Shown here in pieces: positions 1-64,000 of a DNA stretch of 64,000 nt. The stretch is from an uncultured Actinomycetes bacterium (GTDB lineage Bacteria; Actinomycetota; Actinomycetes; S36-B12), in assembly GCA_963842725.1 (NCBI GenBank), contig CAWJHN010000004.1, positions 1,566-65,565 of the forward strand. The letters run 5' to 3'. The translations under genes and the position numbers were made by a program. The notes under the pieces are model-generated. The model did not search any database, had not been told where the DNA came from, and saw only the letters and a program-made list of their open reading frames with translations. How positions within the stretch are numbered: the first letter of the stretch is position 1; each line of letters begins with the position of its first letter.

Positions 1-88
1 GGTCAGTGACCTGCTGCAGTACCTCGGGGCCGTACAGGTGCTGGCTTCCTGTGAGGAACCACACCTGCTGCGTGCCGGTCGTGATCAT
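1..88 (-). CDS. araA: L-arabinose isomerase, 5' end only (gene continues off the left edge)
   Basis: Minus-strand ATG at 88 is preceded by GGAGG. The translation MITTGTQQVWFLTGSQHLYGPEVLQQVTD matches the conserved AraA N-terminus (WF.TGSQHLYG). It lies directly downstream of araB-araD in the same orientation. Confidence 0.6.
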   Translation of the reverse strand, partial: MITTGTQQVWFLTGSQHLYGPEVLQQVTD

Positions 89-101
89 CCGTCAGTCCTC
101 C

Positions 102-774
102 CTAGCGCTGGCCGTAGACGTTCTGGTAGCGCTCGTTGAGTGCATCGATGTCGGTCTGGGGAATGGGGATCGGCGTGCCGAGCTGGTGCGCGAGGTGCGT
201 GGCCTTCGCCACCTCCTCGAGCATCACGGAGGCCTTCACCGCCGAGCGGGCGTCCTTGCCGATGGTGAACGGGCCGTGGTTCTGCATGATCACGCCAGGG
301 GATCGGCTGCCTGCGAGGGTCCGGACGATGCCCTCCCCGATCGCCTCGTTGCCGATGAGCGCGAATGGTCCGATGGGGATCTCTCCACCGAACTCATCAG
401 CCTGCATCGTTGTCATGCACGGGATGGGAGTTCCACGAGCTGCCCACGCGCACGCGTAGGTGGAGTGGGTATGGACGACGCCGCCCACGTCCGGCATCTC
501 GCGGTACACGACCGCATGGGTGCCAGTGTTCGGACGACGGTGCGAGATCGCCCTCGACGACCGAGCCCGCAAGATCCGTGATGACCATGTTCTCCGGGGT
601 CAGTTCCTCGAAGTCCAGACCGGAGGGCTTGATCACCAGCAGGTTCTGCCCAGGCACTCGCGCGGAAACGTTACCGGCGGTCCAGACGACCAGGCCGAGT
701 TGAGGCAGGGCCTGGTTCATTCGGCAGACGTCGATCCTTAGCCGCGCAAGGACTGCCGATACTGATGCGTCCAC
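102..774 (-). pseudogene. araD: L-ribulose-5-phosphate 4-epimerase, frame broken once as sequenced
   Basis: The N-terminal part lies in ORF 397..774 (LVVWTAGNVSARVP, LLVIKPSGLDFEELTPENMVITDL, GDLAPSS). The C-terminal part lies in ORF 102..572 (TGTHAVVYREMPDVGGVVHTHSTYACAWAARG, QNHGPFTIGKDA). The halves join as APSS-DTGTH if one base is removed near 529-531. Confidence 0.85.
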
Positions 775-775
775 G

Positions 776-2419
776 TCACGCTCCCTGTCCGTGAGCTACT
801 GCGCGTCTTCGTGCCTTGAGCCGGTGCATCACGTCGTTGACTCCGCGGCCGAAGTAGTCGTGAAGCAGCAGGTACTCCGCGTAGAGGGCGTCGTAGGCAT
901 CGGCGACGTCCGGATTCGGCTGATAGACCCCCGTGTTCGCATGACCCATGACTCTCGATGCCGTCAGCACGTCCGGGTACGCGCCCGCAGCCACTGCCGC
1001 GTGGATCGCCGAGCCCAGGGCCGGGCCCTGCTCCGATGCGATGGTGCTCAGCGGAAGTCCCGTGACATCGGCGTACACCTGCATGAGAAACGCATTCTTC
1101 AGCAGGCCCCCCGCGACGACCAGCTCCTTGACAGGCACTCCTGATTCGTTGAACGACTCCACGATGCGACGGGTGCCGAACGCGGTCGACTCCAGCAGGG
1201 CTCGGTACTGGTCCTCGGGCCGCGTCTGAATGGTCAGACCCACCATCACCCCTGACAACTCGTGGTCGACGAGGATCGAGCGATTGCCGCTGTGCCAGTC
1301 GAGTGCGATGAGGCCGTGCTCGCCCACCCGTTGCTGCTGTGCCAGTTCGGTGAGGTACTCGTGCAGCCCGATGCCGCGCTGGGCTGCCGCGTCGGCGTAC
1401 GACGCAGGAACGCAGTTGTCCACGAACCAGCCGAAGATGTCACCCACGCCGCTCTGGCCTGCCTCGTAGCCCCAGAGCCCCTCGGTGATCCCACCGTCCA
1501 CCACGCCACACATGCCAGGTACCTCGTGAAGCTCGCTCCCGTTCATCACGTGACAGGTCGACGTACCCATGATGGCGACCATCTGCCCGGGCTCGACGGC
1601 CTGCGCTGCGGGGGCGGTCACATGCGCGTCGACGTTGCCGACTGCCACCGCGATGCCCTCAGGCAGACCGGTCCAGTTGGCTGCCTGAGCTGTCAGCGAG
1701 CCTGCGCGAGCACCGAGCTGACCGATGGTGTGTGCAACCTTGTCGGATACGAACGAGCCGAACTCAGGGTTGAGAGCCGTGAGGAAGTCCTCCGTCGGGT
1801 ACTGATCGTCCTGCAGGATCCCCTTGTATCCAGCGGTGCAGGCGTTGCGGAGATACTGCCCGCACAGTTGCCAGACGATCCAGTCCGCCGCCTCGACCCA
1901 CTTTTCCATGGCGTCATAGACCGCGGGAGCCTCCTCCAGGATCTGAAGTCCTTTGGCGAACTCCCACTCCGACGAGATGAGTCCGCCGTAGCGATTGATC
2001 CACCACTCGCCACGCTCGTGCGCCAGGGCGTTGATCCGGTCGGCCTGAGGCTGCGCGGCGTGGTGCTTCCACAGCTTCACGTACGCATGCGGGTGGTGCT
2101 CGAATTCCGGAAGCTCGCACAGAGGAGTGCCTTCGCGCGTGACCGGCACCATCGTGCAGGCCGTGAAGTCGGTGCCGATCCCGATGACCCGTGACGGGTC
2201 CATTCCGGCGATCCGCACGGCCTCGGGAACCGCTTGCTTGAGCACGTCGACGTAGTCCTGCGGCACTTGGAGTGCCCAGTCGGGACCCAGTCGCGTCTGC
2301 CCGTCAGGGAGCTGGCGGTCCAGCACCCCGTGCGCGTAGTCGTGCGTGGCAGATCCGAGTTCAGCCCCATCACTGACCCGCACGACCACCGCTCGGCCGG
2401 ACAGGGAGCCGAAGTCCAC
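776..2419 (-). CDS. araB: ribulokinase
   Basis: A 547-aa ORF with a FGGY-kinase/ribulokinase-like sequence (VDFGSLSGRAVVVRVSDG at the N-terminus, GTSTCHVM, VVAGGLLKNAFLMQVYADVTG). In-frame upstream residues (EQYVVGVDFG) suggest the true start may lie about 20 nt further upstream at a non-ATG codon. Confidence 0.9.
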   Translation of the reverse strand: MDFGSLSGRAVVVRVSDGAELGSATHDYAHGVLDRQLPDGQTRLGPDWALQVPQDYVDVLKQAVPEAVRIAGMDPSRVIGIGTDFTACTMVPVTREGTPLCELPEFEHHPHAYVKLWKHHAAQPQADRINALAHERGEWWINRYGGLISSEWEFAKGLQILEEAPAVYDAMEKWVEAADWIVWQLCGQYLRNACTAGYKGILQDDQYPTEDFLTALNPEFGSFVSDKVAHTIGQLGARAGSLTAQAANWTGLPEGIAVAVGNVDAHVTAPAAQAVEPGQMVAIMGTSTCHVMNGSELHEVPGMCGVVDGGITEGLWGYEAGQSGVGDIFGWFVDNCVPASYADAAAQRGIGLHEYLTELAQQQRVGEHGLIALDWHSGNRSILVDHELSGVMVGLTIQTRPEDQYRALLESTAFGTRRIVESFNESGVPVKELVVAGGLLKNAFLMQVYADVTGLPLSTIASEQGPALGSAIHAAVAAGAYPDVLTASRVMGHANTGVYQPNPDVADAYDALYAEYLLLHDYFGRGVNDVMHRLKARRRAVAHGQGA

Positions 2420-2478
2420 ACCGACGACGTACTGCTCGTCATTGCCTGAAATCGTGTGCCTCCTTCGGTAGTGCCGTA

Positions 2479-2494
2479 TTGTGAGCGCTCACAA
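2479..2494. promoter_or_regulatory. perfect 16-bp palindrome TTGTGAGCGCTCACAA, LacI-family operator candidate upstream of araB
   Basis: Read directly from the sequence. It is identical to the core of the symmetric lac operator and lies about 60-75 bp upstream of the araB start, in the divergent intergenic region. Confidence 0.6.
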
Positions 2495-2576
2495 GTAGGG
2501 CGATCATATTCTCGTCGACCGTGTTTCGCTCCGTATACGGCACAGGAATCTGGAGTTTTCGTCGGAAGGAGGGCAC

Positions 2577-3141
2577 GTGAAGATCAGACGGATCGTGGTC
2601 GCTTCGGTGTGTGCGTTGGCGCTGGCAGCCTGCGCCAACTCGGATTCGTCGACCGAGACCATGATCAGTCAGACGGCGGTGGAGTCGTCGCAGCCCTCCG
2701 CTCCCCAAGAGTGGGCCAACCCCGAGGCCCCCGACGCGCTCAAGTTCCTGACCACTGATCTGGTGACCGGGGAGACCATCGATGGCACCACGCTCATGTA
2801 CGAGGACGTGGTCCTGTGGTTCTGGGCGTCCTGGTGCCCCGTGTGCGCCGCCGAGTCGGGTGCCCTCGTCGAGGCCGCGAAGCAGTTCCCCGAGGGCGTG
2901 AAGATGATCGGGATCGCCGGATACTCCGACGTGCCGTCGTCACGAGGCTTCATCGAGGAGCACGGCATTGATGGGTTCCCCAACATCTACGACGATGACG
3001 GGACCATCTGGAAGGCGTTCAGCATCACTGGCCAGCCAACGCTCGTGCTGGTCAACCAGGATGGACAGCTGCGCAGGTACTCCGGTGGGTACGGCAAATT
3101 TCGACCTCATCGAGAAGGTGGCTTGGCTCGGGGAAGCCTGA
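2577..3141 (+). pseudogene. TlpA/ResA-like thioredoxin-fold lipoprotein (thiol-disulfide oxidoreductase), C-terminal frame shift as sequenced
   Basis: Lipobox (LALAAC) and WCPVC active site in ORF 2577..3209. After YSGGYGK the natural ending FDLIEKVAWLGEA-stop (TGA 3139-3141) is one frame over. One extra base sits in the AAATTT run near 3096-3101. Confidence 0.7.
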
Positions 3142-3892
3142 CGTTCCGGCCGGCGGGGTGCCCCGCTTGTCGATCCCGGTCGAGACTGCGCCCTGCGAAC
3201 GAGCCGTGAGCAGGGGCCATCGGTCCATCGTCCTGACGCCGAACTGCGGGAGCCGCTCGGCGAGACCGTAGGCCGCAACGTCGAGATCAGCGAGGATCCT
3301 GACTATCCCGCCCACCCGCATGATGAGCCTCGTTCTGCGTCGCAGTGCCATCGCGACTCCTGCTCCTGCGAGAGCCGCAGTCAGCGACACCATGGGATCG
3401 GACGTGCCCATGCCGATCGCGAAGCGGAGGAAGGGTGTGACCGCGCCCAGGGGTTCGTTGCAGCAAGCGCGGTCGTCACAACGGCGAAGAGTGGTCCGAT
3501 GGTGCACGCCAGAGAGGCCAGCGCGAAGACTGACCCGTAGCGGCATTGGGAGACGAGCGTCGTGCGGGGGCGGCGCCCGCAACTCGGATCCCGGGGCCTG
3601 GGAGCTCGCCGGTCACCAGCGTGATGCCGCCGAGCGGAGATGTCACATGGGGCAGGTACGGCAGGATCGTTCCCTGCAATGCCGCATTGACGCCGACGAA
3701 CAACATTCCGAGGCCGCAGCGGTTGAGGGCTGCAATCGCACCCAGCACGAGACGGGACCGGCACCAGAGATCACAATGTGAAGCCTCACTAGGCGCAACC
3801 CCGTCACCTCCTGCTAGCCCATTCTGGTCAATCGCCCTCAGGTGCAACGGCATTTCGGTATCAAATCGTGATCTGCAAGACCTGACATCCAC
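3052..3892 (-). pseudogene. CcdA/DsbD-like cytochrome c biogenesis-type membrane protein, split over three frames (ends approximate)
   Basis: Hydrophobic conserved stretches occur successively in ORF 3476..3892 (LGAIAALNRCGLGMLFVGVNAALQGTILPYLP), ORF 3381..3764 (YGSVFALASLACTIGPLFAVVTTALA) and ORF 3052..3582 (LGAVTPFLRFAIGMGTS, LTAALAGAGVAMAL). The second junction is best explained by loss of one C from a C-run near 3450. The gene is convergent with the TlpA-like gene. Confidence 0.45.
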
Positions 3893-3897
3893 AAAAA

Positions 3898-3911
3898 TGT
3901 TAGCGCTAATA
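3898..3911. promoter_or_regulatory. near-palindrome TGTTAGCGCTAATA, second LacI-family operator candidate upstream of the ABC operon
   Basis: The core TTAGCGCTAA is a perfect palindrome, with one mismatch in the 14-mer. It lies about 80 bp upstream of the binding-protein ATG at 3991 in an AT-richer stretch, and shares the AGCGCT centre with the site at 2479. Confidence 0.45.
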
Positions 3912-3990
3912 TTCGAACGCGGCCCGATCGGGCCGGGAGGCCAGACATCGATTCCGGCGTCACATCCGGATCAAGTTCAGGAGGTCGGAC

Positions 3991-5022
3991 ATGGGAAAGC
4001 GCACACTGGCGGGCGCGGTCTTGCTGGGAGCCATGGCGCTCACGATCGCGGGCTGCTCGTCGGGCTCGACCGCAGAGCCGGCCGCAGGATCGGGCGACAC
4101 GGCCGCGAGTGCCGCGGCGCCGAGCGAAGCGGCGGCGGCAGCAGGCGAGACCATCTCGGTGGGCTTCGCGCAGACGGGTTCGGAGAGCGGGTGGCGATCG
4201 GCGAACACGGAGTCGATGAAGACTGCCTTCTCGGCAGAGAACGGCTTCGATCTCACCTTCAACGCAGCCGACAACGACCCTGCGGCGCAGATCGCCGCAG
4301 TGCGCTCCTTCATCAATCAGGGCGTTGATGCGATCGTCATCGCTCCGATCGTGACAGACGGCTGGGATGACGTCCTTCAGGAGGCTACCGACGCCGGCAT
4401 CCCCGTGATCCTCGAGGATCGCACCGTGAGCGCACCGGACACTCTGTTTGCGAGCTGGGTCGGTCTGGACTTCCGCAAGGAGGGCGTGACCGCAGGCACG
4501 TGGGCCAAGGAGCAGTTCGGCGACACTGCCACCAAGATGGTTGTGCTCGAGGGAACGACAGGCTCGGCCCCGGCGAACGACCGCGCCGAGGGTTTCGACG
4601 AGGCAATCGCCGGCACCAAGATCGAGAAGATCGATTCGCAGACCGGCGACTTCACCCGTGACGGCGGCAAGACGGTCATGGAGGGCTTCCTCCAGAAGTA
4701 CGGCGTCGACGGTATCGACCTCGTATACGCGCACAACGACGACATGGCACTCGGCGCCATCGAGGCGATCGAGGCCGCGGGCGCTGTTCCGGGCAAGGAC
4801 ATCCAGATCGTCTCGATCGACGCGGTCAAGGATGGAATGCAGGCTCTCGTCGACGGCAAGATCAACTACATCGTGGAGTGCAACCCGCTCCTCGGCGAGC
4901 TCGCCGCCGGCCTGGTGAAGGACGTGCTTGCCGGCACGCCGGTGGAGAAGGCCATCTATGTTGAGGACGCCTCCTTCACCCAGGAAGAGGCTGCGGCGGT
5001 CATCGATTCACGGCTCTACTAA
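3991..5022 (+). CDS. sugar ABC transporter substrate-binding lipoprotein (ribose/galactofuranose-binding family)
   Basis: A 343-aa ORF with signal peptide and lipobox (LTIAGCSSG). Periplasmic-binding-protein type I sequence. First gene of a transporter operon. Confidence 0.85.
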   Translation: MGKRTLAGAVLLGAMALTIAGCSSGSTAEPAAGSGDTAASAAAPSEAAAAAGETISVGFAQTGSESGWRSANTESMKTAFSAENGFDLTFNAADNDPAAQIAAVRSFINQGVDAIVIAPIVTDGWDDVLQEATDAGIPVILEDRTVSAPDTLFASWVGLDFRKEGVTAGTWAKEQFGDTATKMVVLEGTTGSAPANDRAEGFDEAIAGTKIEKIDSQTGDFTRDGGKTVMEGFLQKYGVDGIDLVYAHNDDMALGAIEAIEAAGAVPGKDIQIVSIDAVKDGMQALVDGKINYIVECNPLLGELAAGLVKDVLAGTPVEKAIYVEDASFTQEEAAAVIDSRLY

Positions 5023-5064
5023 GCAAGGACCGCACTAACCTGAAGAATCCGTTGTGCTAGCGCG

Positions 5065-5094
5065 ACCGGGGGGCCGGGAACCCGGCCCCCCGGT
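5065..5094 (+). other. GC-rich perfect hairpin between the binding-protein and ATPase genes
   Basis: ACCGGGGGGCCGGG-AA-CCCGGCCCCCCGGT has 14 complementary positions. It sits 43 nt after the stop at 5022 and 24 nt before the ATPase start. Confidence 0.7.
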
Positions 5095-5117
5095 ACGGGC
5101 ACACCGACACCGGAGAG

Positions 5118-6671
5118 GTGGCTGAGGTGGGCAATCTGGAGGAGATCCCGTCCGCCCCCACGATCATCGAGATGCGTGGCATCACCATCGCCTTTCCCGG
5201 AGTGCTCGCCCTCGACGATGTGGACTTCATCCTGCGTTCCGGCGAGATCCACGCACTCATGGGTGAGAACGGTGCGGGGAAGTCGACGTTGATCAAGGCC
5301 CTGACGGGGGTCTATGCGATCGACGCAGGCTCCATCACCGTGGCGGGCAGTCCAGTGGTGTTCCGCACCACCTCCGACGCGCAGGCCGCAGGCATCTCTA
5401 CGGTCTATCAGGAGGTGAACCTGTGCCCGAACCTGTCGGTCGGCGAGAACGTCATGCTGGGACACGAGTCGCGGCGTGGTGGGCGCATCGACTGGCGGGC
5501 TGTGCACGAGAGGGCCGCCGAGCACCTAGGTAGCCTCGGCCTCCAGATCGACACCCGCACCATGCTCTCGAGTCATTCCCTCGCCGTCCAGCAGCTGGTG
5601 GCGATCAGCCGGGCGATGGTCCTCGACTCCCAGGTGCTGATCCTCGACGAGCCCACGTCGAGCCTTGATCGCGGCGAGGTCGAGCAGCTCTTCGGCGTGA
5701 TCCGGGAACTGCGTTCCGCGGGTGTGGCCATCCTGTTCGTCAGTCACTTCCTTGAGCAGGTGTACGAGATCTCGGACCGGGTGACGGTGCTGCGCAACGG
5801 CCGACTGGTGGGTGAGTACCTCATCGAGGACATTCCCCGCGAGCAGCTGGTCACCAAGATGATCGGTCGGGAGCTGGATGACCTCGAGGCCATCTCGACC
5901 GTCTCGAATCGTGAGATCGACCGGAGCGGCGTGCCGGTGCTCCGGGCCACGGGCATCGGACGACGAGGACTCCTGGACCCAGCCGACGTCGACGTGTTCC
6001 ACGGCGAGGTCGTGGGGCTGGCCGGGCTCCTCGGCTCGGGACGCACGGAGCTCGTTCGGCTTCTGTACGGTGCCGATCACCCTGACACCGGCACCATCAC
6101 CGTGAACGGGGAGTCCACCAGGATCACCACTCCGCGGCACGCGATCGAGCGTGGCATCGTCTTCTCGTCAGAGGACAGGCGCGGAGAGGGGATCGTTGCC
6201 GACCTCACCGTCGCGGAGAACATCGTGCTGGGTATCCAGGCACGTCGCGGCTGGATGCGCAAGATGCGCAAGGCCGAGCAGGTCGCCGTGGTCGGCGAGT
6301 ACATGGACGCCCTGGGCGTGAGGCCCGCCAACCCCGACGCCGTCGCCGGCACCCTGTCCGGCGGCAACCAGCAGAAGGTGGTCCTCGCTAGATGGCTCGC
6401 GACCGCTCCCGAGCTGATAATCCTCGATGAGCCGACGAGGGGCATCGATGTGGGGGCCAAGGCCGATATCCAGCGGAAGGTCGCCGAGCTGTCGGCAGCG
6501 GGCCTCTCGGTGATCTTCATCTCCTCCGAGCTCGAGGAGGTGCTGCGCCTCGCGCAGCGGGTGCTCGTGATGCGGGATCGTCAGGCGATCGGTGAGCTCA
6601 ACTCGAACGATGTCGGGCTCAACGACCTGATCGAGTTCATCGCCAACAAGGGTCAGGGGGCTGCGGCGTGA
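5118..6671 (+). CDS. sugar ABC transporter ATP-binding protein (two fused ABC domains)
   Basis: 517 aa. Walker A GENGAGKST in the first ABC domain, degenerate in the second (GLLGSGRTE). LSGGNQQK signature. RbsA/YtfR-like architecture. Confidence 0.9.
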   Translation: MAEVGNLEEIPSAPTIIEMRGITIAFPGVLALDDVDFILRSGEIHALMGENGAGKSTLIKALTGVYAIDAGSITVAGSPVVFRTTSDAQAAGISTVYQEVNLCPNLSVGENVMLGHESRRGGRIDWRAVHERAAEHLGSLGLQIDTRTMLSSHSLAVQQLVAISRAMVLDSQVLILDEPTSSLDRGEVEQLFGVIRELRSAGVAILFVSHFLEQVYEISDRVTVLRNGRLVGEYLIEDIPREQLVTKMIGRELDDLEAISTVSNREIDRSGVPVLRATGIGRRGLLDPADVDVFHGEVVGLAGLLGSGRTELVRLLYGADHPDTGTITVNGESTRITTPRHAIERGIVFSSEDRRGEGIVADLTVAENIVLGIQARRGWMRKMRKAEQVAVVGEYMDALGVRPANPDAVAGTLSGGNQQKVVLARWLATAPELIILDEPTRGIDVGAKADIQRKVAELSAAGLSVIFISSELEEVLRLAQRVLVMRDRQAIGELNSNDVGLNDLIEFIANKGQGAAA

Positions 6672-7717
6672 CCCGCCTCCTGAAGCATCGACTCTTCTGG
6701 CCAATCGTGGCGCTGATAGCACTGATCGTTATCAACACGATCGCACGACCCCAGTTCATCTCGATCACCGTTCGCGACGGACAGCTGTACGGCGCGCTGA
6801 TCGACGTCCTGCGCAACAGCGCCCCTCTCATGCTCGTCGCCCTTGGCATGACGATCGTGATCGCCACTCGTGGAATCGATCTGTCCGTGGGCGCCGTGAT
6901 GGCCGTCTCCGGCGCCGTGGCGCTCACGATCATTGACAGCTCGGGGGACCCCAACAGCCTCGGCATCGTGGTGGTCGCGGTGGTCACCGCCACGCTCGTC
7001 GGACTGGTCCTGGGAGCGTGGAACGGACTCCTCGTGGCCCGGTTGGGGATCCAACCGATCATCGCCACGTTGGTACTCATGCTCGCCGGGCGGGGCGTGG
7101 CTCTGCTCATCACGGGTGGATTCATCACCACCGTGAACAGTGAGCCATTCGAGTACCTCGCCACTGGGTACCTCTTCGGGCTGCCCTTCGCATTCATCAT
7201 CTCGCTGGCTGCGATCGTCCTCATATCGATCTTCGAGCGGCGCACCGCCTTGGGCATGCTCACCGAGGCGGTGGGCATCAACCCGGAGGCCAGTCGCCTG
7301 GCCGGAGTTCGCGCACGCGGAATCATCTTCACGGCCTACATGCTGAGCGGACTCCTCGCCGGCATCGCCGGCATCCTCTACAGCTCGAACATCAGGGCCG
7401 CCGACGCGAACGCGGCGGGACTGTTCATCGAGCTCTACGCCATCCTGGCGGTGGTCCTCGGTGGCACGTCGTTGCAGGGCGGCAAGTTCAGCATCGCGGG
7501 AACCGTGATCGGCGTGCTGATCATCCAGACCTTGGACTCGACCATCTTGTTCCTGGGGGTCCCGTCGGCGCAGAGCCCCGTGTTCTTCGCGCTGGTTGTG
7601 GTGCTGGTCGTGGTCGTTCAGTCGCCCAGGCTGCGGCTCCACCGGCGGAAGCAGACGACCGAGACGGGTGCGCGCCAGTCGGCCGACACGGCGACCAAGG
7701 TGGAGGCGGGGGCATGA
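6668..7717 (+). CDS. sugar ABC transporter permease
   Basis: 349 aa, polytopic and hydrophobic. Overlaps the neighbouring genes by 4 nt at each end. Confidence 0.85.
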   Translation: MTRLLKHRLFWPIVALIALIVINTIARPQFISITVRDGQLYGALIDVLRNSAPLMLVALGMTIVIATRGIDLSVGAVMAVSGAVALTIIDSSGDPNSLGIVVVAVVTATLVGLVLGAWNGLLVARLGIQPIIATLVLMLAGRGVALLITGGFITTVNSEPFEYLATGYLFGLPFAFIISLAAIVLISIFERRTALGMLTEAVGINPEASRLAGVRARGIIFTAYMLSGLLAGIAGILYSSNIRAADANAAGLFIELYAILAVVLGGTSLQGGKFSIAGTVIGVLIIQTLDSTILFLGVPSAQSPVFFALVVVLVVVVQSPRLRLHRRKQTTETGARQSADTATKVEAGA

Positions 7718-8733
7718 CCACGCTGGACAAGCGGGAGACGACGAGCGCGGGCTTCCGGCAGGCCAATGACCGCTTCCTGAGTCGGCACGCCTCGCTCGCG
7801 CCGACCTTTGCGGCTCTGGCGGTCCTGGTGCTGCTGCTGGTGGCCGCGCAGATCTACTTCGGCAACTTCATCACGCCGCGCAACATGTCCGCGCTCCTTC
7901 TCGACAACGCCTACCTGATGGTCATCGCCGTCGGCATGACCTTCGTGATCCTGACGGCCGGGATCGATCTCTCCGTGGGCTCCGTCATGGCCTTCACGGG
8001 AATCCTGCTGGCCTTTCTGCTGGCAGACGGGCTACCTGCTGCGATCGCCGTGCCGATCATCCTCGTGGCGGGTGCCGTGATCGGACTCATGATCGGCATC
8101 CTCGTCCAGTACTTCGACGTCCAGCCGTTCATTGCATCGCTGGCGGGACTCTTCCTGGCCCGCGGTCTTGCCTTCGTGGTGAGCCTCTCGTCGGTCCGAG
8201 TCGACGACCCGGCCGTCCTATGGCTCCAGTCCACTCGGGTGAAGCTCGGCGACTGGTACATCACCCCGACCGGCATCATCGCGCTTCTGACCGTTGCGGT
8301 AGGAGCCTTTGTCCTGCAGTACACGCGGTTCGGACGCACCGTGTATGCGATCGGCGGCAACGAGCAGTCCGCTCGACTGATGGGCCTCAAGGTGGCCCGC
8401 ACCAAAGTGCTTGTCTACCTGATCTCAGGGACGCTGGCCGGACTCGCGGGCCTGATCCTCACCGCCTACTCCGGTGCCGGCTATCCGAGGAACGGAATCG
8501 GCACCGAGCTCGACGCGATCGCAGCGGTCGTCATCGGTGGCACCCTCCTGTCGGGTGGCCGAGGCTACGTGATCGGCTCCATGATCGGAGTCTTCGTCTA
8601 CGGCACGATCAAGACGATCATCTCGTTCCTCGGTGCCGAGCAGTCCTGGATGCAGATCATCGTCGGCGGGCTGCTGCTCCTGTTCATCCTGGTCCAGCGA
8701 TTCATCGTGGCACGCACGGAGCGGCGCGAATAG
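7714..8733 (+). CDS. sugar ABC transporter permease (second subunit)
   Basis: 339 aa, polytopic, paralogous to the preceding permease. Confidence 0.85.
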   Translation: MTTLDKRETTSAGFRQANDRFLSRHASLAPTFAALAVLVLLLVAAQIYFGNFITPRNMSALLLDNAYLMVIAVGMTFVILTAGIDLSVGSVMAFTGILLAFLLADGLPAAIAVPIILVAGAVIGLMIGILVQYFDVQPFIASLAGLFLARGLAFVVSLSSVRVDDPAVLWLQSTRVKLGDWYITPTGIIALLTVAVGAFVLQYTRFGRTVYAIGGNEQSARLMGLKVARTKVLVYLISGTLAGLAGLILTAYSGAGYPRNGIGTELDAIAAVVIGGTLLSGGRGYVIGSMIGVFVYGTIKTIISFLGAEQSWMQIIVGGLLLLFILVQRFIVARTERRE

Positions 8734-10323
8734 TTGGGTCCGGCGGGCGTCGCGTTGCCGGCCTCCGCGCCCACCGACGACAATGTGCGGGTGAACCCGT
8801 CGCGACCACTGCTCGAAGTCACGGGGGCGACAGTGCGATTCGGGGCGGAGACGGCGCTCGACGACGTCAGCTTCCGGATGTTCCCGGGTGAGGTGCACTC
8901 ACTCATGGGGGAGAACGGCGCAGGCAAGTCGACCCTGGTCAAGGCGATCACCGGCGCCCTGCCACTGGAGTCGGGCGTAGTGCGCTTGGCAGGAGAGGTC
9001 GTTTCCTTCGCCACGCCTCATGCGGCTCAGCGAGCCGGCATCAGCACGGTGTACCAGGAGATCGAACTGCTGCCGAACCTGTCGGTTGCGGAGAACATCG
9101 CTCTCGGGAGGGAGGGACGCAGATTCGGTGTCATCGACTGGCGCGGGATGAGGCGAGCCGCGGCGACGGTGCTGCGCGAACTCGGGCTGGACATCGATCC
9201 GGGTTCCCTGCTTGGGACCCATCCGGTGGCCGTCCAGCAGCTCGTCGCGATCGCTCGGGCGATCTCCACCGACGTGAAGGTGCTCGTCCTCGACGAGCCG
9301 ACCTCAAGCCTGGATGTCAACGAGGTCGCCGAGCTCTTCCGCGTGATCCGCGAACTCAAGGACAGGGGTGTCGCCATTCTATTCGTGTCGCACTTCCTGG
9401 ATCAGGTCTACCAAGTCTGTGACCGGATAACCGTGCTTCGCGACGGGAGACTCGTCGGCGAGTACCAGACGGCCGAGCTGCTTCGCGTGGATCTCGTGCA
9501 GAAGATGCTGGGCCATGAGGTCACCGACTATCGGGTCGCGCCAAGCAACCCTGCGCCGCAGGGTGACTCGCCCGCCTTCTTCAGCGCTCGAGGCGTGACT
9601 GTCGCCCCGGGAATCGCAGACGCCGATGTGGACATCGCTGAGGGAGAGGTGCTTGGCCTGGCGGGGCTTCTCGGCTCGGGGAGGACTCCGCTTGCGCGTG
9701 CGCTGACCGGTGCGGATCGGCTCCAGTCGGGCATCATCCGGATCGAGGAACGCGACGAGCACCTGTCGACGCCCCGCCGGGCGATGTCGCTCGGCGTCGT
9801 GTACTCGCCGGAGAATCGACGCACCGAGGGGATCATCAGCGAGCTCACCGTCCTGGAGAACATCACCCTGTCGTTGCAGGCTCAACGCGGGTTCCTGCGC
9901 CGGATCCGCACCGCACGTCAACGTGAGCTGGCGGCCAGTTGGGTCGAGGCGCTGGATATCCGGCCGCCAGACCTGGACCGGCCGGCCGGCCAGCTGTCCG
10001 GCGGCAACCAGCAGAAGCTGCTGCTTGCGCGACTCCTTGCGGTCTCTCCGCGAGTGCTTGTGCTGGACGAGCCGACGCGGGGCATCGATGTCGGCGCGAA
10101 GGTTGAGATCCAGAACCTCGTGGGCGAACTTGCGAGCAACGGCTTGTCCGTGGTCTTCGTGTCCGCGGAGCTCGAAGAGGTTCTTCGTGTTGGCGATCGC
10201 GTCACCGTCCTGAGGGACGGAAGGATCATCGAGACGGTCCGGTCAGCGGACACGTCCGTCGATCAGCTTCTTGCCCTCGTGGCACGTGCATCCGTCCCGC
10301 AGGCCGAGGTGGGGCATGGCTGA
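8734..10323 (+). CDS. second sugar ABC transporter ATP-binding protein (two fused ABC domains); start uncertain
   Basis: Motifs GENGAGKST, LSGGNQQK and VLVLDEPTRGIDVGAK. It is paralogous to the ORF at 5118..6671. The true start is probably an internal GTG around 8780-8790. Confidence 0.8.
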   Translation: MGPAGVALPASAPTDDNVRVNPSRPLLEVTGATVRFGAETALDDVSFRMFPGEVHSLMGENGAGKSTLVKAITGALPLESGVVRLAGEVVSFATPHAAQRAGISTVYQEIELLPNLSVAENIALGREGRRFGVIDWRGMRRAAATVLRELGLDIDPGSLLGTHPVAVQQLVAIARAISTDVKVLVLDEPTSSLDVNEVAELFRVIRELKDRGVAILFVSHFLDQVYQVCDRITVLRDGRLVGEYQTAELLRVDLVQKMLGHEVTDYRVAPSNPAPQGDSPAFFSARGVTVAPGIADADVDIAEGEVLGLAGLLGSGRTPLARALTGADRLQSGIIRIEERDEHLSTPRRAMSLGVVYSPENRRTEGIISELTVLENITLSLQAQRGFLRRIRTARQRELAASWVEALDIRPPDLDRPAGQLSGGNQQKLLLARLLAVSPRVLVLDEPTRGIDVGAKVEIQNLVGELASNGLSVVFVSAELEEVLRVGDRVTVLRDGRIIETVRSADTSVDQLLALVARASVPQAEVGHG

Positions 10324-11326
10324 GCAGAAGCCGGAGCGGGCTCCGAACATCTTCGATGTCGCACGGTTGGCCGGCGTCTCACATCAGACCGTTTCGCGGG
10401 TCATGAACGGCCTGCCCAACGTCCGGCCCGCCACGCGCGAGCGGGTGGAGCGCGCCATCGTCCAGTTGCGCTACAGCCCATCGCCCCAGGCTCGGGCGCT
10501 CGTCACGCGCCGCACGCGAACCCTCGGGCTCATCACGCCGAGCGTCGAGGATCACGGTCCGAACGTGATCGCCATGCACTTCAACATGGCGGCGCGCACC
10601 GCTCGCTACAGCGTCGACAGCGTGAGCGCCCCGGGGGACGATCCTGCAGCGGTGAGAGCCACAGTGGAGGCATTGCTGCGTCAGCGAGTCGACGGGATCG
10701 TGCTGATCGTCATCGACAGCACCGTGCTGGAGATGGTCCGGGGGCTCGACCTCGGGGTCCCGGTGGTCGCGTCTGCCTCGACCCAACGGCGCAGCCCGAT
10801 GCTGGTGTCGATCGACCAGTACCGTGGGGCGCGATCGGCTGTTCGGCACCTCGCCGAGCTAGGTCACCGGCGGATCTACCATGTGACGGGCCCAGCCCGT
10901 GCCACCGACTCCCTCGAGCGGGTTCGCGGGTGGCGTGACGAGTTGACGGAGTGGAGGTTGAGCGCTCCCGAACCTCTGAGCGGAGACTGGACGGCCGGTT
11001 CCGGATATCAGGTCGGCAGGGACATGGCCATCGAGCCGGGTGATGCCGTCTTCGCGTCGAATGACCTCATGGCGATCGGCCTGATGTCCGCGTTGCGCGA
11101 ACGGGGGTTGTCGGTGCCGTCGGATGTCAGCGTGGTCGGCTTCGACGACATCCCCGAGACGGCCTACCTGTATCCGCCTCTGACGACCGTGCATCAGGAC
11201 TTCTCGGCCCTTGGCGAAGTGATGATGCAGAAGGTGCTCGTCGCTCTCGAGGAGCACGAGCCGATCACGACGGATACCCCGCTGCCTACCCGTCTTGTGG
11301 TTCGTGAGTCGACACGCGTGCGCTGA
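10316..11326 (+). CDS. LacI-family transcriptional regulator
   Basis: Starts MAEQKPERAPNIFDVARLAGVSHQTVSRVMNG (HTH), followed by a periplasmic-binding-fold effector domain. The ATG overlaps the ATPase stop (ATGGCTGA). Confidence 0.85.
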   Translation: MAEQKPERAPNIFDVARLAGVSHQTVSRVMNGLPNVRPATRERVERAIVQLRYSPSPQARALVTRRTRTLGLITPSVEDHGPNVIAMHFNMAARTARYSVDSVSAPGDDPAAVRATVEALLRQRVDGIVLIVIDSTVLEMVRGLDLGVPVVASASTQRRSPMLVSIDQYRGARSAVRHLAELGHRRIYHVTGPARATDSLERVRGWRDELTEWRLSAPEPLSGDWTAGSGYQVGRDMAIEPGDAVFASNDLMAIGLMSALRERGLSVPSDVSVVGFDDIPETAYLYPPLTTVHQDFSALGEVMMQKVLVALEEHEPITTDTPLPTRLVVRESTRVR

Positions 11327-11510
11327 CGGTGGCTCAGGCGAAACCCAATCGTGTTGGAGGCGAGGCGGCAACGCCTTGGCCGGGAAGAGAGGTCACGAGG
11401 CTGGTTCTTGCATGGCCCTTTCCTGACGGGCCCGGGTGGATCTGCGAGGGTCCGGGTGGGCCGGAATCCGGTGCAATCGTTTGATTTCCGGTGATGTGCG
11501 GTGTGATCGG

Positions 11511-11557
11511 GACGGCCTTGATTCCGTAGGTTCGGGGTTCGAGCCCCCGGCGACCCG
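11511..11557 (+). other. tRNA-like 3' remnant (T-arm plus acceptor 3' strand), not an intact tRNA
   Basis: CGGGG-TTCGAGC-CCCCG (11533-11549) is a canonical T stem-loop and is followed by GCGACCC-G. No complementary 5' acceptor strand (GGGTCGC) and no valid anticodon loop were found in the preceding 80 nt. Confidence 0.35.
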
Positions 11558-11769
11558 CTTCCTGAAATACATTTCGGGACAGGCACTTTCGGCCGTCACC
11601 AGATGTCAACGGCTCTACAGGTCCGGAGACCGTCAGGCGAACCTGGGCCTCTGGACCATCGCCCGGGACCGCCTGACCCTCGACCCCGAAGGACGGATTG
11701 CGGCTCGTGGATAGCGCCTCATCGACGTGGCGAGTGGGTAGTCTTCAGTGACGGTCGACCCGACCCCTG

Positions 11770-11793
11770 GGACGGTCGGCCAGGGGACCGTCC
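11770..11793. promoter_or_regulatory. inverted repeat GGACGGTC-N8-GACCGTCC upstream of the isomerase gene
   Basis: Read from the sequence. It is preceded by a direct copy of GACGGTCG at 11750-11757 and lies about 30-50 bp upstream of the ATG at 11823. Confidence 0.25.
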
Positions 11794-11822
11794 GACCGCG
11801 ACTAGGGAATCCGGTGGTAGCC

Positions 11823-12680
11823 ATGAAGCGCATGCTGGGCGTCAACACGTGGGTATGGGTCTCGCCGCTCACCGACGAGAACATCGGTGAACTGCTGACT
11901 CGTATATCCGATTGGGGCTTCGAGTCGGTCGAGCTGCCCCTGGAGTACGCGGGCGCGATCAGCGATGACGTCGCGTCGCATGCCCTTGCGGAGACGGGGC
12001 TGACGCCGTACATCGTCGGCGCCATGGCACCGGGTCGCGATCTCGTCCGCGCCGAGCCCGATGCCGTCCGTGCGACCCAGGACTACCTGCGCGAGCTGGT
12101 GCGCTTCGCGAGCGTGGTGGGCGCCCCCACCGTGGCGGGGCCGTTGTACAGCGCTGTCGGGCGGGTGTGGCGGATGGACGAGGCCGAGCGTGTCGCGGCC
12201 TACGCCGAGCTACGCGAGAACTTGGCCCCGGTCGTTGAATACGCGGCTTCCGTGGGCGTGGTCGTCGGCATCGAGCCTCTCAACCGCTACGAGACGAGCC
12301 TGATCAACACGGTGGAGCAGGCCCTTGATGCACTCGGTCCGCTGCTCGGCCCGAACCTCGGCATTGCTCTCGACACCTACCACATGAACATCGAGCAGCG
12401 CTCGAGCGTCGAGGCCGTGCGAGCGGCTGGCAGTCACGTCGTGCACGTACAGGTCTGCGGCAACGATCGGGGTGCCCCCGGGAACGACCAGACACCATGG
12501 GTGCCCCTGCTGGCAGCCCTCGACGACGTGGGATACCGGGGGCCGTTGAACATCGAGAGCTTCACCGCCGACAACGAGAGCATCGCCACCGCTGCCTCCA
12601 TCTGGCGCCCGCTCAGCCCCACGCAGGACCAGCTCGCCACCGACGGGCTTGCGTTCCTTCGCTCCATGCAGGCCGAGTAG
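11823..12680 (+). CDS. sugar phosphate isomerase/epimerase (xylose-isomerase-like TIM barrel)
   Basis: Starts MKRMLGVNTWVWVSPL. Contains VVGIEPLNRYETSLINT and LNIESFT. This internal ATG within ORF 11748..12680 was chosen as the start. Confidence 0.75.
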   Translation: MKRMLGVNTWVWVSPLTDENIGELLTRISDWGFESVELPLEYAGAISDDVASHALAETGLTPYIVGAMAPGRDLVRAEPDAVRATQDYLRELVRFASVVGAPTVAGPLYSAVGRVWRMDEAERVAAYAELRENLAPVVEYAASVGVVVGIEPLNRYETSLINTVEQALDALGPLLGPNLGIALDTYHMNIEQRSSVEAVRAAGSHVVHVQVCGNDRGAPGNDQTPWVPLLAALDDVGYRGPLNIESFTADNESIATAASIWRPLSPTQDQLATDGLAFLRSMQAE

Positions 12681-12682
12681 TC

Positions 12683-13810
12683 GTGGCGGGCGGTCGCACA
12701 TTCACCGTCGCAGTCGTGGGCCTCGGGTTCGGTGCGGAGTTCGTCCCCCTGTGGCAGAAGCATCCGAGCACGAGTTGCGTCGCGATCTGCCAGCGCGACG
12801 CCCGCAAGCTCGCCGCCGTCGGTGACGTCTTCGGGGTCGAGCAGCGGTATACGGACTTCGCGCAGGTCCTACAGGATCCCGCGGTCGACGTGGTGCACAT
12901 CAACAGCCCCATCCCGGACCACGCCTGGATGAGTATCGCCGCGCTGAAGGCGGGCAAGCACGTCGCGTGCACAGTGCCGATGGCGACGAGCATTGCGGAC
13001 TGCCGCAAGATCGTCCAACTCGTCGAGCGCACCGGCCTGACGTACATGATGATGGAGACGGTGGTCTATTCCCGCGAGTACCTCTACATGAAGCAGATGC
13101 TCGACTCGGGGAAGCTGGGCAGGCTGCAGTTCGTCCAGGCCAGCCATCAGCAGGACATGGATGGCTGGCCCGACTACTGGCCGGGCCTGCCGCCAATGTG
13201 GTACGCCACCCACTGCGTCGGGCCCGTTGCCGGCCTGATCGGCCAGCCGGCCGAGTACGTGAGCTGCTTCGGATCGGGCACGATCCGCGAGGAGCTCGTC
13301 GGGCGCTACGGCTCGCCCTTTGCGGTGGAGACGGCTCACATCAGGTTCCGCGACAGCGACGTGGCCGGCCGGGTCGTCCGCAGCCTCTTCGACACGGCTC
13401 GCCAGTACCGCGAGAGTATTGACGTGTATGGGTCGGCGAAGGCTGTCGAGTGGCCCCTGGTGGAGGGCGAGCCGCTCATCGTCCATTCAGCGAAGCGTCC
13501 CGAGCCGAAGATCCCCAAGCGCGTCGTGTGCCCGGACTTCGCCGGGCGCCTGCCGCGCAGCATCGCGCCCTACACGACGAGCGGCGTCTACGACGGTGGC
13601 AAGAAGACGCACCTCAGCTTCACGCAGGGAGGCGGCCACGGAGGCAGCCACCCGCACCTGGTCCACGAGTTCGCGTCGGCGCTGGTGGCCGGACGTGACC
13701 CGTTCCCGAATGCTGTTCAGTCCGCCAACTGGACCTGCGTCGGGCTGTCCGCGCACGAGTCCGCGCTCAAGGGCGGCGCGATCGTCAGGCTCCCCGCCTT
13801 CACCCTGTAG
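12683..13810 (+). CDS. Gfo/Idh/MocA-family oxidoreductase
   Basis: GTG at 12683 gives VAGGRTFTVAVVGLGFGAEFVP (Rossmann N-terminus). It sits 2 nt after the isomerase stop. The long upstream extension of ORF 12497 overlaps the isomerase and is discounted. Confidence 0.75.
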   Translation: MAGGRTFTVAVVGLGFGAEFVPLWQKHPSTSCVAICQRDARKLAAVGDVFGVEQRYTDFAQVLQDPAVDVVHINSPIPDHAWMSIAALKAGKHVACTVPMATSIADCRKIVQLVERTGLTYMMMETVVYSREYLYMKQMLDSGKLGRLQFVQASHQQDMDGWPDYWPGLPPMWYATHCVGPVAGLIGQPAEYVSCFGSGTIREELVGRYGSPFAVETAHIRFRDSDVAGRVVRSLFDTARQYRESIDVYGSAKAVEWPLVEGEPLIVHSAKRPEPKIPKRVVCPDFAGRLPRSIAPYTTSGVYDGGKKTHLSFTQGGGHGGSHPHLVHEFASALVAGRDPFPNAVQSANWTCVGLSAHESALKGGAIVRLPAFTL

Positions 13811-13960
13811 TCGTAGCCGGTGGTGGCGTCAGCCTGGACGCGGCCGACGCAGCTGAACCGCTTGCCGTACCGCTGCCCGAGGAAGTCGGTGATCTCGAGG
13901 CCGTCCCTGAGGGTCGGCATCCCTTGCGGCACGCTTGAGCGCCGATTGGATTCGGATCAC

Positions 13961-14563
13961 CTAGTCGTGGACGCCGAACTGACCGCGGTGCACGACGGAT
14001 TCGACCACTCGGCGGCGCGCCTCGACCGCGGCCGCCTGCGGCGGCGTATCTGGCGCGCGGTGCCCGACCGTGATGCCTCCGATGGGCGCATAGTCGCTGG
14101 GGATGTCGAACTCGGTTCGGAACGGTGCCAGTTGGTCCGGTTGGATGCCGAAGAAGCATGCGTCCAGGCCTTCGTCCACGGCGGTCAGCAGTATCAGCAG
14201 TGAGGCCATGCCCGTGTCGATGAACCAGTAGGGCGCGGGCCAGTGGGCCTCGGCCCGGTCCTCCCAGCCCTTGTCCGGCTCGGCATACCGCTCAAGGTAG
14301 GTGGCCTTGTGCGCTAGCGGCACGACGACAAGGGGCGCGAGCTGCATCGTCGGCGTCTGCTCGACGCGCGTCGGGACGAACCGCCAGAATCGTGATCGGT
14401 CCTCGGCCGTGGTGAGCACTAGGAAGGCCCATCCCTGCGAGAAGCCGGCCGAGGGGGCGCGTAGCGCGGAGGACAGAATCCGTTCGATGGCGTCGAGTGA
14501 GATCGACTCGTCGGTGTAGTGACGGATCATTCGACGGCGGCGTATGACCTCGGTGAACTCCAT
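13961..14563 (-). CDS. nitroreductase-family protein
   Basis: Starts MEFTEVIRRRRMIRHYTDESISLDAIERILSSALRAPSAGFSQGW, a typical nitroreductase N-terminus. Confidence 0.75.
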   Translation of the reverse strand: MEFTEVIRRRRMIRHYTDESISLDAIERILSSALRAPSAGFSQGWAFLVLTTAEDRSRFWRFVPTRVEQTPTMQLAPLVVVPLAHKATYLERYAEPDKGWEDRAEAHWPAPYWFIDTGMASLLILLTAVDEGLDACFFGIQPDQLAPFRTEFDIPSDYAPIGGITVGHRAPDTPPQAAAVEARRRVVESVVHRGQFGVHD

Positions 14564-14749
14564 GCGAGCGAGTCTGGCATGACGGCCTGTTTCCATTGAC
14601 AGCCTCGGGTATCTCAGTTGCGGTGGGCAGGACCCTTTCCCCACCCAGCCCGATGTGGTTCAGGACCGTGCAGGAACCGACCTATCCGAGGCCGTGACCA
14701 GTCGGTGATCGACCGGGGCACCGTCTTGGCGCCGAGACTCCATGAGTCC

Positions 14750-17700
14750 TTAGCCGGCGTCGCCTAGGACCACCCGAACACGGTGCGTGCGCCCGTCGTC
14801 GGCCAGCGGGATCGCCGCGCCGTTGTTCGCCAGCAGCTCGTCGTCAAGTTCGACCGACACCACACCGTGGGTGAGGCCACGTGGGTTCTCCACGACGATC
14901 TGGTACCGGGACGAGTGGTATCGGAAGCTGATCTCGAAGCCCGGCCATGCACGCGGGATGCAAGGGTCGATCACGAGCGTCGTACCCCGAAGTCGGAAGC
15001 CGAGGATCGACTCGATGCCAGCCTGATACATCCAGCCCGCTGATCCTGTGTACCAGGTCCACCCGCCGCGTCCAACGTGCGGCGGTTCCGTGTAGACGTC
15101 GGCCGCCATGACGTAAGGCTCCACCTTGTAACGCAGCACGCCGGCGCGTGTGCTGGAGTGGTTGATCGGGTTGAGCAGCGAGAACAGCTCACCCGCCCGG
15201 TCGCCGTCGCCGATTGCGGCGAAGGCGAGTACCGACCAGATGGCACCATGGGTGTACTGCCCACCGTTCTCGCGGATGCCGGGCACGTAGCCCTTGATGT
15301 AGCCGGGATCGACATCGGAGTGGTCGAACGGTGGGGTGAACAGCAGAACCAAACCGTCGCCGCGTCGGATGAGGTACTCGTCTACCGCCGCCATCGCCTG
15401 CGCGGCTCGAGCCGGGTCAGCGACGCCGGATAGGACGCTCCACGACTGGGCGATCGAGTCGATCCTGCATTCGGCATTCGCTGCTGAGCCGAGCGGGGTG
15501 CCGTCGTCGAAGAAGGCGCGCCGGTACCAGTCGCCGTCCCAGCCCTCTTGCTCGACGGCCTGCTGCAGTATCAAGGCGTGGGCTTGCCAGCGTTCCGCAT
15601 GCGCGCCATCGCCGCGGGCCTGCGCGAGCGGGATGAACGAGCCGAGCGCGGAGGAAAGGAACCACGCCAGCCATACGCTTTCGCCCCGACCTTCATGACC
15701 CACCCGGTTCATGCCGTCGTTCCAGTCGCCCGACCCGATGAGCGGTAGCCCGTGCTCGCCAACGGCGAGGCTTCGGTCGAGGGCAGCGGCGCAATGGTCG
15801 AACAGCGAGGCCGATCGGGTGGAGCGTTCCGGCTGGAAGTACTCCTCCATCTGGCCGGGCAGCAGGTGGGCCCCCTCGAGGAATGGCACCTGCTCGTCGA
15901 GCACGGACGTGTCGCCTGTGACCGCCAGGTAGCGATCGACCGTGTACGGCAGCCAGAGGAGGTCGTCGGAGATCCTGGTCCGTACCCCGCGGCCCGACGG
16001 CGGATGCCACCAGTGCTGCACGTCTCCCTCGACAAACTGACGCGACGCGGCCCGCAGTAGGTGCTCCCGCGCGAGTTCGCGCTTCGAGGGAAGCAGGGCG
16101 ATCACGTCTTGGAGCTGATCGCGGAACCCGTAAGCGCCACCCGCTTGGTAGAACGCCGACCTCGCCCACATCCGGCACGCGAGCGTCTGGTAGATCAGCC
16201 AGCGGTTGAGCATGATGTCCATCGAGCGATCCGGGGTGCGCACCTGGATCGTTCCCTGAGCATCGTCCCAGTAGGTCGTCACGTCGCGGAGCATCGATTC
16301 GTGGTCGGCCTGCCGGGTGCGGCGGATCAGGTCCACGGCCGCGCCGGCATCGCCGGCTTCGCCCAGGAGCACGACCACCTGCGTCCGCGCCCCCCCCGCA
16401 AGCTCGAAACTGACCTGCAGCGTGCCGCACGGATCCAGGCCCGCGCCGACCGCGCCCTGGAGCCGGTGGCCGCGATCCAGCCCCGCCGGCCGATCAGGTG
16501 CCCCATTGCGGCCCAGGAACTCGGTCCGATCGGCGGTCGATGAAGTCTGTCGACCGCCGAGATCGAGGAAGGCGACGCGCTCGGCAAACTCGGTGTTCCA
16601 CGGGTTGCGTACCAGGAACGCCCCTGTCTCGGGCTCGAGGGCGGTGATGATGCGGGGTGCGTTCGCCCCGCGTGAGGTGCCCAGGACCCACTCGACGAAT
16701 GCGGTCACCGAGAGACGCCGAGTAGATCCGGATCGGTTCTCGATAGTCAGCACCGACACCTTCACGGCCCGATCGAGGGGCACGAACTGCAGCAGTTCGA
16801 GTTGAATGCCGGCGTGAAGGTGCTCGAACCGGCTGTACCCGGCTCCGTGACGGGCGATGTACGTCGAGTCCTCACAACGGATCGGCTGGGTGGTCGGCCC
16901 CCATACCTCCCCGGTGTCGTCGTCGCGCACGTAGATGGCTTCGCTCACGGGGTCGCTAACGGGGTTGTTGGACCAGCCGGTCAACTGGTTCTCGCGGCTG
17001 TTCCCCGACCACGTGTACCCCGAGCCGGATTCGGATACCTGGAACCCGAACGACTCGTTTGCGATCACGTTGAGCCACGGCGCCGGGGTGGACTGCCCCG
17101 GGCCGAGGATCGTGACGTACTCACGGCCGTCGTCCGTGAAGCCACCGAGTCCGTTGAAGAACTCCAACTCCGGTCGAAGGACGGCCGGCTCGACCGACGA
17201 CCGCTTCGACCTGATCGCCGACGGCGGTCGTGCCTTGCGATCGGGCTGATCGAGCCGTGTCACTTGATCGGCGAGACTGCCTCGGCGGCTGAGAAGGACT
17301 GCACGAGCAGCGCTCTGGAGGAGCACGCGATCCTCACCCGGGAGTCGGTCGCCGCGAATGATGTACACCCCTCCGCGACCTGCGCCGACATCGTGCTGGA
17401 GGACCGACTGGCTCGTGCGCACCAGGGCTTCGAGCGAGTCGTGCAAGTTCTGGGCGTAGGTCGCACCGTGCTCGTTGAGAATCACGAGATCGACGTCGAG
17501 GAGTTTCAGCCGCCAGTACTCGTGTGCGCGCAGAAGTTGGCGGACGAGGCCGAGATCCTCTGCCTCGTCGATGCGGACCAGCACGATGGGGAGGTCACCG
17601 GAGATGCCATAGGCCCACAGCGACGGCGCCCCCCGATTGTTTCGGGCCAGCAGGCTCTCCGACGGGCGGAGCGAGGGGTCCGAGTAGAGGACCCGGTTGG

Positions 17701-20700
17701 CCAGCCGCTGGAAGAGGTGCGCCTCGTCGGACTGGATTCCCAGGTGGTGTAGTTGCACCTGCGCCTGGGTCCACGCCAGCACGGCAGCGCGTTCGAAGGT
17801 GGCCGACTCGCGGTACTTGTCGGCCAGGTCCAGCACCTCTTCGCGCGACCCGGCGACCACCGTGGAGAAGATCGCGTGCGCCGTTGCCCCTGCGGCGAGC
17901 GTCACGCGGCAGCGCAGGCTGAAGATCGGATCCAGCACGGAGCCGACCGTGTTCGAAAGCGGGTGCCCGTCGATCACCGAGACGGGCGAGCGGACCGATC
18001 GGCCGCGCCCGAGGAAACGGGCGCGATCCGTCTCATACTGAACGACCCCCGCGGGTTGGTCCTCGAGCGCTACCACGTGGGCAGCCCAGATCGATGGTTC
18101 GGCTGCCGATTGTGGTCGCCGCGTGGCAACGAGGGCACCGATGTCGGGAACGAAATCGGTCTGCACGAACAGGTTCTGAAATGCGGGGTGCGCCATATCC
18201 GCTGCTTGCGGCGCGAGGGCGATCTCGGCGTACGACGTGAGCTCGATCTTGCGTTCGCGTGTGCCGAGGTTTGTCAGCGACACGCGGCGGATCTCCGCGT
18301 CGTGCTCGGCCGATACGACGACGGTGAGCCCCGTTGAGATCGACCCGTCGCGGCGGGAGAACTCGGCGCGGTCCTCGGAGTAGATGACCTCATAACTGTC
18401 CGCTTCGGCACCGGTCGGTTGATGCCCCGCCGACCACACCGCGCCCGTCTCCATGTCGCGCAGGAAGAGGTAGCTGCCCCAGTTGTCTTGGGTGACATCC
18501 TCACGCCATCGTGTTACCGCGACGTCGCCCCACCGGCTGTAGCCGGATCCCGCGGTGGTGACCATGACGGCATACCGGCCGTTCGACAGCAGGTGCGTCC
18601 GCGGCAGCGCGTCGTGGGGCGATGTGAAGCGACGCAGGACCGGCGGCACCAGATCACGGACGTCGGCCGCGCTCTTCACCTCCTCGGCGCGTGGCCGGGC
18701 CACGAGCACGTCGCGCGGCATTCGCTCCTGCAACAGCAGCTCGGCGGCCTCGACGATGGGGTCGGCGTGGAAGCGCTCCACCATTGCCCTGTCGTTGAGG
18801 ACGTTGCCGATGGCCACCAGCGCCATTCCCTGGTGGTGGGCCATGTAGCTGTTGACGACCGCGACCGACTCCCCTTCCGGCAGCCGGCGCTCCGTGTAGT
18901 CGAGCGCCTCGCGGAAGCCGTATCGCCCCTCGGCGCCGGCAGCCGTGAGGCGAACGAGGTTCTTGACCGCGGCCTTCGGTTCGATCATGGCGGCAAGGGC
19001 CGTCGCGTACGGGGCGATGACGACATCCTCGCTCAGCCCCCGCTTCAGGCCGAGGCCGGGAACGCCGAAACCCGAGTACTGGTAGGTGTTCGCAAGGTCG
19101 CGCGCGTTGAAACCCGACTCGGAGATTCCCCACGGCACACCGATATCGGTGGCGTAGTTGATCTGACGCGCAACGACCAGCCGGTTCGTCTGGTCTAGGA
19201 GGCCGTGGGCCGGCGAGCGCATCACGAGCGCTGGCATGAGGTACTCGAACATCGATCCGGACCAGGAGATGAGGGCCGATCCACGACCGACTGGCGTCAG
19301 CGCCCGGCCGAGACGGAACCAATGTTCCGGCTCGACGTCACCCTTGGCTATCGCCAGGAAGCTGGTGAGTCGGGCCTCGGAGGCGAGTAAGTCGTAGTAG
19401 CTCGGGTCCAATGAACCGTCGCGAACCCTGAAGCCGATCGAGAACAGCATGCGCGTCGGGTCGAACAGGAAGGAGAAGTCCATCTCGTCGAAGAGCTGCT
19501 GGGCTCGATCAGCAATCGCGCCGAGGCGCCGGACGAGCCCCGCGGCTGCACGCGCGCTGTCGTCCATGTTGCCATCGGTCGGGTCGGACAACTGCGCGAT
19601 CGTCGGAAAGGCGCCGAGTTGTGCGGACGCACTGAACAACGCCTGGTCGCGGGCGTGGCTGGCGGCAGTGCGCCTTGCGGCCGCGGCCCATGTCACGAGT
19701 TCGCTCTCTGCTCCCTCGCCGCGCTCGGCGTTGAGCACCACGGCGACGTCCGAAAGCGTGTCGGTGTACACGACGAGCTTTGCCAGCTGCGCGGCCCAGT
19801 CCCTCAGGGTGAGGGGAACGGTGACCCCGACTCCATCGGGCAGCAACAGCGCTTCGTCGAGTTGCCGCCTCGTGAGGGTGGAACTTCGCCCACGGCCGAT
19901 CACAGAGGCAGCAGCGCGAGTCAATGCGAGCGCGTCTGCGACGCCAGCGATCGCGGCCGCCGCAGGCAGCGGCTGGTCGATCATCTGCCGGCAGGCGTTC
20001 GACAACGCCAGCAGGTGCCCAGCGAGGTTGCCGCTGTCGACAGAGGACACGTAGTCCGGCTCCAGCCGGCGAAGATCACGCGTGTCATACCAGTTGTACA
20101 GGTGCCCGCGGTAGCGCTCCAGTTCGCCCATCGTGGCCAGCGTCTGCTCCAGGCGTTCCACCATCTCGAACGTCCCGATCCAACCGAAGTCGCGGGCTGT
20201 CACCGTCGAGAGCAGGTACATCCCGATGTTGGTCGGCGAGGTGCGATGTGCGACGACCGGGGTCGGATCGTCCTGGAAGTTGTCGGGCGGCAGCCCATGA
20301 TCCTCTTGCTCCACGAAGGTCTCGAAGAACAGCCAGGTGCGACGAGCGGTGATGCGCAGCGCATCGACTTCGGCCGCCGACAGCACTTCCGACGCCGATT
20401 CGGGAGGGGGCAAGCTGATCCAGAGCGCGACCAGCGGTGAGGACAACCACAGCACGACGAACGGCGCGGCGATCCAAACGGCATCGGGCTTCACGGCCAG
20501 GACCAGAGCGAGCGTTCCCAACCCCATCACTACAGCACCGGCCATCTGACGGGCGAACCCCGCAGCGCTCAGGTGGTGGCTGGCTTGGGCGCGCGCGGCG
20601 GTGGTCCATTCGAGTAGGTTCCGCCGAGTGACCAGGAGCCGGATCAGCGTCCGAACGATCGCGTCGATCATCAGCCACGCTTGGTAGGCGACGAACGTGA

Positions 20701-23413
20701 TGCCGAGCACGATGTGGGCGGCAGCTGCGGCGAAATCGGCACCGACGGCGACTGCGTGGCTGCGCTTGGAGATGCCCTGCCGGCGTGGCCGCAGGCCGGC
20801 CACGGCCGGCAGCACAGCGGGGATCGCCACTGTGGCCACGATGAGCCACGTCCACTGGCTCGCCGAGACGTGCGGAAGCGTCCAGGCCGCGATCAGCGTC
20901 GCCACGGTTAGGGGTGCGGACAGCGTGCGCCGGAGGTTGTCGATCATCTTCCAGCGAGCAATGAGCGGCACCGAACTTTCCGAGCGCGCGCCCGTGGCAT
21001 CGCGTGCCACGCCCAGGATCCACGGCAGCAATTGCCAGTCGCCGCGCGCCCACCGGTGCTGGCGGCTCGCCGAGACGAGGTAGTTGGAGGGGTACTCGTC
21101 GAAGAGCTCGATGTCCGTGACAAGTCCGGCTCGGGCGAATACGCCTTCGAAGAGGTCGTGGCTCAGCAGTGCATTGTCGGGGACCCGGTCCGCCATCGCT
21201 GCGCGGAACGCGTCGACGTCGTAGATCCCCTTGCCGGTGTAGCTCCCCTCCTGGAACAGATCCTGGTACACATCGGACACCGCCGACGCGTACGGGTCGA
21301 TCCCCGCCGACCCGGAGAAGATGCGCTGGTAGATCGAGCCGCCCTGCTCAGCCGGCAGCGTCGGGGTGATCCGCGGTTGCAGCACCCCATAGCCCTCGAC
21401 GACGCGACCCGCCGCAGCATCGATGCGCGGCCGGTTAAGCGGGTGGGCGATCGTGCCCACGAGGCGCCTGACGGCACCCAACGGAAGCCGCGTATCGGCG
21501 TCGAGCGTGACGACGTACCGCACATCCGGCGGTGGCGTCGACGCCGGCCGGCCGTTCGTGATGATGCTGGTCGTGGTCGAGCCGCGCAGCAGGTCGTTCA
21601 GCTCGTGGAGCTTGCCCCGCTTGCGTTCCCAACCCATCCAGCAGCCGTCCGCTTCGTTCCAGGTCCGTGTGCGGTGGAGGAGCAGGAATCGGGCGCCCCC
21701 ACCGGGGGCTTCGCCGTATCGGGCGTTGAGCTCGTCGATCGCCGCCGTACCGGCGGCGAGAAGCTCGTCGTCGCCGGGGACGCTCTCGGCCGCGGCGTCG
21801 AGCCAGTCCGATAGCAGTGCGAAGCGAACATCGCCGTCACCATTCCCGAGGAAGTGCACCTCCAGTCCCCTGACCTGCGACTGGACGTCAGCCTCACTGG
21901 TGAGCAGCATCGGTACCACGACCAGTGTCCTCAAGTCCGCGGGTATGCCGTTGTCGAGAATCAGCCGCGGCATCGCCTGCGGGCCTAGCACCCTCGTTAC
22001 CAGCATGTTGACCAGGGCCACCGACAGATCGGAGACCGGCACCAGGGCGAGGGCCGCGAGGACGACAAGGCCGCCCACTGGACTCCCTTCCGGAGCGAAC
22101 AGCAGAGGCAAGGCGAGGACGGCGGCAGTGACCACGGCGATCATCGACAGGTAGCCAATGCCGGCCGCGTTGACGAAGACGCGCCGGAGCCGCTCGGTGA
22201 GGTGCAGCCGAACCCCGAGCGCCGACTCGAGCGCAGGCCGGCCGTCCGAGACCAGGAAGTATCCGGGGTCGCGGTGGCGGGCTGACTGGAGCTGCGCGCC
22301 CTCGACGGCCGGAGGCACCGCCTCCGCCATCTGTACCGCCGCGGTAGCGACCTCGATCTCGGTGCGACCCGAACCGCGCGCGATCTCCTCGATCGCGTCG
22401 CGATAGTGGTTCCGTGTCGTGAAGTCCATGTCGGCGAACGCGCAGCGGTCGCGCAGCATTGCATCGACCGAACTGACGCTCTCCACGAACTGAGCCCAGT
22501 CGAACCAGGAGAGCAGGCGCATGCTCATGATCACGTTCCGGACCGTCACATTCATCATCGCCTGCTGCTGATGCTCGCGGCGCACCAGCTCCTCGGCGGT
22601 GGTGTCCTGCGAAGCGAGAAGCTCCTCAAGCCAAAGCAAGGCGGGGGTAGTCGCGGGGTCGAGATCTCGGAGCCGCTGGAACAACTGCACGCGCGCCGCA
22701 GTGGGAAGCGTCGCACGCTTGAGCCGTCTCATGGATGCAGCGGCTCGGTCCTGTCCGTCGGCACCGACGCCGAGGAGGTCGTCAGCGAGCTCGTCCGCCA
22801 GCTGTCGGGCTGCGCGCTTGCGCACGATCTGCTCCGTCATGCGGCGAAGGTTCTCCACCAGAAGGATGCGCAGGCTGATCGCGATCGCCCAGAGCTCGCC
22901 GATCGTCAGGGGCTGGACCTCCTGATACGCGTTCAGCATTCGCCGCAGGCTCTCCTGGTCCAAGCGACTGTCGGTGTGCGCGATGTACCCCCACGCGATG
23001 CCAAGCACCCGCGGGTATCCGGCAAGGGGGCCATCCGCGAGTTTGGGCAACTCGCGGTAGTAGGTGGGGGGCAGGTCGTCGCGGATCTCGCGGAGCTGCT
23101 CGTCGACGATGGGGAAGTTGTCGACCAGCCACTCTGCGGCGGGGGTGATCGTTCGCTCGTCCTTGATCGCACGAGCCAGCACTCGGTATGAGTCCACTAG
23201 CACGCGACCGTTGTCCGCGATCCGAGAATGGACGTCGCGCCCACGGTGGGGCGCGTCGGTCACCGACTGCGCTGCGGCCAGTGACTGGCCGTGTTGCTCG
23301 AGACGTTCCACGCTGAAGAGTTCTGCGAGGATCGGCTCGTCGAACTCCGCCTCCGAAGGACCTCGCCGCCGACCACCCGCTAGTTCATCTCGGTAGGGCT
23401 GGTTCGCCTTCAT
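14750..23413 (-). CDS. cgs: cyclic beta-1,2-glucan synthase (Cgs/NdvB/ChvB-type: N-terminal glycosyltransferase, central alpha-barrel domain, C-terminal GH94 phosphorylase-like domain)
   Basis: A single uninterrupted 2887-codon ORF with hydrophobic segments. Glycosyltransferase core: VTLDADTRLPLG and RQHRWARGDWQLLPWI. Central region: LPPDNFQDDP...SPTNIGMYLLS. C-terminal region: GSGDWNDGMN and WYTGSAGWMYQ. The size and domain order match characterised Cgs enzymes. Confidence 0.85.
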   Translation of the reverse strand: MKANQPYRDELAGGRRRGPSEAEFDEPILAELFSVERLEQHGQSLAAAQSVTDAPHRGRDVHSRIADNGRVLVDSYRVLARAIKDERTITPAAEWLVDNFPIVDEQLREIRDDLPPTYYRELPKLADGPLAGYPRVLGIAWGYIAHTDSRLDQESLRRMLNAYQEVQPLTIGELWAIAISLRILLVENLRRMTEQIVRKRAARQLADELADDLLGVGADGQDRAAASMRRLKRATLPTAARVQLFQRLRDLDPATTPALLWLEELLASQDTTAEELVRREHQQQAMMNVTVRNVIMSMRLLSWFDWAQFVESVSSVDAMLRDRCAFADMDFTTRNHYRDAIEEIARGSGRTEIEVATAAVQMAEAVPPAVEGAQLQSARHRDPGYFLVSDGRPALESALGVRLHLTERLRRVFVNAAGIGYLSMIAVVTAAVLALPLLFAPEGSPVGGLVVLAALALVPVSDLSVALVNMLVTRVLGPQAMPRLILDNGIPADLRTLVVVPMLLTSEADVQSQVRGLEVHFLGNGDGDVRFALLSDWLDAAAESVPGDDELLAAGTAAIDELNARYGEAPGGGARFLLLHRTRTWNEADGCWMGWERKRGKLHELNDLLRGSTTTSIITNGRPASTPPPDVRYVVTLDADTRLPLGAVRRLVGTIAHPLNRPRIDAAAGRVVEGYGVLQPRITPTLPAEQGGSIYQRIFSGSAGIDPYASAVSDVYQDLFQEGSYTGKGIYDVDAFRAAMADRVPDNALLSHDLFEGVFARAGLVTDIELFDEYPSNYLVSASRQHRWARGDWQLLPWILGVARDATGARSESSVPLIARWKMIDNLRRTLSAPLTVATLIAAWTLPHVSASQWTWLIVATVAIPAVLPAVAGLRPRRQGISKRSHAVAVGADFAAAAAHIVLGITFVAYQAWLMIDAIVRTLIRLLVTRRNLLEWTTAARAQASHHLSAAGFARQMAGAVVMGLGTLALVLAVKPDAVWIAAPFVVLWLSSPLVALWISLPPPESASEVLSAAEVDALRITARRTWLFFETFVEQEDHGLPPDNFQDDPTPVVAHRTSPTNIGMYLLSTVTARDFGWIGTFEMVERLEQTLATMGELERYRGHLYNWYDTRDLRRLEPDYVSSVDSGNLAGHLLALSNACRQMIDQPLPAAAAIAGVADALALTRAAASVIGRGRSSTLTRRQLDEALLLPDGVGVTVPLTLRDWAAQLAKLVVYTDTLSDVAVVLNAERGEGAESELVTWAAAARRTAASHARDQALFSASAQLGAFPTIAQLSDPTDGNMDDSARAAAGLVRRLGAIADRAQQLFDEMDFSFLFDPTRMLFSIGFRVRDGSLDPSYYDLLASEARLTSFLAIAKGDVEPEHWFRLGRALTPVGRGSALISWSGSMFEYLMPALVMRSPAHGLLDQTNRLVVARQINYATDIGVPWGISESGFNARDLANTYQYSGFGVPGLGLKRGLSEDVVIAPYATALAAMIEPKAAVKNLVRLTAAGAEGRYGFREALDYTERRLPEGESVAVVNSYMAHHQGMALVAIGNVLNDRAMVERFHADPIVEAAELLLQERMPRDVLVARPRAEEVKSAADVRDLVPPVLRRFTSPHDALPRTHLLSNGRYAVMVTTAGSGYSRWGDVAVTRWREDVTQDNWGSYLFLRDMETGAVWSAGHQPTGAEADSYEVIYSEDRAEFSRRDGSISTGLTVVVSAEHDAEIRRVSLTNLGTRERKIELTSYAEIALAPQAADMAHPAFQNLFVQTDFVPDIGALVATRRPQSAAEPSIWAAHVVALEDQPAGVVQYETDRARFLGRGRSVRSPVSVIDGHPLSNTVGSVLDPIFSLRCRVTLAAGATAHAIFSTVVAGSREEVLDLADKYRESATFERAAVLAWTQAQVQLHHLGIQSDEAHLFQRLANRVLYSDPSLRPSESLLARNNRGAPSLWAYGISGDLPIVLVRIDEAEDLGLVRQLLRAHEYWRLKLLDVDLVILNEHGATYAQNLHDSLEALVRTSQSVLQHDVGAGRGGVYIIRGDRLPGEDRVLLQSAARAVLLSRRGSLADQVTRLDQPDRKARPPSAIRSKRSSVEPAVLRPELEFFNGLGGFTDDGREYVTILGPGQSTPAPWLNVIANESFGFQVSESGSGYTWSGNSRENQLTGWSNNPVSDPVSEAIYVRDDDTGEVWGPTTQPIRCEDSTYIARHGAGYSRFEHLHAGIQLELLQFVPLDRAVKVSVLTIENRSGSTRRLSVTAFVEWVLGTSRGANAPRIITALEPETGAFLVRNPWNTEFAERVAFLDLGGRQTSSTADRTEFLGRNGAPDRPAGLDRGHRLQGAVGAGLDPCGTLQVSFELAGGARTQVVVLLGEAGDAGAAVDLIRRTRQADHESMLRDVTTYWDDAQGTIQVRTPDRSMDIMLNRWLIYQTLACRMWARSAFYQAGGAYGFRDQLQDVIALLPSKRELAREHLLRAASRQFVEGDVQHWWHPPSGRGVRTRISDDLLWLPYTVDRYLAVTGDTSVLDEQVPFLEGAHLLPGQMEEYFQPERSTRSASLFDHCAAALDRSLAVGEHGLPLIGSGDWNDGMNRVGHEGRGESVWLAWFLSSALGSFIPLAQARGDGAHAERWQAHALILQQAVEQEGWDGDWYRRAFFDDGTPLGSAANAECRIDSIAQSWSVLSGVADPARAAQAMAAVDEYLIRRGDGLVLLFTPPFDHSDVDPGYIKGYVPGIRENGGQYTHGAIWSVLAFAAIGDGDRAGELFSLLNPINHSSTRAGVLRYKVEPYVMAADVYTEPPHVGRGGWTWYTGSAGWMYQAGIESILGFRLRGTTLVIDPCIPRAWPGFEISFRYHSSRYQIVVENPRGLTHGVVSVELDDELLANNGAAIPLADDGRTHRVRVVLGDAG

Positions 23414-23580
23414 TGGCCACTCTCAACGAGTTGTGCTTCTTAGGTTACCGCAAGCGGCTGGGTGCGTCAGGAGCTGTTGGGCTGCTCCGCGGATACACGC
23501 ACCCCGACCGCGTGCAAGGCGCTGACCAACGCCGCGCCTTCGCAGCCCGAGGCCGGCCAGCAAAGGGTTTCGGGATGCAA

Positions 23581-23605
23581 GCGAAGGCTGTAACTCTCCC
23601 TTCGC
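23581..23605 (-). terminator. weak hairpin downstream of the dehydrogenase gene
   Basis: GCGAAGG-N11-CCTTCGC (7-bp stem) lies about 135 nt past the stop at 23740. There is no clear U-tract. Confidence 0.2.
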
Positions 23606-23739
23606 AGCGCTGGCGTCGATGACGACCCGCTTCTGCGAACACGTGATGCGCAGGTCCGAGATCAGACCTCTCGACCACGAGCCTGCCTCGCTCTCGAATC
23701 CCACGCAGCAGCGGCCGACCAGCCTGCAGTACATCCTTA

Positions 23740-24813
23740 TCAGGGATGGACGAGGATCTTGACGGCGGTCTCGTTGTGGTTGATCAACTCGTCGAACCCG
23801 TCTTCCACGAGGCGGTCGAGGGGAATCATCGCCGTGATGAAAGGAGCAAGGATGACCTTGCCCTCCTGGACGAGCTTGATCGTGGCGGGGTGGTCGTTGC
23901 AGTAGGCGATGGTGCCGCGCAGGTCGATCTCCTTGAGCACGAGGGCCTGCATGTCAATAGTCGCTGGCTTGCTCCAGATCGACACGTTGACCACGACGCC
24001 GCCGGGCTTGACCGCGGCGAGGAGCTGGTCGAGGACGGCGTTGACGCTGGAGCACTCGAAGCAGACGTCGGCGCCGAGGCCTCCAGTGAGCTCGAGGATG
24101 CGGGCGGCGATGTCGTCCTTGCTCGGATCAAGGACGTGGTCGGCGACCCCGGTCGACAGCGCCTTGGCCTTCCGAGCCTCGCTGAGCTCGGACACGATCA
24201 CTGTGAGGCCCTCGGCCTTGAGCACGGCAGACAGCAGTAGGCCGATTGGGCCAGCGCCTCCAACGAAGGCGACGTCACCGGCTTTGGCGCCACTGCGCAC
24301 GTATGCATGGTGGCCGACTGACAGTGGTTCGATGAGTGCGGCCTCGTCGAGCGGGATACTGCCGACGGGGTGGACCCAGCGCCGGTCGACGACGATCTGC
24401 TCGCTTAGCCCGCCTCCGCCGCCGGCGAGCCCGATGAACCCCATCTTGGTGCACAGGTTGTAGCGGCCGTCCCTGCAGGGCACGCATTCGCCGCACACGA
24501 AGTACGGCTCCACCACGACATGCTCGCCGATCGTCAGGTCGGTGATGCCGTCGCCAAGGGCGGAGATCGTCCCCGAGAACTCATGGCCCATGGTCACCGG
24601 CTCCTCCTCGTGGGTGAGCGGGTGTGGGTGGCCCTTGGCGGGGATGAAGATCGGCCCCTCGAGGAACTCGTGAAGGTCAGTGCCGCAGATGCCGCACCAG
24701 GCGATGTCGATCGTGACTGCTCCTGGGCGCAGGACTGGGACAGGCACATCGGTGATCGTGATGTCCTTGGGTCCGTTGAAACGTGCTGCCTTCATGGGGG
24801 ACCTCTCCGTCAT
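23740..24813 (-). CDS. zinc-dependent alcohol dehydrogenase, 2,3-butanediol/threonine dehydrogenase-like
   Basis: 357 aa. Contains WCGICGTDLHEF, GHEFSG and the structural Zn cysteines CGECVPC, followed by a Rossmann domain. Confidence 0.8.
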   Translation of the reverse strand: MTERSPMKAARFNGPKDITITDVPVPVLRPGAVTIDIAWCGICGTDLHEFLEGPIFIPAKGHPHPLTHEEEPVTMGHEFSGTISALGDGITDLTIGEHVVVEPYFVCGECVPCRDGRYNLCTKMGFIGLAGGGGGLSEQIVVDRRWVHPVGSIPLDEAALIEPLSVGHHAYVRSGAKAGDVAFVGGAGPIGLLLSAVLKAEGLTVIVSELSEARKAKALSTGVADHVLDPSKDDIAARILELTGGLGADVCFECSSVNAVLDQLLAAVKPGGVVVNVSIWSKPATIDMQALVLKEIDLRGTIAYCNDHPATIKLVQEGKVILAPFITAMIPLDRLVEDGFDELINHNETAVKILVHP

Positions 24814-24917
24814 GGATCTTTGGATGGCTGAATGCTCGGCAGTGCGGCACGACCCGGGCTGGAACCCTGCCGGCCAGGACGTCGGCTAGGCGAAGAAGCC
24901 AAGCGGCTTCGGGACCT

Positions 24918-25382
24918 CTAGGCGTGCTGGTCTGCCACTGGACCCGGTTGGACGGACCAGTCGGCGGGTTCGTCGTCAGTGTCGGACTCGGCGATCGCCT
25001 TGGTCTGGTGCACCTTGCCCGGCTTGTGGTGCTGCGGCGCATAGATCGTGTAGACCTGCATCGGCTCGTCGCCGGTGTTGGTGATGTTGTGCCAACTGCC
25101 GGCCGGAACGATGACGCACCAGCCGTCGGTCACCTCCTGGTCGAAGGTGAGTTCGTCCTTGTCGGATCCCATCTGGGCGCGGCCGCGGCCGCGGTCGAGC
25201 CGAATGAGCTGGTCGGTGTCGCCATGCATCTCGAGGCCGATGTCGCCGCCGACCGGGATCGACATGAGGGTGACCTGCAGGTACTTGCCGCTCCAAGCCA
25301 CGGTGCGGTAGTTCGGGTTCTCCAGTGTCTCGGTCTCCAGATCGAACGCCTGGGGACGCGGACCGATGTCTGCGATGCTCAT
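24918..25382 (-). CDS. cupin-domain protein
   Basis: Starts MSIADIGPRPQAFDL. Contains the cupin motifs GLEMHGDTDQLIRL and PAGSWHNITNTG. This internal start within ORF 24918..25541 was chosen. Confidence 0.7.
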   Translation of the reverse strand: MSIADIGPRPQAFDLETETLENPNYRTVAWSGKYLQVTLMSIPVGGDIGLEMHGDTDQLIRLDRGRGRAQMGSDKDELTFDQEVTDGWCVIVPAGSWHNITNTGDEPMQVYTIYAPQHHKPGKVHQTKAIAESDTDDEPADWSVQPGPVADQHA

Positions 25383-25779
25383 CCTGAGATCCTTTCGTTG
25401 CGTGGACCGGGACGGGATCCTCGAACTCGAGGGGCCATTGCCGGCATGTCTCATGCTGTCATCGCGGGCCCTGGCCGGCGAGCGATCACGGTCACGAAGA
25501 CGAAGCCGCCGACAGCGGAATCCAATCGGCCTGCTTCCCACAGTGGCTGCACGTCTCGTAGTAGTCGCCGTGATCGTTCCGCTTGGTGACCCAGTCGTGT
25601 GAGTCGGTGGCGCACTCGAGATTCATTGGCCCATCCAAGACTTCAGGGGGCCCGCGGATTCTGGACGGGAACGCGTGATGCGCATTGCATTGCAGGCTAT
25701 CAGCAACGGCGCCCCTAGGTAAGCCGTCACGCTGGACACGAACACGATCACGCGATCGACGTGCTCAACGTCGGTTCCA

Positions 25780-25910
25780 ACAGCCCCGACACTGACCGCC
25801 GCACCGACCGCTACCGCCACGCCGATACCGACCGCAACGCCGACACCTACTGCAACGCCGAGACCCACGGTGAGTGCCACGCCCAAGCCGACGCCTTCGG
25901 CGACCCCGCA
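25780..25910 (+). repeat. low-complexity Pro/Thr/Ala-coding repeat
   Basis: The plus-frame translation reads PTAPTLTAAPTATATPIPTATPTPTATPRPTVSATPKPTPSATP. The frame is interrupted upstream by TAA at 25720-25722 and has no convincing start after it. Confidence 0.5.
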
Positions 25911-25977
25911 GATCACAGACAAGCCGCGGGGCGGGGTCGATACGGGTGACAGCACCGTCGGATAGCCGTCGTCACCC

Positions 25978-26280
25978 ATGCGACGCACTGCGCTGATCAA
26001 CGTCGGAGGGCGACGGGCCTTGGACTCCGTCGCCCTCTGCCGACCTGCTCGCCGAGCGCTCCCTCTCGTTCTCATCCTCGGCCTCGGAATCGCGGCCAGC
26101 GGTGGCGCGGCGATCCCGGCATCCGCTGACGTCCCTGCGCGGAACGCGATCCGTGTCGACCAAGCCGGCGCATCCAGGGCTCCCGCACCAGAGCGTCTGC
26201 GGATCCCAGCGATCCACGTCAACGCCCCCTTCATGCGACTCGGCCTCCAGAAGGACGGAAGCCTTCACGTGCGCACGCGG
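25978..26280 (+). pseudogene. truncated sortase-like (class F-like) N-terminal fragment
   Basis: Signal/TM segment (LPLVLILGLGIAASGG), then ERLRIPAIHVNAPFMRLGLQKDGSLHV, which resembles the start of sortase catalytic domains. The similarity stops at the G12 tract and no catalytic His/Cys region follows. Confidence 0.4.
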
Positions 26281-26290
26281 GGGGGGGGGG
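26279..26290. repeat. homopolymeric G12 tract
   Basis: Read directly: 12 consecutive G between the sortase-like fragment and the ATG at 26296. Confidence 0.95.
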
Positions 26291-26295
26291 ATCCC

Positions 26296-26499
26296 ATGAC
26301 TGCCAGCACTCTATTACCCGGCCCGCCCGATGCCGCTGACGACGAACTGGCGACGCGCGCCGGCCAATCGACAACGGCTGAGAAGGCCATAGACGTCGCT
26401 ACAGGCAAGGACGGCCTTTCGGACGAGTCGACCCAAACGCCCGGTGCCGTGAAGTGGCGGGACGTCCCAGACTCAAGTGGCTCAGCCCATGCCCGCTAG
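26296..26499 (+). CDS. small acidic protein, paralogue of 51963..52148
   Basis: MTASTLLPGPPDAADDELATRAGQSTTAEKAIDVATGKDGLSDES aligns with MTDTTHEPDPDDAADDELAAERAGQSTTAEEAMDVVTEEDGFADES. Both have GATCCC immediately before the ATG. The C-terminal tail diverges. Confidence 0.5.
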   Translation: MTASTLLPGPPDAADDELATRAGQSTTAEKAIDVATGKDGLSDESTQTPGAVKWRDVPDSSGSAHAR

Positions 26500-26705
26500 A
26501 AGCCGGAGCGCCCGGACAACGTGACGAGGTCGCCTCGTCGTCTCTGCCTAAGAGGACTGCACCGTGCGCTTGTAGGATCCGACGTCGGGACAGCAGATGG
26601 ACCCACCGCTGCCTGCGATTCGTGAAACACGCCCAGCTCGCATCCGTCGTGCCGTGGGGATGGGAAGCGGTGAGCGCGAACGCCGCCGTGATCGTCGAGG
26701 GATCG

Positions 26706-27239
26706 TCAGTCGTCCACGGGGAAGTCGCCGGCCGCCGCTCGCATGGTGCGCAGAAGTGCGTAGAGCTGTGCGAGCTCGTCGGCATCGAGTCCATCGACAC
26801 CGAAGGACAGATCGTTCAGCGTCTTCGTCGCCTGTTGCGTGACCTTCTTGCCCTTGGGAGTCAAGGCGGCCAGGACCTTGCGGCGGTCGATGCTGTCCGG
26901 TGCACGGCGGACCAGTCCCTGTGACTCCAGGCGGTCGATCGCGTTGGTGACCGACGTGGGATGGACCATGAGCCGCTCGCCGATCTTGCTGAGCGGGAGG
27001 AACCCGTTGCGACTGAAGGTCAGCAGCACCAGCACCTCGTACCGCGCGAACGTGATCTCGTAGGGTTTCAGGGCGTTGTCCAGCGCGCTCAGGAGGAACT
27101 GCTGGACACGCATGATCGAGGTGGCGACCTTCATCGATGTCGACTCGCCGAAGTGCACCTGCCAGAGCTCGCCGGCCCGGTCTATCGGGTCGAACGGCAG
27201 GTGTGGCTCCGGTCGCTCAGGGCTCGCTGACTCAGCCAT
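26706..27239 (-). CDS. MarR-family transcriptional regulator
   Basis: 177 aa. Winged-helix region: LTFSRNGFLPLSKIGERLMVHPTSVTNAIDRLESQGLVRR...DRRKVLA. Overlaps the upstream acyl-CoA dehydrogenase gene by 8 nt. Confidence 0.85.
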   Translation of the reverse strand: MAESASPERPEPHLPFDPIDRAGELWQVHFGESTSMKVATSIMRVQQFLLSALDNALKPYEITFARYEVLVLLTFSRNGFLPLSKIGERLMVHPTSVTNAIDRLESQGLVRRAPDSIDRRKVLAALTPKGKKVTQQATKTLNDLSFGVDGLDADELAQLYALLRTMRAAAGDFPVDD

Positions 27240-28398
27240 TGATCACGTGCCGAGCCATCACGATGCGCTGGATCTGGTTGGTTCCCTCGTAGATCTGCGT
27301 GATCTTGGCATCGCGCATCATGCGCTCCACCGGGTAGTCCTTGACGTACCCGGCGCCACCGAGCAGTTGAACTGCATCCGTCGTGACCCGCATGGCCATG
27401 TCCGAGGCGAAGCACTTGGCCGCTGCTCCGAAGAACGACAGGTCCTTGTCGCCGCGCTCGGACTTCGAGGCGGCCACATAGACCATCTGACGCGCGACCT
27501 CGAGCTCCATCGCCATGTCGGCGAGCATGAACTGGAGTCCCTGGAACTCCGCGAGGCGCTTCCCGAACTGCTTGCGCTCCTTGACGTATTCCAGGGAGAC
27601 GTCGAGGGCGCCCTGGGCGATGCCGATCGCCTGGGCGCCGATCGTGATCCGGGTGTGGTCGAGGGTGCGCAGGGCGATCTTGAGACCCTCACCGCGGGTG
27701 CCGACGATCCGGTCGCCTGGGAGTCTCACGTGGTCGAAGAGCAACTCGCGGGTGGGCGAGCCCTTGATCCCCATCTTGCGCTCCTTGGCGCCGAAGGTGA
27801 AGCGGGCGTCCGACTTCTCCACGACGAATGCGGACACCGTGCTGCCGCGCTTGGCGTCGGGGTCGGTCACGGCGAAGACCGTGTAGTACTCGGCCTCGCC
27901 CGCGTTGGTGATCCACGACTTCTGGCCGGTGAGGATCCAGTCGTCACCGTCGGGGACGGCACGGCAGGTCATGGCTGCGGTGTCGGATCCGGCCTCCCGC
28001 TCGGAGAGCCCATAGGCGAACATCGCATCGCCGCGCGCGACCGGCGGCAGGTACGTGGCCTTCTGCTCGTCACTGGCCGCGAGGATCAGCGGCATCGTCC
28101 CGAGCTTGTTCACCGCGGGGATGAGTGAGGTTGAGGCGCAGGCTCGAGCGACCTCCTCGATGACGATGCAGGTCGCGAGCGCGTCGGCGCCGACCCCGCC
28201 GTACTCCTCGTCGATGTGCGGTGCGTGGAAGTCGGACGCCCGTAGTGCGTCGTAGGCGGCCTGCGGGAACGAGCTTGTCTCGTCGACCTCCGCCGCGTGC
28301 GGCGCGATCTGGTGAATCGCGATGTCACGTATCGCCTCGCGGATCATCCGGTGATCCTCGGGTAGCTGGTAGGCGGCGAACTCGGTGTTGCCGGACAT
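27232..28398 (-). CDS. acyl-CoA dehydrogenase (short/branched-chain type)
   Basis: 388 aa with typical ACAD sequence (GLSEREAGSDTAAM, QFGKRLAEFQGLQFMLADM, TQIYEGTNQIQR). Confidence 0.9.
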   Translation of the reverse strand: MSGNTEFAAYQLPEDHRMIREAIRDIAIHQIAPHAAEVDETSSFPQAAYDALRASDFHAPHIDEEYGGVGADALATCIVIEEVARACASTSLIPAVNKLGTMPLILAASDEQKATYLPPVARGDAMFAYGLSEREAGSDTAAMTCRAVPDGDDWILTGQKSWITNAGEAEYYTVFAVTDPDAKRGSTVSAFVVEKSDARFTFGAKERKMGIKGSPTRELLFDHVRLPGDRIVGTRGEGLKIALRTLDHTRITIGAQAIGIAQGALDVSLEYVKERKQFGKRLAEFQGLQFMLADMAMELEVARQMVYVAASKSERGDKDLSFFGAAAKCFASDMAMRVTTDAVQLLGGAGYVKDYPVERMMRDAKITQIYEGTNQIQRIVMARHVING

Positions 28399-28429
28399 CT
28401 CTGCGATCCTCCCGTTGTGCTTTCAGTGG

Positions 28430-31400
28430 TCAGACGTTGCGACGGTACTTGCCCCCGACCTCGAAGAACGCCTCGCTGACCTGACCCAGCGAGCACACTC
28501 GGACGGCCGCCATGAGCTCCTCGAACACGTTCTCGCCCGCGGTGGTGACCTGCTTGAGTCGGGCGAGGGCGGCCGGCGCCTCGTCACGATGGCGATCCTG
28601 GAACTCAGCGAGCCGCCGGAGCTGCGACTGCTTCTCCTCGTCCGTCCCGCGTGCGAGCTCGATGGTCGGCGGTGCCTCTCCGCTGTGGTCGGTGAGGAAG
28701 GTGTTGACGCCGATGATCGGGAGCGTGCCGTCGTGCTTTCGGTGCTCGTAGAGCATGGACTCGTCCTGGATGCGGCCGCGCTGGTAGCCGGTCTCCATGG
28801 CGCCGAGGACTCCGCCGCGGTCGGCGATGCGATCGAACTCCTGCAGGACGGCCTCCTCGACGAGGTCGGTGAGCTCCTCGACGACGTAGGAGCCCTGTAG
28901 GGGGTTCTCGTTCATCGACAGGCCCCATTCCTTGTCGATGATCATCTGGATCGCCAGGGCGCGGCGCACGGACTGCGCCGAGGGGGTGGTGACGGCCTCG
29001 TCGTAGGCGTTGGTGTGCAGGGAGTTGGCGTTGTCGTACAGCGCGCACAGGGCCTGCAGCGTCGTGCGGATGTCGTTGAAGTCCATCTCCTGAGCGTGCA
29101 GGGAGCGGCCAGAGGTCTGGACGTGGTACTTCAGCCGCTGGGATCGGTCGCTGGCCCCGTACCTGTCGCGCATGGCGATCGCCCAGATGCGTCGTGCCAC
29201 CCGGCCCAGGACGGTGTACTCGGCGTCCATGCCGTTGGAGAAGAAGAACGACAGGCTGGGGGCGAAGTCGTCGATGGCCATCCCGCGCGCGAGGTAGGCC
29301 TCGACGTAGGTGAACCCGTTGGCCAGGGTGAAGGCGAGCTGGCTGAGGGGGTTCGCCCCGGCCTCGGCGATGTGGTACCCGCTGATCGACACCGAGTAGA
29401 AGTTGCGCACTGAGTGATCGATGAACCACTGCTGCATGTCGGCCATGCAGCGCAGGGAGAACTCCGTCGAGAAGATGCAGGTGTTCTGGCCCTGGTCCTC
29501 CTTGAGGATGTCGGCCTGCACGGTGCCGCGGACGGTCGACAGCGCGGTGGCGCGCAACTCCTCGGCCTCGGCCGCATCGGGCTCACGGTCATGGTCGTCA
29601 CGGAACCGCTCGACCTGCTGGTCGATGACGGCGTTCAGGTACATCGCCAGGATCGCCGGGGCGGGACCGTTGATGGTCATCGACACCGACGTGGTCGGCG
29701 AGCACAGGTCGAAGCCGGCGTAGAGGTCCTTGATGTCGTCGACCGTCGCGACCGAGACCCCGGAGGTGCCGACCTTGCCGTAGACGTCCGGTGCCGACCC
29801 AGGATCGCGCCCGTAGAGGGTCACGGAGTCGAACGCGGTCGACAGCCGGGTCGCGGGCTGGCCGGCGCTGAGCAGGTGGAATCGCCGGTTCGTGCGTGCC
29901 GGGTCGCCCTCGCCGGCGAACATGCGTGCCGGGGCCTCCTCGGGGCGCTTGAACGGGAACACGCCAGCCGTGAAGGGGAAGTAGCCGGGGAGGTTCTCGG
30001 AGCGCAGGTAGCGGACGAGCTCGCCGTGATCGGTCAGTCGCGGCAGCGCCACCCGTCGGACGCTCGAGCCCGACAGCGTGGTGCGGGTCAGCGGCGTGTG
30101 GATCTCCTTGCCGCGAACCACGTAGACCAGATCGTCGCGCGCGTAGCTCGACTGCAGCCCGGGCCACGACTCGAGCAGCGCCCTCACGTCGGCGGCCAGC
30201 TCGTCTGCGACGTCGCTGCGCAGCCGCCCCACTGTCTCGGCGGCCACCGCCTCGCCAGCCGCCTCCAGCAGGGCTCTCGTCGAGTCGAGCTGCTGCAGGC
30301 GGCGGGCAACGACTGCCTGCATGCCGGTCTGCGCGTGGTAGCCGCGAACGGCCTCGGCGATCTCGGCGAGGTAGCGCTCGCGTCCGCGCGGAAGCACACC
30401 GGCGAGGTGCGTCGATGCCCGTCCGCTCACGACCGGGAGGACACCGTCGAACGACCGGAGTCCCTTCTCCAGGAGGAGCGACTTCAGGAAGTGGTACAGC
30501 GCAGAGACGCCGTCGTCGTCGAAGCGGGCAGCGCTGGTCCCGAAGACCGGCATCTCCTCCCAGCCGGTCCCGAATGCTCCCCGGTTCCGGATCAGCTGGC
30601 GGGCGACGTCGCGGCGGGCGTCCTCAGCACCGCGGCGCTCGTACTTGTTCACCGCGACGACGTCGGCGTAGTCGAGCATGTCGATCTTCTCGAGCTGCGA
30701 TGCGGCACCGTACTCGGGCGTCATCACGTACAGACTCGTATCGACATGGGAGACGATCGCCGCGTCGCCCTGTCCGATTCCCGGCGTCTCGACGAGCACG
30801 AGGTCGAACCCGGCCGCCTTGCACGTGGCCACGATGTCATCGAGGGACTCCGGGATCTGCCGCCCGGCCTCTCGGGTCGCCAGCGACCGGAAGAAGACCA
30901 CCCCCGGATCGATGCTGTTCATCCGGATGCGGTCGCCGAGGAGCGCGCCGCCGCCGCGCTGGCGAGTGGGGTCGATGGCCAGCACGGCCACGCGCAGCTT
31001 GTCCTGGCTGTCGCGCCGCAGGCGTCGGATGAGCTCGTCGGTGAGTGACGACTTGCCGGAACCGCCGGTGCCGGTGATGCCGAGAACAGGAATGGACGTC
31101 TGCTGCGGCGGCTGATCGCACCGCGGCGGCGAGGTCAGGGTCAGCGCCCGCCTGCAGCACGGTGATCGCGCGACCGATCGACGTGGGTGACCCGGCGAAG
31201 AGGGAGTCGAGGTCGACGTGACTGGCGGCTAGGTCTGTGTCGCACTCGGCGATGAGCTCGTTGATCATCCCGGGGAGGCCGAGCCGCTGACCGTCCTGCG
31301 GGCTGAAGATGCGGACGCCTAGGCCGGCGAGGTGCTCGATCTCCTCAGGGACGATCACGCCACCGCCACCGCCGTAGACCTTGACGTGCGTCGCGCCTAC

Positions 31401-31760
31401 CTCGCGCAGGCGCTCGACGAGGTATGTGAAGTACTCGACGTGGCCACCCTGGTAGGACGAGATCGCGACCCCCTGCGCGTCCTCCTGAACAACCGCGGTC
31501 ACGACCTCCTCGACCGAGCGGTCATGCCCGAGATGGATGACCTCCGCGCCCTGCGCCTGCAGCAGTCGCCGCATGATGTTGATCGCCGCGTCGTGTCCGT
31601 CGAAGAGGCTCGCAGCGGTCACGAAGCGCACCGGGTTGACCGGGATATGGAGGGCGGTTGCGTCCGTCACGTCGTCTCCGATGGCCGTTGGCGCCACGTC
31701 GGCGCGGGGGATGAACCCTCGCTCAAAATAGTAGGACATCCAAGGAAAAAGCACCAGCAC
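28430..31760 (-). pseudogene. icmF: fused isobutyryl-CoA mutase (B12 domain - MeaB-like GTPase - mutase barrel), one frame shift as sequenced
   Basis: The B12-binding domain (VRFVTAASLFDGHDAAINIMRR...HLGHDRSV) lies in ORF 30837..31760. The P-loop IPVLGITGTGGSGKSSLTDEL and the rest lie in the frame of ORF 28430..30991. One extra base sits between about 31095 and 31125, in the linker before the GTPase domain. Confidence 0.85.
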
Positions 31761-32070
31761 CTGTCTTGATGGTCATTTCGATGCGCTCTGCCTCATGGAT
31801 TCCGCCACGATCTCCCATCGAAACTAGTGGGACGTTGCAATATCGGATGTCACACCGGTGGGCTGCGGCCCCAGGTGATCGGCCACCTGACCCCATCGAT
31901 AGCGAGGTTCACCTTCATGAAGATCGCGGCGTGCGCGAGGGTGGTTCCGGACACGTGGGCGGAGACGGCGCCGCGAAGGCGGCAGTCGAGCCAAGGGTAT
32001 TGTCTTTTGACCTTGAGTGCCATAACCTCCCTGAATCACCGGAGCGGCCGGTGGAGAGGGTGAGGTTCCC

Positions 32071-32160
32071 ATGGACGAGAACACGACTGTGACCGAGGAC
32101 GTCACGGTGGAGACCCTGATCGAGGATGTCTCGATCGACGGCATGTGCGGCGTCTACTAG
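32071..32160 (+). CDS. mftA: mycofactocin precursor peptide
   Basis: A 29-codon ORF, MDENTTVTEDVTVETLIEDVSIDGMCGVY-stop, with the invariant IDGMCGVY tail. A GGAGAGGG motif lies upstream. It is too short for the supplied ORF track. Confidence 0.9.
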   Translation: MDENTTVTEDVTVETLIEDVSIDGMCGVY

Positions 32161-32176
32161 GCCCGGACGCACCCAC

Positions 32177-32475
32177 ATGACTGTCCACGCCTCGATTCTG
32201 GACGAGCGGCTGCGGCTGTCGCCGAGTGTGTCGCTGCGACCGGAGCCGTTCGGTGCGCTGGCGTACCACTTCGGCAACCGTCGGCTGACGTTCCTGAAGC
32301 GACCGGAGCTGGTGGAGGTCGTGCGGCGCCCTCGATGGGCGCCGGACGCTGCGCGAGGTGCTGTCCGGCGTGCGGGATCCCGGAGTCGCAGTGGCCCGCG
32401 TACGACGCGACCATTGCGCGGCTCATGGGCGCGGACATGCTGCAGGTCGTGACGCTGGCGGCGGTCGATGGCTGA
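32177..32475 (+). pseudogene. mftB: mycofactocin peptide chaperone MftB, two +1 frame shifts as sequenced
   Basis: MTVHASILDERLRLSPSVSLRPEPFGALAYHFGNRRLTFLKRPELVEVV carries the RPExFGAL signature. The protein continues as LDGRRTLREVLSGV (+1 at about 32330) and then IPESQWPAYDATIARLMGADMLQVVTLAAVDG-stop (+1 at about 32372). Confidence 0.85.
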
Positions 32476-33674
32476 GCGGCCCGACGGGCGGCACGCTCGT
32501 CGAGCAGTTCGAGCACGGCCTCGACGCGCCGATCTGCCTGACCTGGGAGCTGACCTACGCCTGCAACCTGTCGTGCGTGCACTGCCTGTCGTCGTCCGGC
32601 CGGCGCGATCCGCGCGAGCTGTCGCACCGCGCAGTGCAAGGCGGTCATCGACGAGCTGCAGCGCATGCAGGTGTTCTACGTCAACATCGGCGGCGGCGAG
32701 CCGACGGTCCGCCCGGACTTCTGGGAGCTGGTCGACTACGCCATCGACGCACCAGGTCGGCGTGAAGTTCTCCACCAACGGCGTCGCGGATCACGCCGGA
32801 GCGTGGCCGCGCGCATCGCCGCCACGCGACTACGTCGACGTGCAGATCTCGCTCGACGGCGCGACCGCCGAGGTCAACGACCCGGTGCGCGGGGCCGGCT
32901 CGTTCGACATGGCGATCCGCGCGCTGGAGAACCTCGCCGACGGCCGGGTTCACGGACGCCAAGATCTCGGTCGTCGTCACCCGGCAGAACGTCGACCAGC
33001 TCGACGACTTCAAGGCGCATCGCCGACCGACTACGGCGCCACGCTGCGGATCACCCGGCTGCGCCCGTCGGGGCGCGGCGCCGACGTGTGGGACGAGCTG
33101 CACCCGACCGCGGAGCAGCAGCGCGAGCTCTACGACTGGCTGGTGCGCGCACGGCGAGAACGTGCTGACCGGCGACTCGTTCTTCCACCTCTCCGCGTTC
33201 GGCGATCGCGCTGCCCGGGCTGAACCTGTGCGGCGCCGGGCGGGTGGTGTGCCTGATCGATCCCGTCGGCGACGTCTACGCCTGCCCGTTCGCGATCCAC
33301 GAGCACTTCCTGGCCGGCAACATCCTCGCCGACGGCGGCTTCGCAGACCGTCTGGCAGGAGTCCGAGCTGTTCGCCGAGCTGCGCGAGCCGCAGACCGGC
33401 GGCGCCTGCACGTCGTGCGCGCACTTCGACGCCTGCCGCGGCGGCTGCATGGCGGCGAAGTTCTTCACCGGCCTGCCGCTGGACGGCCCCGACCCGGAGT
33501 GCGTCCAGGGCTACGGCGAGACCGCCCTGGCCGCGCCGACCGCGCCAGGCCCCGATGCCCAGCCAGGACCACTCCCGCGGCGAGCGCGCGCAAGCCGGTG
33601 TCGGCGTGCGACGAGAACCCGCTCGCCGACCTCGACGTTCATCCCGCTCGACACGCTCAGCGCTGTCCCGGTAG
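32468..33674 (+). pseudogene. mftC: mycofactocin radical SAM maturase MftC, at least 14 frame shifts as sequenced (3' end uncertain)
   Basis: Conserved blocks appear in cyclically advancing frames: MAERPDG; LVEQFEHGLDAPICLTWELTYACNLSCVHCLSSSG; TAQCKAVIDELQRMQVFYVNIGGGEPTVRPDFWELVDYAIDA; HQVGVKFSTNGV; RITPER; AARIAAT; DYVDVQISLDGATAEVND; GFTDAKISVVVTRQNVDQLDDFKA; YGATLRITRLRPSG; HGENVLTGDSFFHLSAFGD; LNLCGAGRVVCLIDPVGDVYACPFAIHEHFLAGN; WQESELFAELREPQTGGACTSCAHFDACRGGCMAAKFFTGLPLDGPDPECV. Confidence 0.85.
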
Positions 33675-33704
33675 TCGCGCACGCCCGAAGAGGAAGGCAA
33701 TCCG

Positions 33705-34908
33705 ATGGCTCAGCCCTGGTTCGAGACCGTCGCCGAGGCGCAGCGGCGCGCGAAGAAGCGGCTGCCGACGTCGGTCTACACGGCGCTGCTCGGCGGGCAA
33801 CGAGCGGGGCATCTCCGTACCGCGACAACGTCGAGCGCCTTCGGCGAGCTCGGCTTCGCCCCGCACGTCGCGGGCCTGTCCGGCGAGCGCGAGCTGGCGA
33901 CGACGGTGATGGGCCAGGAGATCTCGATGCCGGTGATGATCTCGCCGACCGGCGTGCAGGCCGTGCACCCCGACGGTGAGGTCGCCGTCGCCCGGGCCGC
34001 CGCGGCCCGCGGCACCGCGATGGGGCTGTCGCTCGTTCGCCAGCAAGCCCATCGAGGAGGTCATCGCGGCCAACCCGCAGATGTTCTTCCAGATGTACTG
34101 GATGGGCGCCCGCGACGACGATCGCAGGCGACGATGGAGCGCGCCCGCGCGGCCGGCGCCAAGGGCCTGATCGTCACCACCGACTGGTCGCTTCTCGCTA
34201 CGGCCGCGACTGGGGCAGCCCGGCGATCCCGGAGAAGATGAACCTCAAGGCGATGATGCAGTTCGCGCCCGAGGCCATCACCCAGCCCGCGCTGGCTGCT
34301 GCGACTTCGCCAAGGACCGGCAGATCCCCGACCTCACCGCGCCCAACCTCGCGCACGGCGGGCGAGCCCGCGCCGACCTTCTTCGGCGCCTACGGCGAGT
34401 GGATGAGCACCCCGCCGCCCACCTGGGAGGACATCGCCTGGCTGCGCGAGCAGTGGGGCGGCCCGTTCATGCTCAAGGGCGTCATGCCGCGTCGACGACG
34501 CCAAGCGCGCCGTCGACGCCGGCTGTCACCGCGATCTCGGTGTCCAACCACGGCGGCAACAACCTCGACGGCACCCCGGCGCCGATCCGCTGCCTGCCCG
34601 CCGATCGCCGACGCGGTCGGCGACCAGGTCGAGGTCCTGCTCGACGGCGGCATCCGCCGCGGCAGCGACGTCGTCAAGGCGGTCGCGCTCGGCGCCCGCG
34701 CCGTGATGATCGGCCGCGCCTACCTGTGGGGCCTGGCCGCCAACGGGCAGGCCGGCGTCGAGAACGTCCTCGACATCCTGCGCGATGGGCATCGACTCCA
34801 CGCTCTACGGCCTCGGCCACCGATCGATCCACGAGCTGAGTCCGCGACGACGTCATCATCCCGCCCGGCTTCACCCGCTCGCTGGGCGTGCCGGCCGAGT
34901 CCCCGTGA
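33705..34908 (+). pseudogene. mftD: pre-mycofactocin synthase MftD (FMN-dependent alpha-hydroxyacid-dehydrogenase family), about 16 frame shifts as sequenced
   Basis: Conserved blocks in advancing frames: MAQPWFETVAEAQRRAKKRLPTSVYTALLGG; NERGISV; RDNVE; AFGELGFAPHV...[31 protein letters not shown]; [23 protein letters not shown]; [21 protein letters not shown]; [17 protein letters not shown]; [41 protein letters not shown]; [12 protein letters not shown]; [22 protein letters not shown]; [60 protein letters not shown]; [10 protein letters not shown]; [20 protein letters not shown]-stop. Confidence 0.85.
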
Positions 34909-35594
34909 CGAACTCGTTGGCCAACTCCAGCTGGGTCGACGTGCCCGAGCGGCCCGTCGTCCTCATCCCGCTGGGGTCCACCGAGCAGCACGGACCCCAC
35001 CTGCCGTTCTCCAGCGACACCCTCATCGCGCAGGCGGTTGCCCGCGCCGCTGCCGAGGATTATCGCGATGCTACGGGCTGCCAGCGTTGCTCGTGGCCCC
35101 ATCGGTCGCCTATGGGGCCAGCGGTGAGCACCAGGGCTTCCCCGGCACGATCTCCATCGGGCACGAGGCGCTGCGCAGCGTGCTCGTCGAGACTGGTCCG
35201 CTCCTTGTCGACGTGGTCGGGGCGGATCGTGTTCGTCAATGGGCACGGCGGCAACGTCCCGACCCTGACGGCCGTGGTCGACCAGATGCGCTACGAGCAG
35301 CACGACGTCTCGACCGTGATGTGCGCGCTGGAGACGGCGACGGATGCGCACGCCGGTTTCGATGAGACGTCCGTCATGCTCCACCTGCACCCCGAACTCG
35401 TCGACATGTCCCGGGCCGAGGCCGGCAACACCACGCCCCTTGACGAACTGCTCCCCGAGCTCATGGCCAAGGGCGTCCGGTCCGTCAGCGCCAATGGGAT
35501 CCTCGGCGATCCGACGACCGCCACCGCACAGGACGGTGAGAGGCTGTTCGCGCAGCTCGTGGACCGCGTACGTGAGGAGCTCATGCATGGCTGA
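34905..35594 (+). pseudogene. mftE: mycofactocin precursor peptidase MftE (creatininase family), two frame-shift events as sequenced
   Basis: GTG overlaps the mftD stop (GTGA). Blocks: [39 protein letters not shown], then [29 protein letters not shown] in another frame (about 35065), then back at about 35215 for [11 protein letters not shown]...[15 protein letters not shown]...ILGDPTTATAQDGERLF. Confidence 0.8.
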
Positions 35595-36402
35595 CCCACG
35601 CATGTCAGAGGCACGCGTCGCCCTGGTCACCGGAGCCGCACGCGGCATCGGCGCCGCCACCGTCGACCGCCTCTGCGCCGAGGGATACCGCGTCGTGGCC
35701 GTCGACATCGCCGGCACCCACGAGGATGCCGAAGGCATCGAGTACGAACTATCCACCTGGGCCGATCTGCAGGCCGTCGCCGAGCACCACCCCGACTCGG
35801 TGATCCCAGTGGCGGCGGACGTCCGCGATGTGCAGGCCCTTCAGGCCGCATCAGACCTCGCCGTCGAGCGATGGGGCCGACTCGACGTCGCTGTCGCTGC
35901 CGCCGCAGTGATCATCGGCGGGAAGCCACTCTGGGAGACACCCAGTGAGCATCTCCAGACCCTCTTGGACATCGACCTCGTCGGCGTCTGGAACACCGCC
36001 ACCGTGGCCGTGCCCCACATGCTGGGCGGCCCCAACCCGCAGGGCTGCCGCTTTGTCGCCGTCGCCTCACCCGCCGGCATAAACGGGCTCTTCCGCCTTG
36101 CCGGCTACAACGCTGCCAAGCACGCTGTCATCGGGCTGGTCAAGGGGCTCGCGGCCGACCTCGTCGGCACCGGCGTCACCGCCGTCGCCGTCTCACCCGG
36201 ATCGACTGACACTCGCATGCTCCAAGCCACCGCAGACCTCTACGGACTCGAGAGCGTCGAAGACTTCATTGCCTCCTCACCGATCCGCCGCCTCCTGCAT
36301 CCCGACGAACTGGCCGCGACCATCGCGTTCTGCTGCTCCCTGACCGGAGGCGTGCTCAACGGATCCGTGGTCTCCGCCTCCGGCGGATTCACCGGGGGTT
36401 AG
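35587..36402 (+). CDS. mycofactocin-associated short-chain dehydrogenase/reductase (SDR)
   Basis: Intact 271 codons. Contains VALVTGAARGIGAATV (Rossmann) and the catalytic YNAAKH. The ATG overlaps the mftE stop (ATGGCTGA). The sequence resembles the carveol-dehydrogenase-like SDRs that accompany mft loci. Confidence 0.75.
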   Translation: MADPRMSEARVALVTGAARGIGAATVDRLCAEGYRVVAVDIAGTHEDAEGIEYELSTWADLQAVAEHHPDSVIPVAADVRDVQALQAASDLAVERWGRLDVAVAAAAVIIGGKPLWETPSEHLQTLLDIDLVGVWNTATVAVPHMLGGPNPQGCRFVAVASPAGINGLFRLAGYNAAKHAVIGLVKGLAADLVGTGVTAVAVSPGSTDTRMLQATADLYGLESVEDFIASSPIRRLLHPDELAATIAFCCSLTGGVLNGSVVSASGGFTGG

Positions 36403-37067
36403 GTCCCACCAGCCAGTCTCGCGGATGGCGTGTCGGAACGGCGGAGGCGACCGCTGGTCGACATGGACTTACCGAGTCTGCGTTGAACCGTGAGGCGTTG
36501 CAGCAGTGAGTCAAGCAAAGGCGGCTGACCTCACTCCCGGGCCTTACATGGCCCGTTACCTGTTGGCGGCCCCAATTGGGCTCCTGGCTTCTGGTCCCGG
36601 CATGCCTCCTTGGCCCACGTGGTCTGTGAAAGTCAACTTCGTAGCCATCGCGGTGATCGCGGCACCGAGACGGCCACGACGGTCAGGAGCGTCGCCTCGA
36701 ACGCGGAGTCGAACGCCATCCGGGTTCCGGCGTTCGCGAAGGACGGGCTGCGCGTCCATGCCTGGTGCTTACCGCCAACCGTGCCCGCCGAAGTGAACCT
36801 TGGCCCCCCGGGACCCGCGCCAGGTTCTGTAATCGTTCTTTCACATCCGCTGGGCGGATCAAGGCCGACCCCGGCACTGAGGCTTCTAGCCCGAGCACCA
36901 GGACGATGACCACTCCTCATGAGACGAGGTCCCAGTCAAACCTCGTAAGCCGGGCTACGCAGTGGCCATCTGACGGTTCCCTCAACTGCGACGCACCTGC
37001 GACATGACTCGTTTCGGAATCCCCAATCGCTGTGACACAGTGAAGGAAGCCCACGAGAGGACTTCCC

Positions 37068-38735
37068 ATGCTCGGCATTCGCCGGACTCCCACAACGCAG
37101 GCCCTGGCCGTTCCCGTCCTGCTCATGGCCCTCATGGTTTCGACCCTGGTCGGCGCGCCTGCTGCTAGCGCGGCGACCGGCGATGCCAAGGGGTACCCAC
37201 TTCCGGCCAGCGCCGACGGCCCATCAGCCATCGTGAGCACCAGTTCGAGCGATCTGTGGGTGACCCTGACCACATCGGGATCGCTCGCAAGTATCACCAC
37301 GGCGGGCGCGGTGACGTCTCACCCCGTCGCCGGGCTGGCGGCGAATGCAGCCCCCGCGGGTATCGCGCAGGACGCGACCGGCCTCATCTGGTTCACCGAG
37401 AGGGTCGGGAACGCCGTGTCGTCGGTCAGCAACACCGGAACGGGCCTGCAACGCGTGCCCCTGCCCGGCGCCGGATCGGAGCCCACCGCGATCACGGCCG
37501 GGCCGGATGGCAACCTGTGGTTCACCGAGAGTGCGGGCGATCGCATCGGTCGCGTCACGCCCAAGGGTGTGCTGACGGAGTTCGACCTCGCGAACGGGGC
37601 AGCACCGAGCGCCATCACGGCCGGCCCCGATGGCAACGTGTGGTTCACAATGAACGGCACCAACGCGATCGGCCGCATCACCCCGAGCGGGTCGATAACG
37701 ACGTTCCCGTTGGCCGGGACGGCCGCCGGCCTGCGCGGAATCACGGCTGGGCCGGACGGCAACCTGTGGTTCACCCAGTCCACGGCAAACCGGATCGGCC
37801 GGATCAGCCCGTCGGGTGCGCTGGCCGAGTTCGCCGTCCCAACCCCTGCAGGGGCTCCGTGGGGCATAGGCGGTGGGCCTGACGGAAACGTGTGGTTCAC
37901 GCAGGCGACCGGCGGACGGGTCGGACGCGTAACGCCGAGCGGCACGATCACCGAGTTCCCGTTGCCCTCGACGTCGGGGCGGCCCGTGGCACTCGCAGCT
38001 GGAGCCGACGGCAACATGTGGGTCGTCGAGCAGCAGGCCGACCGGATAAGCCGACTTCTCACCGGCGTAACGCCGGTTGTCAAGGCAGCGCCCGCCATCA
38101 CCGGGACGAGCACGACTGTCGGTTCTGTCCTCACCGCGACGACGGGCGCATGGTCCTACCAGCCGACCGTCTACGCCTACCAGTGGCAGCGCTGCGCGGC
38201 TGCCACGGCGGCCTCGTGCGCGGACATCGCCGGTGCCTCTGCCAGCAGCTGGACCGTCACGGCGGCAGACGCCGGCACCTGGCTGCGCGTGCTCGTGCGG
38301 GCCACCAACGTTAACGGACCCTCGGCCCAGTCGTCGGCCAGTGTGCTGAGCCAGATGGGACAGAAGCCAATCCCACCGGCGATCGTCGGAGGGGCCTCGG
38401 TCGTCGTCGCCCCGGGAGTCACGGCCAACTTCAGGGCGGTCAGCCGGACCAAGCGGAAGGTCCTGCGCTCCTACCGGGTGCGGTTCAACGAGGCTGGCGT
38501 GCGCGGGAAGGTGCGCATGACGCTGGTGTCCTCGTCCGGCGTCGAGGTTCTCGTCATTGCGAAGGGCAAGTGGACGACCACGCTCGGGCCTGTGTCGCAG
38601 TCCAAGAAGTGGCGCCGGATCCCAACGCGGGTCCCGCGGGGCGTGTACACCGTCAGGGCGGTCTTCACGCCACATCCCGCGCAGGCGTCCATCTACGCCG
38701 TGGCGACACTCAATCGGACGCTGGTCGTGCGCTAG
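37068..38735 (+). CDS. secreted beta-propeller protein with virginiamycin-B-lyase-like repeats and C-terminal Ig-like domain(s)
   Basis: Signal peptide (VLLMALMVSTLVGAPAASA). Seven or more repeats of the form GPDGN[LVM]WFT..(3-9)..IGR[IV][TS]P.G..TEF. The C-terminal part carries a YQWQRC...GA.ASSWTVTAADAGTWLRVLVRATN motif. Confidence 0.7.
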   Translation: MLGIRRTPTTQALAVPVLLMALMVSTLVGAPAASAATGDAKGYPLPASADGPSAIVSTSSSDLWVTLTTSGSLASITTAGAVTSHPVAGLAANAAPAGIAQDATGLIWFTERVGNAVSSVSNTGTGLQRVPLPGAGSEPTAITAGPDGNLWFTESAGDRIGRVTPKGVLTEFDLANGAAPSAITAGPDGNVWFTMNGTNAIGRITPSGSITTFPLAGTAAGLRGITAGPDGNLWFTQSTANRIGRISPSGALAEFAVPTPAGAPWGIGGGPDGNVWFTQATGGRVGRVTPSGTITEFPLPSTSGRPVALAAGADGNMWVVEQQADRISRLLTGVTPVVKAAPAITGTSTTVGSVLTATTGAWSYQPTVYAYQWQRCAAATAASCADIAGASASSWTVTAADAGTWLRVLVRATNVNGPSAQSSASVLSQMGQKPIPPAIVGGASVVVAPGVTANFRAVSRTKRKVLRSYRVRFNEAGVRGKVRMTLVSSSGVEVLVIAKGKWTTTLGPVSQSKKWRRIPTRVPRGVYTVRAVFTPHPAQASIYAVATLNRTLVVR

Positions 38736-38759
38736 CGAGGTGCCCCGTCACGTCGTCGC

Positions 38760-39090
38760 CTAGATCCGCGAAGGTCCATCGACGATGCCGTCCCGGATGC
38801 GGTCGATCAAGCGCACGATGCGGTGCTTGTCGTGGATGTTGTCAGCGTGGAGGCAACATCTCCTTGGCACGGACCAGTTGGTGCCCGTAGGCCCGCGTGC
38901 GGCGCTGGCAGGCGTAGCAGCCGCACGACTCGTCGATCGAGCCGAAGTCGCGTCGGTAGCTCCCGTTGGTCAGGGGGAACCTGCGGTGGGCGTGGCATGC
39001 GGTCCCGATACCGGCGTTGCCTGACGCCGCCACGCAGAGAGCGGGTCCAAGGGCGGAACGTGATCTCCAGAGGCCGACATCCAACCCCAA
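38760..39090 (-). pseudogene. tRNA-guanine transglycosylase (TGT)-family C-terminal remnant, frame-shifted
   Basis: IDESCGCYACQRRTRAYGHQLVRAKEML (ORF 38842..39090) followed in another frame by LHADNIHDKHRIVRLIDRIRDGIVDG-stop parallels the TGT zinc-site region [20 protein letters not shown]...LNTIHNL...L...IR.AI. There is no room upstream for a full-length gene. Confidence 0.4.
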
Positions 39091-39403
39091 CTTCGGTGAC
39101 CTGAGTGTGTTTCCATGGGTCTGCCGAGGGCGAAGAAGGCCGATGGCCCCTCAACACTGAGCAGGCAGGCCGGACCGGGCGCGCGGTTGGCGAGCGGGTG
39201 GGACCCGCGGCCGGAAGTCAATCGGTCCAGGTGTGGTCGCGCCACTTGGGGGTGCGCGAGTCAGCCCCGAGCGCCCGCGATCCCTGCAGGTCCATCGTGA
39301 GTCGAGTCCACAGCAGGGTGCGCTCCTCGCTGCCAAGCGTCGCTGGCGATGCCCTCGAAAGTGACGTCCGTCGATTCGACGTCTCCTCGCGAGCAGCCGG
39401 GCT

Positions 39404-42400
39404 TCAATGACGGTAGGTGTGGTCCAGGAGCCCGGTGATCTGCTCGGGAGGCACAGCCGGGGAGTACAGGTAGCCCTGCGCGGACGGACAGCCCATCTCG
39501 CGCAGGTGGGCTGCCTGCTGGGGCTGGAAGACGCCTTCGGCGGTGACGGCGATGTCGAGGGTCCTGGCCAGGGCGATGATGCCCGCGACGAGTCGATGGT
39601 CGTGCCCGGGGTCCGTCGCGTCGGTGATGAAGCTCCGGTCGATCTTCAACACGTCGACCGGGTAGGCGCGGAGGTTGGCCAAGGAGGCATAGCCGGTCCC
39701 GAAGTCGTCGATGGCGATGCCGATTCCGCGGTCATGGATGCCGTCCAGGTTGTCGCGGGCGGTGACCGTCTCTCGCAGCAGTGTGGTCTCGGTGATCTCC
39801 ACGCACAGACGCGTGGGGTTCGCCCCGCTCGCGGCCAGGGCGTAGTCGAGTGCGGGGAGGAGGCCGGCCTCGGAGATCTGCAGGGCCGACAGGTTGACTC
39901 GCATCGTGATCAGGCGGTCAGGCCTGGCGGTGGCCCAGGCGGCGGCCTGGGTGCAGGCCTGACGCAGGACCCAGTTGCCGATGTCCAGGATCAGCCCCGT
40001 GTCCTCAGCGACCTCGATGAACCGATCGGCGGTCCAGGTCTGCCCGTCGGGGTGGTGCCAGCGCAACAGCGCTTCAACCGCGATTACCGATCCGGTCGCG
40101 AGTTCGACCTCGGGCTGGTACCACATCGCGAGTTGTCCTCGTTCCAGTGCATGCCTCAGGTCGGCCTCGATCGCCAGCCGAGCACTGACGGCCGTACGCA
40201 GGTCCTCGTTGAACATCGACACCCGGTCCCGGCCGGCCGCCTTCGCCGCGTACATCGCGGTGTCGGCCTCGCGCAGCAGGTCGCCTGCGCCGGCGGCTCC
40301 GGTCGCGATTGCCACCCCCACGCTCGCCGTCGCGAACACTTCGCGGCTACCGATCGTGAACGGGGCCCGAAACTCCTTCGCCAGCCGCTCGGCCGCCCGC
40401 ACGGCCTCTGTTGGTTCTGCCAGGTCACGCATCACGACCACGAACTCATCCCCACCCAGCCGGGCAACCATGTCGCCAGCCCGCGCGATCGTCCCGAGGC
40501 GGGCCGCGCCGGCGACCAGCAGGGTATCGCCGGCAGCATGCCCCAGCGTGTCGTTGACCTCCTTGAATCGGTCGAGGTCCATCATCAGGACCGCCACCGA
40601 TCGACCCGAACGACGGCCTGCACTAATGGCGCGCGTGAGCTCTTCCAGCAGCGCCACCCGGTTCGCCAGCCCCGTCAAGGGGTCATGAGAGGCGAGTGCC
40701 TGCAACCTGTCACTGGCGATCTTGCGGTCGGTGATATCCAGCGCGACTCCGTGGATTCCGATGATCGTCCCGCTCGTGTCCTGCACGGCTTCTCCGCGCG
40801 CCAGCATCCACCCGTGCGAGCTGTCTGGCCGGACCATCTCCAGTTCCAGCTCGTAGGGAACGCCAGTCTGCTGGGTGATGGCCAACGCCGAACTCAGCTC
40901 CTGCCAGCTGGCGGGGGTGAACAGACGACTGTGCTGGGTGTAGTCCGGCACTGGGCCTGACGGGTCAAGACCCTGCATCACAAACAGCTCCTCGGACCAC
41001 GTCACGTGATTCGACGCGTTGTCCAACGTCCAACTGCCGACGTGCGCGATGCGTTGCGCCTGCTCCAACTGCGCCTGGCTTGCTCTCAGTTCGGCATCCA
41101 TGCGTTTGCGGTCGGTGATGTCCCGACTGGTCTCGATGACGTGGGTGACGGACCCGGCGGCGTCCACCTCGGGCGTGACCTTCGTTTCGTACCAGCGGTG
41201 CCCTTCCGCATCGTCGATCTCGAACTCGAACGTGACCGGGACGCTGGTCTCGAAGACTTGACGGTTGTACGCATCCCACGTCGTCGCGGCTTGGCCGTAA
41301 CCCATGTCCGCGAACGTCTTCCCAACCCATTGGTCGAGTGGGATACCGGAGTTCAGCGCGACCTGGTGGTTCACGTATTCGATGCGCCCGTCCGGGCCGA
41401 ACCGGATCACGGCGTCACTCGAGGAGTCGAGCACGGCGCGCAACAGCCCTTCGCTGGCGGCCAGGCGCTCGGCATCGGCGTGCTGCTGGCCGATGTCCTC
41501 GTGAGTACCCGTCATCCGCAATGGCCGGCCGTCCGGGGTCCACTCCACGATCCTGCCTCGGGAGTGGACCCACACCCAGTGACCGTCGCGGTGACGCATC
41601 CTGCACTCGGTGTCGTAGAACGGTGTCTGGCCGTTTACGTGTTCGTCCATCAATGCATCAGCGGCCGCAAGATCGTCGGGATGGAGCAGTCGGATCCATG
41701 TGGTGTAGTTGACCGGCGCCAGATCCTCGAGCCGGTAGCCCACGATCTCCGCCCACCGCTCGTCGAAGACCGTCTCCCCGGTTTGGATGTTCCAGTCCCA
41801 CAGCCCCAGTCGGGACGCCGCCAGCACCAACGCCAGCCGCTGGGTCTGCGTGGCCAACCTCTCCTCGGCGTGCCTGCGGGCTGTGACGTCGCGGGCCGCC
41901 GCGAAGACTCCAAGGACGTCACCGTGAGCGCTGCGGTAGACGGTGGCGTTGAAGAGCACGTCAGTCACGGTGCCGTCGGTGTTCCTGATCGCGAGTGGGT
42001 AGTCGGTAACGGCCCCCCGCGTGAACGTCAACGTGTAGCCGGTTCGGGCTTGGTCAGGGTCGGTGAAGTAGATGGCGAAGTCGCTGCCGATCAGACGACT
42101 GCCGCCGGACTCCCGTCACCCGTTCGGTGGCCGCGTTGACGTCCGTGATGACGCCGTCGGCGCTGATCGTCACCAGTGGGTCAAGACTCGCCTCGATCAG
42201 GCTCCGCGCATACTCGGACGCTCGGGCCACCTCCTCCTGCGCGCGGGTTCGCTCCTCGACGTCGACGATGATTGACAACAACAGCGGCCGGCCGTCGCCG
42301 ACAGGGGAGGAATGGACGTCGACCCTGCGGATCTCGCCGCTCGCCAGCCGGTGGGGGAACACGAAGTGCCCATCGACGCCAGTCGACGCCTGCGACATGA

Positions 42401-42686
42401 GTTCGGCCACCTCGCTTGGGGGCATCGTGTTGATCTGCGTGATCAGCATCGACCGCAGGTCGTCCAGGCCGTAGCCGTAGAACCTGGCCGCCGCGGGATT
42501 GGCGTCGACGATCCGCCCCGTCTTCGGGTCGATGAGCAGCATGACGGCTCCGTGGCCCAAGAACATGGCCTCGAAGTGGTGACCGCCGGGGATCGAAGTC
42601 GCGGCCGCATCTCGCCGATCCGCTCCGTTTCCGGGTCCCGGATGACAGGGTTGAGGATCGCGAGCTTCGGACATCTCGGCCCTCAT
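39404..42686 (-). pseudogene. multi-PAS GGDEF-EAL signalling protein (diguanylate cyclase/phosphodiesterase), one frame shift as sequenced; start approximate
   Basis: ORF 39404..42031 has PAS repeats, ARLGGDEFVVVM (GGDEF) and AVEALLRW (EAL). ORF 42054..42950 encodes a further N-terminal PAS domain ending ERVTGVRRQS. The join LIGSDFAIYFTDPDQARTGYTLTFTRGAV needs removal of one base near 42090-42110. Confidence 0.8.
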
Positions 42687-42759
42687 TCCGGCGCATGGCG
42701 ATGTGTACGGCAGCTTTTCGAAGCGTAGACCCGGAATTCCACGAAGGCGCACGCTGTGG

Positions 42760-42974
42760 GCCGAGCGGGGAGGCCCCCTGATCATGGGTGCGACGACGGC
42801 CTCCGGGCAGTAGCTGCAGAGACAGTCCAGTGGCTGGAGTGAAGGGGCGACACGGAACCGAGGTGTCATCTCGTCCGCGGACCTGGAAACCCAGGCGCTT
42901 GCCGACGGTTGGCGGGTTTGCCTCACCTGGACGACGACCGGTCCGGCCATGTGGAGATCGTCGACTACTGGTGA
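42760..42974 (+). pseudogene. HigB/RelE-like toxin remnant, multiply frame-shifted
   Basis: ADGWRVCLTWTTTGPA in one frame continues as HVEIVDYW-stop (TGA 42972-42974) in the next. This matches the HigB C-terminus pattern WRICFRW..G.A.DVEIVDYH. The upstream part (PPGSS...GVKGRHGTEVS) is only faintly recognisable. Confidence 0.45.
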
Positions 42975-42985
42975 CGCGGAGGGAG

Positions 42986-43207
42986 ATGGTGATGGCGAGC
43001 AAGGCGAAGGCGGCCGTGCTGGACCCGGTAACCCTGGGGGAGTCGCTTCGGGAGGAGTTCCTGGTGCCGATGGACTTGTCCCGCAACCGGCTGGCCGAGG
43101 AGATCGGTGTTCCGCCGCAGCGCATCGGCACCCGCTGTCGTCCCTGGTGCAACACCATTCTTCGAGCAGGTCGGCATGGTGCGGCGGGCTCCCGCCGCAC
43201 GGTGTAG
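42986..43207 (+). pseudogene. HigA-like XRE-family antitoxin, truncated or internally deleted
   Basis: MVMASKAKAAVLDPVTLGESLREEFLVPMDLSRNRLAEEIGVPPQRIG matches the HigA N-terminus through the first HTH helix. The recognition helix is missing and only a possible GATPFFEQ remnant follows in another frame. Confidence 0.5.
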
Positions 43208-43281
43208 CGGGCAGCAGTGTGGTGTCGTCTCTCGGAACGTCCGCTTTCAGGGGGTGGGTGCCGCCCGCCTACACTCTCAGC

Positions 43282-43941
43282 GTGGTCAACCCCGGCTCGA
43301 ACGGCAACCGGCGTGGGCGCCGTTCCCGGGAGGAGATCCTCGACGCAGCCGCCCGCGTCATGGCAGCGCGGGGCTACGCCGGCACGTCGATGTCGGTGCT
43401 TGTCGACGAGACGGGAATCCCCAAGAGCGCCATCTACCATCACTTCGGGTCGAAAGCGGGCTTGCTTGCCGCCGTGATGGAGCGCGGTGCCAGGGGATTC
43501 TTCGACGCGATGACCGAGGCGCATCGTGAGCCGCCCTCCACGGGAACCCCGCGCGATCGTCTCGAGTGGTACTTCCAGCGCACGGGCGAGGTGTGGGTGC
43601 ATCGAGCCGAGTTCCTCCGGCTCCTGATGCTGCTCGTTCTCAGCGACGAGGCCGCGGAAGCGCCCGAGGCGATGGAGACAGTCATCACGGTGCGCAATGA
43701 GGGCCGTGCCTACCTGGAGCACATGATCAGGTCCTCGTTCATCGACGAGGGCGAGCAGGTCGCGACCCAGGTCGCGCGGGAACTCGCGTACGTCGGAATG
43801 GTCGGGTTCGACGGGGTCTTCATCTCCCTGCAATCCCGCGACGCCATGCCGGTCGGCAAGCTCATCGACTACCTGGTCGAGGGAATTGCTGCCATCGGCG
43901 AGGCGCGGAGCCGCGAGCTTCGGACGGCCAGACGGCGCTGA
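43282..43941 (+). CDS. TetR-family transcriptional regulator
   Basis: GTG start gives VVNPGSNGNRRGRRSREEILDAAARVMAARGYAGTSMSVLVDETGIPKSAIYHHFGSKAGLL (TetR HTH). Confidence 0.8.
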   Translation: MVNPGSNGNRRGRRSREEILDAAARVMAARGYAGTSMSVLVDETGIPKSAIYHHFGSKAGLLAAVMERGARGFFDAMTEAHREPPSTGTPRDRLEWYFQRTGEVWVHRAEFLRLLMLLVLSDEAAEAPEAMETVITVRNEGRAYLEHMIRSSFIDEGEQVATQVARELAYVGMVGFDGVFISLQSRDAMPVGKLIDYLVEGIAAIGEARSRELRTARRR

Positions 43942-44031
43942 GCGCGGTCGGCCCACTGCTCCTGAGTCGGGACCACTCCAGGCGATGGGTTCCCGGAATG
44001 CATCGATTCACATCACATCCGCCCAGATCCC

Positions 44032-44083
44032 TTGACAAGTGACCTGTCATGCGCCAGCCTCTGCGGAAATGAACGGACCGTTC
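44032..44083 (+). promoter_or_regulatory. candidate promoter (TTGACA at 44032-44037) plus palindrome GAACGG-A-CCGTTC (44071-44083) upstream of the monooxygenase gene
   Basis: Read from the sequence. A 13-bp perfect palindrome overlaps a second imperfect one (GGACCGTTCGGTCC), 45 nt before the ATG at 44128 and downstream of the TetR gene. Confidence 0.3.
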
Positions 44084-44127
44084 GGTCCATAACTTGCAGA
44101 GTCCCGGGTCACGAAGGAGCACGAGCC

Positions 44128-45879
44128 ATGGCGAACCCATCAATCGAGACGGACGTCCTCATCGTCGGCGCCGGTCCTGCCGGGGCGAGCGCCGCTGCGC
44201 TGCTGGCCACGTACGGCATCAACACCATCATGCTGAACAAGTACGGCGGCGTCGCCAACTCGCCTCGCGCGCACATCACCAACCAGCGTGCCATGGAGGT
44301 TCTTCGCGACCTCGGTCTCGAGGCGGAGGCGGTTGAGGCTGCCACGCCGCAGCACCTCATGGGGGAGCACGTGTGGGCCACCAGCCTGGCCGGTGATGAG
44401 ATCGGTCGTCTGCGGACCTGGTACACGCATCCGCACTTCAAGGCTGAGCACGATCTCGGCTCGCCGTCCTCCGTCTGCGACATCCCCCAGGACATCATGG
44501 AGCCGATCCTCGTGAACGCGGCGTCCTACCGCGGCTCGAAGGTGCGCTTCAACACCGAGCTGATCAGCTTCACGCAGGACGAGGACTCGGTGACGGGGAC
44601 CGTGGTCGACCGCCTGACAGGCACCGAGTACGACATCAGGGCGAAGTACCTGATCGGCGCCGATGGCGGCCGCTCAAAGGTGGCCGAGATGGCAGGCCTT
44701 CCGTTCGAGGGCGAGATGGGTCTCGGCGGCTCGATCAACGTCGTGTTCAAGGCGGATCTGAGCAAGTACGTCGAGCACCGTCCCGGCGACATGTACTGGT
44801 TCATCCAGCCGGGTGTCGGCCACGCTGGCATGGGCATCGGCGTGCTGCGCGTTGTTCGCACCTGGAACCGCTGGGTCGGCGTGTCCGGCTACGACGTGAA
44901 CGCGGGGGAGCCGGACCTCACGAACGAGCTCGGTGTCGCGATCGCACGCAAGCTCATCGGCGATGACAGCATCGAGGTCGAGGTCGAGTCACTGTCCACC
45001 TGGGCCGTCAATCACATGTGGGCGACCAACAACACCGCAGGCCGGGTCTTCTGCGTCGGCGATGCCGTGCACCGTCATTCGCCCATGAATGGACTCGGAT
45101 CGAACACGTCGATCCAGGACAGCTACAACCTGGCGTGGAAGCTGGCCATGGTCCTGCAGGGCAAGGCTGGCAGCGGCCTTCTGGACACCTACCGGCAGGA
45201 GCGGGTCCCGGTCGCCGAGCACCTCATCGATCGCGTGTCCCGCAGCAACGGCCTCATTCCGCCACTGTTCATGGCGCTGCACCTTCCGCCGACCTCCGAC
45301 GAGGCGATGCTCAACTCCTCACTCGCCACGCTCAACGCGCACGCGGCCGAGTCGACCGAGTTCCGAGAGGCCTTCGACCAGGCGCTGCACGGAACGATCA
45401 TGTGCTACAACTCCCACGGCATGGAGTTGAACCAGTACTACATGTCCACTGCTGTCGTGACCGACGGCACCGAGGAGCCGGTTCCTCCGCGCGACCCCGA
45501 GGTCTACTACTTCGCCTCCACATACCCCGGCCGGCACCTGCCGCACGTGTGGCTGACGAAGGACCAGCGCCACGTTGCACTGTTCGACCTCTGCGGCAAG
45601 GGCTCGTTCACCCTCCTCACCCGCGAGCTCAACGCGGCGTGGCAGGAGGCCGCTGCCCAGGCGAGCACGGACCTGGGCATCGACGTCAACGTCGTGTCCA
45701 TCGGCCGCGACTGCGACTACGCGGACAGCTACGGCGACTTCGCCGCGATCTCGGAGATCGGCGAAGACGGCGCGATCCTCGTGCGCCCGGACCACATGGT
45801 CGCGTGGCGTTCGGCAGCGGCCGGTGACGCGCCCGCCGCTGACCTGGACCGGGTGCTCCGCGCAATCCTCGCCCGATGA
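44128..45879 (+). CDS. FAD-dependent aromatic-ring monooxygenase (phenol / 2,4-dichlorophenol / 2-hydroxybiphenyl hydroxylase family)
   Basis: Starts MANPSIETDVLIVGAGPAGASAA with GAAGGAG upstream. About 583 aa, with GADGGRSKV, CVGDAVHRHSPMNGLGSNTSIQD and a C-terminal extension typical of this family. Confidence 0.8.
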   Translation: MANPSIETDVLIVGAGPAGASAAALLATYGINTIMLNKYGGVANSPRAHITNQRAMEVLRDLGLEAEAVEAATPQHLMGEHVWATSLAGDEIGRLRTWYTHPHFKAEHDLGSPSSVCDIPQDIMEPILVNAASYRGSKVRFNTELISFTQDEDSVTGTVVDRLTGTEYDIRAKYLIGADGGRSKVAEMAGLPFEGEMGLGGSINVVFKADLSKYVEHRPGDMYWFIQPGVGHAGMGIGVLRVVRTWNRWVGVSGYDVNAGEPDLTNELGVAIARKLIGDDSIEVEVESLSTWAVNHMWATNNTAGRVFCVGDAVHRHSPMNGLGSNTSIQDSYNLAWKLAMVLQGKAGSGLLDTYRQERVPVAEHLIDRVSRSNGLIPPLFMALHLPPTSDEAMLNSSLATLNAHAAESTEFREAFDQALHGTIMCYNSHGMELNQYYMSTAVVTDGTEEPVPPRDPEVYYFASTYPGRHLPHVWLTKDQRHVALFDLCGKGSFTLLTRELNAAWQEAAAQASTDLGIDVNVVSIGRDCDYADSYGDFAAISEIGEDGAILVRPDHMVAWRSAAAGDAPAADLDRVLRAILAR

Positions 45880-46748
45880 CCGGCTCGAGCGCACCGGTGC
45901 CGGTCATGCCGGCTCGACAATCGGTCCAGACCGGCACGTTCTCCACCGCGTACTACCAGGGTGGCGAAGGTCCGAGACGGCCCGTCATCCTCGTCCACGG
46001 CGGCGGCGCCGGCGCAGAGAGCGTCAGCAACTGGCAGCGCAGCTTCCCGCTCTTCGCCGCCCATGGTCCGACGTATGCCATGGACATGGTCGGTTTCGGC
46101 AACTCGGACGCCCCTTCACCCGAGGCGTTCGCCTACACGCAGGACGCGCGCAACCAGCAGCTGATCGACTTCATCGAGGCGCTCGACCTCGGTCCAGTCC
46201 GCCTCATCGGCAACTCGATGGGCGGTTGCACCTCCCTTGGCGTGGCCATGAAGCGCCCGGACCTCGTCGACAGCCTTGTTCTCATGGGCAGCGGTGGACG
46301 GGCTCAGGCGGGCGCATTGTCGCCGGACCTCGGACCCGTCATCCACTACGACTTCACCGTCGAGGGGATGCGCGCCATCATCGGCGTCCTCGCCAACCCG
46401 GGCTTCATCCCGTCCGACGAGCAGGTCGAGTATCGCTACGAGATGTCGATCCGACCTGAGCTCAAGGCCGCCTACAAGGCGACGATGGGCTGGGTCCGCG
46501 AGAACGGCCTGTACTACCCGGACGACGCGATCGCAGCCGTGAAGACCCGCACTCTGGTCGTCAACGGGAAGGAGGACAAGGTCGTCCCGATCGAGCAGGC
46601 CTTCGAGTTCCTCACGCTGCTGGAGAACTCCACCGGTTACCTCATCCCGCACTGCCGGCACTGGGCGATGATCGAGTACCCCGAGCTCTTCAGCAGGGTG
46701 TGCATCGACTTCTTCGAGGACACCACTGACTACGGAGTCGCACCATGA
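45876..46748 (+). CDS. alpha/beta-fold C-C bond hydrolase (meta-cleavage product hydrolase family)
   Basis: 290 aa. Contains HGGGAGAES, the nucleophile elbow GNSMGG and HCRHWAMIE. Overlaps both neighbouring genes by 4 nt. Confidence 0.75.
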   Translation: MTGSSAPVPVMPARQSVQTGTFSTAYYQGGEGPRRPVILVHGGGAGAESVSNWQRSFPLFAAHGPTYAMDMVGFGNSDAPSPEAFAYTQDARNQQLIDFIEALDLGPVRLIGNSMGGCTSLGVAMKRPDLVDSLVLMGSGGRAQAGALSPDLGPVIHYDFTVEGMRAIIGVLANPGFIPSDEQVEYRYEMSIRPELKAAYKATMGWVRENGLYYPDDAIAAVKTRTLVVNGKEDKVVPIEQAFEFLTLLENSTGYLIPHCRHWAMIEYPELFSRVCIDFFEDTTDYGVAP

Positions 46749-47941
46749 TCCGGTCCGACACGCGGATCGCGATCATCGGGGCGGGCGTCGGCGGCCTCAC
46801 CCTCGCCCTTGCCCTGCGCGAGCGCGGCATCGACGCCGAGATCTACGAGCGCACCACGGAACTTCGCGAGGTGGGCGCGGCCGTGTACCTGGCCGCGAAC
46901 GCATCGCGCTTCATCGAGAGGTGGGGACTGGGACAGGCGTTCTCCGACGCCTCGTGGGAGCCGACGGCGCTGATCTACCGCGACGGCCGGGACGGTCACG
47001 TCATCGCACGGCACGACGAGACCGAATCAGGGGCTTTCGGCGCGCCAGGCTACGGAATCCACCGCTCGGACCTCCAGCAGATCCTGGCCGACGCCGTCGG
47101 ACGTGACCGGATCCAGCTGGGCAAGGAGATCACCTCGTACGCCCAGGAGGGTGACGAGGTCACGATCCAGTTCGGCGACGGCACGAGTGCGCAGGCCGAC
47201 CTCGTCGTCGGTGCGGATGGCGCGCGATCGATCGTCCGTGAGCTGATGGTCGGGCACGACGACAGGATCTACACCGGCAGAAGCGGCTTCCGAGGCCTCG
47301 TCCCAGTCAAGGACCTGCCCAGCCTTCCCGATCCCGAGACGATCCAGTTCTGGATCGGACCGGACGGACACCTCTTGCACTACCCGATCGGTGGAGACGG
47401 AGACGTCATCAACTTCCTTCTGGTGAAGAGGATGCCGTGGGAGGCCGAGGACTGGACCGTCTCCGCTCTACCGGGCGAGCATCTGAAGCACTTCGAGGGC
47501 TGGCACCCGGCCGTCATCGAGATGATCAGTGCGCCCACCTTCGACCGTCGCTGGGCGTTGAACCGCCGCCCACCCCTGTCGCGGTGGTACGACGGTCGCG
47601 TGGTGCTGCTGGGAGATGCTGCGCACGCCCTCGTCCCGCACCACGGCCAGGGTGCCAACATCACCGTCGAGGACGCCGTCGTGCTGGCCCGCTGCCTCAG
47701 TGAAGCAGGCCCCGATGACGTCGACGACGCCGTCGCGTCCTACCAGGATCAACGGCTGGAACGCACTGCCCGGGTTCAGAAGGCGTCGTACGTCACCGCT
47801 GACGTACTGCACCTGCCGGATGGTGACGACGCAACCCAACGCAACGCCCAACTCGCCTCGACCGACTGGATGCACGGGCAACTCGACTGGATCCACTCGT
47901 ACAACGCTGATCCCAACTTCGACAAGGTGGCCCTCGCATGA
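46745..47941 (+). CDS. class A FAD-dependent monooxygenase (salicylate-hydroxylase-like)
   Basis: 398 aa. Contains IAIIGAGVGGLTLA, GADGARSIVR and LLGDAAHALVPHHGQGAN. Confidence 0.8.
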   Translation: MIRSDTRIAIIGAGVGGLTLALALRERGIDAEIYERTTELREVGAAVYLAANASRFIERWGLGQAFSDASWEPTALIYRDGRDGHVIARHDETESGAFGAPGYGIHRSDLQQILADAVGRDRIQLGKEITSYAQEGDEVTIQFGDGTSAQADLVVGADGARSIVRELMVGHDDRIYTGRSGFRGLVPVKDLPSLPDPETIQFWIGPDGHLLHYPIGGDGDVINFLLVKRMPWEAEDWTVSALPGEHLKHFEGWHPAVIEMISAPTFDRRWALNRRPPLSRWYDGRVVLLGDAAHALVPHHGQGANITVEDAVVLARCLSEAGPDDVDDAVASYQDQRLERTARVQKASYVTADVLHLPDGDDATQRNAQLASTDWMHGQLDWIHSYNADPNFDKVALA

Positions 47942-48798
47942 ACATCGAACAGCTCGGATACCTCGGCTTCAACTCGACGGATCCCGCCGCGTTCTCGCAG
48001 TACGCGACCAGCACTCTGGGGATGCAGGCGGTCGACCTGGGGACGGGGCGCCCGTCGTTCCGCGTCGACTCGTACGAGCAGCGCGTGATAGTCGAAGCGT
48101 CGGACAAGAATGGCGCTGCCTACATCGGCTGGCAGCTCGCCGACGCCGCGGCGCTGCAGGCGGCGGCCGCGGAGGTCCAGGCCACGGGCGTGGCCGTGGA
48201 GCAGGCGACTCCTGAGGAGCTTGAGGTCCGTCGGGTCGCCGACATGGTGCACTTCCTCGACCCGGCGGGTCACCGAGTCGAGCTGTACACAGGCCCTGCT
48301 CGGACCGGTGAGGCGTTCACCTCACCTCGCGGCATCCCAGGATTCGTCGCCGAGGACCTCGGGCTGGGCCACTGCGTCCTGTCGACCCGGAACCTCCCTG
48401 AGACGCAGGCGTTCTACGTCGACGTGCTGGGCTTCAAGGTGAGCGACTACATGATCGATGCGCCGTTCACCGCAACCTTCATGCACTGCAACCCTCGCCA
48501 TCACAGCATTGCGTTCGCAGACGGCAACTTCTTCAACATCCCCAACGTGATGCACCACTTCATGCTGGAGATCGAGGACGAGGACGAGGTCGGTCGCCAA
48601 TGGGACCACGTCCAGCACGAGGGTGTTCCCGTCGCGATGAATATCGGGCGTCACACCAACGACAACATGTTCTCGTTCTACGTTGCCTCGCCCGTGGGCG
48701 TCCTCACCGAATTCGGTGCCGGAGGCCGCCTGATCGACGACAGCACCTGGGAGGTCTGGCAGATGCCCGGGCCGGACATCTGGGGTCACAAGCACTGA
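47938..48798 (+). CDS. type I extradiol ring-cleavage dioxygenase (2,3-dihydroxybiphenyl/catechol 2,3-dioxygenase family)
   Basis: 286 aa with a two-module vicinal-oxygen-chelate fold. Contains LGHCVL, FMHCNPRHHSIAF and HFMLE. Confidence 0.8.
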   Translation: MNIEQLGYLGFNSTDPAAFSQYATSTLGMQAVDLGTGRPSFRVDSYEQRVIVEASDKNGAAYIGWQLADAAALQAAAAEVQATGVAVEQATPEELEVRRVADMVHFLDPAGHRVELYTGPARTGEAFTSPRGIPGFVAEDLGLGHCVLSTRNLPETQAFYVDVLGFKVSDYMIDAPFTATFMHCNPRHHSIAFADGNFFNIPNVMHHFMLEIEDEDEVGRQWDHVQHEGVPVAMNIGRHTNDNMFSFYVASPVGVLTEFGAGGRLIDDSTWEVWQMPGPDIWGHKH

Positions 48799-48877
48799 CG
48801 GATGGGTGTCTTGGCCAGCCGTCCCACCGGTATGACAGCACTGCCGCGTGGCGCACAACGGGAGTGGGGAACCAGCG

Positions 48878-49129
48878 CTAGTGGACGAGTTCCCTTGCCT
48901 TGTCGAACGCCCGGTCGACGAGGTCCTTTGTCTTGTCGAATCCCCCGTCCACGAACCCCTCGACCGAGTCGATCGCTCCGCGGACCCTGCCCTGGAGATG
49001 CTGGATCTTCTCTGCGGTCTCCCCAGACAGCCGATCCGCGTTGCCTCCGGCTTCGAGGTTCTTGTCACCCGTGACGATCCCGGTGACCTGCTTGGCCTTG
49101 CCCTTGACCTGATCGGACTTGGCAGTCAT
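48878..49129 (-). CDS. CsbD-family stress protein
   Basis: MTAKSDQVKGKAKQVTGIVTGDKNLEAGGNADRLSGETAEKIQ is a typical CsbD sequence. This internal start within ORF 48878..49234 was chosen. Confidence 0.75.
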   Translation of the reverse strand: MTAKSDQVKGKAKQVTGIVTGDKNLEAGGNADRLSGETAEKIQHLQGRVRGAIDSVEGFVDGGFDKTKDLVDRAFDKARELVH

Positions 49130-49282
49130 CGCACACCACTCCTTCTGGCCGGAAGGCGTGCCATGCCCAAGGTGGACGCGCGCGCGCCTGTGGCCGCCGA
49201 ACGGGGGCCGAGCCCCGGAAGGGTTCATACCCAAACCCAGTATCCCACCGGCCCACCTCTAACCGGGGCGAGAGCCCATCGG

Positions 49283-49621
49283 TCAGACGAGGGGGTCGAA
49301 CATGATCTCCCGGACCTCCTGCGCGCAGCGGCAGGCGCCTGCGAACCTGGCAGCCCACTCCAGTGCGTCCTCGCGTGAGGGCACGTCGACGATCACGAAC
49401 CCGCCGATGACCGCCTTGGTCTCCGGGTACGGACCTTCCGTGACCATCCCGTCGGTGGCCACGATGATCGCCGGCTGGCTCTCCACTCCGCCGCCGAAGA
49501 TCCACACCCCTGCGTCCTGGGCAGCCCGGACCACCGCGTGCGCGGCCTCGCCCACAGCCGGCACGTCCTCCGCGGGGATGTCCATCGCGCCATCATCGAA
49601 CGAGATCAGGTACCGCGTCAT
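49283..49621 (-). CDS. YciI-family protein
   Basis: MTRYLISFDDGAMD...GGFVIVDVPSREDALEWAARF is typical of the YCII/DGPF fold. Confidence 0.7.
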   Translation of the reverse strand: MTRYLISFDDGAMDIPAEDVPAVGEAAHAVVRAAQDAGVWIFGGGVESQPAIIVATDGMVTEGPYPETKAVIGGFVIVDVPSREDALEWAARFAGACRCAQEVREIMFDPLV

Positions 49622-49689
49622 CCCATGGCTCCCTTGTCCCGACGGCCACCTCCGGCAGCTGCGCAACGCAGATACGGCATGCTCAGGAT

Positions 49690-50001
49690 GCCGCTTCCAC
49701 CCGCAACCGTGCTAGTACGAAGGCCACCGGGAAGTCCGACGCGCAGACCGACACGTTCCACGGGCGCTTCGTCGCGCTGACAAAGGATGTCGAGGTGGTC
49801 CAAGCGGTCGAGTTCGAGACATCGCATCCGACGCTTCCGGGGGAGATGCGGATGACGTACACACTCGCCGACGCACCCGGGGCGGATCCGACCTGGTCGG
49901 CCTCCACGAGAACCTGCCTGCCGGAGTCAGCGACGGACAACGATCTCGGCTGGCATATCTCCATCGCGAAGCTCGCCCGCCTCGTCGAGACTCCGAGATA
50001 G
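49690..50001 (+). pseudogene. SRPBCC (AHSA1-like) family remnant lacking its N-terminal half, with two compensating indels
   Basis: SDAQTDTFHGRFVALTKDVEVVQAVEFETSHPTLPGEMRMTYTLADAPG, then GGSDLVGLHENLPA in another frame, then ESATDNDLGWHISIAKLARLVETPR-stop. There is no space for the first approximately 60 residues because the YciI gene starts at 49621. Confidence 0.4.
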
Positions 50002-50062
50002 CAGCGGGCAGAGATCCCGTCGGATGTGGTGGCCAAGAGAAGATTAGGTGTAGGACTTCACT

Positions 50063-50126
50063 GTAGAACTACGGTGTTGACAGCCACCGATGGACGTGGG
50101 ATGGTGAGTCTACGTCGTAGACCTAC
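50063..50126 (+). promoter_or_regulatory. candidate promoter (TTGACA 50077-50082, GATGGT 50100-50105) bracketed by two 10-bp palindromes GTAGAACTAC (50063-50072) and GTAGACCTAC (50117-50126)
   Basis: Read from the sequence. The -35/-10 spacing is 17 nt. The palindrome centres are 54 bp apart. The second site is part of a longer palindrome, GTCTAC-GTC-GTAGAC. The region is visibly less GC-rich. Confidence 0.4.
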
Positions 50127-50163
50127 GGCGTCGGAGTGCGATTCACGTCGGGAGAGCAGCGTC

Positions 50164-50319
50164 ATGATCATCCTCGGAATCATCTTGATCGTCGTCGGCT
50201 TGGTCGCGAAGATCTCGATCCTTACGTCCATCGGCGTCATCCTCCTCATCGTCGGGGCGGTCCTCGCGCTGCTCGGCGCGATCGGCAAGCCGGTCGGCGG
50301 CCGTCGCTCGTACTACTGA
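50164..50319 (+). CDS. small hydrophobic membrane protein (51 aa)
   Basis: MIILGIILIVVGLVAKISILTSIGVILLIVGAVLALLGAIGKPVGGRRSYY has two TM helices. This internal ATG within ORF 50026..50319 was chosen. Confidence 0.6.
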   Translation: MIILGIILIVVGLVAKISILTSIGVILLIVGAVLALLGAIGKPVGGRRSYY

Positions 50320-50461
50320 GCCAGGCCCTGCCACGGTTGCCGGCCGCGTCATCGAGGCCGTCGCCTGACAGTCGTCCCGCTACCTCTACCGCAGCACATG
50401 CACGACCACTGAAAGACCGCATCAAGGCTCCGAGTCGGGGCACAATCGAAAGGGCACTCCC

Positions 50462-51421
50462 ATGACCACTCACCGGATTAAGTGGACCCGGACGGCCGTC
50501 GCTGTCGCCGTCGTCGGCTCCATGATCGGCGTTGCCGTCCCCGCCCTCGTGGCAAGTCCAGCCAGTGCCGCCACCCAGACCATCACGATCACCACGTCGG
50601 GCTTCGTCCCGATGAACCTGACGATCAAGGTCGGCGACACGATCTCCTTCGCGAACGCCGACGTGGCCGTCCACGAGGTCCTGTTCAAGGCGACGACCGG
50701 GTTCACGTGCACCGTGTCCCCGCTTGTCGTCCAGCCCTCGACGACCCAGTCCTGCACGTGGACCGCTGCCGGCAGCTATGCATACTCCGATCCGAACCAG
50801 CGCGACAGGAACTTCCGCGGCACGGTGACCGTTGACCCGGTTACGCCCGTCGTGGTCCCCACGGTGACCCTCGTCGCCTCATCCACGGTGGTCAGGTACG
50901 GAGCCCAGGTCACGCTGTCGGGCAAGGTCGTGCCCAGTTCGGCCGGCACGGCCGTCGACATCCTCGCGCGGGCCTTCGGTGAGACCGCCTACACGAAGGT
51001 GGCATCGGTCGCGACAACGAATCGCGGCATCTACTCCGTGGCCGTCACTCCGGAGATCGCGACAAGCTACCGGGCGGAGTTCCTGAACGGAACCGTCCGG
51101 GTCGTCAGTCCCGTCACCTCGATTGCCGTGCGGCCCGCGGTGCGACTCGTGCTGCGCTCGATCACGGGCACTCACGCGAAGTTCACGGTCAGGGTCACGT
51201 CGGGCATGACCTACGAGGGCGCGTACGTGCGCGTCCAGCGGAAGAACAGCCTGGGCGGATGGACCACCCTCAAGCGGGCCACGCTCGGGACCTTCTCCAC
51301 CGCCCGATTCACCGTACGGCTGCCCAGCGGCACCAGCCGCATCCGGGTCCTGCTGCCCAGCTCCCAGGCCGGGGCGGGCTACCTGTCCAGCACCAGTCGC
51401 ACCATCACCGTCAGCCGATAG
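50462..51421 (+). CDS. secreted protein with N-terminal cupredoxin-like domain (copper ligands apparently absent) and Ig-like C-terminal domains
   Basis: Signal peptide (VVGSMIGVAVPALVASPASA). ITITTSGFVPMNLTIKVGDTISFANADVAVHEVLF...GSYAYSDPNQRDRNFRGTVTV resembles a plastocyanin-like fold but lacks the C..H..M ligand set. Confidence 0.55.
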   Translation: MTTHRIKWTRTAVAVAVVGSMIGVAVPALVASPASAATQTITITTSGFVPMNLTIKVGDTISFANADVAVHEVLFKATTGFTCTVSPLVVQPSTTQSCTWTAAGSYAYSDPNQRDRNFRGTVTVDPVTPVVVPTVTLVASSTVVRYGAQVTLSGKVVPSSAGTAVDILARAFGETAYTKVASVATTNRGIYSVAVTPEIATSYRAEFLNGTVRVVSPVTSIAVRPAVRLVLRSITGTHAKFTVRVTSGMTYEGAYVRVQRKNSLGGWTTLKRATLGTFSTARFTVRLPSGTSRIRVLLPSSQAGAGYLSSTSRTITVSR

Positions 51422-51438
51422 TCGAGAAGGGGATCGCC

Positions 51439-51921
51439 ATGACCACCACACCCGAATCCACCGACCAGGTCGAGGCAACGCCATCCTCCGACGCTGCCGC
51501 TGCGCCGGATCCCTCATCACCCGCTGACACGCCGGTGGCTGCTGAGCAGGCGACCGTTCGCCCGGCGGCAACGTGGACGGTCAGCGAATGGCTCGGCAAG
51601 GTGATCATCGACCGGGATGGTGAGCGCATCGGCAAGCTCCAGGACGTCTATGTCGACGTCGAGACCGACGTGCCCCAGTTCGGCACGGTCAAGGAGGGGT
51701 TCTTCGACCGCCACCTCACGTTCGTGCCGCTCGTCGGCGTCGAGGTCGGGCCCGACGAACTGAGAGCAGCCGTCCACAAGGCGCAGGTCAAGTCGGCTCC
51801 CGATCTGGATCTGCAGGGGCAGGAGATGTCCCAGGCCGACGAATCGGCCCTGTATCACCACTTCGAGATGAACTACACCCCGATTGCCAGCGAAAGCGGC
51901 CGACGCCTCGCTCGACGATGA
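51439..51921 (+). CDS. PRC-barrel domain protein
   Basis: Acidic and Pro-rich N-terminus, then LGKVIIDRDGERIGKLQDVYVDVETDVPQFGTVKEGFFDRHLTFVPL. Confidence 0.65.
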   Translation: MTTTPESTDQVEATPSSDAAAAPDPSSPADTPVAAEQATVRPAATWTVSEWLGKVIIDRDGERIGKLQDVYVDVETDVPQFGTVKEGFFDRHLTFVPLVGVEVGPDELRAAVHKAQVKSAPDLDLQGQEMSQADESALYHHFEMNYTPIASESGRRLARR

Positions 51922-51962
51922 CGCCGTCCACGAGGACTAGCAAAGATCGCAGAGGAGATCCC

Positions 51963-52148
51963 ATGACTGACACCACTCACGAGCCCGACCCCGACGACGC
52001 GGCTGACGACGAGCTGGCCGCGGAGCGCGCCGGCCAATCGACAACGGCCGAGGAGGCCATGGACGTCGTGACGGAGGAGGACGGCTTCGCCGACGAGTCG
52101 TCCTACACGCCGAGTGCGGGGCTGCAGGAAGACGACCAAGGCTCGTAG
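51963..52148 (+). CDS. small acidic protein (61 aa), paralogue of 26296..26499
   Basis: MTDTTHEPDPDDAADDELAAERAGQSTTAEEAMDVVTEEDGFADESSYTPSAGLQEDDQGS. It shares a 23-nt identical core (CGCGCCGGCCAATCGACAACGGC) with the copy at 26296. Confidence 0.6.
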   Translation: MTDTTHEPDPDDAADDELAAERAGQSTTAEEAMDVVTEEDGFADESSYTPSAGLQEDDQGS

Positions 52149-52310
52149 CCTGGGGTGCGCGCGCCGGAATTGGGCGCGGGCATGCATCGGCTCAGTCCGC
52201 AGCTGGCAGATCCCCATGAGGGTTGGCACGTGACTCTCGAGTGGGCACTTCGCACTCCCGCGAGCGCGTCCCTTGGTGTTCGATGGACGCATCCGACAGC
52301 GGGAGGACCG

Positions 52311-53157
52311 ATGCCGAGCGGCGATGAGATCCGAGACGCTCAGCGAGCGACGTGGGCCGGGCTGTCTGCCGGCTGGGAGAAGTGGGACTCGGTCATCATG
52401 GATCAGCTGGCTCCGGTCAGCGACTGCGATGATCGACCGCCTCGGCATCGCCGACGATCAGCGGCATCTCGACATCGCGGCGGGCACCGGAGAGCCGGGG
52501 CTGACCGTCGCCAGGCTCGCGCCGAGGGGCCACGTCGTTCTGACCGACCTTTCGGCCGAGATGCTCGACATCGCGACGCGACGAGCGAACGCGCAGGGGA
52601 TCACCAACGTCGAGACCAAGGTGTGCAGCGCCGATGACCTGCCATTCGGTGACGCGACGTTCGACAGTGTCTCGGTGCGGTTCGGATACATGTTCCTTCC
52701 CGACCTCGCCAGAGCGACGGCCGAGTTCGCGCGCGTGCTCAAGCCGGGTGGACGTCTCTGCTCGTCGGTATGGGTCAGGCCCGAGGAGAACCCGTGGACG
52801 ACGATCGCCGTGCAGGCCATCGCGACGGAGGCGGCGCTGGCGCCACCCGACCCGGACGGTCCGAACATGTTCCGGTGCGCGGCCCCGGGATATGTCAGTG
52901 CCCTGTACGAGGCGGCGGGGCTGCGCGACGTTGCCGAGTGGGACGTTGACGTCGAACTCGTGACCCGAGTCGCCAGTGCAGTACTGGGAGATGATCAGCG
53001 AGCACGTCTCACTCGCAGCCGCAGCGCTTCAGCAGGTCGACGAAGCGGCGCGGGAGCGGATCGCGAACGCCGTCATCGCCGAGGTCAGCACCTACGAAGT
53101 AGGACGGCAAGGGTAAGGATTCCGGGCGTGGCCCGCTGCATCGTCGGCACGAAGTAG
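52311..53157 (+). pseudogene. class I SAM-dependent methyltransferase, four +1 frame shifts as sequenced
   Basis: MPSGDEIRDAQRATWAGLSAGWEKWDSVIMDQLAPVS (GGGAGG upstream), then +1 at about 52421 to TAMIDRLGIADDQRHLDIAAGTGEPG...VLKPGGRL. Further shifts follow at about 52974 (ESPVQYWEMISEHVSLAAAALQQVDEAARERIANAVIAEVSTYEV), about 53100 (DGK) and about 53110 (VRIPGVARCIVGTK-stop). Confidence 0.75.
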
Positions 53158-53332
53158 GGACGCCGCGTTCGCGCCATCGGGGCAGCGCTGCGGAACGTGA
53201 CAGGCACCGGGGCAGCGCGCTGAATCACCACCTCGGTCACATCATCTGGTGATGTGCGGTCACCACGTCGATCCCTACGTTCGCTGACATGGCCGGACAC
53301 CCCGCTCGGCCCGTAGGGACCAGGAGCCTGTC

Positions 53333-54013
53333 ATGACGATCACCACCACCGGCCTCACGCGTGCCGCCGGCCTCAGCGCCGCTGCCGCGGGGCTCATCTT
53401 CATCGCCGTCCAGATCAACCACCCGCCCATGGATGCAGCCTCGGTCGCCACCACCGAGTGGGTCGTGCGCAACTCGGCCAAGGTGCTCATGGGTGCGCTG
53501 ACCCTCGTCGGCATAACGGGCATGTACCTGCGCCAGGTTCGACAGGTCGGCCTGTTCGGGCTGATCGGGTACCTGCTCTTCGGTGCCGGGTACCTGCTGA
53601 TGTTCAGCACCGAGGTCATCTCCGCCTATGTCCTCCCCGCGTTGGTGAACGTGACGCCGGGCTACGTGAACGACATTCTCGTCGCGGCCGCTGGAGGCAC
53701 CCCCGCAGGAGACATCGGCGCGATGAAGACTGTCCTCGCCGTCACCGGTGTCGGCTACATGGTCGGCGGCCTCATCTTCGGCATCGCCCTGTTCCGGGCC
53801 CGCATCCTGGCTCGGTGGGCGTCGGCACTCCTCGCCGTAGGCACCATCGCGACGGTCTCACTGGCCTTCCTGCCCGAGGCCTTCAACCGACCCATGGCCG
53901 TCCCGGTCGGTCTCGCACTGATCGGGCTGGGCATCTCGCTGTGGAGCAACCCAAGCTCCCCGGCCGTTGCGACGGCCGTCGAGACCGCCCGCATCGAGCA
54001 CGCGACCGTCTGA
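53333..54013 (+). CDS. integral membrane protein (about six TM helices), function unknown
   Basis: A 226-aa hydrophobic ORF. Its stop overlaps the next start (TGATG). Confidence 0.6.
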   Translation: MTITTTGLTRAAGLSAAAAGLIFIAVQINHPPMDAASVATTEWVVRNSAKVLMGALTLVGITGMYLRQVRQVGLFGLIGYLLFGAGYLLMFSTEVISAYVLPALVNVTPGYVNDILVAAAGGTPAGDIGAMKTVLAVTGVGYMVGGLIFGIALFRARILARWASALLAVGTIATVSLAFLPEAFNRPMAVPVGLALIGLGISLWSNPSSPAVATAVETARIEHATV

Positions 54014-54738
54014 TGAGCACTCGTCGCACGAGGCAGTTGCCGGGGCGTCCGCCCCGGCAACTGCCTCGGAGAAGCTGGCCCGTGCCGGCCGCCCTGCTGA
54101 TGCTCGCTGCGATTCCCTTGCTTGCCGGAGCCTTTCGCGTGATCCAACTGCTCGGCGGACCCGAGCTCATCCCGGCCGACCACCGGTTCGCAGACGTCCC
54201 GCTCCCTCTCGTGATCCACATCGTCGCCGCCGCGACGTACCTGGTCATCGGTGCCTTCCAGCTCGTGCCGCGGTTCCGACGTCAGCACCGGGCATGGCAC
54301 CGCCGCGCCGGCCGGGTCCTGTTCGTGGCCGGCCTGCTGGTCGCCGGCTCGGCGCTCTGGATGACCCTGTTCTACGCAACGAAGCCCGGAACCGGCCTCC
54401 TCCTCTACCTGCTGCGACTGGTATTCGCCTCGGCGATGGCTGCCTGCCTTGTGCTCGGGGTCACCACGATCCGGAGGGGCGACGTCGCCAGACATCGCGC
54501 CTGGATGATCCGTGCCTACGCCATCGGTCTGGCCGCGGGCACGCAGGCTGTCACGGGCGGGATCGGTATCGCGCTGTTCGGCCACGGTGTGCTGCAGGGA
54601 GACCTCGCGATGGGATCCGCGTGGTTCATCAACCTTGCCCTCGCGGAGTGGATCATCCGTCGCCAGGACGGATCCGGGACGTCGAGGCGGTCCGTCGGCA
54701 TAGGCAAGGTTCCCGCACGTGCGGGTGTCTCGTTGTGA
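54013..54738 (+). CDS. DUF2306-like membrane protein
   Basis: MSTRRTRQLPG... then LVIHIVAAATYLVIGAFQLVPRFRRQHRAWHRRAGRVLFVAGLL, typical of that family. This internal start within ORF 53458..54738 was chosen. Confidence 0.55.
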   Translation: MSTRRTRQLPGRPPRQLPRRSWPVPAALLMLAAIPLLAGAFRVIQLLGGPELIPADHRFADVPLPLVIHIVAAATYLVIGAFQLVPRFRRQHRAWHRRAGRVLFVAGLLVAGSALWMTLFYATKPGTGLLLYLLRLVFASAMAACLVLGVTTIRRGDVARHRAWMIRAYAIGLAAGTQAVTGGIGIALFGHGVLQGDLAMGSAWFINLALAEWIIRRQDGSGTSRRSVGIGKVPARAGVSL

Positions 54739-54989
54739 CCGCGACCGTCCAACGGACGTACCAGATGCGCGTCGTCGGGCACCTCGACGACCGCTGGTCG
54801 ACCTGGTTCGAGGGCTTCACCATCGCTCACCACGACGACGGCACGTGCACCCTGACCGGCCCGGTGACCGATCAGGCGGAGCTGCACGGGACCCTCGCGC
54901 GCCTGCGCGATATCGGTGTCACCCTGCTCTCGCTGCGCACGATCGACGGCGACGAGGAGATACGTTCAGCGCCCGGTCAGCAGACCTAG
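54735..54989 (+). CDS. small conserved hypothetical protein (84 aa)
   Basis: GTG overlaps the preceding stop. The product, VTATVQRTYQMRVVGHLDDRWSTWFEGFTIAHHDDGTCTLTGPVTDQAELHGTLARLRDIGVTLLSLRTID, looks like a folded domain. Its 3' end overlaps the convergent LuxR gene by 24 nt. Confidence 0.45.
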   Translation: MTATVQRTYQMRVVGHLDDRWSTWFEGFTIAHHDDGTCTLTGPVTDQAELHGTLARLRDIGVTLLSLRTIDGDEEIRSAPGQQT

Positions 54990-57608
54990 CTCGCCGCCGC
55001 GGCGCACGGCGGCGCGGCGGTTGTTGACGCCGAGCTTGGTGTAGATGCTCTTGGTGTGCGTGCGCAGGGTGTTGAGCGACACGAACAGGCGCCGGGCGAT
55101 CTCGGGGCCGTCGAGCTCGGTGGCGAGCAGGCCCAGGACCTCGAGCTCGCGGGCGCTCAACGGATCGAGGAGGCTCCTCGACGCGGTCGGCTCGTGCGGC
55201 ACCGCCGAGACGGGGACGTCCGCGCCCGGGACGCCGCCCGACCGTGCGAACGCGCGCTTCTGGCCCTCCCGTTCGGCCAGCCGCACGGCGCGATCGAATA
55301 GCGCCAGCGATGCGCTCACGTCGCCCCGTGCCTGGGCGGCGGCCGCCTGGAGGACAAGCACCTCGATAACCGTGGCAGCCCTGCCACCGGCCGTCGCGGC
55401 GTCCAGCAACCGCTGCAGGAGGCCTTCGGTCTCCATGAGGATGGCCGGGTCGGCGCGGCCCCTGCCTCGGGCGAGCATGGCCTCGGCAAGGGTCACATGC
55501 TCGAACTCGCGCAGGTACGACAGCTCCTGCGCCGCCCTCACGTCGTGGTCGCGGGCCCATCGCTCCGCCTCATCCAGGTCGTCGAGCCGGATCCGCAGCC
55601 GAGCGGCGATGGCGTGCAGCGGCCGCACGTTCGGTGAGAAGTCGCCGAGGTACACCTGCTGCGCCTGCATCACGAGCGCGAGGGCTCCGGCGATGTCGCC
55701 CTCGGCCTCGGCGAGCATCGCGGCCACCGCCCGGGAGCGGTAGGCGTACGGAGGGAGGCCGTGCTCATCGCCGAGCGCGCGCGCCGCGACGAGTTGGTCG
55801 CGAGCGGTATCGAGGTCTCCGCGTTCCAGGGCCAGCTGGGCTTGGGCGACGCGGATGTCTGCCACTCCTCGTGGCGTCCCGCCCGGCGAGCCCGCGGCCA
55901 CGCGCAGCGCCTCGTCGCAGGTGGCCTGCGCATCGCCAAGCCGTCCTTGGGCAATCTGGATCTCGGCCACGGTCAGGTAGCAGCCGATGGCGTCGGAGAT
56001 GTGCTGGGCGCGACGAAGCCCATTGATGCAGATCGCGTAGGAGCGGAGTGCCTCGTCGAGCTCCCCGCTCGCCCAATGCGCCAGTCCAGACAGGCCAGCG
56101 GCACCGGCGCTGACGACATCGTCATCCGGGGCGGCGGTTTCGATTGCTCGTCGGGCGTGGCGTTGCGTCGCGGGCAGGTCCCCGGACACCAGGCAAAGGC
56201 CCGTCCGGTACAGCTCGACTGCCCCCGGGACCCTGGCCAGCTCCGCGAGGTCAAGCGCGACGACCGCACTGTCGGATGACCCCTTCGCGTCGCCCGCCTC
56301 GAGGAGCGCGTGGATCGCAGGAAGCTGGCGTTCGATGTCGCGAAGACGCCGCTCGACGTCGCCGAACTCGTTGCTGGCCATCAGCGCGCCGACAAAGGCG
56401 ATGGCGAGGACCGGACGCTGCTGGACCACCTCGTCGGGCACGTCGTCGAGCCAGCGCCGGAGCGTGGCCTCCTGCCGGGTGCGCTGCAGGGCGGGAGTGG
56501 ACTCCTCGACGAGATCGGCAGCCCGGTCGACGGCACCCGCGGCCAGCGCGTGTCGGACGGCGGCGACGGGGTCTCCGGTCATCGCGCACCAGCGACTTGC
56601 TCGCAGGTGGAGCCCCGGAACGACGTCGGGCCGCTCACTGCGCAGGCGCGCCTGGAGCACGTCGGCGAAGAGGTGGTGGTAGCGGTACCAGTTGCGCTTG
56701 TCGTCCAGCGGGACAAGGAACAGGTTCGCGCGCTCCAGACTCTCGAGCATCGCCTGGCTGCCGGTCCGCTCGAGGACGCTGTCGCACAGATCCCCGCTGA
56801 GTACGTCGAGAATCGACGTCCGCTCAAGGAAGTCGCGAACCTCGTCGGACTGGCGGGACAGCACCTCGTCCGCCAGGTAGTCGACGACATGGCGATCGGT
56901 GCCAGCGAACCCTGCGATGAAGTCGCCGATGTCGTCCCGACCCTGCATCGACAGTGACACCAGCTGGAGGGCGGCTGCCCACCCCTCGGTCCGTGATTCC
57001 AGGGCCGACACGTCTGCGGGTGCGACGGGAAGGCCGCCGACGTCGGTGAGATAGGAGGCGGTCTCGTCGACCGTGAAACGCAGGTCGCGGGCGCGGATCT
57101 CGACCAGCTCGCCGCGTGCGCGCAACTTCGCAAGCGGGAGGTTGGGGTCCGCGCGGGTGCTGACAACGACGTGCAGGTTCATCGGCCGCCGTTCGAGCAG
57201 GAACGTCATCCCCTCGGCGACCTCAGGACTGTCGGCAAGGTGGTAGTCGTCGAGGATCAGGTCGACGACTTTCGCCTGGTCCCCGATCTCGTTGAGGACC
57301 GCAGTGAGCATCTCCCTCGTGGCAGGCTGCCCGGCGGCGAGCAGCGGCAGGGCGCCTGCCCCGATGTCCGGTGCGGCTGAGTGCAGCGCCGTCACGACAT
57401 AGAGCCAGAACGCGCCCGCGTGGCTGTCGGAGTCGTCGAGCGACACGAACGCCACCGTCCGCGACGTGGTCGAGGCGCGAGCCAGCCAGGAGGCGAGGAC
57501 AGTCGTCTTGCCGAACCCGGCTGGGGCAGAGACCAGGGTGAGCGTGGCGTGGGCGCCCGCGTCCATCAGTCCGAGCAGTCGAGACCGGGGTACCAGCACG
57601 TCTCGCAA
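54966..57608 (-). CDS. large ATP-binding LuxR-family regulator (LAL/MalT-like: P-loop NTPase, helical repeats, C-terminal LuxR HTH)
   Basis: 880 aa. Contains LVSAPAGFGKTTVL (Walker A), a long helical/TPR-like middle region, and C-terminal LSARELEVLGLLATELDGPEIARRLFVSLNTLRTHTKSIYTKLGV. Confidence 0.85.
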   Translation of the reverse strand: MRDVLVPRSRLLGLMDAGAHATLTLVSAPAGFGKTTVLASWLARASTTSRTVAFVSLDDSDSHAGAFWLYVVTALHSAAPDIGAGALPLLAAGQPATREMLTAVLNEIGDQAKVVDLILDDYHLADSPEVAEGMTFLLERRPMNLHVVVSTRADPNLPLAKLRARGELVEIRARDLRFTVDETASYLTDVGGLPVAPADVSALESRTEGWAAALQLVSLSMQGRDDIGDFIAGFAGTDRHVVDYLADEVLSRQSDEVRDFLERTSILDVLSGDLCDSVLERTGSQAMLESLERANLFLVPLDDKRNWYRYHHLFADVLQARLRSERPDVVPGLHLRASRWCAMTGDPVAAVRHALAAGAVDRAADLVEESTPALQRTRQEATLRRWLDDVPDEVVQQRPVLAIAFVGALMASNEFGDVERRLRDIERQLPAIHALLEAGDAKGSSDSAVVALDLAELARVPGAVELYRTGLCLVSGDLPATQRHARRAIETAAPDDDVVSAGAAGLSGLAHWASGELDEALRSYAICINGLRRAQHISDAIGCYLTVAEIQIAQGRLGDAQATCDEALRVAAGSPGGTPRGVADIRVAQAQLALERGDLDTARDQLVAARALGDEHGLPPYAYRSRAVAAMLAEAEGDIAGALALVMQAQQVYLGDFSPNVRPLHAIAARLRIRLDDLDEAERWARDHDVRAAQELSYLREFEHVTLAEAMLARGRGRADPAILMETEGLLQRLLDAATAGGRAATVIEVLVLQAAAAQARGDVSASLALFDRAVRLAEREGQKRAFARSGGVPGADVPVSAVPHEPTASRSLLDPLSARELEVLGLLATELDGPEIARRLFVSLNTLRTHTKSIYTKLGVNNRRAAVRRGGELGLLTGR

Positions 57609-57960
57609 CCGCGGCGCGGAGAGCTTGGTGCTGATGAGGGTGCTGGCGATGCTGGCTCCCCTCGTGTGGTCGAGCCGGATGCTGGGACTCTAGCCAATCG
57701 TCACCGAGGTCCGGGATCAGGTGCCGGCGAGCCAAAGCCTCGAGGAGCAACGCCACCTGACGCAACGCCTCGACGGGATCCATGCCTTGACGCTACGGCC
57801 GGAATACGACTTCCCACCAGATGGCCACTGGCGAGATGCTCCGGATTCCGCATGTGTGATGGGTCGCGATCCGAAGGATCGAGTGTGTGCGTGCTCAATG
57901 CTGTTCTGGGTCGGGCAGCTTTCCTGGGTGCGGTGCCAGTTCTGCAAGGCCGGCGCCCGA

Positions 57961-58848
57961 TCAGACGGCTTCGAGCGCCCCGACGACCCGGTCGCCGATG
58001 CCCTGCACGAAGGAAACCGGATCGTCGGTGAACGGCATGACGTGGACCTCCTCGATGCCCACGTCCGCATACGCGCGCATCTGCTCGACGAACTCCGTGG
58101 CTCCGGCGCCCTCGGTGTCGACCGGACCAGTCCACAGGATTGTCTTTCGGATTCGATCGAAATCGGTTCCCAGCTCACGGCAGTGCTCCCGGAGGACGTC
58201 GAGCTTCGCCCGGATGACGTCGGGTCCCGCCTGCGGGCCGGTGAACAGGTTGCAGGCGTCCGCGTACTGCGCGACAAGGCGCAGGGTCTTCCTCTCCCCG
58301 GTGCCCCCGACCATGATCGGTGGATGCGGCTTTGCGATGCACTGAGGGACGTTGATGGTCTCGCGGAGGGAGTAGTGCTGCCCCACGAACGGCCCATCCT
58401 CGTCGCTCCACATCTGCAACACGATCTGCAGAGTCTCCTCGAGCAGTTCGAAGCGTTCTCCAAGCGCCGGGAACGGCACCCCGAGCCCGAGGTGCTCGCG
58501 CTCGTACCAGGCCGCCCCGAGGCCGAGAACAGCACGTCCGCCGGACAGGACGTCGAGGGTGGTGATGATCTTCGCGAGGAGCCCGGGGTGACGGTACGTG
58601 ACGCCGGTGACGAGCAGCTGCAGCTCGACCGTCGACGTGCTCGCCGCCAGGAAGCCCAATGTGGTGTACCCCTCGAGCATGGGCTTCTCCGGACCACCCG
58701 CCATCTCCATCTGGAAGTAGTGGTCCATCACCGAGAGGTTGGCGATTCCGGCACCCTCGACGGCCTTGCCGACTCGGGTGAGCGTCGGACCGATCTCCTC
58801 GGCACCTCCGTGGATATCGAAGTTGACGATGTGGATTCCGAGCCTCAT
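57961..58848 (-). CDS. luciferase-like monooxygenase (LLM) family oxidoreductase, probably F420-dependent
   Basis: Starts MRLGIHIVNFD with GGAGG upstream. Contains LSVMDHYFQM...GYTTLGFLAA...LVTGVTYRHPGLLAKI...LGLGAAWYEREH. Confidence 0.7.
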   Translation of the reverse strand: MRLGIHIVNFDIHGGAEEIGPTLTRVGKAVEGAGIANLSVMDHYFQMEMAGGPEKPMLEGYTTLGFLAASTSTVELQLLVTGVTYRHPGLLAKIITTLDVLSGGRAVLGLGAAWYEREHLGLGVPFPALGERFELLEETLQIVLQMWSDEDGPFVGQHYSLRETINVPQCIAKPHPPIMVGGTGERKTLRLVAQYADACNLFTGPQAGPDVIRAKLDVLREHCRELGTDFDRIRKTILWTGPVDTEGAGATEFVEQMRAYADVGIEEVHVMPFTDDPVSFVQGIGDRVVGALEAV

Positions 58849-59052
58849 CCCAGCCTCCAAGCGAGATGCCCACGACGGACCTTTCGACGTGGCGGTCCCT
58901 CGGCGGACTATTGTCCTCGCGATCGCCTTCTCGACCAACCGCCCAGGCGATGACGAGGCAGAACTCGCAGTCGACGATGCCCGAAGGACCTTCTCGTCGC
59001 TGAGTCGCCCGAGGTGGTGAACCTGGTAGCGGCGGGGAGGAAGGATGGCCGA

Positions 59053-59430
59053 ATGGCGCACCCACGCATGTACGACGATGCGGATCCACAGCTGGCACGC
59101 ATCCGGGCGTGCTGCATGGCCCTGCCTGACGTGGTGGAGTTCGAGTCGCACGGCCGGCCCAACTTCCGCGCCGGTTCACGGCGCGTCTTTGCGGTGTACG
59201 GGGCCGGTCCGGACCACGCGCATGCGGTCATCCTGCGGATCGACCCGGCTGATGAGGAAGGCCTCAGGGCCGATCCACGGCTCTTCGTCCCTCCCTACTA
59301 CCCCGAACGGCTCGCCCTCGACCTGGACGTGCCGGATGTCGACTGGGTCGAGGTGGCCGAGCTCGTCGAGTCCGCATACCGCACGGTGGCCTCTGCCCGC
59401 ATGCTCCGGGCGCTGGATGCGGGGCGGTGA
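59053..59430 (+). CDS. MmcQ/YjbR-family protein
   Basis: MAHPRMYDDADPQLARIRACCMALPDVVEFESHGRPNFRAGSRRVFAVYG. Internal start within ORF 59014..59430. Confidence 0.55.
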   Translation: MAHPRMYDDADPQLARIRACCMALPDVVEFESHGRPNFRAGSRRVFAVYGAGPDHAHAVILRIDPADEEGLRADPRLFVPPYYPERLALDLDVPDVDWVEVAELVESAYRTVASARMLRALDAGR

Positions 59431-59591
59431 CGTGCGCGACGATGCGAGCAGGTTGCAGGCGTGGTTGGCCTATTCCGTCCGCGGTTGCCACGGAGACCTC
59501 GCGGTGGGCACGAACTGCGCCGAGGGGCGCCACTCCTCGGATATGCATGGATACGTTCTCAACACCATCCATTCGTCGATCGGAGCGCGGC

Positions 59592-61004
59592 ATGACTCTT
59601 CCCCTCGCTGACCCTTCCCCGTCGACGGCTCCTGCGCGAGCGGCGGAGCGTGCCCGTGCGTACTTCGAGAGCCTGCCGTCCCGCCCGGTGGCGCCCGCCG
59701 TGGACCTCGCGCTGCTGCGGGACGCCTTCGGAGGCCCTGTCCCCGAGGCCGGCACCGACGCCTCGAGTGTGATCGACGCACTGGTAGCGGCGGCTGAGCC
59801 TGGACTCGTCGCCACGGCCGGACCTCGCTACTTCGGCTTCGTGACGGGTGGTTCGCTGCCCGCGGCCGTTGGGGCGGACTGGCTGGCTGCAGCATGGGAC
59901 CAGAACGCGGTACTGGGAGTGTGTTCGCCGGCCGCCGCCGTGTGCGAGGAGGTGGTGGCGGAGTGGCTGGTTGACCTCCTGGCACTGCCGCCCGGCAGTG
60001 GGGTCGGACTGGTCACCGGCGGCCAGATGGCCAACACGACGTGCTTGGCCGTCGCCCGGCGAACGGTGCTGCGCAGGGCGGGGCACGACCCCGATCGCGA
60101 CGGACTCGCCAACTGTCCGCCGGTAGCAGTGATCGTCGGTGCCGAGGCCCACGCGACCATTCGGCGCTCCCTGGCATTCCTCGGCATCGGCACCGCCCAA
60201 GTGCTCGTCGTGGACGTGGATGAGCAGGGCGCGATCCGGACCGGTGCAGTGGAGGCCACCCTGGCAGGTCTCGAGGCCGGCACGCCGGCGATGGTGTGCG
60301 CGCAGGCCGGCAACGTGAACACTGGCGCGTTCGACCCATTCGAGGACATCGCGGACGCCTGCGCCAAGTACGGGGCGTGGATGCACATCGACGGGGCCTT
60401 CGGTCTATGGGCGGCAGCGGCGCCGGCTCGGCGGAGCCTCGTGGCGGGTCACCACCGGGCGGATTCCTGGGCGGTCGATCTTCACAAGTGGCTCAACGTC
60501 CCGTACGACAGCGGTGCGGCGATCATGCGCGACGCGTCCAACCAGTCGGATGCCCTGCATCTGTCTGCCCCGTACCTCGTGGCCGGCGAGGAGCTGAGGG
60601 ACGGGTCGTCCTTCGTGCCCGAGTCCTCCCGCCGTTCTCGATGCTTCCCCGTGTGGGCGGCCGTCACATCGTTGGGGCGGCGTGGCATTTCACAGATGGT
60701 CGAAGGCTGCTGCGCGCTTGCTGCGTCGTTGGCGGCGCAGTTGGCGGAGCATCCCGACGTCGAGATCCTCAACGACGTCGTCATCAATCAGGTCATGGTC
60801 CGGGTCGGGGACTCGGACGCGCGAACCCGCGCGCTCATCGCGGCAGTTCAAGCCGAAGGAACGTGCTGGGCCGGACCCACTACGTGGCACGGCAAGGTTG
60901 CGATGCGGATCTCCGTCAGCAACTGGTCAACGACGACGGCCGACATCGACATGTCCGCGCGCGCGATTCTTGACGTCATCCCGGCCACCGAGGAGAGCGC
61001 CTAG
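59592..61004 (+). CDS. pyridoxal-phosphate-dependent decarboxylase (group II, aromatic amino-acid decarboxylase-like)
   Basis: Starts MTLPLADPSPS. Contains TGGQMANTTCLAVAR, HIDGAFGLWA and the PLP-lysine context SWAVDLHKWLNVPYD. Confidence 0.75.
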   Translation: MTLPLADPSPSTAPARAAERARAYFESLPSRPVAPAVDLALLRDAFGGPVPEAGTDASSVIDALVAAAEPGLVATAGPRYFGFVTGGSLPAAVGADWLAAAWDQNAVLGVCSPAAAVCEEVVAEWLVDLLALPPGSGVGLVTGGQMANTTCLAVARRTVLRRAGHDPDRDGLANCPPVAVIVGAEAHATIRRSLAFLGIGTAQVLVVDVDEQGAIRTGAVEATLAGLEAGTPAMVCAQAGNVNTGAFDPFEDIADACAKYGAWMHIDGAFGLWAAAAPARRSLVAGHHRADSWAVDLHKWLNVPYDSGAAIMRDASNQSDALHLSAPYLVAGEELRDGSSFVPESSRRSRCFPVWAAVTSLGRRGISQMVEGCCALAASLAAQLAEHPDVEILNDVVINQVMVRVGDSDARTRALIAAVQAEGTCWAGPTTWHGKVAMRISVSNWSTTTADIDMSARAILDVIPATEESA

Positions 61005-61240
61005 GGGTGCGGACGCGAGATCCGCAGGCTCAGACGCGACTCATCACGTATCGACTCGTGGCCTTCCCAGTCCAGGCTTCGCGCAATGGCCTTCTTCCAA
61101 TCCGCTACAGGTCAGCGAGCGCTGGGAGTCGATGGAGCATGACCATGCCCACTTTGCGGAACCGAGCATCCCCTGACTGCTTGTCGCCTTGGAAAGGTCG
61201 AATCTCTCGCACATGCTGTACCGCTCATCGATAATGAGGC

Positions 61241-61669
61241 ATGCCCTTTGCGGAGATCAATTGGCTGGCTGTGCTCGTTGCCAGCGTCGTGTCGTTCGTC
61301 ATCGGCTTCCTGTGGTTCAGTCCGAAGACGTTCTTCCCGGTCTGGTGGAAGGCGATGGGCCGTCGCGCGGACGAGGCTCCAGAGGGCGGCCTGCCCATGG
61401 GGGCCGTCTTCGGTCTCACCATCGTCGGCATCCTCGTGCAGGCCACCGTCCTCGCGCTGGTCATTGAGCTGATTCGGATGACGGGTCAGGACGTGGGGTG
61501 GTGGGGTGGCGCTGCCACCGGCGCGCTCATGGGTGTCGGCTTCGCCGCGGCGGCGTCGCTCAGCCACCACCTGTTCGCGGGGTTCTCCATCAGGGCTTGG
61601 GTGCTCGAGGTGGGACAGGACATCGTGTGCCTGGCCGCGATGGGCGCGGTTCTGGGGGCGTGGGCATGA
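61241..61669 (+). CDS. DUF1761-like membrane protein
   Basis: 142 aa. MPFAEINWLAVLVASVVSFVIGFLWFSPKTFFPVWWKAMG, with four TM segments. Confidence 0.6.
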   Translation: MPFAEINWLAVLVASVVSFVIGFLWFSPKTFFPVWWKAMGRRADEAPEGGLPMGAVFGLTIVGILVQATVLALVIELIRMTGQDVGWWGGAATGALMGVGFAAAASLSHHLFAGFSIRAWVLEVGQDIVCLAAMGAVLGAWA

Positions 61670-62142
61670 TGACGGTCGATCCCACGCGAGACCTCGTGCT
61701 CGAGCGCGACCTCTCGATCACGCCCGACGAGGTCTGGCGTGCCTGGACGGAGCCCGACCTCCTCGTTCAGTGGTTCACGCCGCGTCCCTGGCGCACGACG
61801 GAGGTCGAGATCGACCTGCGCCCCGGCGGCATCTTCCGGACGGTCATGCGTGGGCCGGCCGGCGAGGAAGGCGGCGGGACGGGCTGCGTCCTCGAGGTCA
61901 TCCCCGGGCGGCGACTGGTATGGACCGGTGCCCTACTGCCGGGGTTCCGTCCCGCCCTGTCCTCGTTCGGGGTCCCGCCGTTCACAGCGGTGATCGAGAT
62001 GGAACCGGCCGGACGGGGTACGCGCTACACCGCGACCGTGCGGCACGCCGATGCCGCTGGCCGCCAGGTCCACGATGACATGGGGTTCGCGGCCGGCTGG
62101 GGTGCTGCACTTGACCAACTAGTTGAGGTCATGGGCGGCTGA
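61666..62142 (+). CDS. SRPBCC-family protein (AHSA1-like)
   Basis: MMTVDPTRDLVLERDLSITPDEVWRAWTEPDLLVQWFTPRPW...GWGAALDQLVEVM. The ATG overlaps the DUF1761 stop. Confidence 0.7.
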   Translation: MMTVDPTRDLVLERDLSITPDEVWRAWTEPDLLVQWFTPRPWRTTEVEIDLRPGGIFRTVMRGPAGEEGGGTGCVLEVIPGRRLVWTGALLPGFRPALSSFGVPPFTAVIEMEPAGRGTRYTATVRHADAAGRQVHDDMGFAAGWGAALDQLVEVMGG

Positions 62143-62290
62143 GCGCCAGCAGGCAGAGGGTGCGAAGTACCTCGACCGCCCTGCCATCGAGCTCGACGAT
62201 CTGGCATCGGCTGGGGCCGCCTACAGCGACGTCCCGCTGACCGGCACCTGCGCCGTGTGTGATTGGAACCCGCACCCTCAGATGGACCGT

Positions 62291-62392
62291 CATCATCTGT
62301 TCGCGGGCTGGTCCAAGGCGTGGGTGCTCGAAGTGGGACAGGTCATCGTGTGCCTGGCCGCCATGGGTGCAGTCCTCGGCGCCTGGGCATGA
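62291..62392 (+). repeat. duplicated 3' end of the DUF1761 gene (direct repeat of 61565..61669)
   Basis: HHLFAGWSKAWVLEVGQVIVCLAAMGAVLGAWA-stop versus HHLFAGFSIRAWVLEVGQDIVCLAAMGAVLGAWA-stop. The nucleotide similarity is clearly visible, with one codion indel. The upstream part of ORF 62123..62392 does not look DUF1761-like. Confidence 0.75.
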
Positions 62393-62504
62393 GCGCCACC
62401 GGAGGCACAGTGGCCGCCGCTGCCTCGTAGCCCGCAGTCGCCGGAGCCGGGTTCAACGCCTCATCGCGGATGCCGGGACCGTAACGTTTGTGCGGGAGGC
62501 CATC

Positions 62505-63542
62505 GTGGCAGTCATCCGCGTCCTACTGGCCAGTTCAACGCTGCTCGCGGTCGTCCTCGTGCCCACGCAGCCTGCGGCCGCCTCGGATAACCTCACCTGG
62601 GCCCAGGTGCAGGCCGCGGCGCACGCTGCGCAGTCGGGCATCACGCAGGGCGGAGGCACCGCCACGGTCGAGGTCACCGCGAAGATCAGCTTCCGCCAGG
62701 TCACGGACTATCGGCCGGGCGGATCGGCGAACCGCGAGCGCTATCGCGAGGCCGGCATGTCGGACTCCGAGCCGGACCGATTGACCTGGACGATCACCAG
62801 GAACGGTGCGGTGAGCAGGTATCGACCCATGCCACCACTGCCGAAGGCGGGCCGGTATCCGACGCTGCGAACGGCTACGTGGGTCCGCCTGAACCCTCCT
62901 ACGGCAGGCGGCGTGACCCCTCCGATCCTGCAACTGAATGTCTTCGATCCGCTGGGCGAGATGTCATCCAGCCCGGCGGACGAGGCGGGCATCACCTCGG
63001 CCTCGTGGATCCATGGGGTCGAGGGCGAGCCTGTGTCGGACGTGAACGCGACCTTCGCCCAGCAGCCCACGGGCGTACTCGTCCTGCGGTCGTTCTCGGT
63101 GCGAGACCTGCACCCGACCGGGCCAGGTTCCGCCTTGAGCGTGCAGGTGGGCTTCGCGAATCCCCAGCTGGTCGTGCCGCGCTTCAGTTCAGCACTGCCC
63201 GAGGACTACGTGGCCGCGGCCCTGGACGCCGCTCGCGACACGGCTTTCGCGTTCTACGCCGTGCGAAACGCAGCCAACAGTGCACGCGAGAAGGCAGACC
63301 AGATGACCCGAACCGAGTTGATCGCGTATGTGCGCAGACAGGTGGCGGCCAACGAGGATTTCGCCCATCCGCCGGCGGACCCGACAACGGACACCATCGC
63401 CAATCTGCCCAGGGGACTTCGACTCACCAACCCGAACGCGTACTCCGGTCGGTCCACCATCTGGACCATCTCGGTAACCCCGGACAACCGGGTGGTCCTG
63501 ACCAGGCGGACGAAGCCCAGCACGGTCACTCCAGCCCCCTGA
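62505..63542 (+). CDS. secreted hypothetical protein
   Basis: GTG at 62505 follows GGGAGG. It gives VAVIRVLLASSTLLAVVLVPTQPAAASDN (signal peptide). 345 aa with no motif I recognise. Confidence 0.5.
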   Translation: MAVIRVLLASSTLLAVVLVPTQPAAASDNLTWAQVQAAAHAAQSGITQGGGTATVEVTAKISFRQVTDYRPGGSANRERYREAGMSDSEPDRLTWTITRNGAVSRYRPMPPLPKAGRYPTLRTATWVRLNPPTAGGVTPPILQLNVFDPLGEMSSSPADEAGITSASWIHGVEGEPVSDVNATFAQQPTGVLVLRSFSVRDLHPTGPGSALSVQVGFANPQLVVPRFSSALPEDYVAAALDAARDTAFAFYAVRNAANSAREKADQMTRTELIAYVRRQVAANEDFAHPPADPTTDTIANLPRGLRLTNPNAYSGRSTIWTISVTPDNRVVLTRRTKPSTVTPAP

Positions 63543-63646
63543 CCCGATGACGGACGAGGCATCTCTTCACGGCCTGGGCCAGTCACGTCGTTGCCCGTTG
63601 CCGCCCAGTCGTGGCCGGTTGCGCTTCGTCATGCGATCATCCGTGC

Positions 63647-64000
63647 ATGCGTGACGAGTCCGTCGGCGAGCACGTGGAGTCGGCTGAGCACCTGCTCGAG
63701 CTCCGCAAAGAAGGCTTCACGATGGCGCTCTACGTTGCGGTGTGCCTCCTCGCCGTCTTCATCGCGCTGCCGGAGAGCGGAGCCAGCGGAAATGCCGCCC
63801 GGCTGGTCTGGGGGGTGACGGTTGGTCTAGCGATCGTGCACATCTTCGCGTTCAGCATCTCGGCGCGACTGGTCGGCTCGGGCGAGATCCGACCAGTCGA
63901 CGTGAAGTCGAGCGGGGCTCAGCTGGCCGGTGCCGCGTTCGTGGCACTGCTCGCCTCGATCCCACTCATCTTCCTGCCGGCGGACGTCGAGGTAGAGGTC
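63647..64000 (+). CDS. membrane protein, 5' part (open at the right edge)
   Basis: ATG at 63647. MRDESVGEHVESAEHLLELRKEGFTMALYVAVCLLAVFIALPE...GVTVGLAIVHIFAFSISARLVG... stays open to the end of the window. It is not in the ORF track because it has no stop. Confidence 0.45.
   Translation, partial: MRDESVGEHVESAEHLLELRKEGFTMALYVAVCLLAVFIALPESGASGNAARLVWGVTVGLAIVHIFAFSISARLVGSGEIRPVDVKSSGAQLAGAAFVALLASIPLIFLPADVEVEV

Follow-up and report, generated by a model that had tools for sequence, protein, structure and literature searches.

To our knowledge, the function of cyclic beta-1,2-glucan is known wholly from diderm Alphaproteobacteria, in which a dedicated pump carries it into the periplasm. 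A full-length synthase of cyclic beta-1,2-glucan (Cgs) also occurs in a Gram-positive phylum, in the Firmicute Thermoanaerobacter italicus. Of this second enzyme, the isolated cyclization domain (GH189) alone has been studied and characterised (8wy1; PMC10834661). The synthase of known structure, Agrobacterium tumefaciens Cgs/ChvB (8rf0, 8rf9; PMC10901819), together with Brucella abortus Cgs and Sinorhizobium NdvB, has a five-part architecture consisting of an N-terminal domain (NTD), six transmembrane (TM) helices, a GT84 glycosyltransferase, a GH189 cyclase and a GH94 phosphorylase. Because the purified A. tumefaciens enzyme alone forms cyclic glucan in proteoliposomes (PMC10901819), a solitary cgs gene is enough.

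We have analysed a cgs gene in 64,000 nucleotides of DNA from an uncultured Actinomycetes bacterium (the whole stretch is called the window below). Its product is alike in architecture to the proteobacterial synthases and has about 43-55% identity to those of Phyllobacteriaceae/Brucellaceae type. In contrast to these, however, it belongs to an actinobacterium in which neither an outer-membrane marker nor a ChvA/NdvA/Cgt exporter or succinyl transferase was found, and, unlike the chv/ndv locus, the gene is a solitary unit that was recently transferred. It differs from the T. italicus case in the phylum of its host, and the cyclase residues of the two enzymes correspond. The explanation that we regard as likely is that of a complete Cgs which was acquired recently by horizontal transfer of a single gene, is held under purifying selection and operates with no dedicated exporter.

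The synthase and its catalytic residues

The gene and its domains are listed below; the division into NTD, TM, GT84, cyclase and GH94 parts is taken from PMC10901819.

14750..23413, minus strand: cgs open reading frame, 2887 aa, ATG start (open frame; end-to-end alignment to 8rf0; GC3 0.83)
22178..23413, minus strand: N-terminal scaffold domain (NTD), about aa 1-412 (alignment to the NTD of A. tumefaciens Cgs; dN/dS 0.12-0.22)
21995..22177, minus strand: transmembrane helices 1-2, about aa 413-473 (hydrophobic aa 417-440 and 446-472; aligned to the A. tumefaciens TM region)
20924..21994, minus strand: GT84 glycosyltransferase domain, about aa 474-830 (residue-by-residue alignment to A. tumefaciens Cgs)
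20405..20923, minus strand: transmembrane helices 3-6, about aa 831-1003 (hydrophobic aa 853-874, 893-918, 957-975 and 980-1001; weaker at about 830-850)
18674..20404, minus strand: cyclase/transglycosylase domain (GH189), about aa 1004-1580 (alignment to 8rf0 and T. italicus 8wy1; Pfam Glycoamylase at aa 1339-1548)
14753..18673, minus strand: GH94 phosphorylase (length-control) region, about aa 1581-2887 (Pfam GH94 and alignment to A. tumefaciens Cgs)

An earlier sequence-only reading had described an uninterrupted frame of 2887 aa at 14750-23413, the longest gene of the window, with all three Cgs modules in it. The position and length proved exact, with an ATG start on the minus strand, and the runners-up in the window measure 875 and 853 aa. 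About 65 stop codons are expected in a random frame of 2887 codons at 67% GC (our own estimate from base composition), and the GC3 of 0.83 is typical for coding DNA here. The three modules were all found by the Pfam domain search together with the alignment to the cryo-EM structure of A. tumefaciens Cgs (8rf0), in which residues 19-2854 align with residues 16-2816 in one stretch (2455 bits). Pfam recognises the GH94 supersandwich (in two stretches), the catalytic domain of GH94 and a Glycoamylase domain (GH144/GH189-type cyclase), with scores of 407.6 bits (PF17167) and 540.3 bits (PF06165) for the GH94 region. The glycosyltransferase region has no match in Pfam-A, and the same region aligns to the A. 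tumefaciens GT84 domain. A six-helix membrane anchor of Cgs type is predicted from a hydropathy scan only, which gives six to seven hydrophobic helices where they are expected: two before GT84 (aa 417-472) and another four to five after it (aa 830-1001). There is no clade-specific indel of at least 5 aa relative to the proteobacterial Cgs, and thus no insertion of this size from which an export channel might be built. A look-up of the exact 2887-aa protein returned no record.

Each experimentally defined catalytic residue of GT84, GH189 and GH94 is kept, bearing out the identification as a complete synthase of Cgs/NdvB/ChvB type; the catalytic aspartates, RW motif, primer tyrosine, cyclase glutamates and phosphorylase aspartates are common to the window protein and A. 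tumefaciens Cgs. In the GT84 active site, D536, R597, D638/D640, D753, R787 and R790 correspond to A. tumefaciens D527, R586, D624/D626, D739, R773 and R776, for which the roles (UDP-coordinating aspartates, DxD motif, catalytic base equivalent to D753, and RW motif with flanking arginines) have been described (PMC10901819). The primer tyrosine is Y708 in the motif GIDPY (A. tumefaciens Y694, IF1-homology loop). The cyclase residues are the acid/base E1346, E1390, the nucleophile E1432 and H1526/H1527 (T. italicus E1356, E1400, E1442 and H1536/H1537), and further S1123 and D1126 (A. tumefaciens S1101 and D1104), with roles as given in PMC10834661 and PMC10901819. In the GH94 module, D2432 (GFRDQ) and the catalytic acid D2566 (GDWNDG) correspond to A. 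tumefaciens D2393 and D2528.

Stand-alone GH94 phosphorylases acting on 1,2-beta-oligoglucan, cellobiose or chitobiose match the C-terminal approximately 800 aa (e.g., 1v7v and 8ho9, E ~1e-93), but they are devoid of NTD, TM, GT84 and cyclase parts, and the window protein groups with full-length Cgs. Stand-alone GH94 genes are carried also by same-genus relatives, and are about 33% identical to the C-terminal module of cgs. Both points on which the sequence-only reading had made its identification depend came out in its favour: every module retains its catalytic residues, and the phylogeny places the protein within full-length Cgs, with the Brucellaceae and Phyllobacteriaceae enzymes among them, rather than with phosphorylase fusions.

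Origin of the gene

Judged by sequence comparison, the data show a recent horizontal transfer that brought cgs into this actinobacterial lineage as a unit of one gene. This acquisition is a new finding, which had not been recognised in the sequence-only reading. The gene is present in none of the 172 other species of the family and in none of 16 genomes of the same order. Relatives were searched for in the protein database with residues 1-420 as the query. Six contigs with unrelated flanks carry cgs at 87-92% protein and 84-91.5% DNA identity; these are metagenome-assembled genomes labelled or inferred as Actinomycetota, and the next clade out is Chloroflexota. The genes flanking cgs in three of the loci (L132-L134) have only 30-49% protein identity to their best matches in the window genome, and RpoB of one cgs-bearing relative genome has 73% and 53% identity over its two segments. 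A single actinobacterial Cgs clade was rejected by the AU test.

The borders of the transferred segment and the adjoining features are as follows.

11523..11559, plus strand: orphan tRNA-Lys(UUU) 3' fragment, an att-like scar edging the variable region with cgs (matches the 3'-terminal 37 nt of tRNA-Lys gene C2:3190-3262 with 97% identity)
13961..14644, minus strand: nitroreductase, resident host gene downstream of cgs (Pfam PF00881; 82-94% nucleotide identity in cgs-less same-genus genomes)
14664..14749, minus strand: 3' trailer common to the closest cgs locus, L135, and end of the transferred segment (blastn and end alignment)
23414..23455, minus strand: conserved 5' leader carried with cgs (GCTTGCGGTAACC...TGAGAGTGG, then ATG); at the nucleotide level, homology with the cgs loci of unrelated genomes begins here, with none further upstream
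23740..24813, minus strand: Zn-dependent alcohol dehydrogenase upstream of cgs, with a 326-nt spacer (Pfam ADH_N and ADH_zinc_N)

In blastn, the homology between the window and L135 spans 14664-23455 at 91.5% identity, and the 3' trailer ends 20 nt before the start codon of the nitroreductase. The transferred unit consists of the ORF with approximately 45 nt on its upstream side and no more than 95 nt downstream. The GC content of cgs is 67.2%, against 70.0% for the genome, and its tetranucleotide distance lies in the 90th percentile (mildly atypical); since this deviation is mild and is common to the first 30 kb of the contig, composition is not decisive for transfer.

The neighbours named in the sequence-only reading, a nitroreductase and an alcohol dehydrogenase, were recovered by Pfam. 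The alcohol dehydrogenase is found beside cgs in no related locus, and beside the nitroreductase in none of the relatives examined. The 103-aa ORF directly upstream of cgs (23423-23734) is probably no gene, because it fails the GC3 test. Synteny with the same-genus genome G026 (86.7%) ends at 11347; it reaches the resident nitroreductase and is gone beyond, where cgs sits. A precise pre-insertion site was not found, the right flank being non-collinear in G026, G009 and G017.

The related copies, which include more distant ones from Ilumatobacteraceae (73% identity) and Limnocylindrales (70%), are all solitary; they lack a conserved neighbour and have nothing Cgt-like alongside. Their context differs each time: for L135 it is a tRNA-Thr integrative island array and for others a general-stress gene cluster, whereas the window copy stands between nitroreductase and alcohol dehydrogenase. 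No recurrent partner gene was found by tblastn of the flanks across 12 related loci or when Pfam was run on the genes next to cgs in Ilumatobacteraceae, Limnocylindrales and three further actinobacterial genomes. An ABC-2/DrrA-type ATPase near cgs in two loci (L051 and L127) was considered as a partner and rejected, since the two have only generic nucleotide-binding-domain similarity to each other and to the window genome. Rfam at gathering thresholds gave nothing in the window, and promoter and terminator scans of the cgs region were empty, with no sigma-70-like promoter.

The vehicle was probably a tRNA-targeting integrative island, by analogy with the closest relative. In L135, cgs is located between direct repeats of a tRNA-Thr 3' half (att), beside integrase and Xis-like genes. 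We infer the vehicle from this relative because the window itself has neither an integrase nor a paired att repeat flanking cgs, only short repeats at chance level. The orphan tRNA-Lys fragment is present in one copy in the window, 3 kb from cgs.

Host envelope and exporters

The high-GC Gram-positive context proposed earlier is supported by the host genome (83.8% complete), which has four WhiB genes, marking Actinomycetota, and gives no match to Omp85/BamA. It has no Emb arabinosyltransferase, and a mycolate-type envelope is therefore unlikely. With neither Omp85/BamA nor Emb, the genome offers no sign of an outer-membrane-bounded periplasm as the destination of the glucan.

The absence of an exporter or modifier beside cgs was likewise upheld and can be extended to the whole assembly. 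All 84 candidates in the genome were scored with the ChvA/NdvA/Cgt model (TIGR01192), and the best reached 291.9 bits against a cut-off of 585.4; by tblastn, the top match in the host genome to the Cgt of Pseudochrobactrum has 37% identity over 418 aa. There is no PF10129 match for an OpgC/Cgm-type succinyl transferase in the host genome, nor any other GH144/GH189 domain, second GH94 or further beta-1,2-glucan enzyme. Because the genome is only 83.8% complete, an exporter or modifier could lie in the missing part.

The sequence-only reading had presented a cyclic glucan synthase without exporter, modifier or outer membrane as a puzzle. These absences stand, but the case is less singular than was supposed. 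Many phyla have Cgs, Chloroflexota and other Actinomycetota among them, and a recognisable Cgt orthologue was found in 3 of 32 sampled Cgs genomes (Cgt protein query; limited to 42 candidates per genome). A few Alphaproteobacteria apart, Cgs genomes commonly lack the exporter. The chvA model was also applied to the 32 genomes, and its negatives are unreliable because only 29 candidates per genome were scored.

Selection, rival explanations and the fate of the glucan

Against its close homologues, cgs has a dN/dS of 0.11-0.16 overall and 0.08-0.26 per module (0.15-0.19 for GT84), at an unsaturated dS of 0.32-0.65, and is therefore under purifying selection; these values cover the whole path between lineages, not specifically the time since arrival in the host genome. 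They support the earlier view of the gene as maintained, while the argument then used, its intactness next to broken neighbours, is no evidence of selection.

It is unlikely that cgs is a recently arrived passenger, unexpressed or useless in this host and intact for lack of time to decay. In favour of this reading, cgs is the sole copy among 173 species of the family, with no partner exporter or modifier and no sigma-70-like promoter found in the region, and its post-acquisition branch cannot be separated by dN/dS. However, the 8.7-kb ORF has no lesion, its catalytic residues are all kept, and full-length copies have been kept in six other lineages too. The protein differs by 8-13% from its nearest relatives at a dN/dS of approximately 0.15, so that much of the divergence arose under constraint. 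An assembly or binning artefact, in which the segment of another organism of the metagenome was misjoined into the contig, is hardly credible, even though cgs is only 16-25 kb from the contig end, is 2.8 points under the genome mean in GC and occurs in no family relative. Two precise misjoins exactly at gene ends would be needed within a contig of 2.08 Mb. To the left of cgs the contig runs collinear with G026 (86.7%) as far as 11347, the nitroreductase, 20 nt past the shared segment, has 82-94% identity to its counterparts in the genus, and the right flank has genus-typical genes (e.g., an acyl-CoA dehydrogenase with about 75% nucleotide identity in 30/30 relatives).

We consider it very unlikely that the classical cyclic glucan is not what the enzyme makes or acts on, whether because it forms a linear beta-1,2-glucan or a ring of other size or because it serves mainly in breakdown by way of GH189 and GH94. 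No actinobacterial Cgs is known to have had its product determined, the lack of an exporter in the genome would fit an intracellular role, and A. tumefaciens Cgs can function without its GH94 catalytic acid (PMC10901819). On the other side, GT84 retains its catalytic set and primer tyrosine under constraint (dN/dS 0.15-0.19 for the module), the cyclase nucleophile and acid/base are kept, and no clade-specific indels are present. Breakdown is further opposed by the solved structure, in which all domains are cytoplasmic, where no environmental glucan arrives, and by a genome with no other beta-1,2-glucan enzymes.

On the favoured reading of a complete and selected Cgs, the mechanism would follow the A. 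tumefaciens enzyme. The protein would be anchored in the cytoplasmic membrane by about six helices, with its catalytic domains all in the cytoplasm. GT84 would glucosylate the protein's own Tyr708 and then lengthen the beta-1,2 chain from UDP-glucose, presumably supplied by the GalU of the genome (327.8 bits, just over the cut-off). GH94 would shorten the chain by phosphorolysis and in this way set its length, and GH189 (nucleophile E1432, acid/base E1346) would move the chain onto its own end, giving a ring of roughly 17-25 glucoses. The unmodified glucan may leave through a generic ABC exporter or be kept inside the cell.

Since the enzyme is of a known kind and genes like it abound in metagenomes, the value of this locus lies in its context, not in the concept. 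In the window and its close relatives, an intact and selected enzyme spreads alone among bacteria with neither outer membrane nor pump, so it has to be of use even where the other parts of the classical system are missing. The destination and role of the glucan in a monoderm cell become testable with a defined gene set, and cgs offers a compact single-gene source for glucan production.

The role of the glucan is most likely osmotic or general stress protection rather than host interaction, as the neighbourhoods of related copies suggest. A wider proposal, which we put forward tentatively and regard as rather doubtful, is that solitary cgs is a self-sufficient cargo of integrative islands among soil Actinomycetota/Chloroflexota without outer membrane. 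Its unmodified cyclic beta-1,2-glucan would work without Cgt, in the cytoplasm or, via an unrelated transporter, in the wall zone, as a protectant against desiccation, osmotic and general stress under SigB-like control; if true, both role and compartment would differ from those in Proteobacteria, where the glucan is an osmoprotectant of the periplasm and a factor in host interaction. The stress-gene neighbourhood is absent from the window and is seen in partly syntenic, possibly interrelated contigs: in three close relatives, cgs adjoins genes for catalase, a ferritin-like protein, Transgly_assoc and hemerythrin, and one of the three, L133, has a sigma factor and RsbU/V/W-like genes there as well.

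Architecture, catalytic residues and selection

The gene at 14750-23413 (minus strand) is an ATG-initiated open reading frame of 2887 aa, and its GC3 of 0.83 is in line with the adjoining genes; about 65 stop codons are expected in a random frame of equal length and base composition. The sequence-only reading had described it as the longest gene in the window, with all modules of a synthase of cyclic beta-1,2-glucan (Cgs) in one uninterrupted frame. Both points agree with our results: it exceeds any other window gene threefold, and in a search against solved structures its residues 19-2854 align with residues 16-2816 of Agrobacterium tumefaciens (Atu) Cgs (8rf0) as a single unbroken alignment of 2455 bits. 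The middle portion matches the crystallised cyclization domain of Thermoanaerobacter italicus (Ti) CGS (8wy1). Two stretches of GH94 supersandwich, a GH94 catalytic domain and a "Glycoamylase" domain (GH144/GH189-type fold) were assigned by Pfam, and no NCBIfam model matches. Two membrane helices ahead of the GT domain and four to five behind it were found by a hydropathy scan, a layout like the six-helix anchor of the Atu enzyme. Among 28 aligned full-length Cgs, there are no indels of at least 5 aa specific to the window's clade, and neither this alignment nor the hydropathy scan gave a sign of an extra channel or a missing module. The window enzyme is a regular Cgs family member.

Roles of individual residues were taken from the structure papers (PMC10901819; PMC10834661), the latter of which characterised the cyclase domain of Ti CGS, and the alignments were read residue by residue. 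Loss of catalytic residues in the glycosyltransferase or phosphorylase modules had been named beforehand as speaking against a Cgs; none is lost, and the predicted Cgs identity stands.

Catalytic residues of the window enzyme and their counterparts
GT84: D536, R597, D638/D640, D753, R787, R790; Atu D527, R586, D624/D626, D739, R773, R776
GT84, primer tyrosine: Y708; Atu Y694
Cyclase (GH189): S1123, D1126; Atu S1101, D1104
Cyclase (GH189): E1346, E1390, E1432, H1526/H1527; Ti E1356 (acid/base), E1400, E1442 (nucleophile), H1536/H1537
GH94: D2432, D2566; Atu D2393, D2528

Codon alignments of the window cgs with three close homologues gave dN/dS of 0.11-0.16 at dS of 0.32-0.65, and 0.08-0.26 for each of the five modules. 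These values are direct evidence that function of the entire protein, the GH94 part included, has been preserved along the compared lineages, from which the period after arrival is not separable. The earlier view that the gene is maintained is thus upheld by these ratios, while its original ground, an intact gene among broken neighbours, says nothing on selection.

Host organism and distribution of Cgs

The host genome (2.84 Mb, four contigs, 83.8% complete) includes the window as positions 1566-65565 of a 2.08-Mb contig. It has four WhiB genes, which among 14 control genomes were found in Corynebacterium only, and neither Omp85/BamA nor Emb arabinosyltransferase was found in this 83.8% complete genome. 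In RpoB it shares 71-74% identity with Ilumatobacteraceae and Brooklawnia and 61-66% with a Chloroflexia genome. These results identify the host as an actinobacterium in which markers of both an outer membrane and a mycolate envelope are missing, in agreement with the proposed high-GC Gram-positive context. An unusually long tRNA-Arg(ACG) of 87 nt was called by ARAGORN at 55338-55424; the Rfam tRNA model reaches its gathering score nowhere in the window, and another contig of the genome, C2, has a normal 71-nt tRNA-Arg(ACG). The 87-nt call may be false, or consensus errors may have damaged the tRNA.

Full-length Cgs is present in Pseudomonadota, Acidobacteriota, Gemmatimonadota, Planctomycetota, Verrucomicrobiota, Myxococcota, Chloroflexota, Actinomycetota and other phyla; Thermoanaerobacter italicus is a Firmicute. 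The window protein nests among Cgs copies in trees that include proteobacterial ones. In trees of 56 and 28 sequences, its sister is an Ilumatobacteraceae copy (73% identity), a Limnocylindrales copy (70%) branches off just outside this pair, both nodes are fully supported, and this group lies among Acidobacteriota and Rokubacteria copies. Brooklawnia Cgs is placed with the Brucellaceae type, that of one actinobacterial family with Gemmatimonadales, and that of another with Chloroflexaceae and PVC-group copies. Forcing six actinobacterial Cgs, a group chosen after the tree was known, to be monophyletic cost 924 log-likelihood units and was rejected by the AU test. The N-terminal half was found in 7 of 400 other species sampled evenly across the phylum.

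Recent acquisition and its probable vehicle

No cgs was found with the whole protein as query in 24 same-genus and 16 same-order genomes (only stand-alone GH94 genes, 33% identity), by DNA-level search in 30 same-genus genomes, or with the N-terminal 1550 aa as query in 172 other species from the 16 genera of the family. In five of the same-genus genomes (G006, G007, G017, G022 and G027; loci L092-L096), a stand-alone gene encodes a GH94 phosphorylase of about 850-1050 aa that shares 33-35% identity with the Cgs C-terminal module; no such gene is present in the window genome.

In a large protein collection, six proteins are 87-92% identical to the window Cgs over the full length; two have the NCBI label "Actinomycetota bacterium", and the rest are unlabelled and assigned to Actinomycetota only by this similarity. 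Their contigs are 84-91.5% identical to the window in nucleotides, and the shared DNA is limited to cgs plus about 45 nt on its upstream side and no more than 95 nt on its downstream side. For the closest copy (locus L135, 92% aa identity; GCA_030645495.1, JAUSLV010000020.1), the common span is 14664-23455. Genes flanking cgs at three other loci (L132-L134) have best matches of 30-49% identity in the window genome. RpoB of one close-homologue genome is 73% and 53% identical to that of the host over two segments, the same distance as for Ilumatobacteraceae. Since cgs is 90% identical though RNA polymerase is about 70% identical, the movement was recent, and since the rest of the family lacks cgs, its direction was into this lineage. 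This is a clear case of recent single-gene transfer between classes.

The left flank is collinear with the same-genus genome G026 (86.7% in nucleotides) up to 11347. The transferred segment ends 20 nt from the start of the resident nitroreductase, which is 82-94% identical in relatives lacking cgs. Because the right side of cgs is variable in every relative examined, no exact empty site could be demonstrated among them.

The L135 locus contains four direct repeats of 84-185 nt, which are 3' halves of tRNA-Thr(CGU), at 1417, 4237, 7211 and 18630; they bound successive modules, and cgs lies between the last two. The locus further carries toxin-antitoxin pairs, a tyrosine integrase, an Xis-like HTH_17 gene and another integrase-like stretch.

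Modules of the L135 locus
Module 1: toxin-antitoxin pair, Xis-like gene, integrase
Module 2: 726-aa repeat protein
Module 3: cgs, RibD_C, hemerythrin

L135:1400-18815 thus has the hallmarks of a tandem array of tRNA-targeting integrative islands bearing the closest cgs relative. The window has, at 11523-11559, an orphan fragment of 37 nt that matches the 3' end of the host tRNA-Lys(UUU) gene at 97% identity and is located at the first break in synteny with G026. As the 64-kb window holds neither a second copy of this fragment nor an integrase, we infer the vehicle from these traces: it was probably a tRNA-targeting integrative island, as in L135.

Other features of this region were as follows.
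1-30000, contig positions 1566-31565: GC 3-5 points under the genome mean of 70.0%, tetranucleotide distance at the 82nd-98th percentile; the first 11 kb are nevertheless syntenic with a same-genus genome
11348-13972: genes for a sugar-phosphate isomerase-like protein and a GFO/IDH/MocA oxidoreductase, a 2.6-kb segment inserted relative to G026, in which the nitroreductase comes 480 bp after a LacI gene; an event separate from cgs acquisition
11413-11559: 147-nt element ending in the 37-nt tRNA-Lys(UUU) copy, single in the host genome
13837-13909: 73-nt stretch flanked by the converging oxidoreductase and nitroreductase genes, 81-86% identical to many unlinked same-genus sites (minus-strand reading MPTLRDGLEITDFLGQRYGKRFS...); possibly a gene fragment or the beginning of a small conserved gene

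The 147-nt element is multicopy in same-genus genomes (81-88% identity), with at least four copies on one G017 contig, of which the three mapped ones are spaced at 4-5 kb; such a pattern points to a hot spot where integrated elements form arrays.

Export, modification and possible role

The reported lack of a linked exporter extends genome-wide. Among all 84 candidate ABC proteins of the 83.8% complete host genome, the best score on the chvA equivalog model was 292 bits against a cut-off of 585, where a Pseudochrobactrum orthologue of the exporter Cgt scores 974; in the genome this Cgt finds at best 37% identity over 418 aa, as it would with any type-IV ABC exporter. The modifying enzymes OpgC/Cgm, a further GH144/GH189 domain and a second GH94 were likewise not found there. 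GalU is encoded, so UDP-glucose is available, and there are five or six ABC exporters of a generic kind. Of 32 genomes that bear a Cgs and represent many phyla, three have an exporter with 43% or more identity to a Cgt, all of them Alphaproteobacteria, and in the other 29, diderms included, matches reach at most 38%; up to 42 candidates were scored per genome, so this search may have overlooked some orthologues. The window genome is not alone in lacking the exporter. In an Ilumatobacteraceae MAG (L051:6754-9924), genes for an ABC-2 type transporter (a permease and an ATPase extended by 200 aa at its N-terminus) and for a GNAT acetyltransferase are found directly upstream of cgs; this set, which is not conserved at other loci, could serve for export and modification instead.

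Purified Atu Cgs alone makes cyclic glucan in proteoliposomes (PMC10901819), and this self-sufficiency explains how a gene on its own can be useful cargo. In that enzyme every catalytic domain faces the cytoplasm and the membrane domain has no channel (PMC10901819), from which it follows that the ring would be released inside the cell, here the host cytoplasm. The physiological question of Cgs in this host is real but generic; specific to the window cgs are the clear, recent, single-gene transfer between classes, the demonstrated constraint, and the genome-wide absence of exporter and modification genes in a host lacking an outer membrane.

The window neighbours, nitroreductase and alcohol dehydrogenase, are beside cgs at no other locus compared. 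Three close relatives, which show partial synteny among themselves, have genes for catalase, ferritin-like proteins, Transgly_assoc and hemerythrin next to cgs, and in one of them, L133, RsbU/V/W-like genes and a sigma factor adjoin it as well.

Stress neighbourhood of close cgs relatives
L133:2800-27600
L136:11600-15500
L137:9700-10600

Its genes encode KatE-type catalase, Ferritin_2, hemerythrin, Transgly_assoc, PP2C (SpoIIE) phosphatases, STAS and HATPase_c_2 partner-switching proteins and a sigma factor. These neighbours in three relatives suggest a general stress or osmotic role for Cgs.

Follow-up and report, generated by a model that had tools for sequence, protein, structure and literature searches.

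The canonical mycofactocin cluster, mftABCDE(F), is known from Mycobacterium, Rhodococcus and the metagenomic relative L082, and runs from the precursor gene mftA through the chaperone gene mftB and then mftC, mftD and mftE to the gene of a mycofactocin-coupled SDR oxidoreductase; adjacency of mftF (glycosyltransferase) and mftR (TetR regulator) is common in such clusters, not universal. Where genes of such a pathway decay, deletions are expected to be at least as frequent as insertions, substitutions to outnumber indels by far, in-frame stops to appear and dN/dS to near 1, while real +1 mutations normally stem from replication slippage. The residual errors of long reads are usually homopolymer-associated and comprise deletions and mismatches as well, and the false pseudogenes arising from long-read indels are the problem targeted by IDEEL-type length tests and proovframe. 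Such INDEL errors have been documented to create false pseudogenes, nearby allelic variants in collapsed assemblies bring in INDEL errors too (PMC8445201), and in soil metagenome assemblies frameshift errors were commoner with ONT than with HiFi reads (PMC13087279).

In the 64-kb window, by which we mean the whole stretch of DNA analysed here, the canonical gene order is found again (Table 1), and all five products match NCBIfam equivalogs once corrected, with 82-91% amino acid identity to L082. In contrast to the canonical cluster, only mftA of the five genes can be read as deposited, as mftB-mftE lack the uninterrupted reading frames expected of a mycofactocin cluster. Furthermore, whereas L082 carries mftF and mftR directly upstream, the window holds neither, as tblastn with the L082 MftF and MftR proteins gave no match in it at E<=1e-10. 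From the sequence evidence set out below, we regard the extra bases in mftB-mftE as very probably (at a probability of about 0.9) due to a local fault of the consensus in a long contig, rather than as the mark of a dead gene cluster.

Table 1. Features of the window that bear on the extra bases, with corrected products where available (positions of extra bases approximate unless a base is named)
Feature	Position	Strand	State	Product against L082	NCBIfam score (cut-off)
Class II aldolase	105..795	-	one extra base, ~520-540		
icmF, fused isobutyryl-CoA mutase	28430..31760	-	one extra base, ~31090		
mftA, mycofactocin precursor	32071..32160	+	intact, MDENTTVTEDVTVETLIEDVSIDGMCGVY then stop	one residue different	45.8 bits, TIGR03969 (25)
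mftB	32177..32475	+	2 extra bases: ~32324, ~32367	98 aa, 91% identity	95.3 bits, TIGR03967 (33)
mftC, radical SAM/SPASM maturase	32468..33674	+	16 extra bases: 32486, 32625, 32749, 32783, 32805, 32827, 32942, 33015, 33028, 33152, 33207, 33346, 33542, 33579, 33634, 33664	396 aa, 85% identity	675 bits, TIGR03962 (265), profile positions 1-338/339
mftD, FMN-dependent pre-mycofactocin synthase	33705..34908	+	16 extra bases: 33792, 33817, 33833, 34032, 34117, 34127, 34191, 34198, 34286, 34302, 34360, 34484, 34524, 34603, 34784, 34845	395 aa, 84% identity	735 bits, TIGR03966 (471), profile positions 2-385/385
mftE, creatininase-family peptidase	34905..35594	+	3 extra bases: T 35079, A 35083, ~35192	228 aa, 82% identity	310.6 bits, TIGR03964 (172)
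Mycofactocin-coupled SDR oxidoreductase	35587..36402	+	intact; sharp downstream edge of the probable error patch	90% identity, 0 frame shifts (aligner)	374 bits, TIGR04504 (250)
SAM-dependent methyltransferase	52311..53157	+	extra bases ~52424, ~52975; probably two more, ~53095-53105		

Results

Frameshift-aware alignment against L082, whose locus is intact and 84.6% identical at the DNA level, revealed 37 single-base insertions in mftB-mftE (span 32324-35192; per gene in Table 1), with 0 deletions and 0 in-frame stops. The aligner, written for the purpose, performs protein-to-DNA dynamic programming with explicit frameshift states; against L082 it returned 2 events in mftB, 15 in mftC, 16 in mftD and, in mftE, one 2-nt and one 1-nt event, and against 16 distant reference ORFs 1-2, 10-13, 14-15 and 2 events, respectively. 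The sixteenth mftC insertion, the T at 33664, was placed by nucleotide alignment, and direct reading of the sequence without it gives an mftC end of ...LSASR-TAG. Likewise, the 2-nt event of mftE consists of two single insertions, a T and an A, whose removal yields TGAALLV where L082 has TGAAVIV. The lengths of the reading frames are consistent with these numbers (mftB 299 nt, 297+2; mftC 1207, 1191+16; mftD 1204, 1188+16; mftE 690, 687+3). Independent support came from plain nucleotide alignment, in which isolated 1-base gaps fall in L082 at nearly all insertion positions. In addition, two reference-free hidden Markov models (codon and GC3) had the coding frame step every 60-360 nt only inside 32.2-35.6 kb. 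None of the extra bases is present in the mftB-mftE orthologues of relatives.

The preliminary description had reported about 34 shifts, nearly all of them +1; the shifts are real and made of insertions only, while the count rises to 37 and every one is a +1 step. Thus, alignment yielded neither far fewer events nor a balanced mixture of insertions and deletions. Its counts of 2 in mftB, at least 14 in mftC and about 16 in mftD agree with the 2, 16 and 16 found here, and its compensated triplets were recovered at 32783/32805/32827, 33792/33817/33833 and 34484/34524/34603. Its two events in mftE correspond to two sites, which resolve into three insertions; the event near 35065 that it took for something other than a simple +1 turned out to be two +1 steps within 35065-35085.

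Upon removal of the extra bases, all four reading frames regain their full length, and each product scores above the cut-off of its NCBIfam equivalog in an end-to-end match. The precursor encoded by mftA, which as previously stated is intact (an uninterrupted ORF scoring above its TIGR03969 cut-off), ends in IDGMCGVY as expected of a mycofactocin cluster, and the corrected MftC carries CNLSCVHC, in keeping with the expected CxxxCxxC motif. At columns conserved in at least 97% of orthologues, mismatches amounted to 0/194 in MftC, 0/177 in MftD and 1/53 in MftE, a level no worse than in typical orthologues. With substitutions as frequent as insertions, the 371 conserved codons of MftC and MftD should contain ~10 mismatches, and 0 were observed. 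The peptide blocks between the shifts had been called undamaged, and indeed no in-frame stop interrupts them and the motifs then cited, including VFVNGHGGN, are present in the corrected translations. With dN/dS against L082 of 0.07-0.24 for the corrected mft genes (0.09 for the SDR), far below 1, mftB-mftE are under purifying selection.

Extra bases are also present elsewhere in the window, contrary to the earlier statement that the insertion spectrum is confined to one locus: the class II aldolase, icmF (immediately upstream) and methyltransferase genes together have at least 4, and probably 6, additional +1 insertions, and -1 events were seen nowhere in the window. In icmF, the extra base falls between the B12-binding domain and the MeaB P-loop, and three-frame translation has ...AAAADV in one frame, with IPVLGITGTGGSGKSS... 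following in the next frame; the Pfam MeaB match of the long ORF begins only at profile position 65, and both frame models switch at 31088-31118. The aldolase's match to Pfam PF00596 is divided between two successive frames (profile positions 2-70, then 67-181), with concordant three-frame translation. For the methyltransferase, the shifts were located by three-frame translation and the frame model, the last two being read by eye only, and the reconstructed protein aligns with the PDB entry MitM without a break across the first junction. Further switches of the frame models at 23.7-25.6, 42.9-43.9, 54.0-55.0 and 58.8-63.5 kb were rejected, as Pfam matches assign them to ordinary gene boundaries or noise. 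The neighbours described as clean are so: the cgs (2887 aa), ABC-transporter and LuxR genes are uninterrupted ORFs and the SDR aligns without a shift, as do the genes at 53.3-57.6 kb with their L082 orthologues.

Within the patch, insertions occur at 1.25% per nt, compared with ~1e-4 elsewhere in the window, a difference of more than 100-fold, and their spacing fits an exponential distribution (KS p=0.68). At the patch rate, the 8.7-kb cgs gene should contain 109 events, and it shows 0. Only 9/36 events are of the homopolymer-extension type, against 19.3±3.1 for random insertions (P=0.002), and owing to this depletion replication slippage is not the cause. No sequence motif, for instance one of methylation, was detected at the 36 sites, where the best k-mer reached P 0.003-0.004 before correction for 90-166 tests and none survived it. 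The codon phase of the insertions is random, and 23/36 events fall at wobble positions where 23.6 are expected by chance (22-23 across sets of 34-36 events). Within the window, GC content is highest in the patch (0.72-0.73); as the sole cause of the patch's location it was rejected, since the equally GC-rich LuxR gene at 55-56 kb (0.727) is clean. A collapsed paralogue within the window was likewise discarded, since a second copy was not found there.

In a public protein collection, the frameshifted ORF products form singleton clusters, all from one contig of 2,076,912 nt that was found once in NCBI/ENA and whose proteins are unnamed. The deposited fragments 32468-33223 and 33705-34241 occur there as singletons and stay below their family cut-offs, with 149.9 bits (<265) and 189.3 bits (<471), in agreement with the earlier expectation that nothing but fragments would come out of gene calling. 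Searches of the protein collection and of metagenome contigs, with corrected MftD, the deposited MftE ORF and corrected MftB as protein queries, together with exact-protein look-ups and an SDR-anchored locus search, did not find a same-species mft copy; the closest matches had 92% (MftB), 85% (MftD), 73% (MftE) and 85% (SDR) identity. A DNA pattern tolerant of two mftE insertions also gave no same-species copy in JGI metagenomes. Downstream, the 555-aa protein encoded at 37068-38735 has an exact match in two independent short-read runs (ERR12035938, ERR15459710), whose two Logan contigs begin downstream of the patch. Thus, the sequence flanking the patch is accurate.

Discussion

The genes of this locus look healthy once the stray bases are removed, which argues for an error-ridden patch of the assembly, and the same type of extra base in icmF, the aldolase and the methyltransferase strengthens this reading. 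Hence, the earlier proposal of a locally unpolished, insertion-prone consensus instead of ordinary decay is supported, given the insertion-only spectrum, undamaged conserved columns, low dN/dS and equivalog matches. The locus would then be an ordinary functional mycofactocin operon, in whose deposited sequence a 2.9-kb patch of faulty consensus (32324-35192) has spurious single extra bases at ~1.25% of positions. The contig probably comes from a long-read assembly and may belong to a metagenome-assembled genome, and the reads behind the consensus step were probably too few or too heterogeneous in the patch. A candidate mechanism would be a path-weight (POA-type) consensus over 2-3 reads, in which the union of insertions is kept and deletions are discarded; alternatively, co-occurring strain variants may have been collapsed. 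A variant in which both alleles are kept at SNPs is not supported, as the wobble excess that it predicts is absent. As expected of long-read artefacts, indels occur without substitution damage and the same error type recurs in several genes of the contig; errors are not concentrated in homopolymer runs, though, and this depletion together with the absence of deletions is atypical for long-read residual errors and counts against an artefact.

If the deposited sequence were right, a very recent, clustered burst of single-base insertions, caused by insertion-specific local mutagenesis such as one error-prone repair-synthesis tract, would have truly inactivated the mft operon together with a few further genes before any substitutions arose. 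The lesions do stand in the public record, they cluster in a ~3-kb patch with a sharp downstream edge, their non-homopolymer character is unlike common sequencing error modes too, and no contradicting intact same-species copy emerged from the collections searched. We nevertheless regard such a burst as very unlikely, as real +1 mutations favour the homopolymer runs that are avoided here, the same lesions in genes that are not linked to the patch, 30 kb and 20 kb off, would require several independent bursts, and the 371 conserved MftC and MftD codons are unchanged. Moreover, a single shift already kills a gene, and 16 per gene without other damage lack a selective or neutral rationale. We know of no bacterial polymerase or repair pathway giving +1 insertions at ~1% per base unaccompanied by substitutions or deletions. 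That all 37 bases are real and record a localized, non-slippage insertion shower, confined to the ~3-kb patch and smaller patches and free of substitutions, seems to us more improbable still; to our knowledge, a mutational mode of this kind (~1% per base, no substitutions) has not been described in bacteria, and true extra bases would, against expectation, reveal a hitherto unknown clustered insertion mutagenesis.

Long-term pseudogene decay of an unneeded cofactor pathway would be in line with the disruption of four adjacent genes of one pathway and with the absence of mftF and mftR from the window. However, 37 insertions against neither deletions nor stops are not the mixed spectrum of decay, no relaxation of selection is visible in the conserved MftC and MftD codons (0/371 hit) or in dN/dS (0.07-0.24), and neither mftA nor the mycofactocin-coupled SDR is disrupted. 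Full-length reading frames, preserved conserved columns and low dN/dS effectively exclude genuine decay, to which we attach hardly any credence. Least credible of all is that the extra bases are real and bypassed by programmed +1 frameshifting, transcriptional editing or quadruplet decoding, leaving the genes functional: the perfectly conserved blocks between shifts are what a recoded functional gene would look like, but the 36 sites have no common sequence motif, their codon phase is random and orthologues in relatives lack these bases. Also, we know of no bacterial system able to take dozens of arbitrary single bases out of each mRNA.

With a consensus artefact as the preferred reading, the mycofactocin pathway would almost certainly be intact and the mft disruption is almost certainly not a real feature, so that the biological interest of the shifts is low and the mft locus should in practice be treated as intact. 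Annotation pipelines would call the operon pseudogenes or emit spurious fragment proteins, two of which are already public; mycofactocin biosynthesis would thereby be missed and the organism mistakenly recorded as being without it. The patch may further serve as a quality-control case, being insertion-only, homopolymer-avoiding and sharply bounded: homopolymer-focused polishing would miss it and whole-genome quality statistics would dilute it.

Among known systems, the patch is reminiscent of the false pseudogenes produced by long-read consensus, where single-base indels likewise split conserved genes into short ORFs, affecting several genes on one long contig and leaving fragments below family cut-offs. 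Unlike the usual long-read errors, those found here are exclusively insertions, depleted in homopolymers and concentrated at 1.25% per base in one 2.9-kb patch. A second parallel are the collapsed variants of Trypanosoma brucei Lister 427 (PMC8445201), a diploid eukaryote, whereas here a mixture of strains is presumed and an excess at synonymous (wobble) sites was not observed. There, too, the disturbance was local and due to misaligned reads, with apparent frameshifts that vanished on phasing, and a collapse of this type would account both for the clustering of the extra bases and for inserted bases that differ from their neighbour.

Results

The window comes from an actinobacterium-like genome and has an overall GC content of 67%. 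Within it the mycofactocin genes mftB-E lack any long spanning ORF; the ORF listing instead returns numerous fragments that overlap one another across the three forward frames and, as deposited, score under the NCBIfam cut-offs. Two reference-free frame models, one of GC by codon position and one of codon usage, both let the coding frame step every 60-360 nt at 32.2-35.6 kb, while in most of the remaining window each model segment corresponds to one gene, with icmF, the class II aldolase and the methyltransferase as exceptions. We took 80 mft loci from reference genomes and aligned proteins to the DNA with a custom program that explicitly models the gain or loss of one or two bases. In runs with 16 distant references, this aligner placed 1-2 events in mftB, 10-13 in mftC, 14-15 in mftD and 2 in mftE, nearly every one a single extra base, found no in-frame stops in these genes, and gave identities rising to ~80% for MftC and MftD when frames were tracked.

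An exact count was obtained against L082, a Logan metagenome contig from the closest relative, in which the mftA-B-C-D-E-SDR cluster is intact. In the nucleotide alignment (84.6% identical), nearly every site appears as a lone one-base gap in L082, and within genes the window has essentially no gaps. With L082 proteins the aligner returned 2 events in mftB, 15 in mftC, 16 in mftD, and one double and one single event in mftE, the double resolving into T at 35079 and A at 35083. The nucleotide alignment, followed by the sequence itself, added a T at 33664, whose removal restores the mftC end ...LSASR-TAG. ORF lengths confirm the resulting 37 extra bases and no missing base. The frameshift-aware alignment called for in the preliminary description thus gave 37 insertions and 0 deletions, and the shift counts, compensated triplets of shifts and conserved motifs of that description were all reproduced.

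Features of the window (scores of mftB-E after removal of extra bases)
Feature	Position	Strand	State	Amino-acid identity to L082	NCBIfam equivalog score	Cut-off
Class II aldolase	105-795	-	one extra base, ~520-540
FGGY kinase	779-2488	-
icmF	28430-31760	-	one extra base, ~31090, between B12-binding domain and MeaB P-loop
mftA	32071-32160	+	intact; product MDENTTVTEDVTVETLIEDVSIDGMCGVY		45.8	25
mftB	32177-32475	+	2 extra bases	91%	95.3	33
mftC	32468-33674	+	16 extra bases	85%	675	265
mftD	33705-34908	+	16 extra bases	84%	735	471
mftE	34905-35594	+	3 extra bases	82%	311	172
SDR	35587-36402	+	untouched	90%
555-aa protein	37068-38735
SAM-dependent methyltransferase	52311-53157	+	at least 2 extra bases (~52424, ~52975), probably 4 (two more ~53095-53105)
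Luciferase-like monooxygenase	57964-59175	-

After correction for the extra bases, each of the four ORFs is complete from start to stop and matches its NCBIfam equivalog model end to end, with a score far over the cut-off; the SDR matches as the mycofactocin-coupled SDR. In alignment columns with conservation of 97% or more across 64-201 orthologues, mismatches number 0/194 in MftC, 0/177 in MftD and 1/53 in MftE, no worse than in typical orthologues. Values of dN/dS against L082 are 0.07-0.24 for the mft genes and 0.09 for the SDR.

Between 32324 and 35192 the insertion rate is 1.25% per base, and the spacing is consistent with an exponential distribution (KS p=0.68). The 8.7-kb cgs gene would be expected to carry ~109 events at this rate, yet none was observed there, and the downstream edge is sharp, as alignment against L082 placed no event in the SDR or further on; the earlier statement that cgs and SDR are free of shifts therefore stands. 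Its companion claim, confinement to one locus, does not: icmF, immediately upstream of mftA, is split by its extra base into two overlapping ORFs, the class II aldolase matches Pfam profile positions 2-70 and 67-181 in successive frames, and the methyltransferase has a further small cluster, in which external alignment confirms the first shift only. All these shifts are likewise +1 insertions, and no -1 event was found anywhere in the window. For the genes at 53.3-57.6 kb, each alignment with the L082 orthologue forms one unbroken segment. In the FGGY kinase the N-terminal domain scores unusually low (28 bits across the whole profile), and for the luciferase-like monooxygenase the match is limited to profile positions 25-224 of 314; either ORF may conceal compensated shifts.

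The codon phase of the insertions is random (23/36 wobble-adjacent, 23.6 in simulation), and only 9/36 can be read as homopolymer lengthening, significantly fewer than the 19.3±3.1 expected (P=0.002), with similar depletion when an orthologue profile served as reference. The sites share no common sequence motif, and the window holds no paralogous mft copy. GC is highest in the mft patch, yet one equally GC-rich gene is clean.

Downstream of the sharp edge, the 555-aa protein is identical to products from two independent short-read runs. The ERR12035938 Logan contig encoding it exactly begins at window position 35295, ~100 nt past the last extra base, and ends at the same point, 39719, as the ERR15459710 contig; no exact match was found between its 271-aa SDR and that of the window. 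Neither run assembled mft genes of this species, and the protein and metagenome collections searched contained no same-species sequence over them. Two frameshifted ORF products (32468-33223 and 33705-34241) occur in a 15-billion-protein collection, both as unnamed singletons from NCBI and ENA on one 2,076,912-nt contig, so the lesions are in the public record but were seen once only.

Discussion

Genuine decay of the mft genes is excluded by the spectrum of lesions, the lack of substitution damage and the signature of selection. Slippage in runs is the main source of real +1 mutations; the homopolymer depletion seen here is the opposite pattern and also counts against decay. Furthermore, the recurrence of this unusual lesion in unlinked genes points to a property of the assembly rather than of a single locus. 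We therefore regard faulty consensus over one patch of a long, probably long-read, contig as the best explanation (probability roughly 0.9), and we take the multiple disruption of the mft cluster to be, most likely, no real biological feature. The artefact interpretation of the preliminary description thus gains support from the insertion-only spectrum, the intact conserved residues and the selection signature.

Long-read INDELs are known to create false pseudogenes, and collapse of nearby allelic variants produces INDEL errors (PMC8445201); in soil metagenome assemblies, frameshift errors were commoner with ONT than with HiFi (PMC13087279). As to how such a patch might form, a model in which both alleles were kept predicts an excess at wobble positions, which the data do not show. 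A single noisy read would be expected to produce deletions and mismatches as well. We suggest that a path-weight consensus across very few reads could yield insertion-only errors.

Gene order also sets the window apart from its closest relative. The glycosyltransferase gene mftF and the TetR regulator gene mftR are absent from the whole 64-kb window; in L082 they lie divergently upstream of mftA (L082 5027-7061), a position that icmF occupies in the window. A block encoding the p230 membrane protein, DUF2306, a small protein and a MalT/LuxR regulator (window 53333-57566, L082 15896-20103) is shared by both, but follows the SDR at a distance of ~5 kb in L082 and ~17 kb in the window, which implies an insertion or rearrangement in between.
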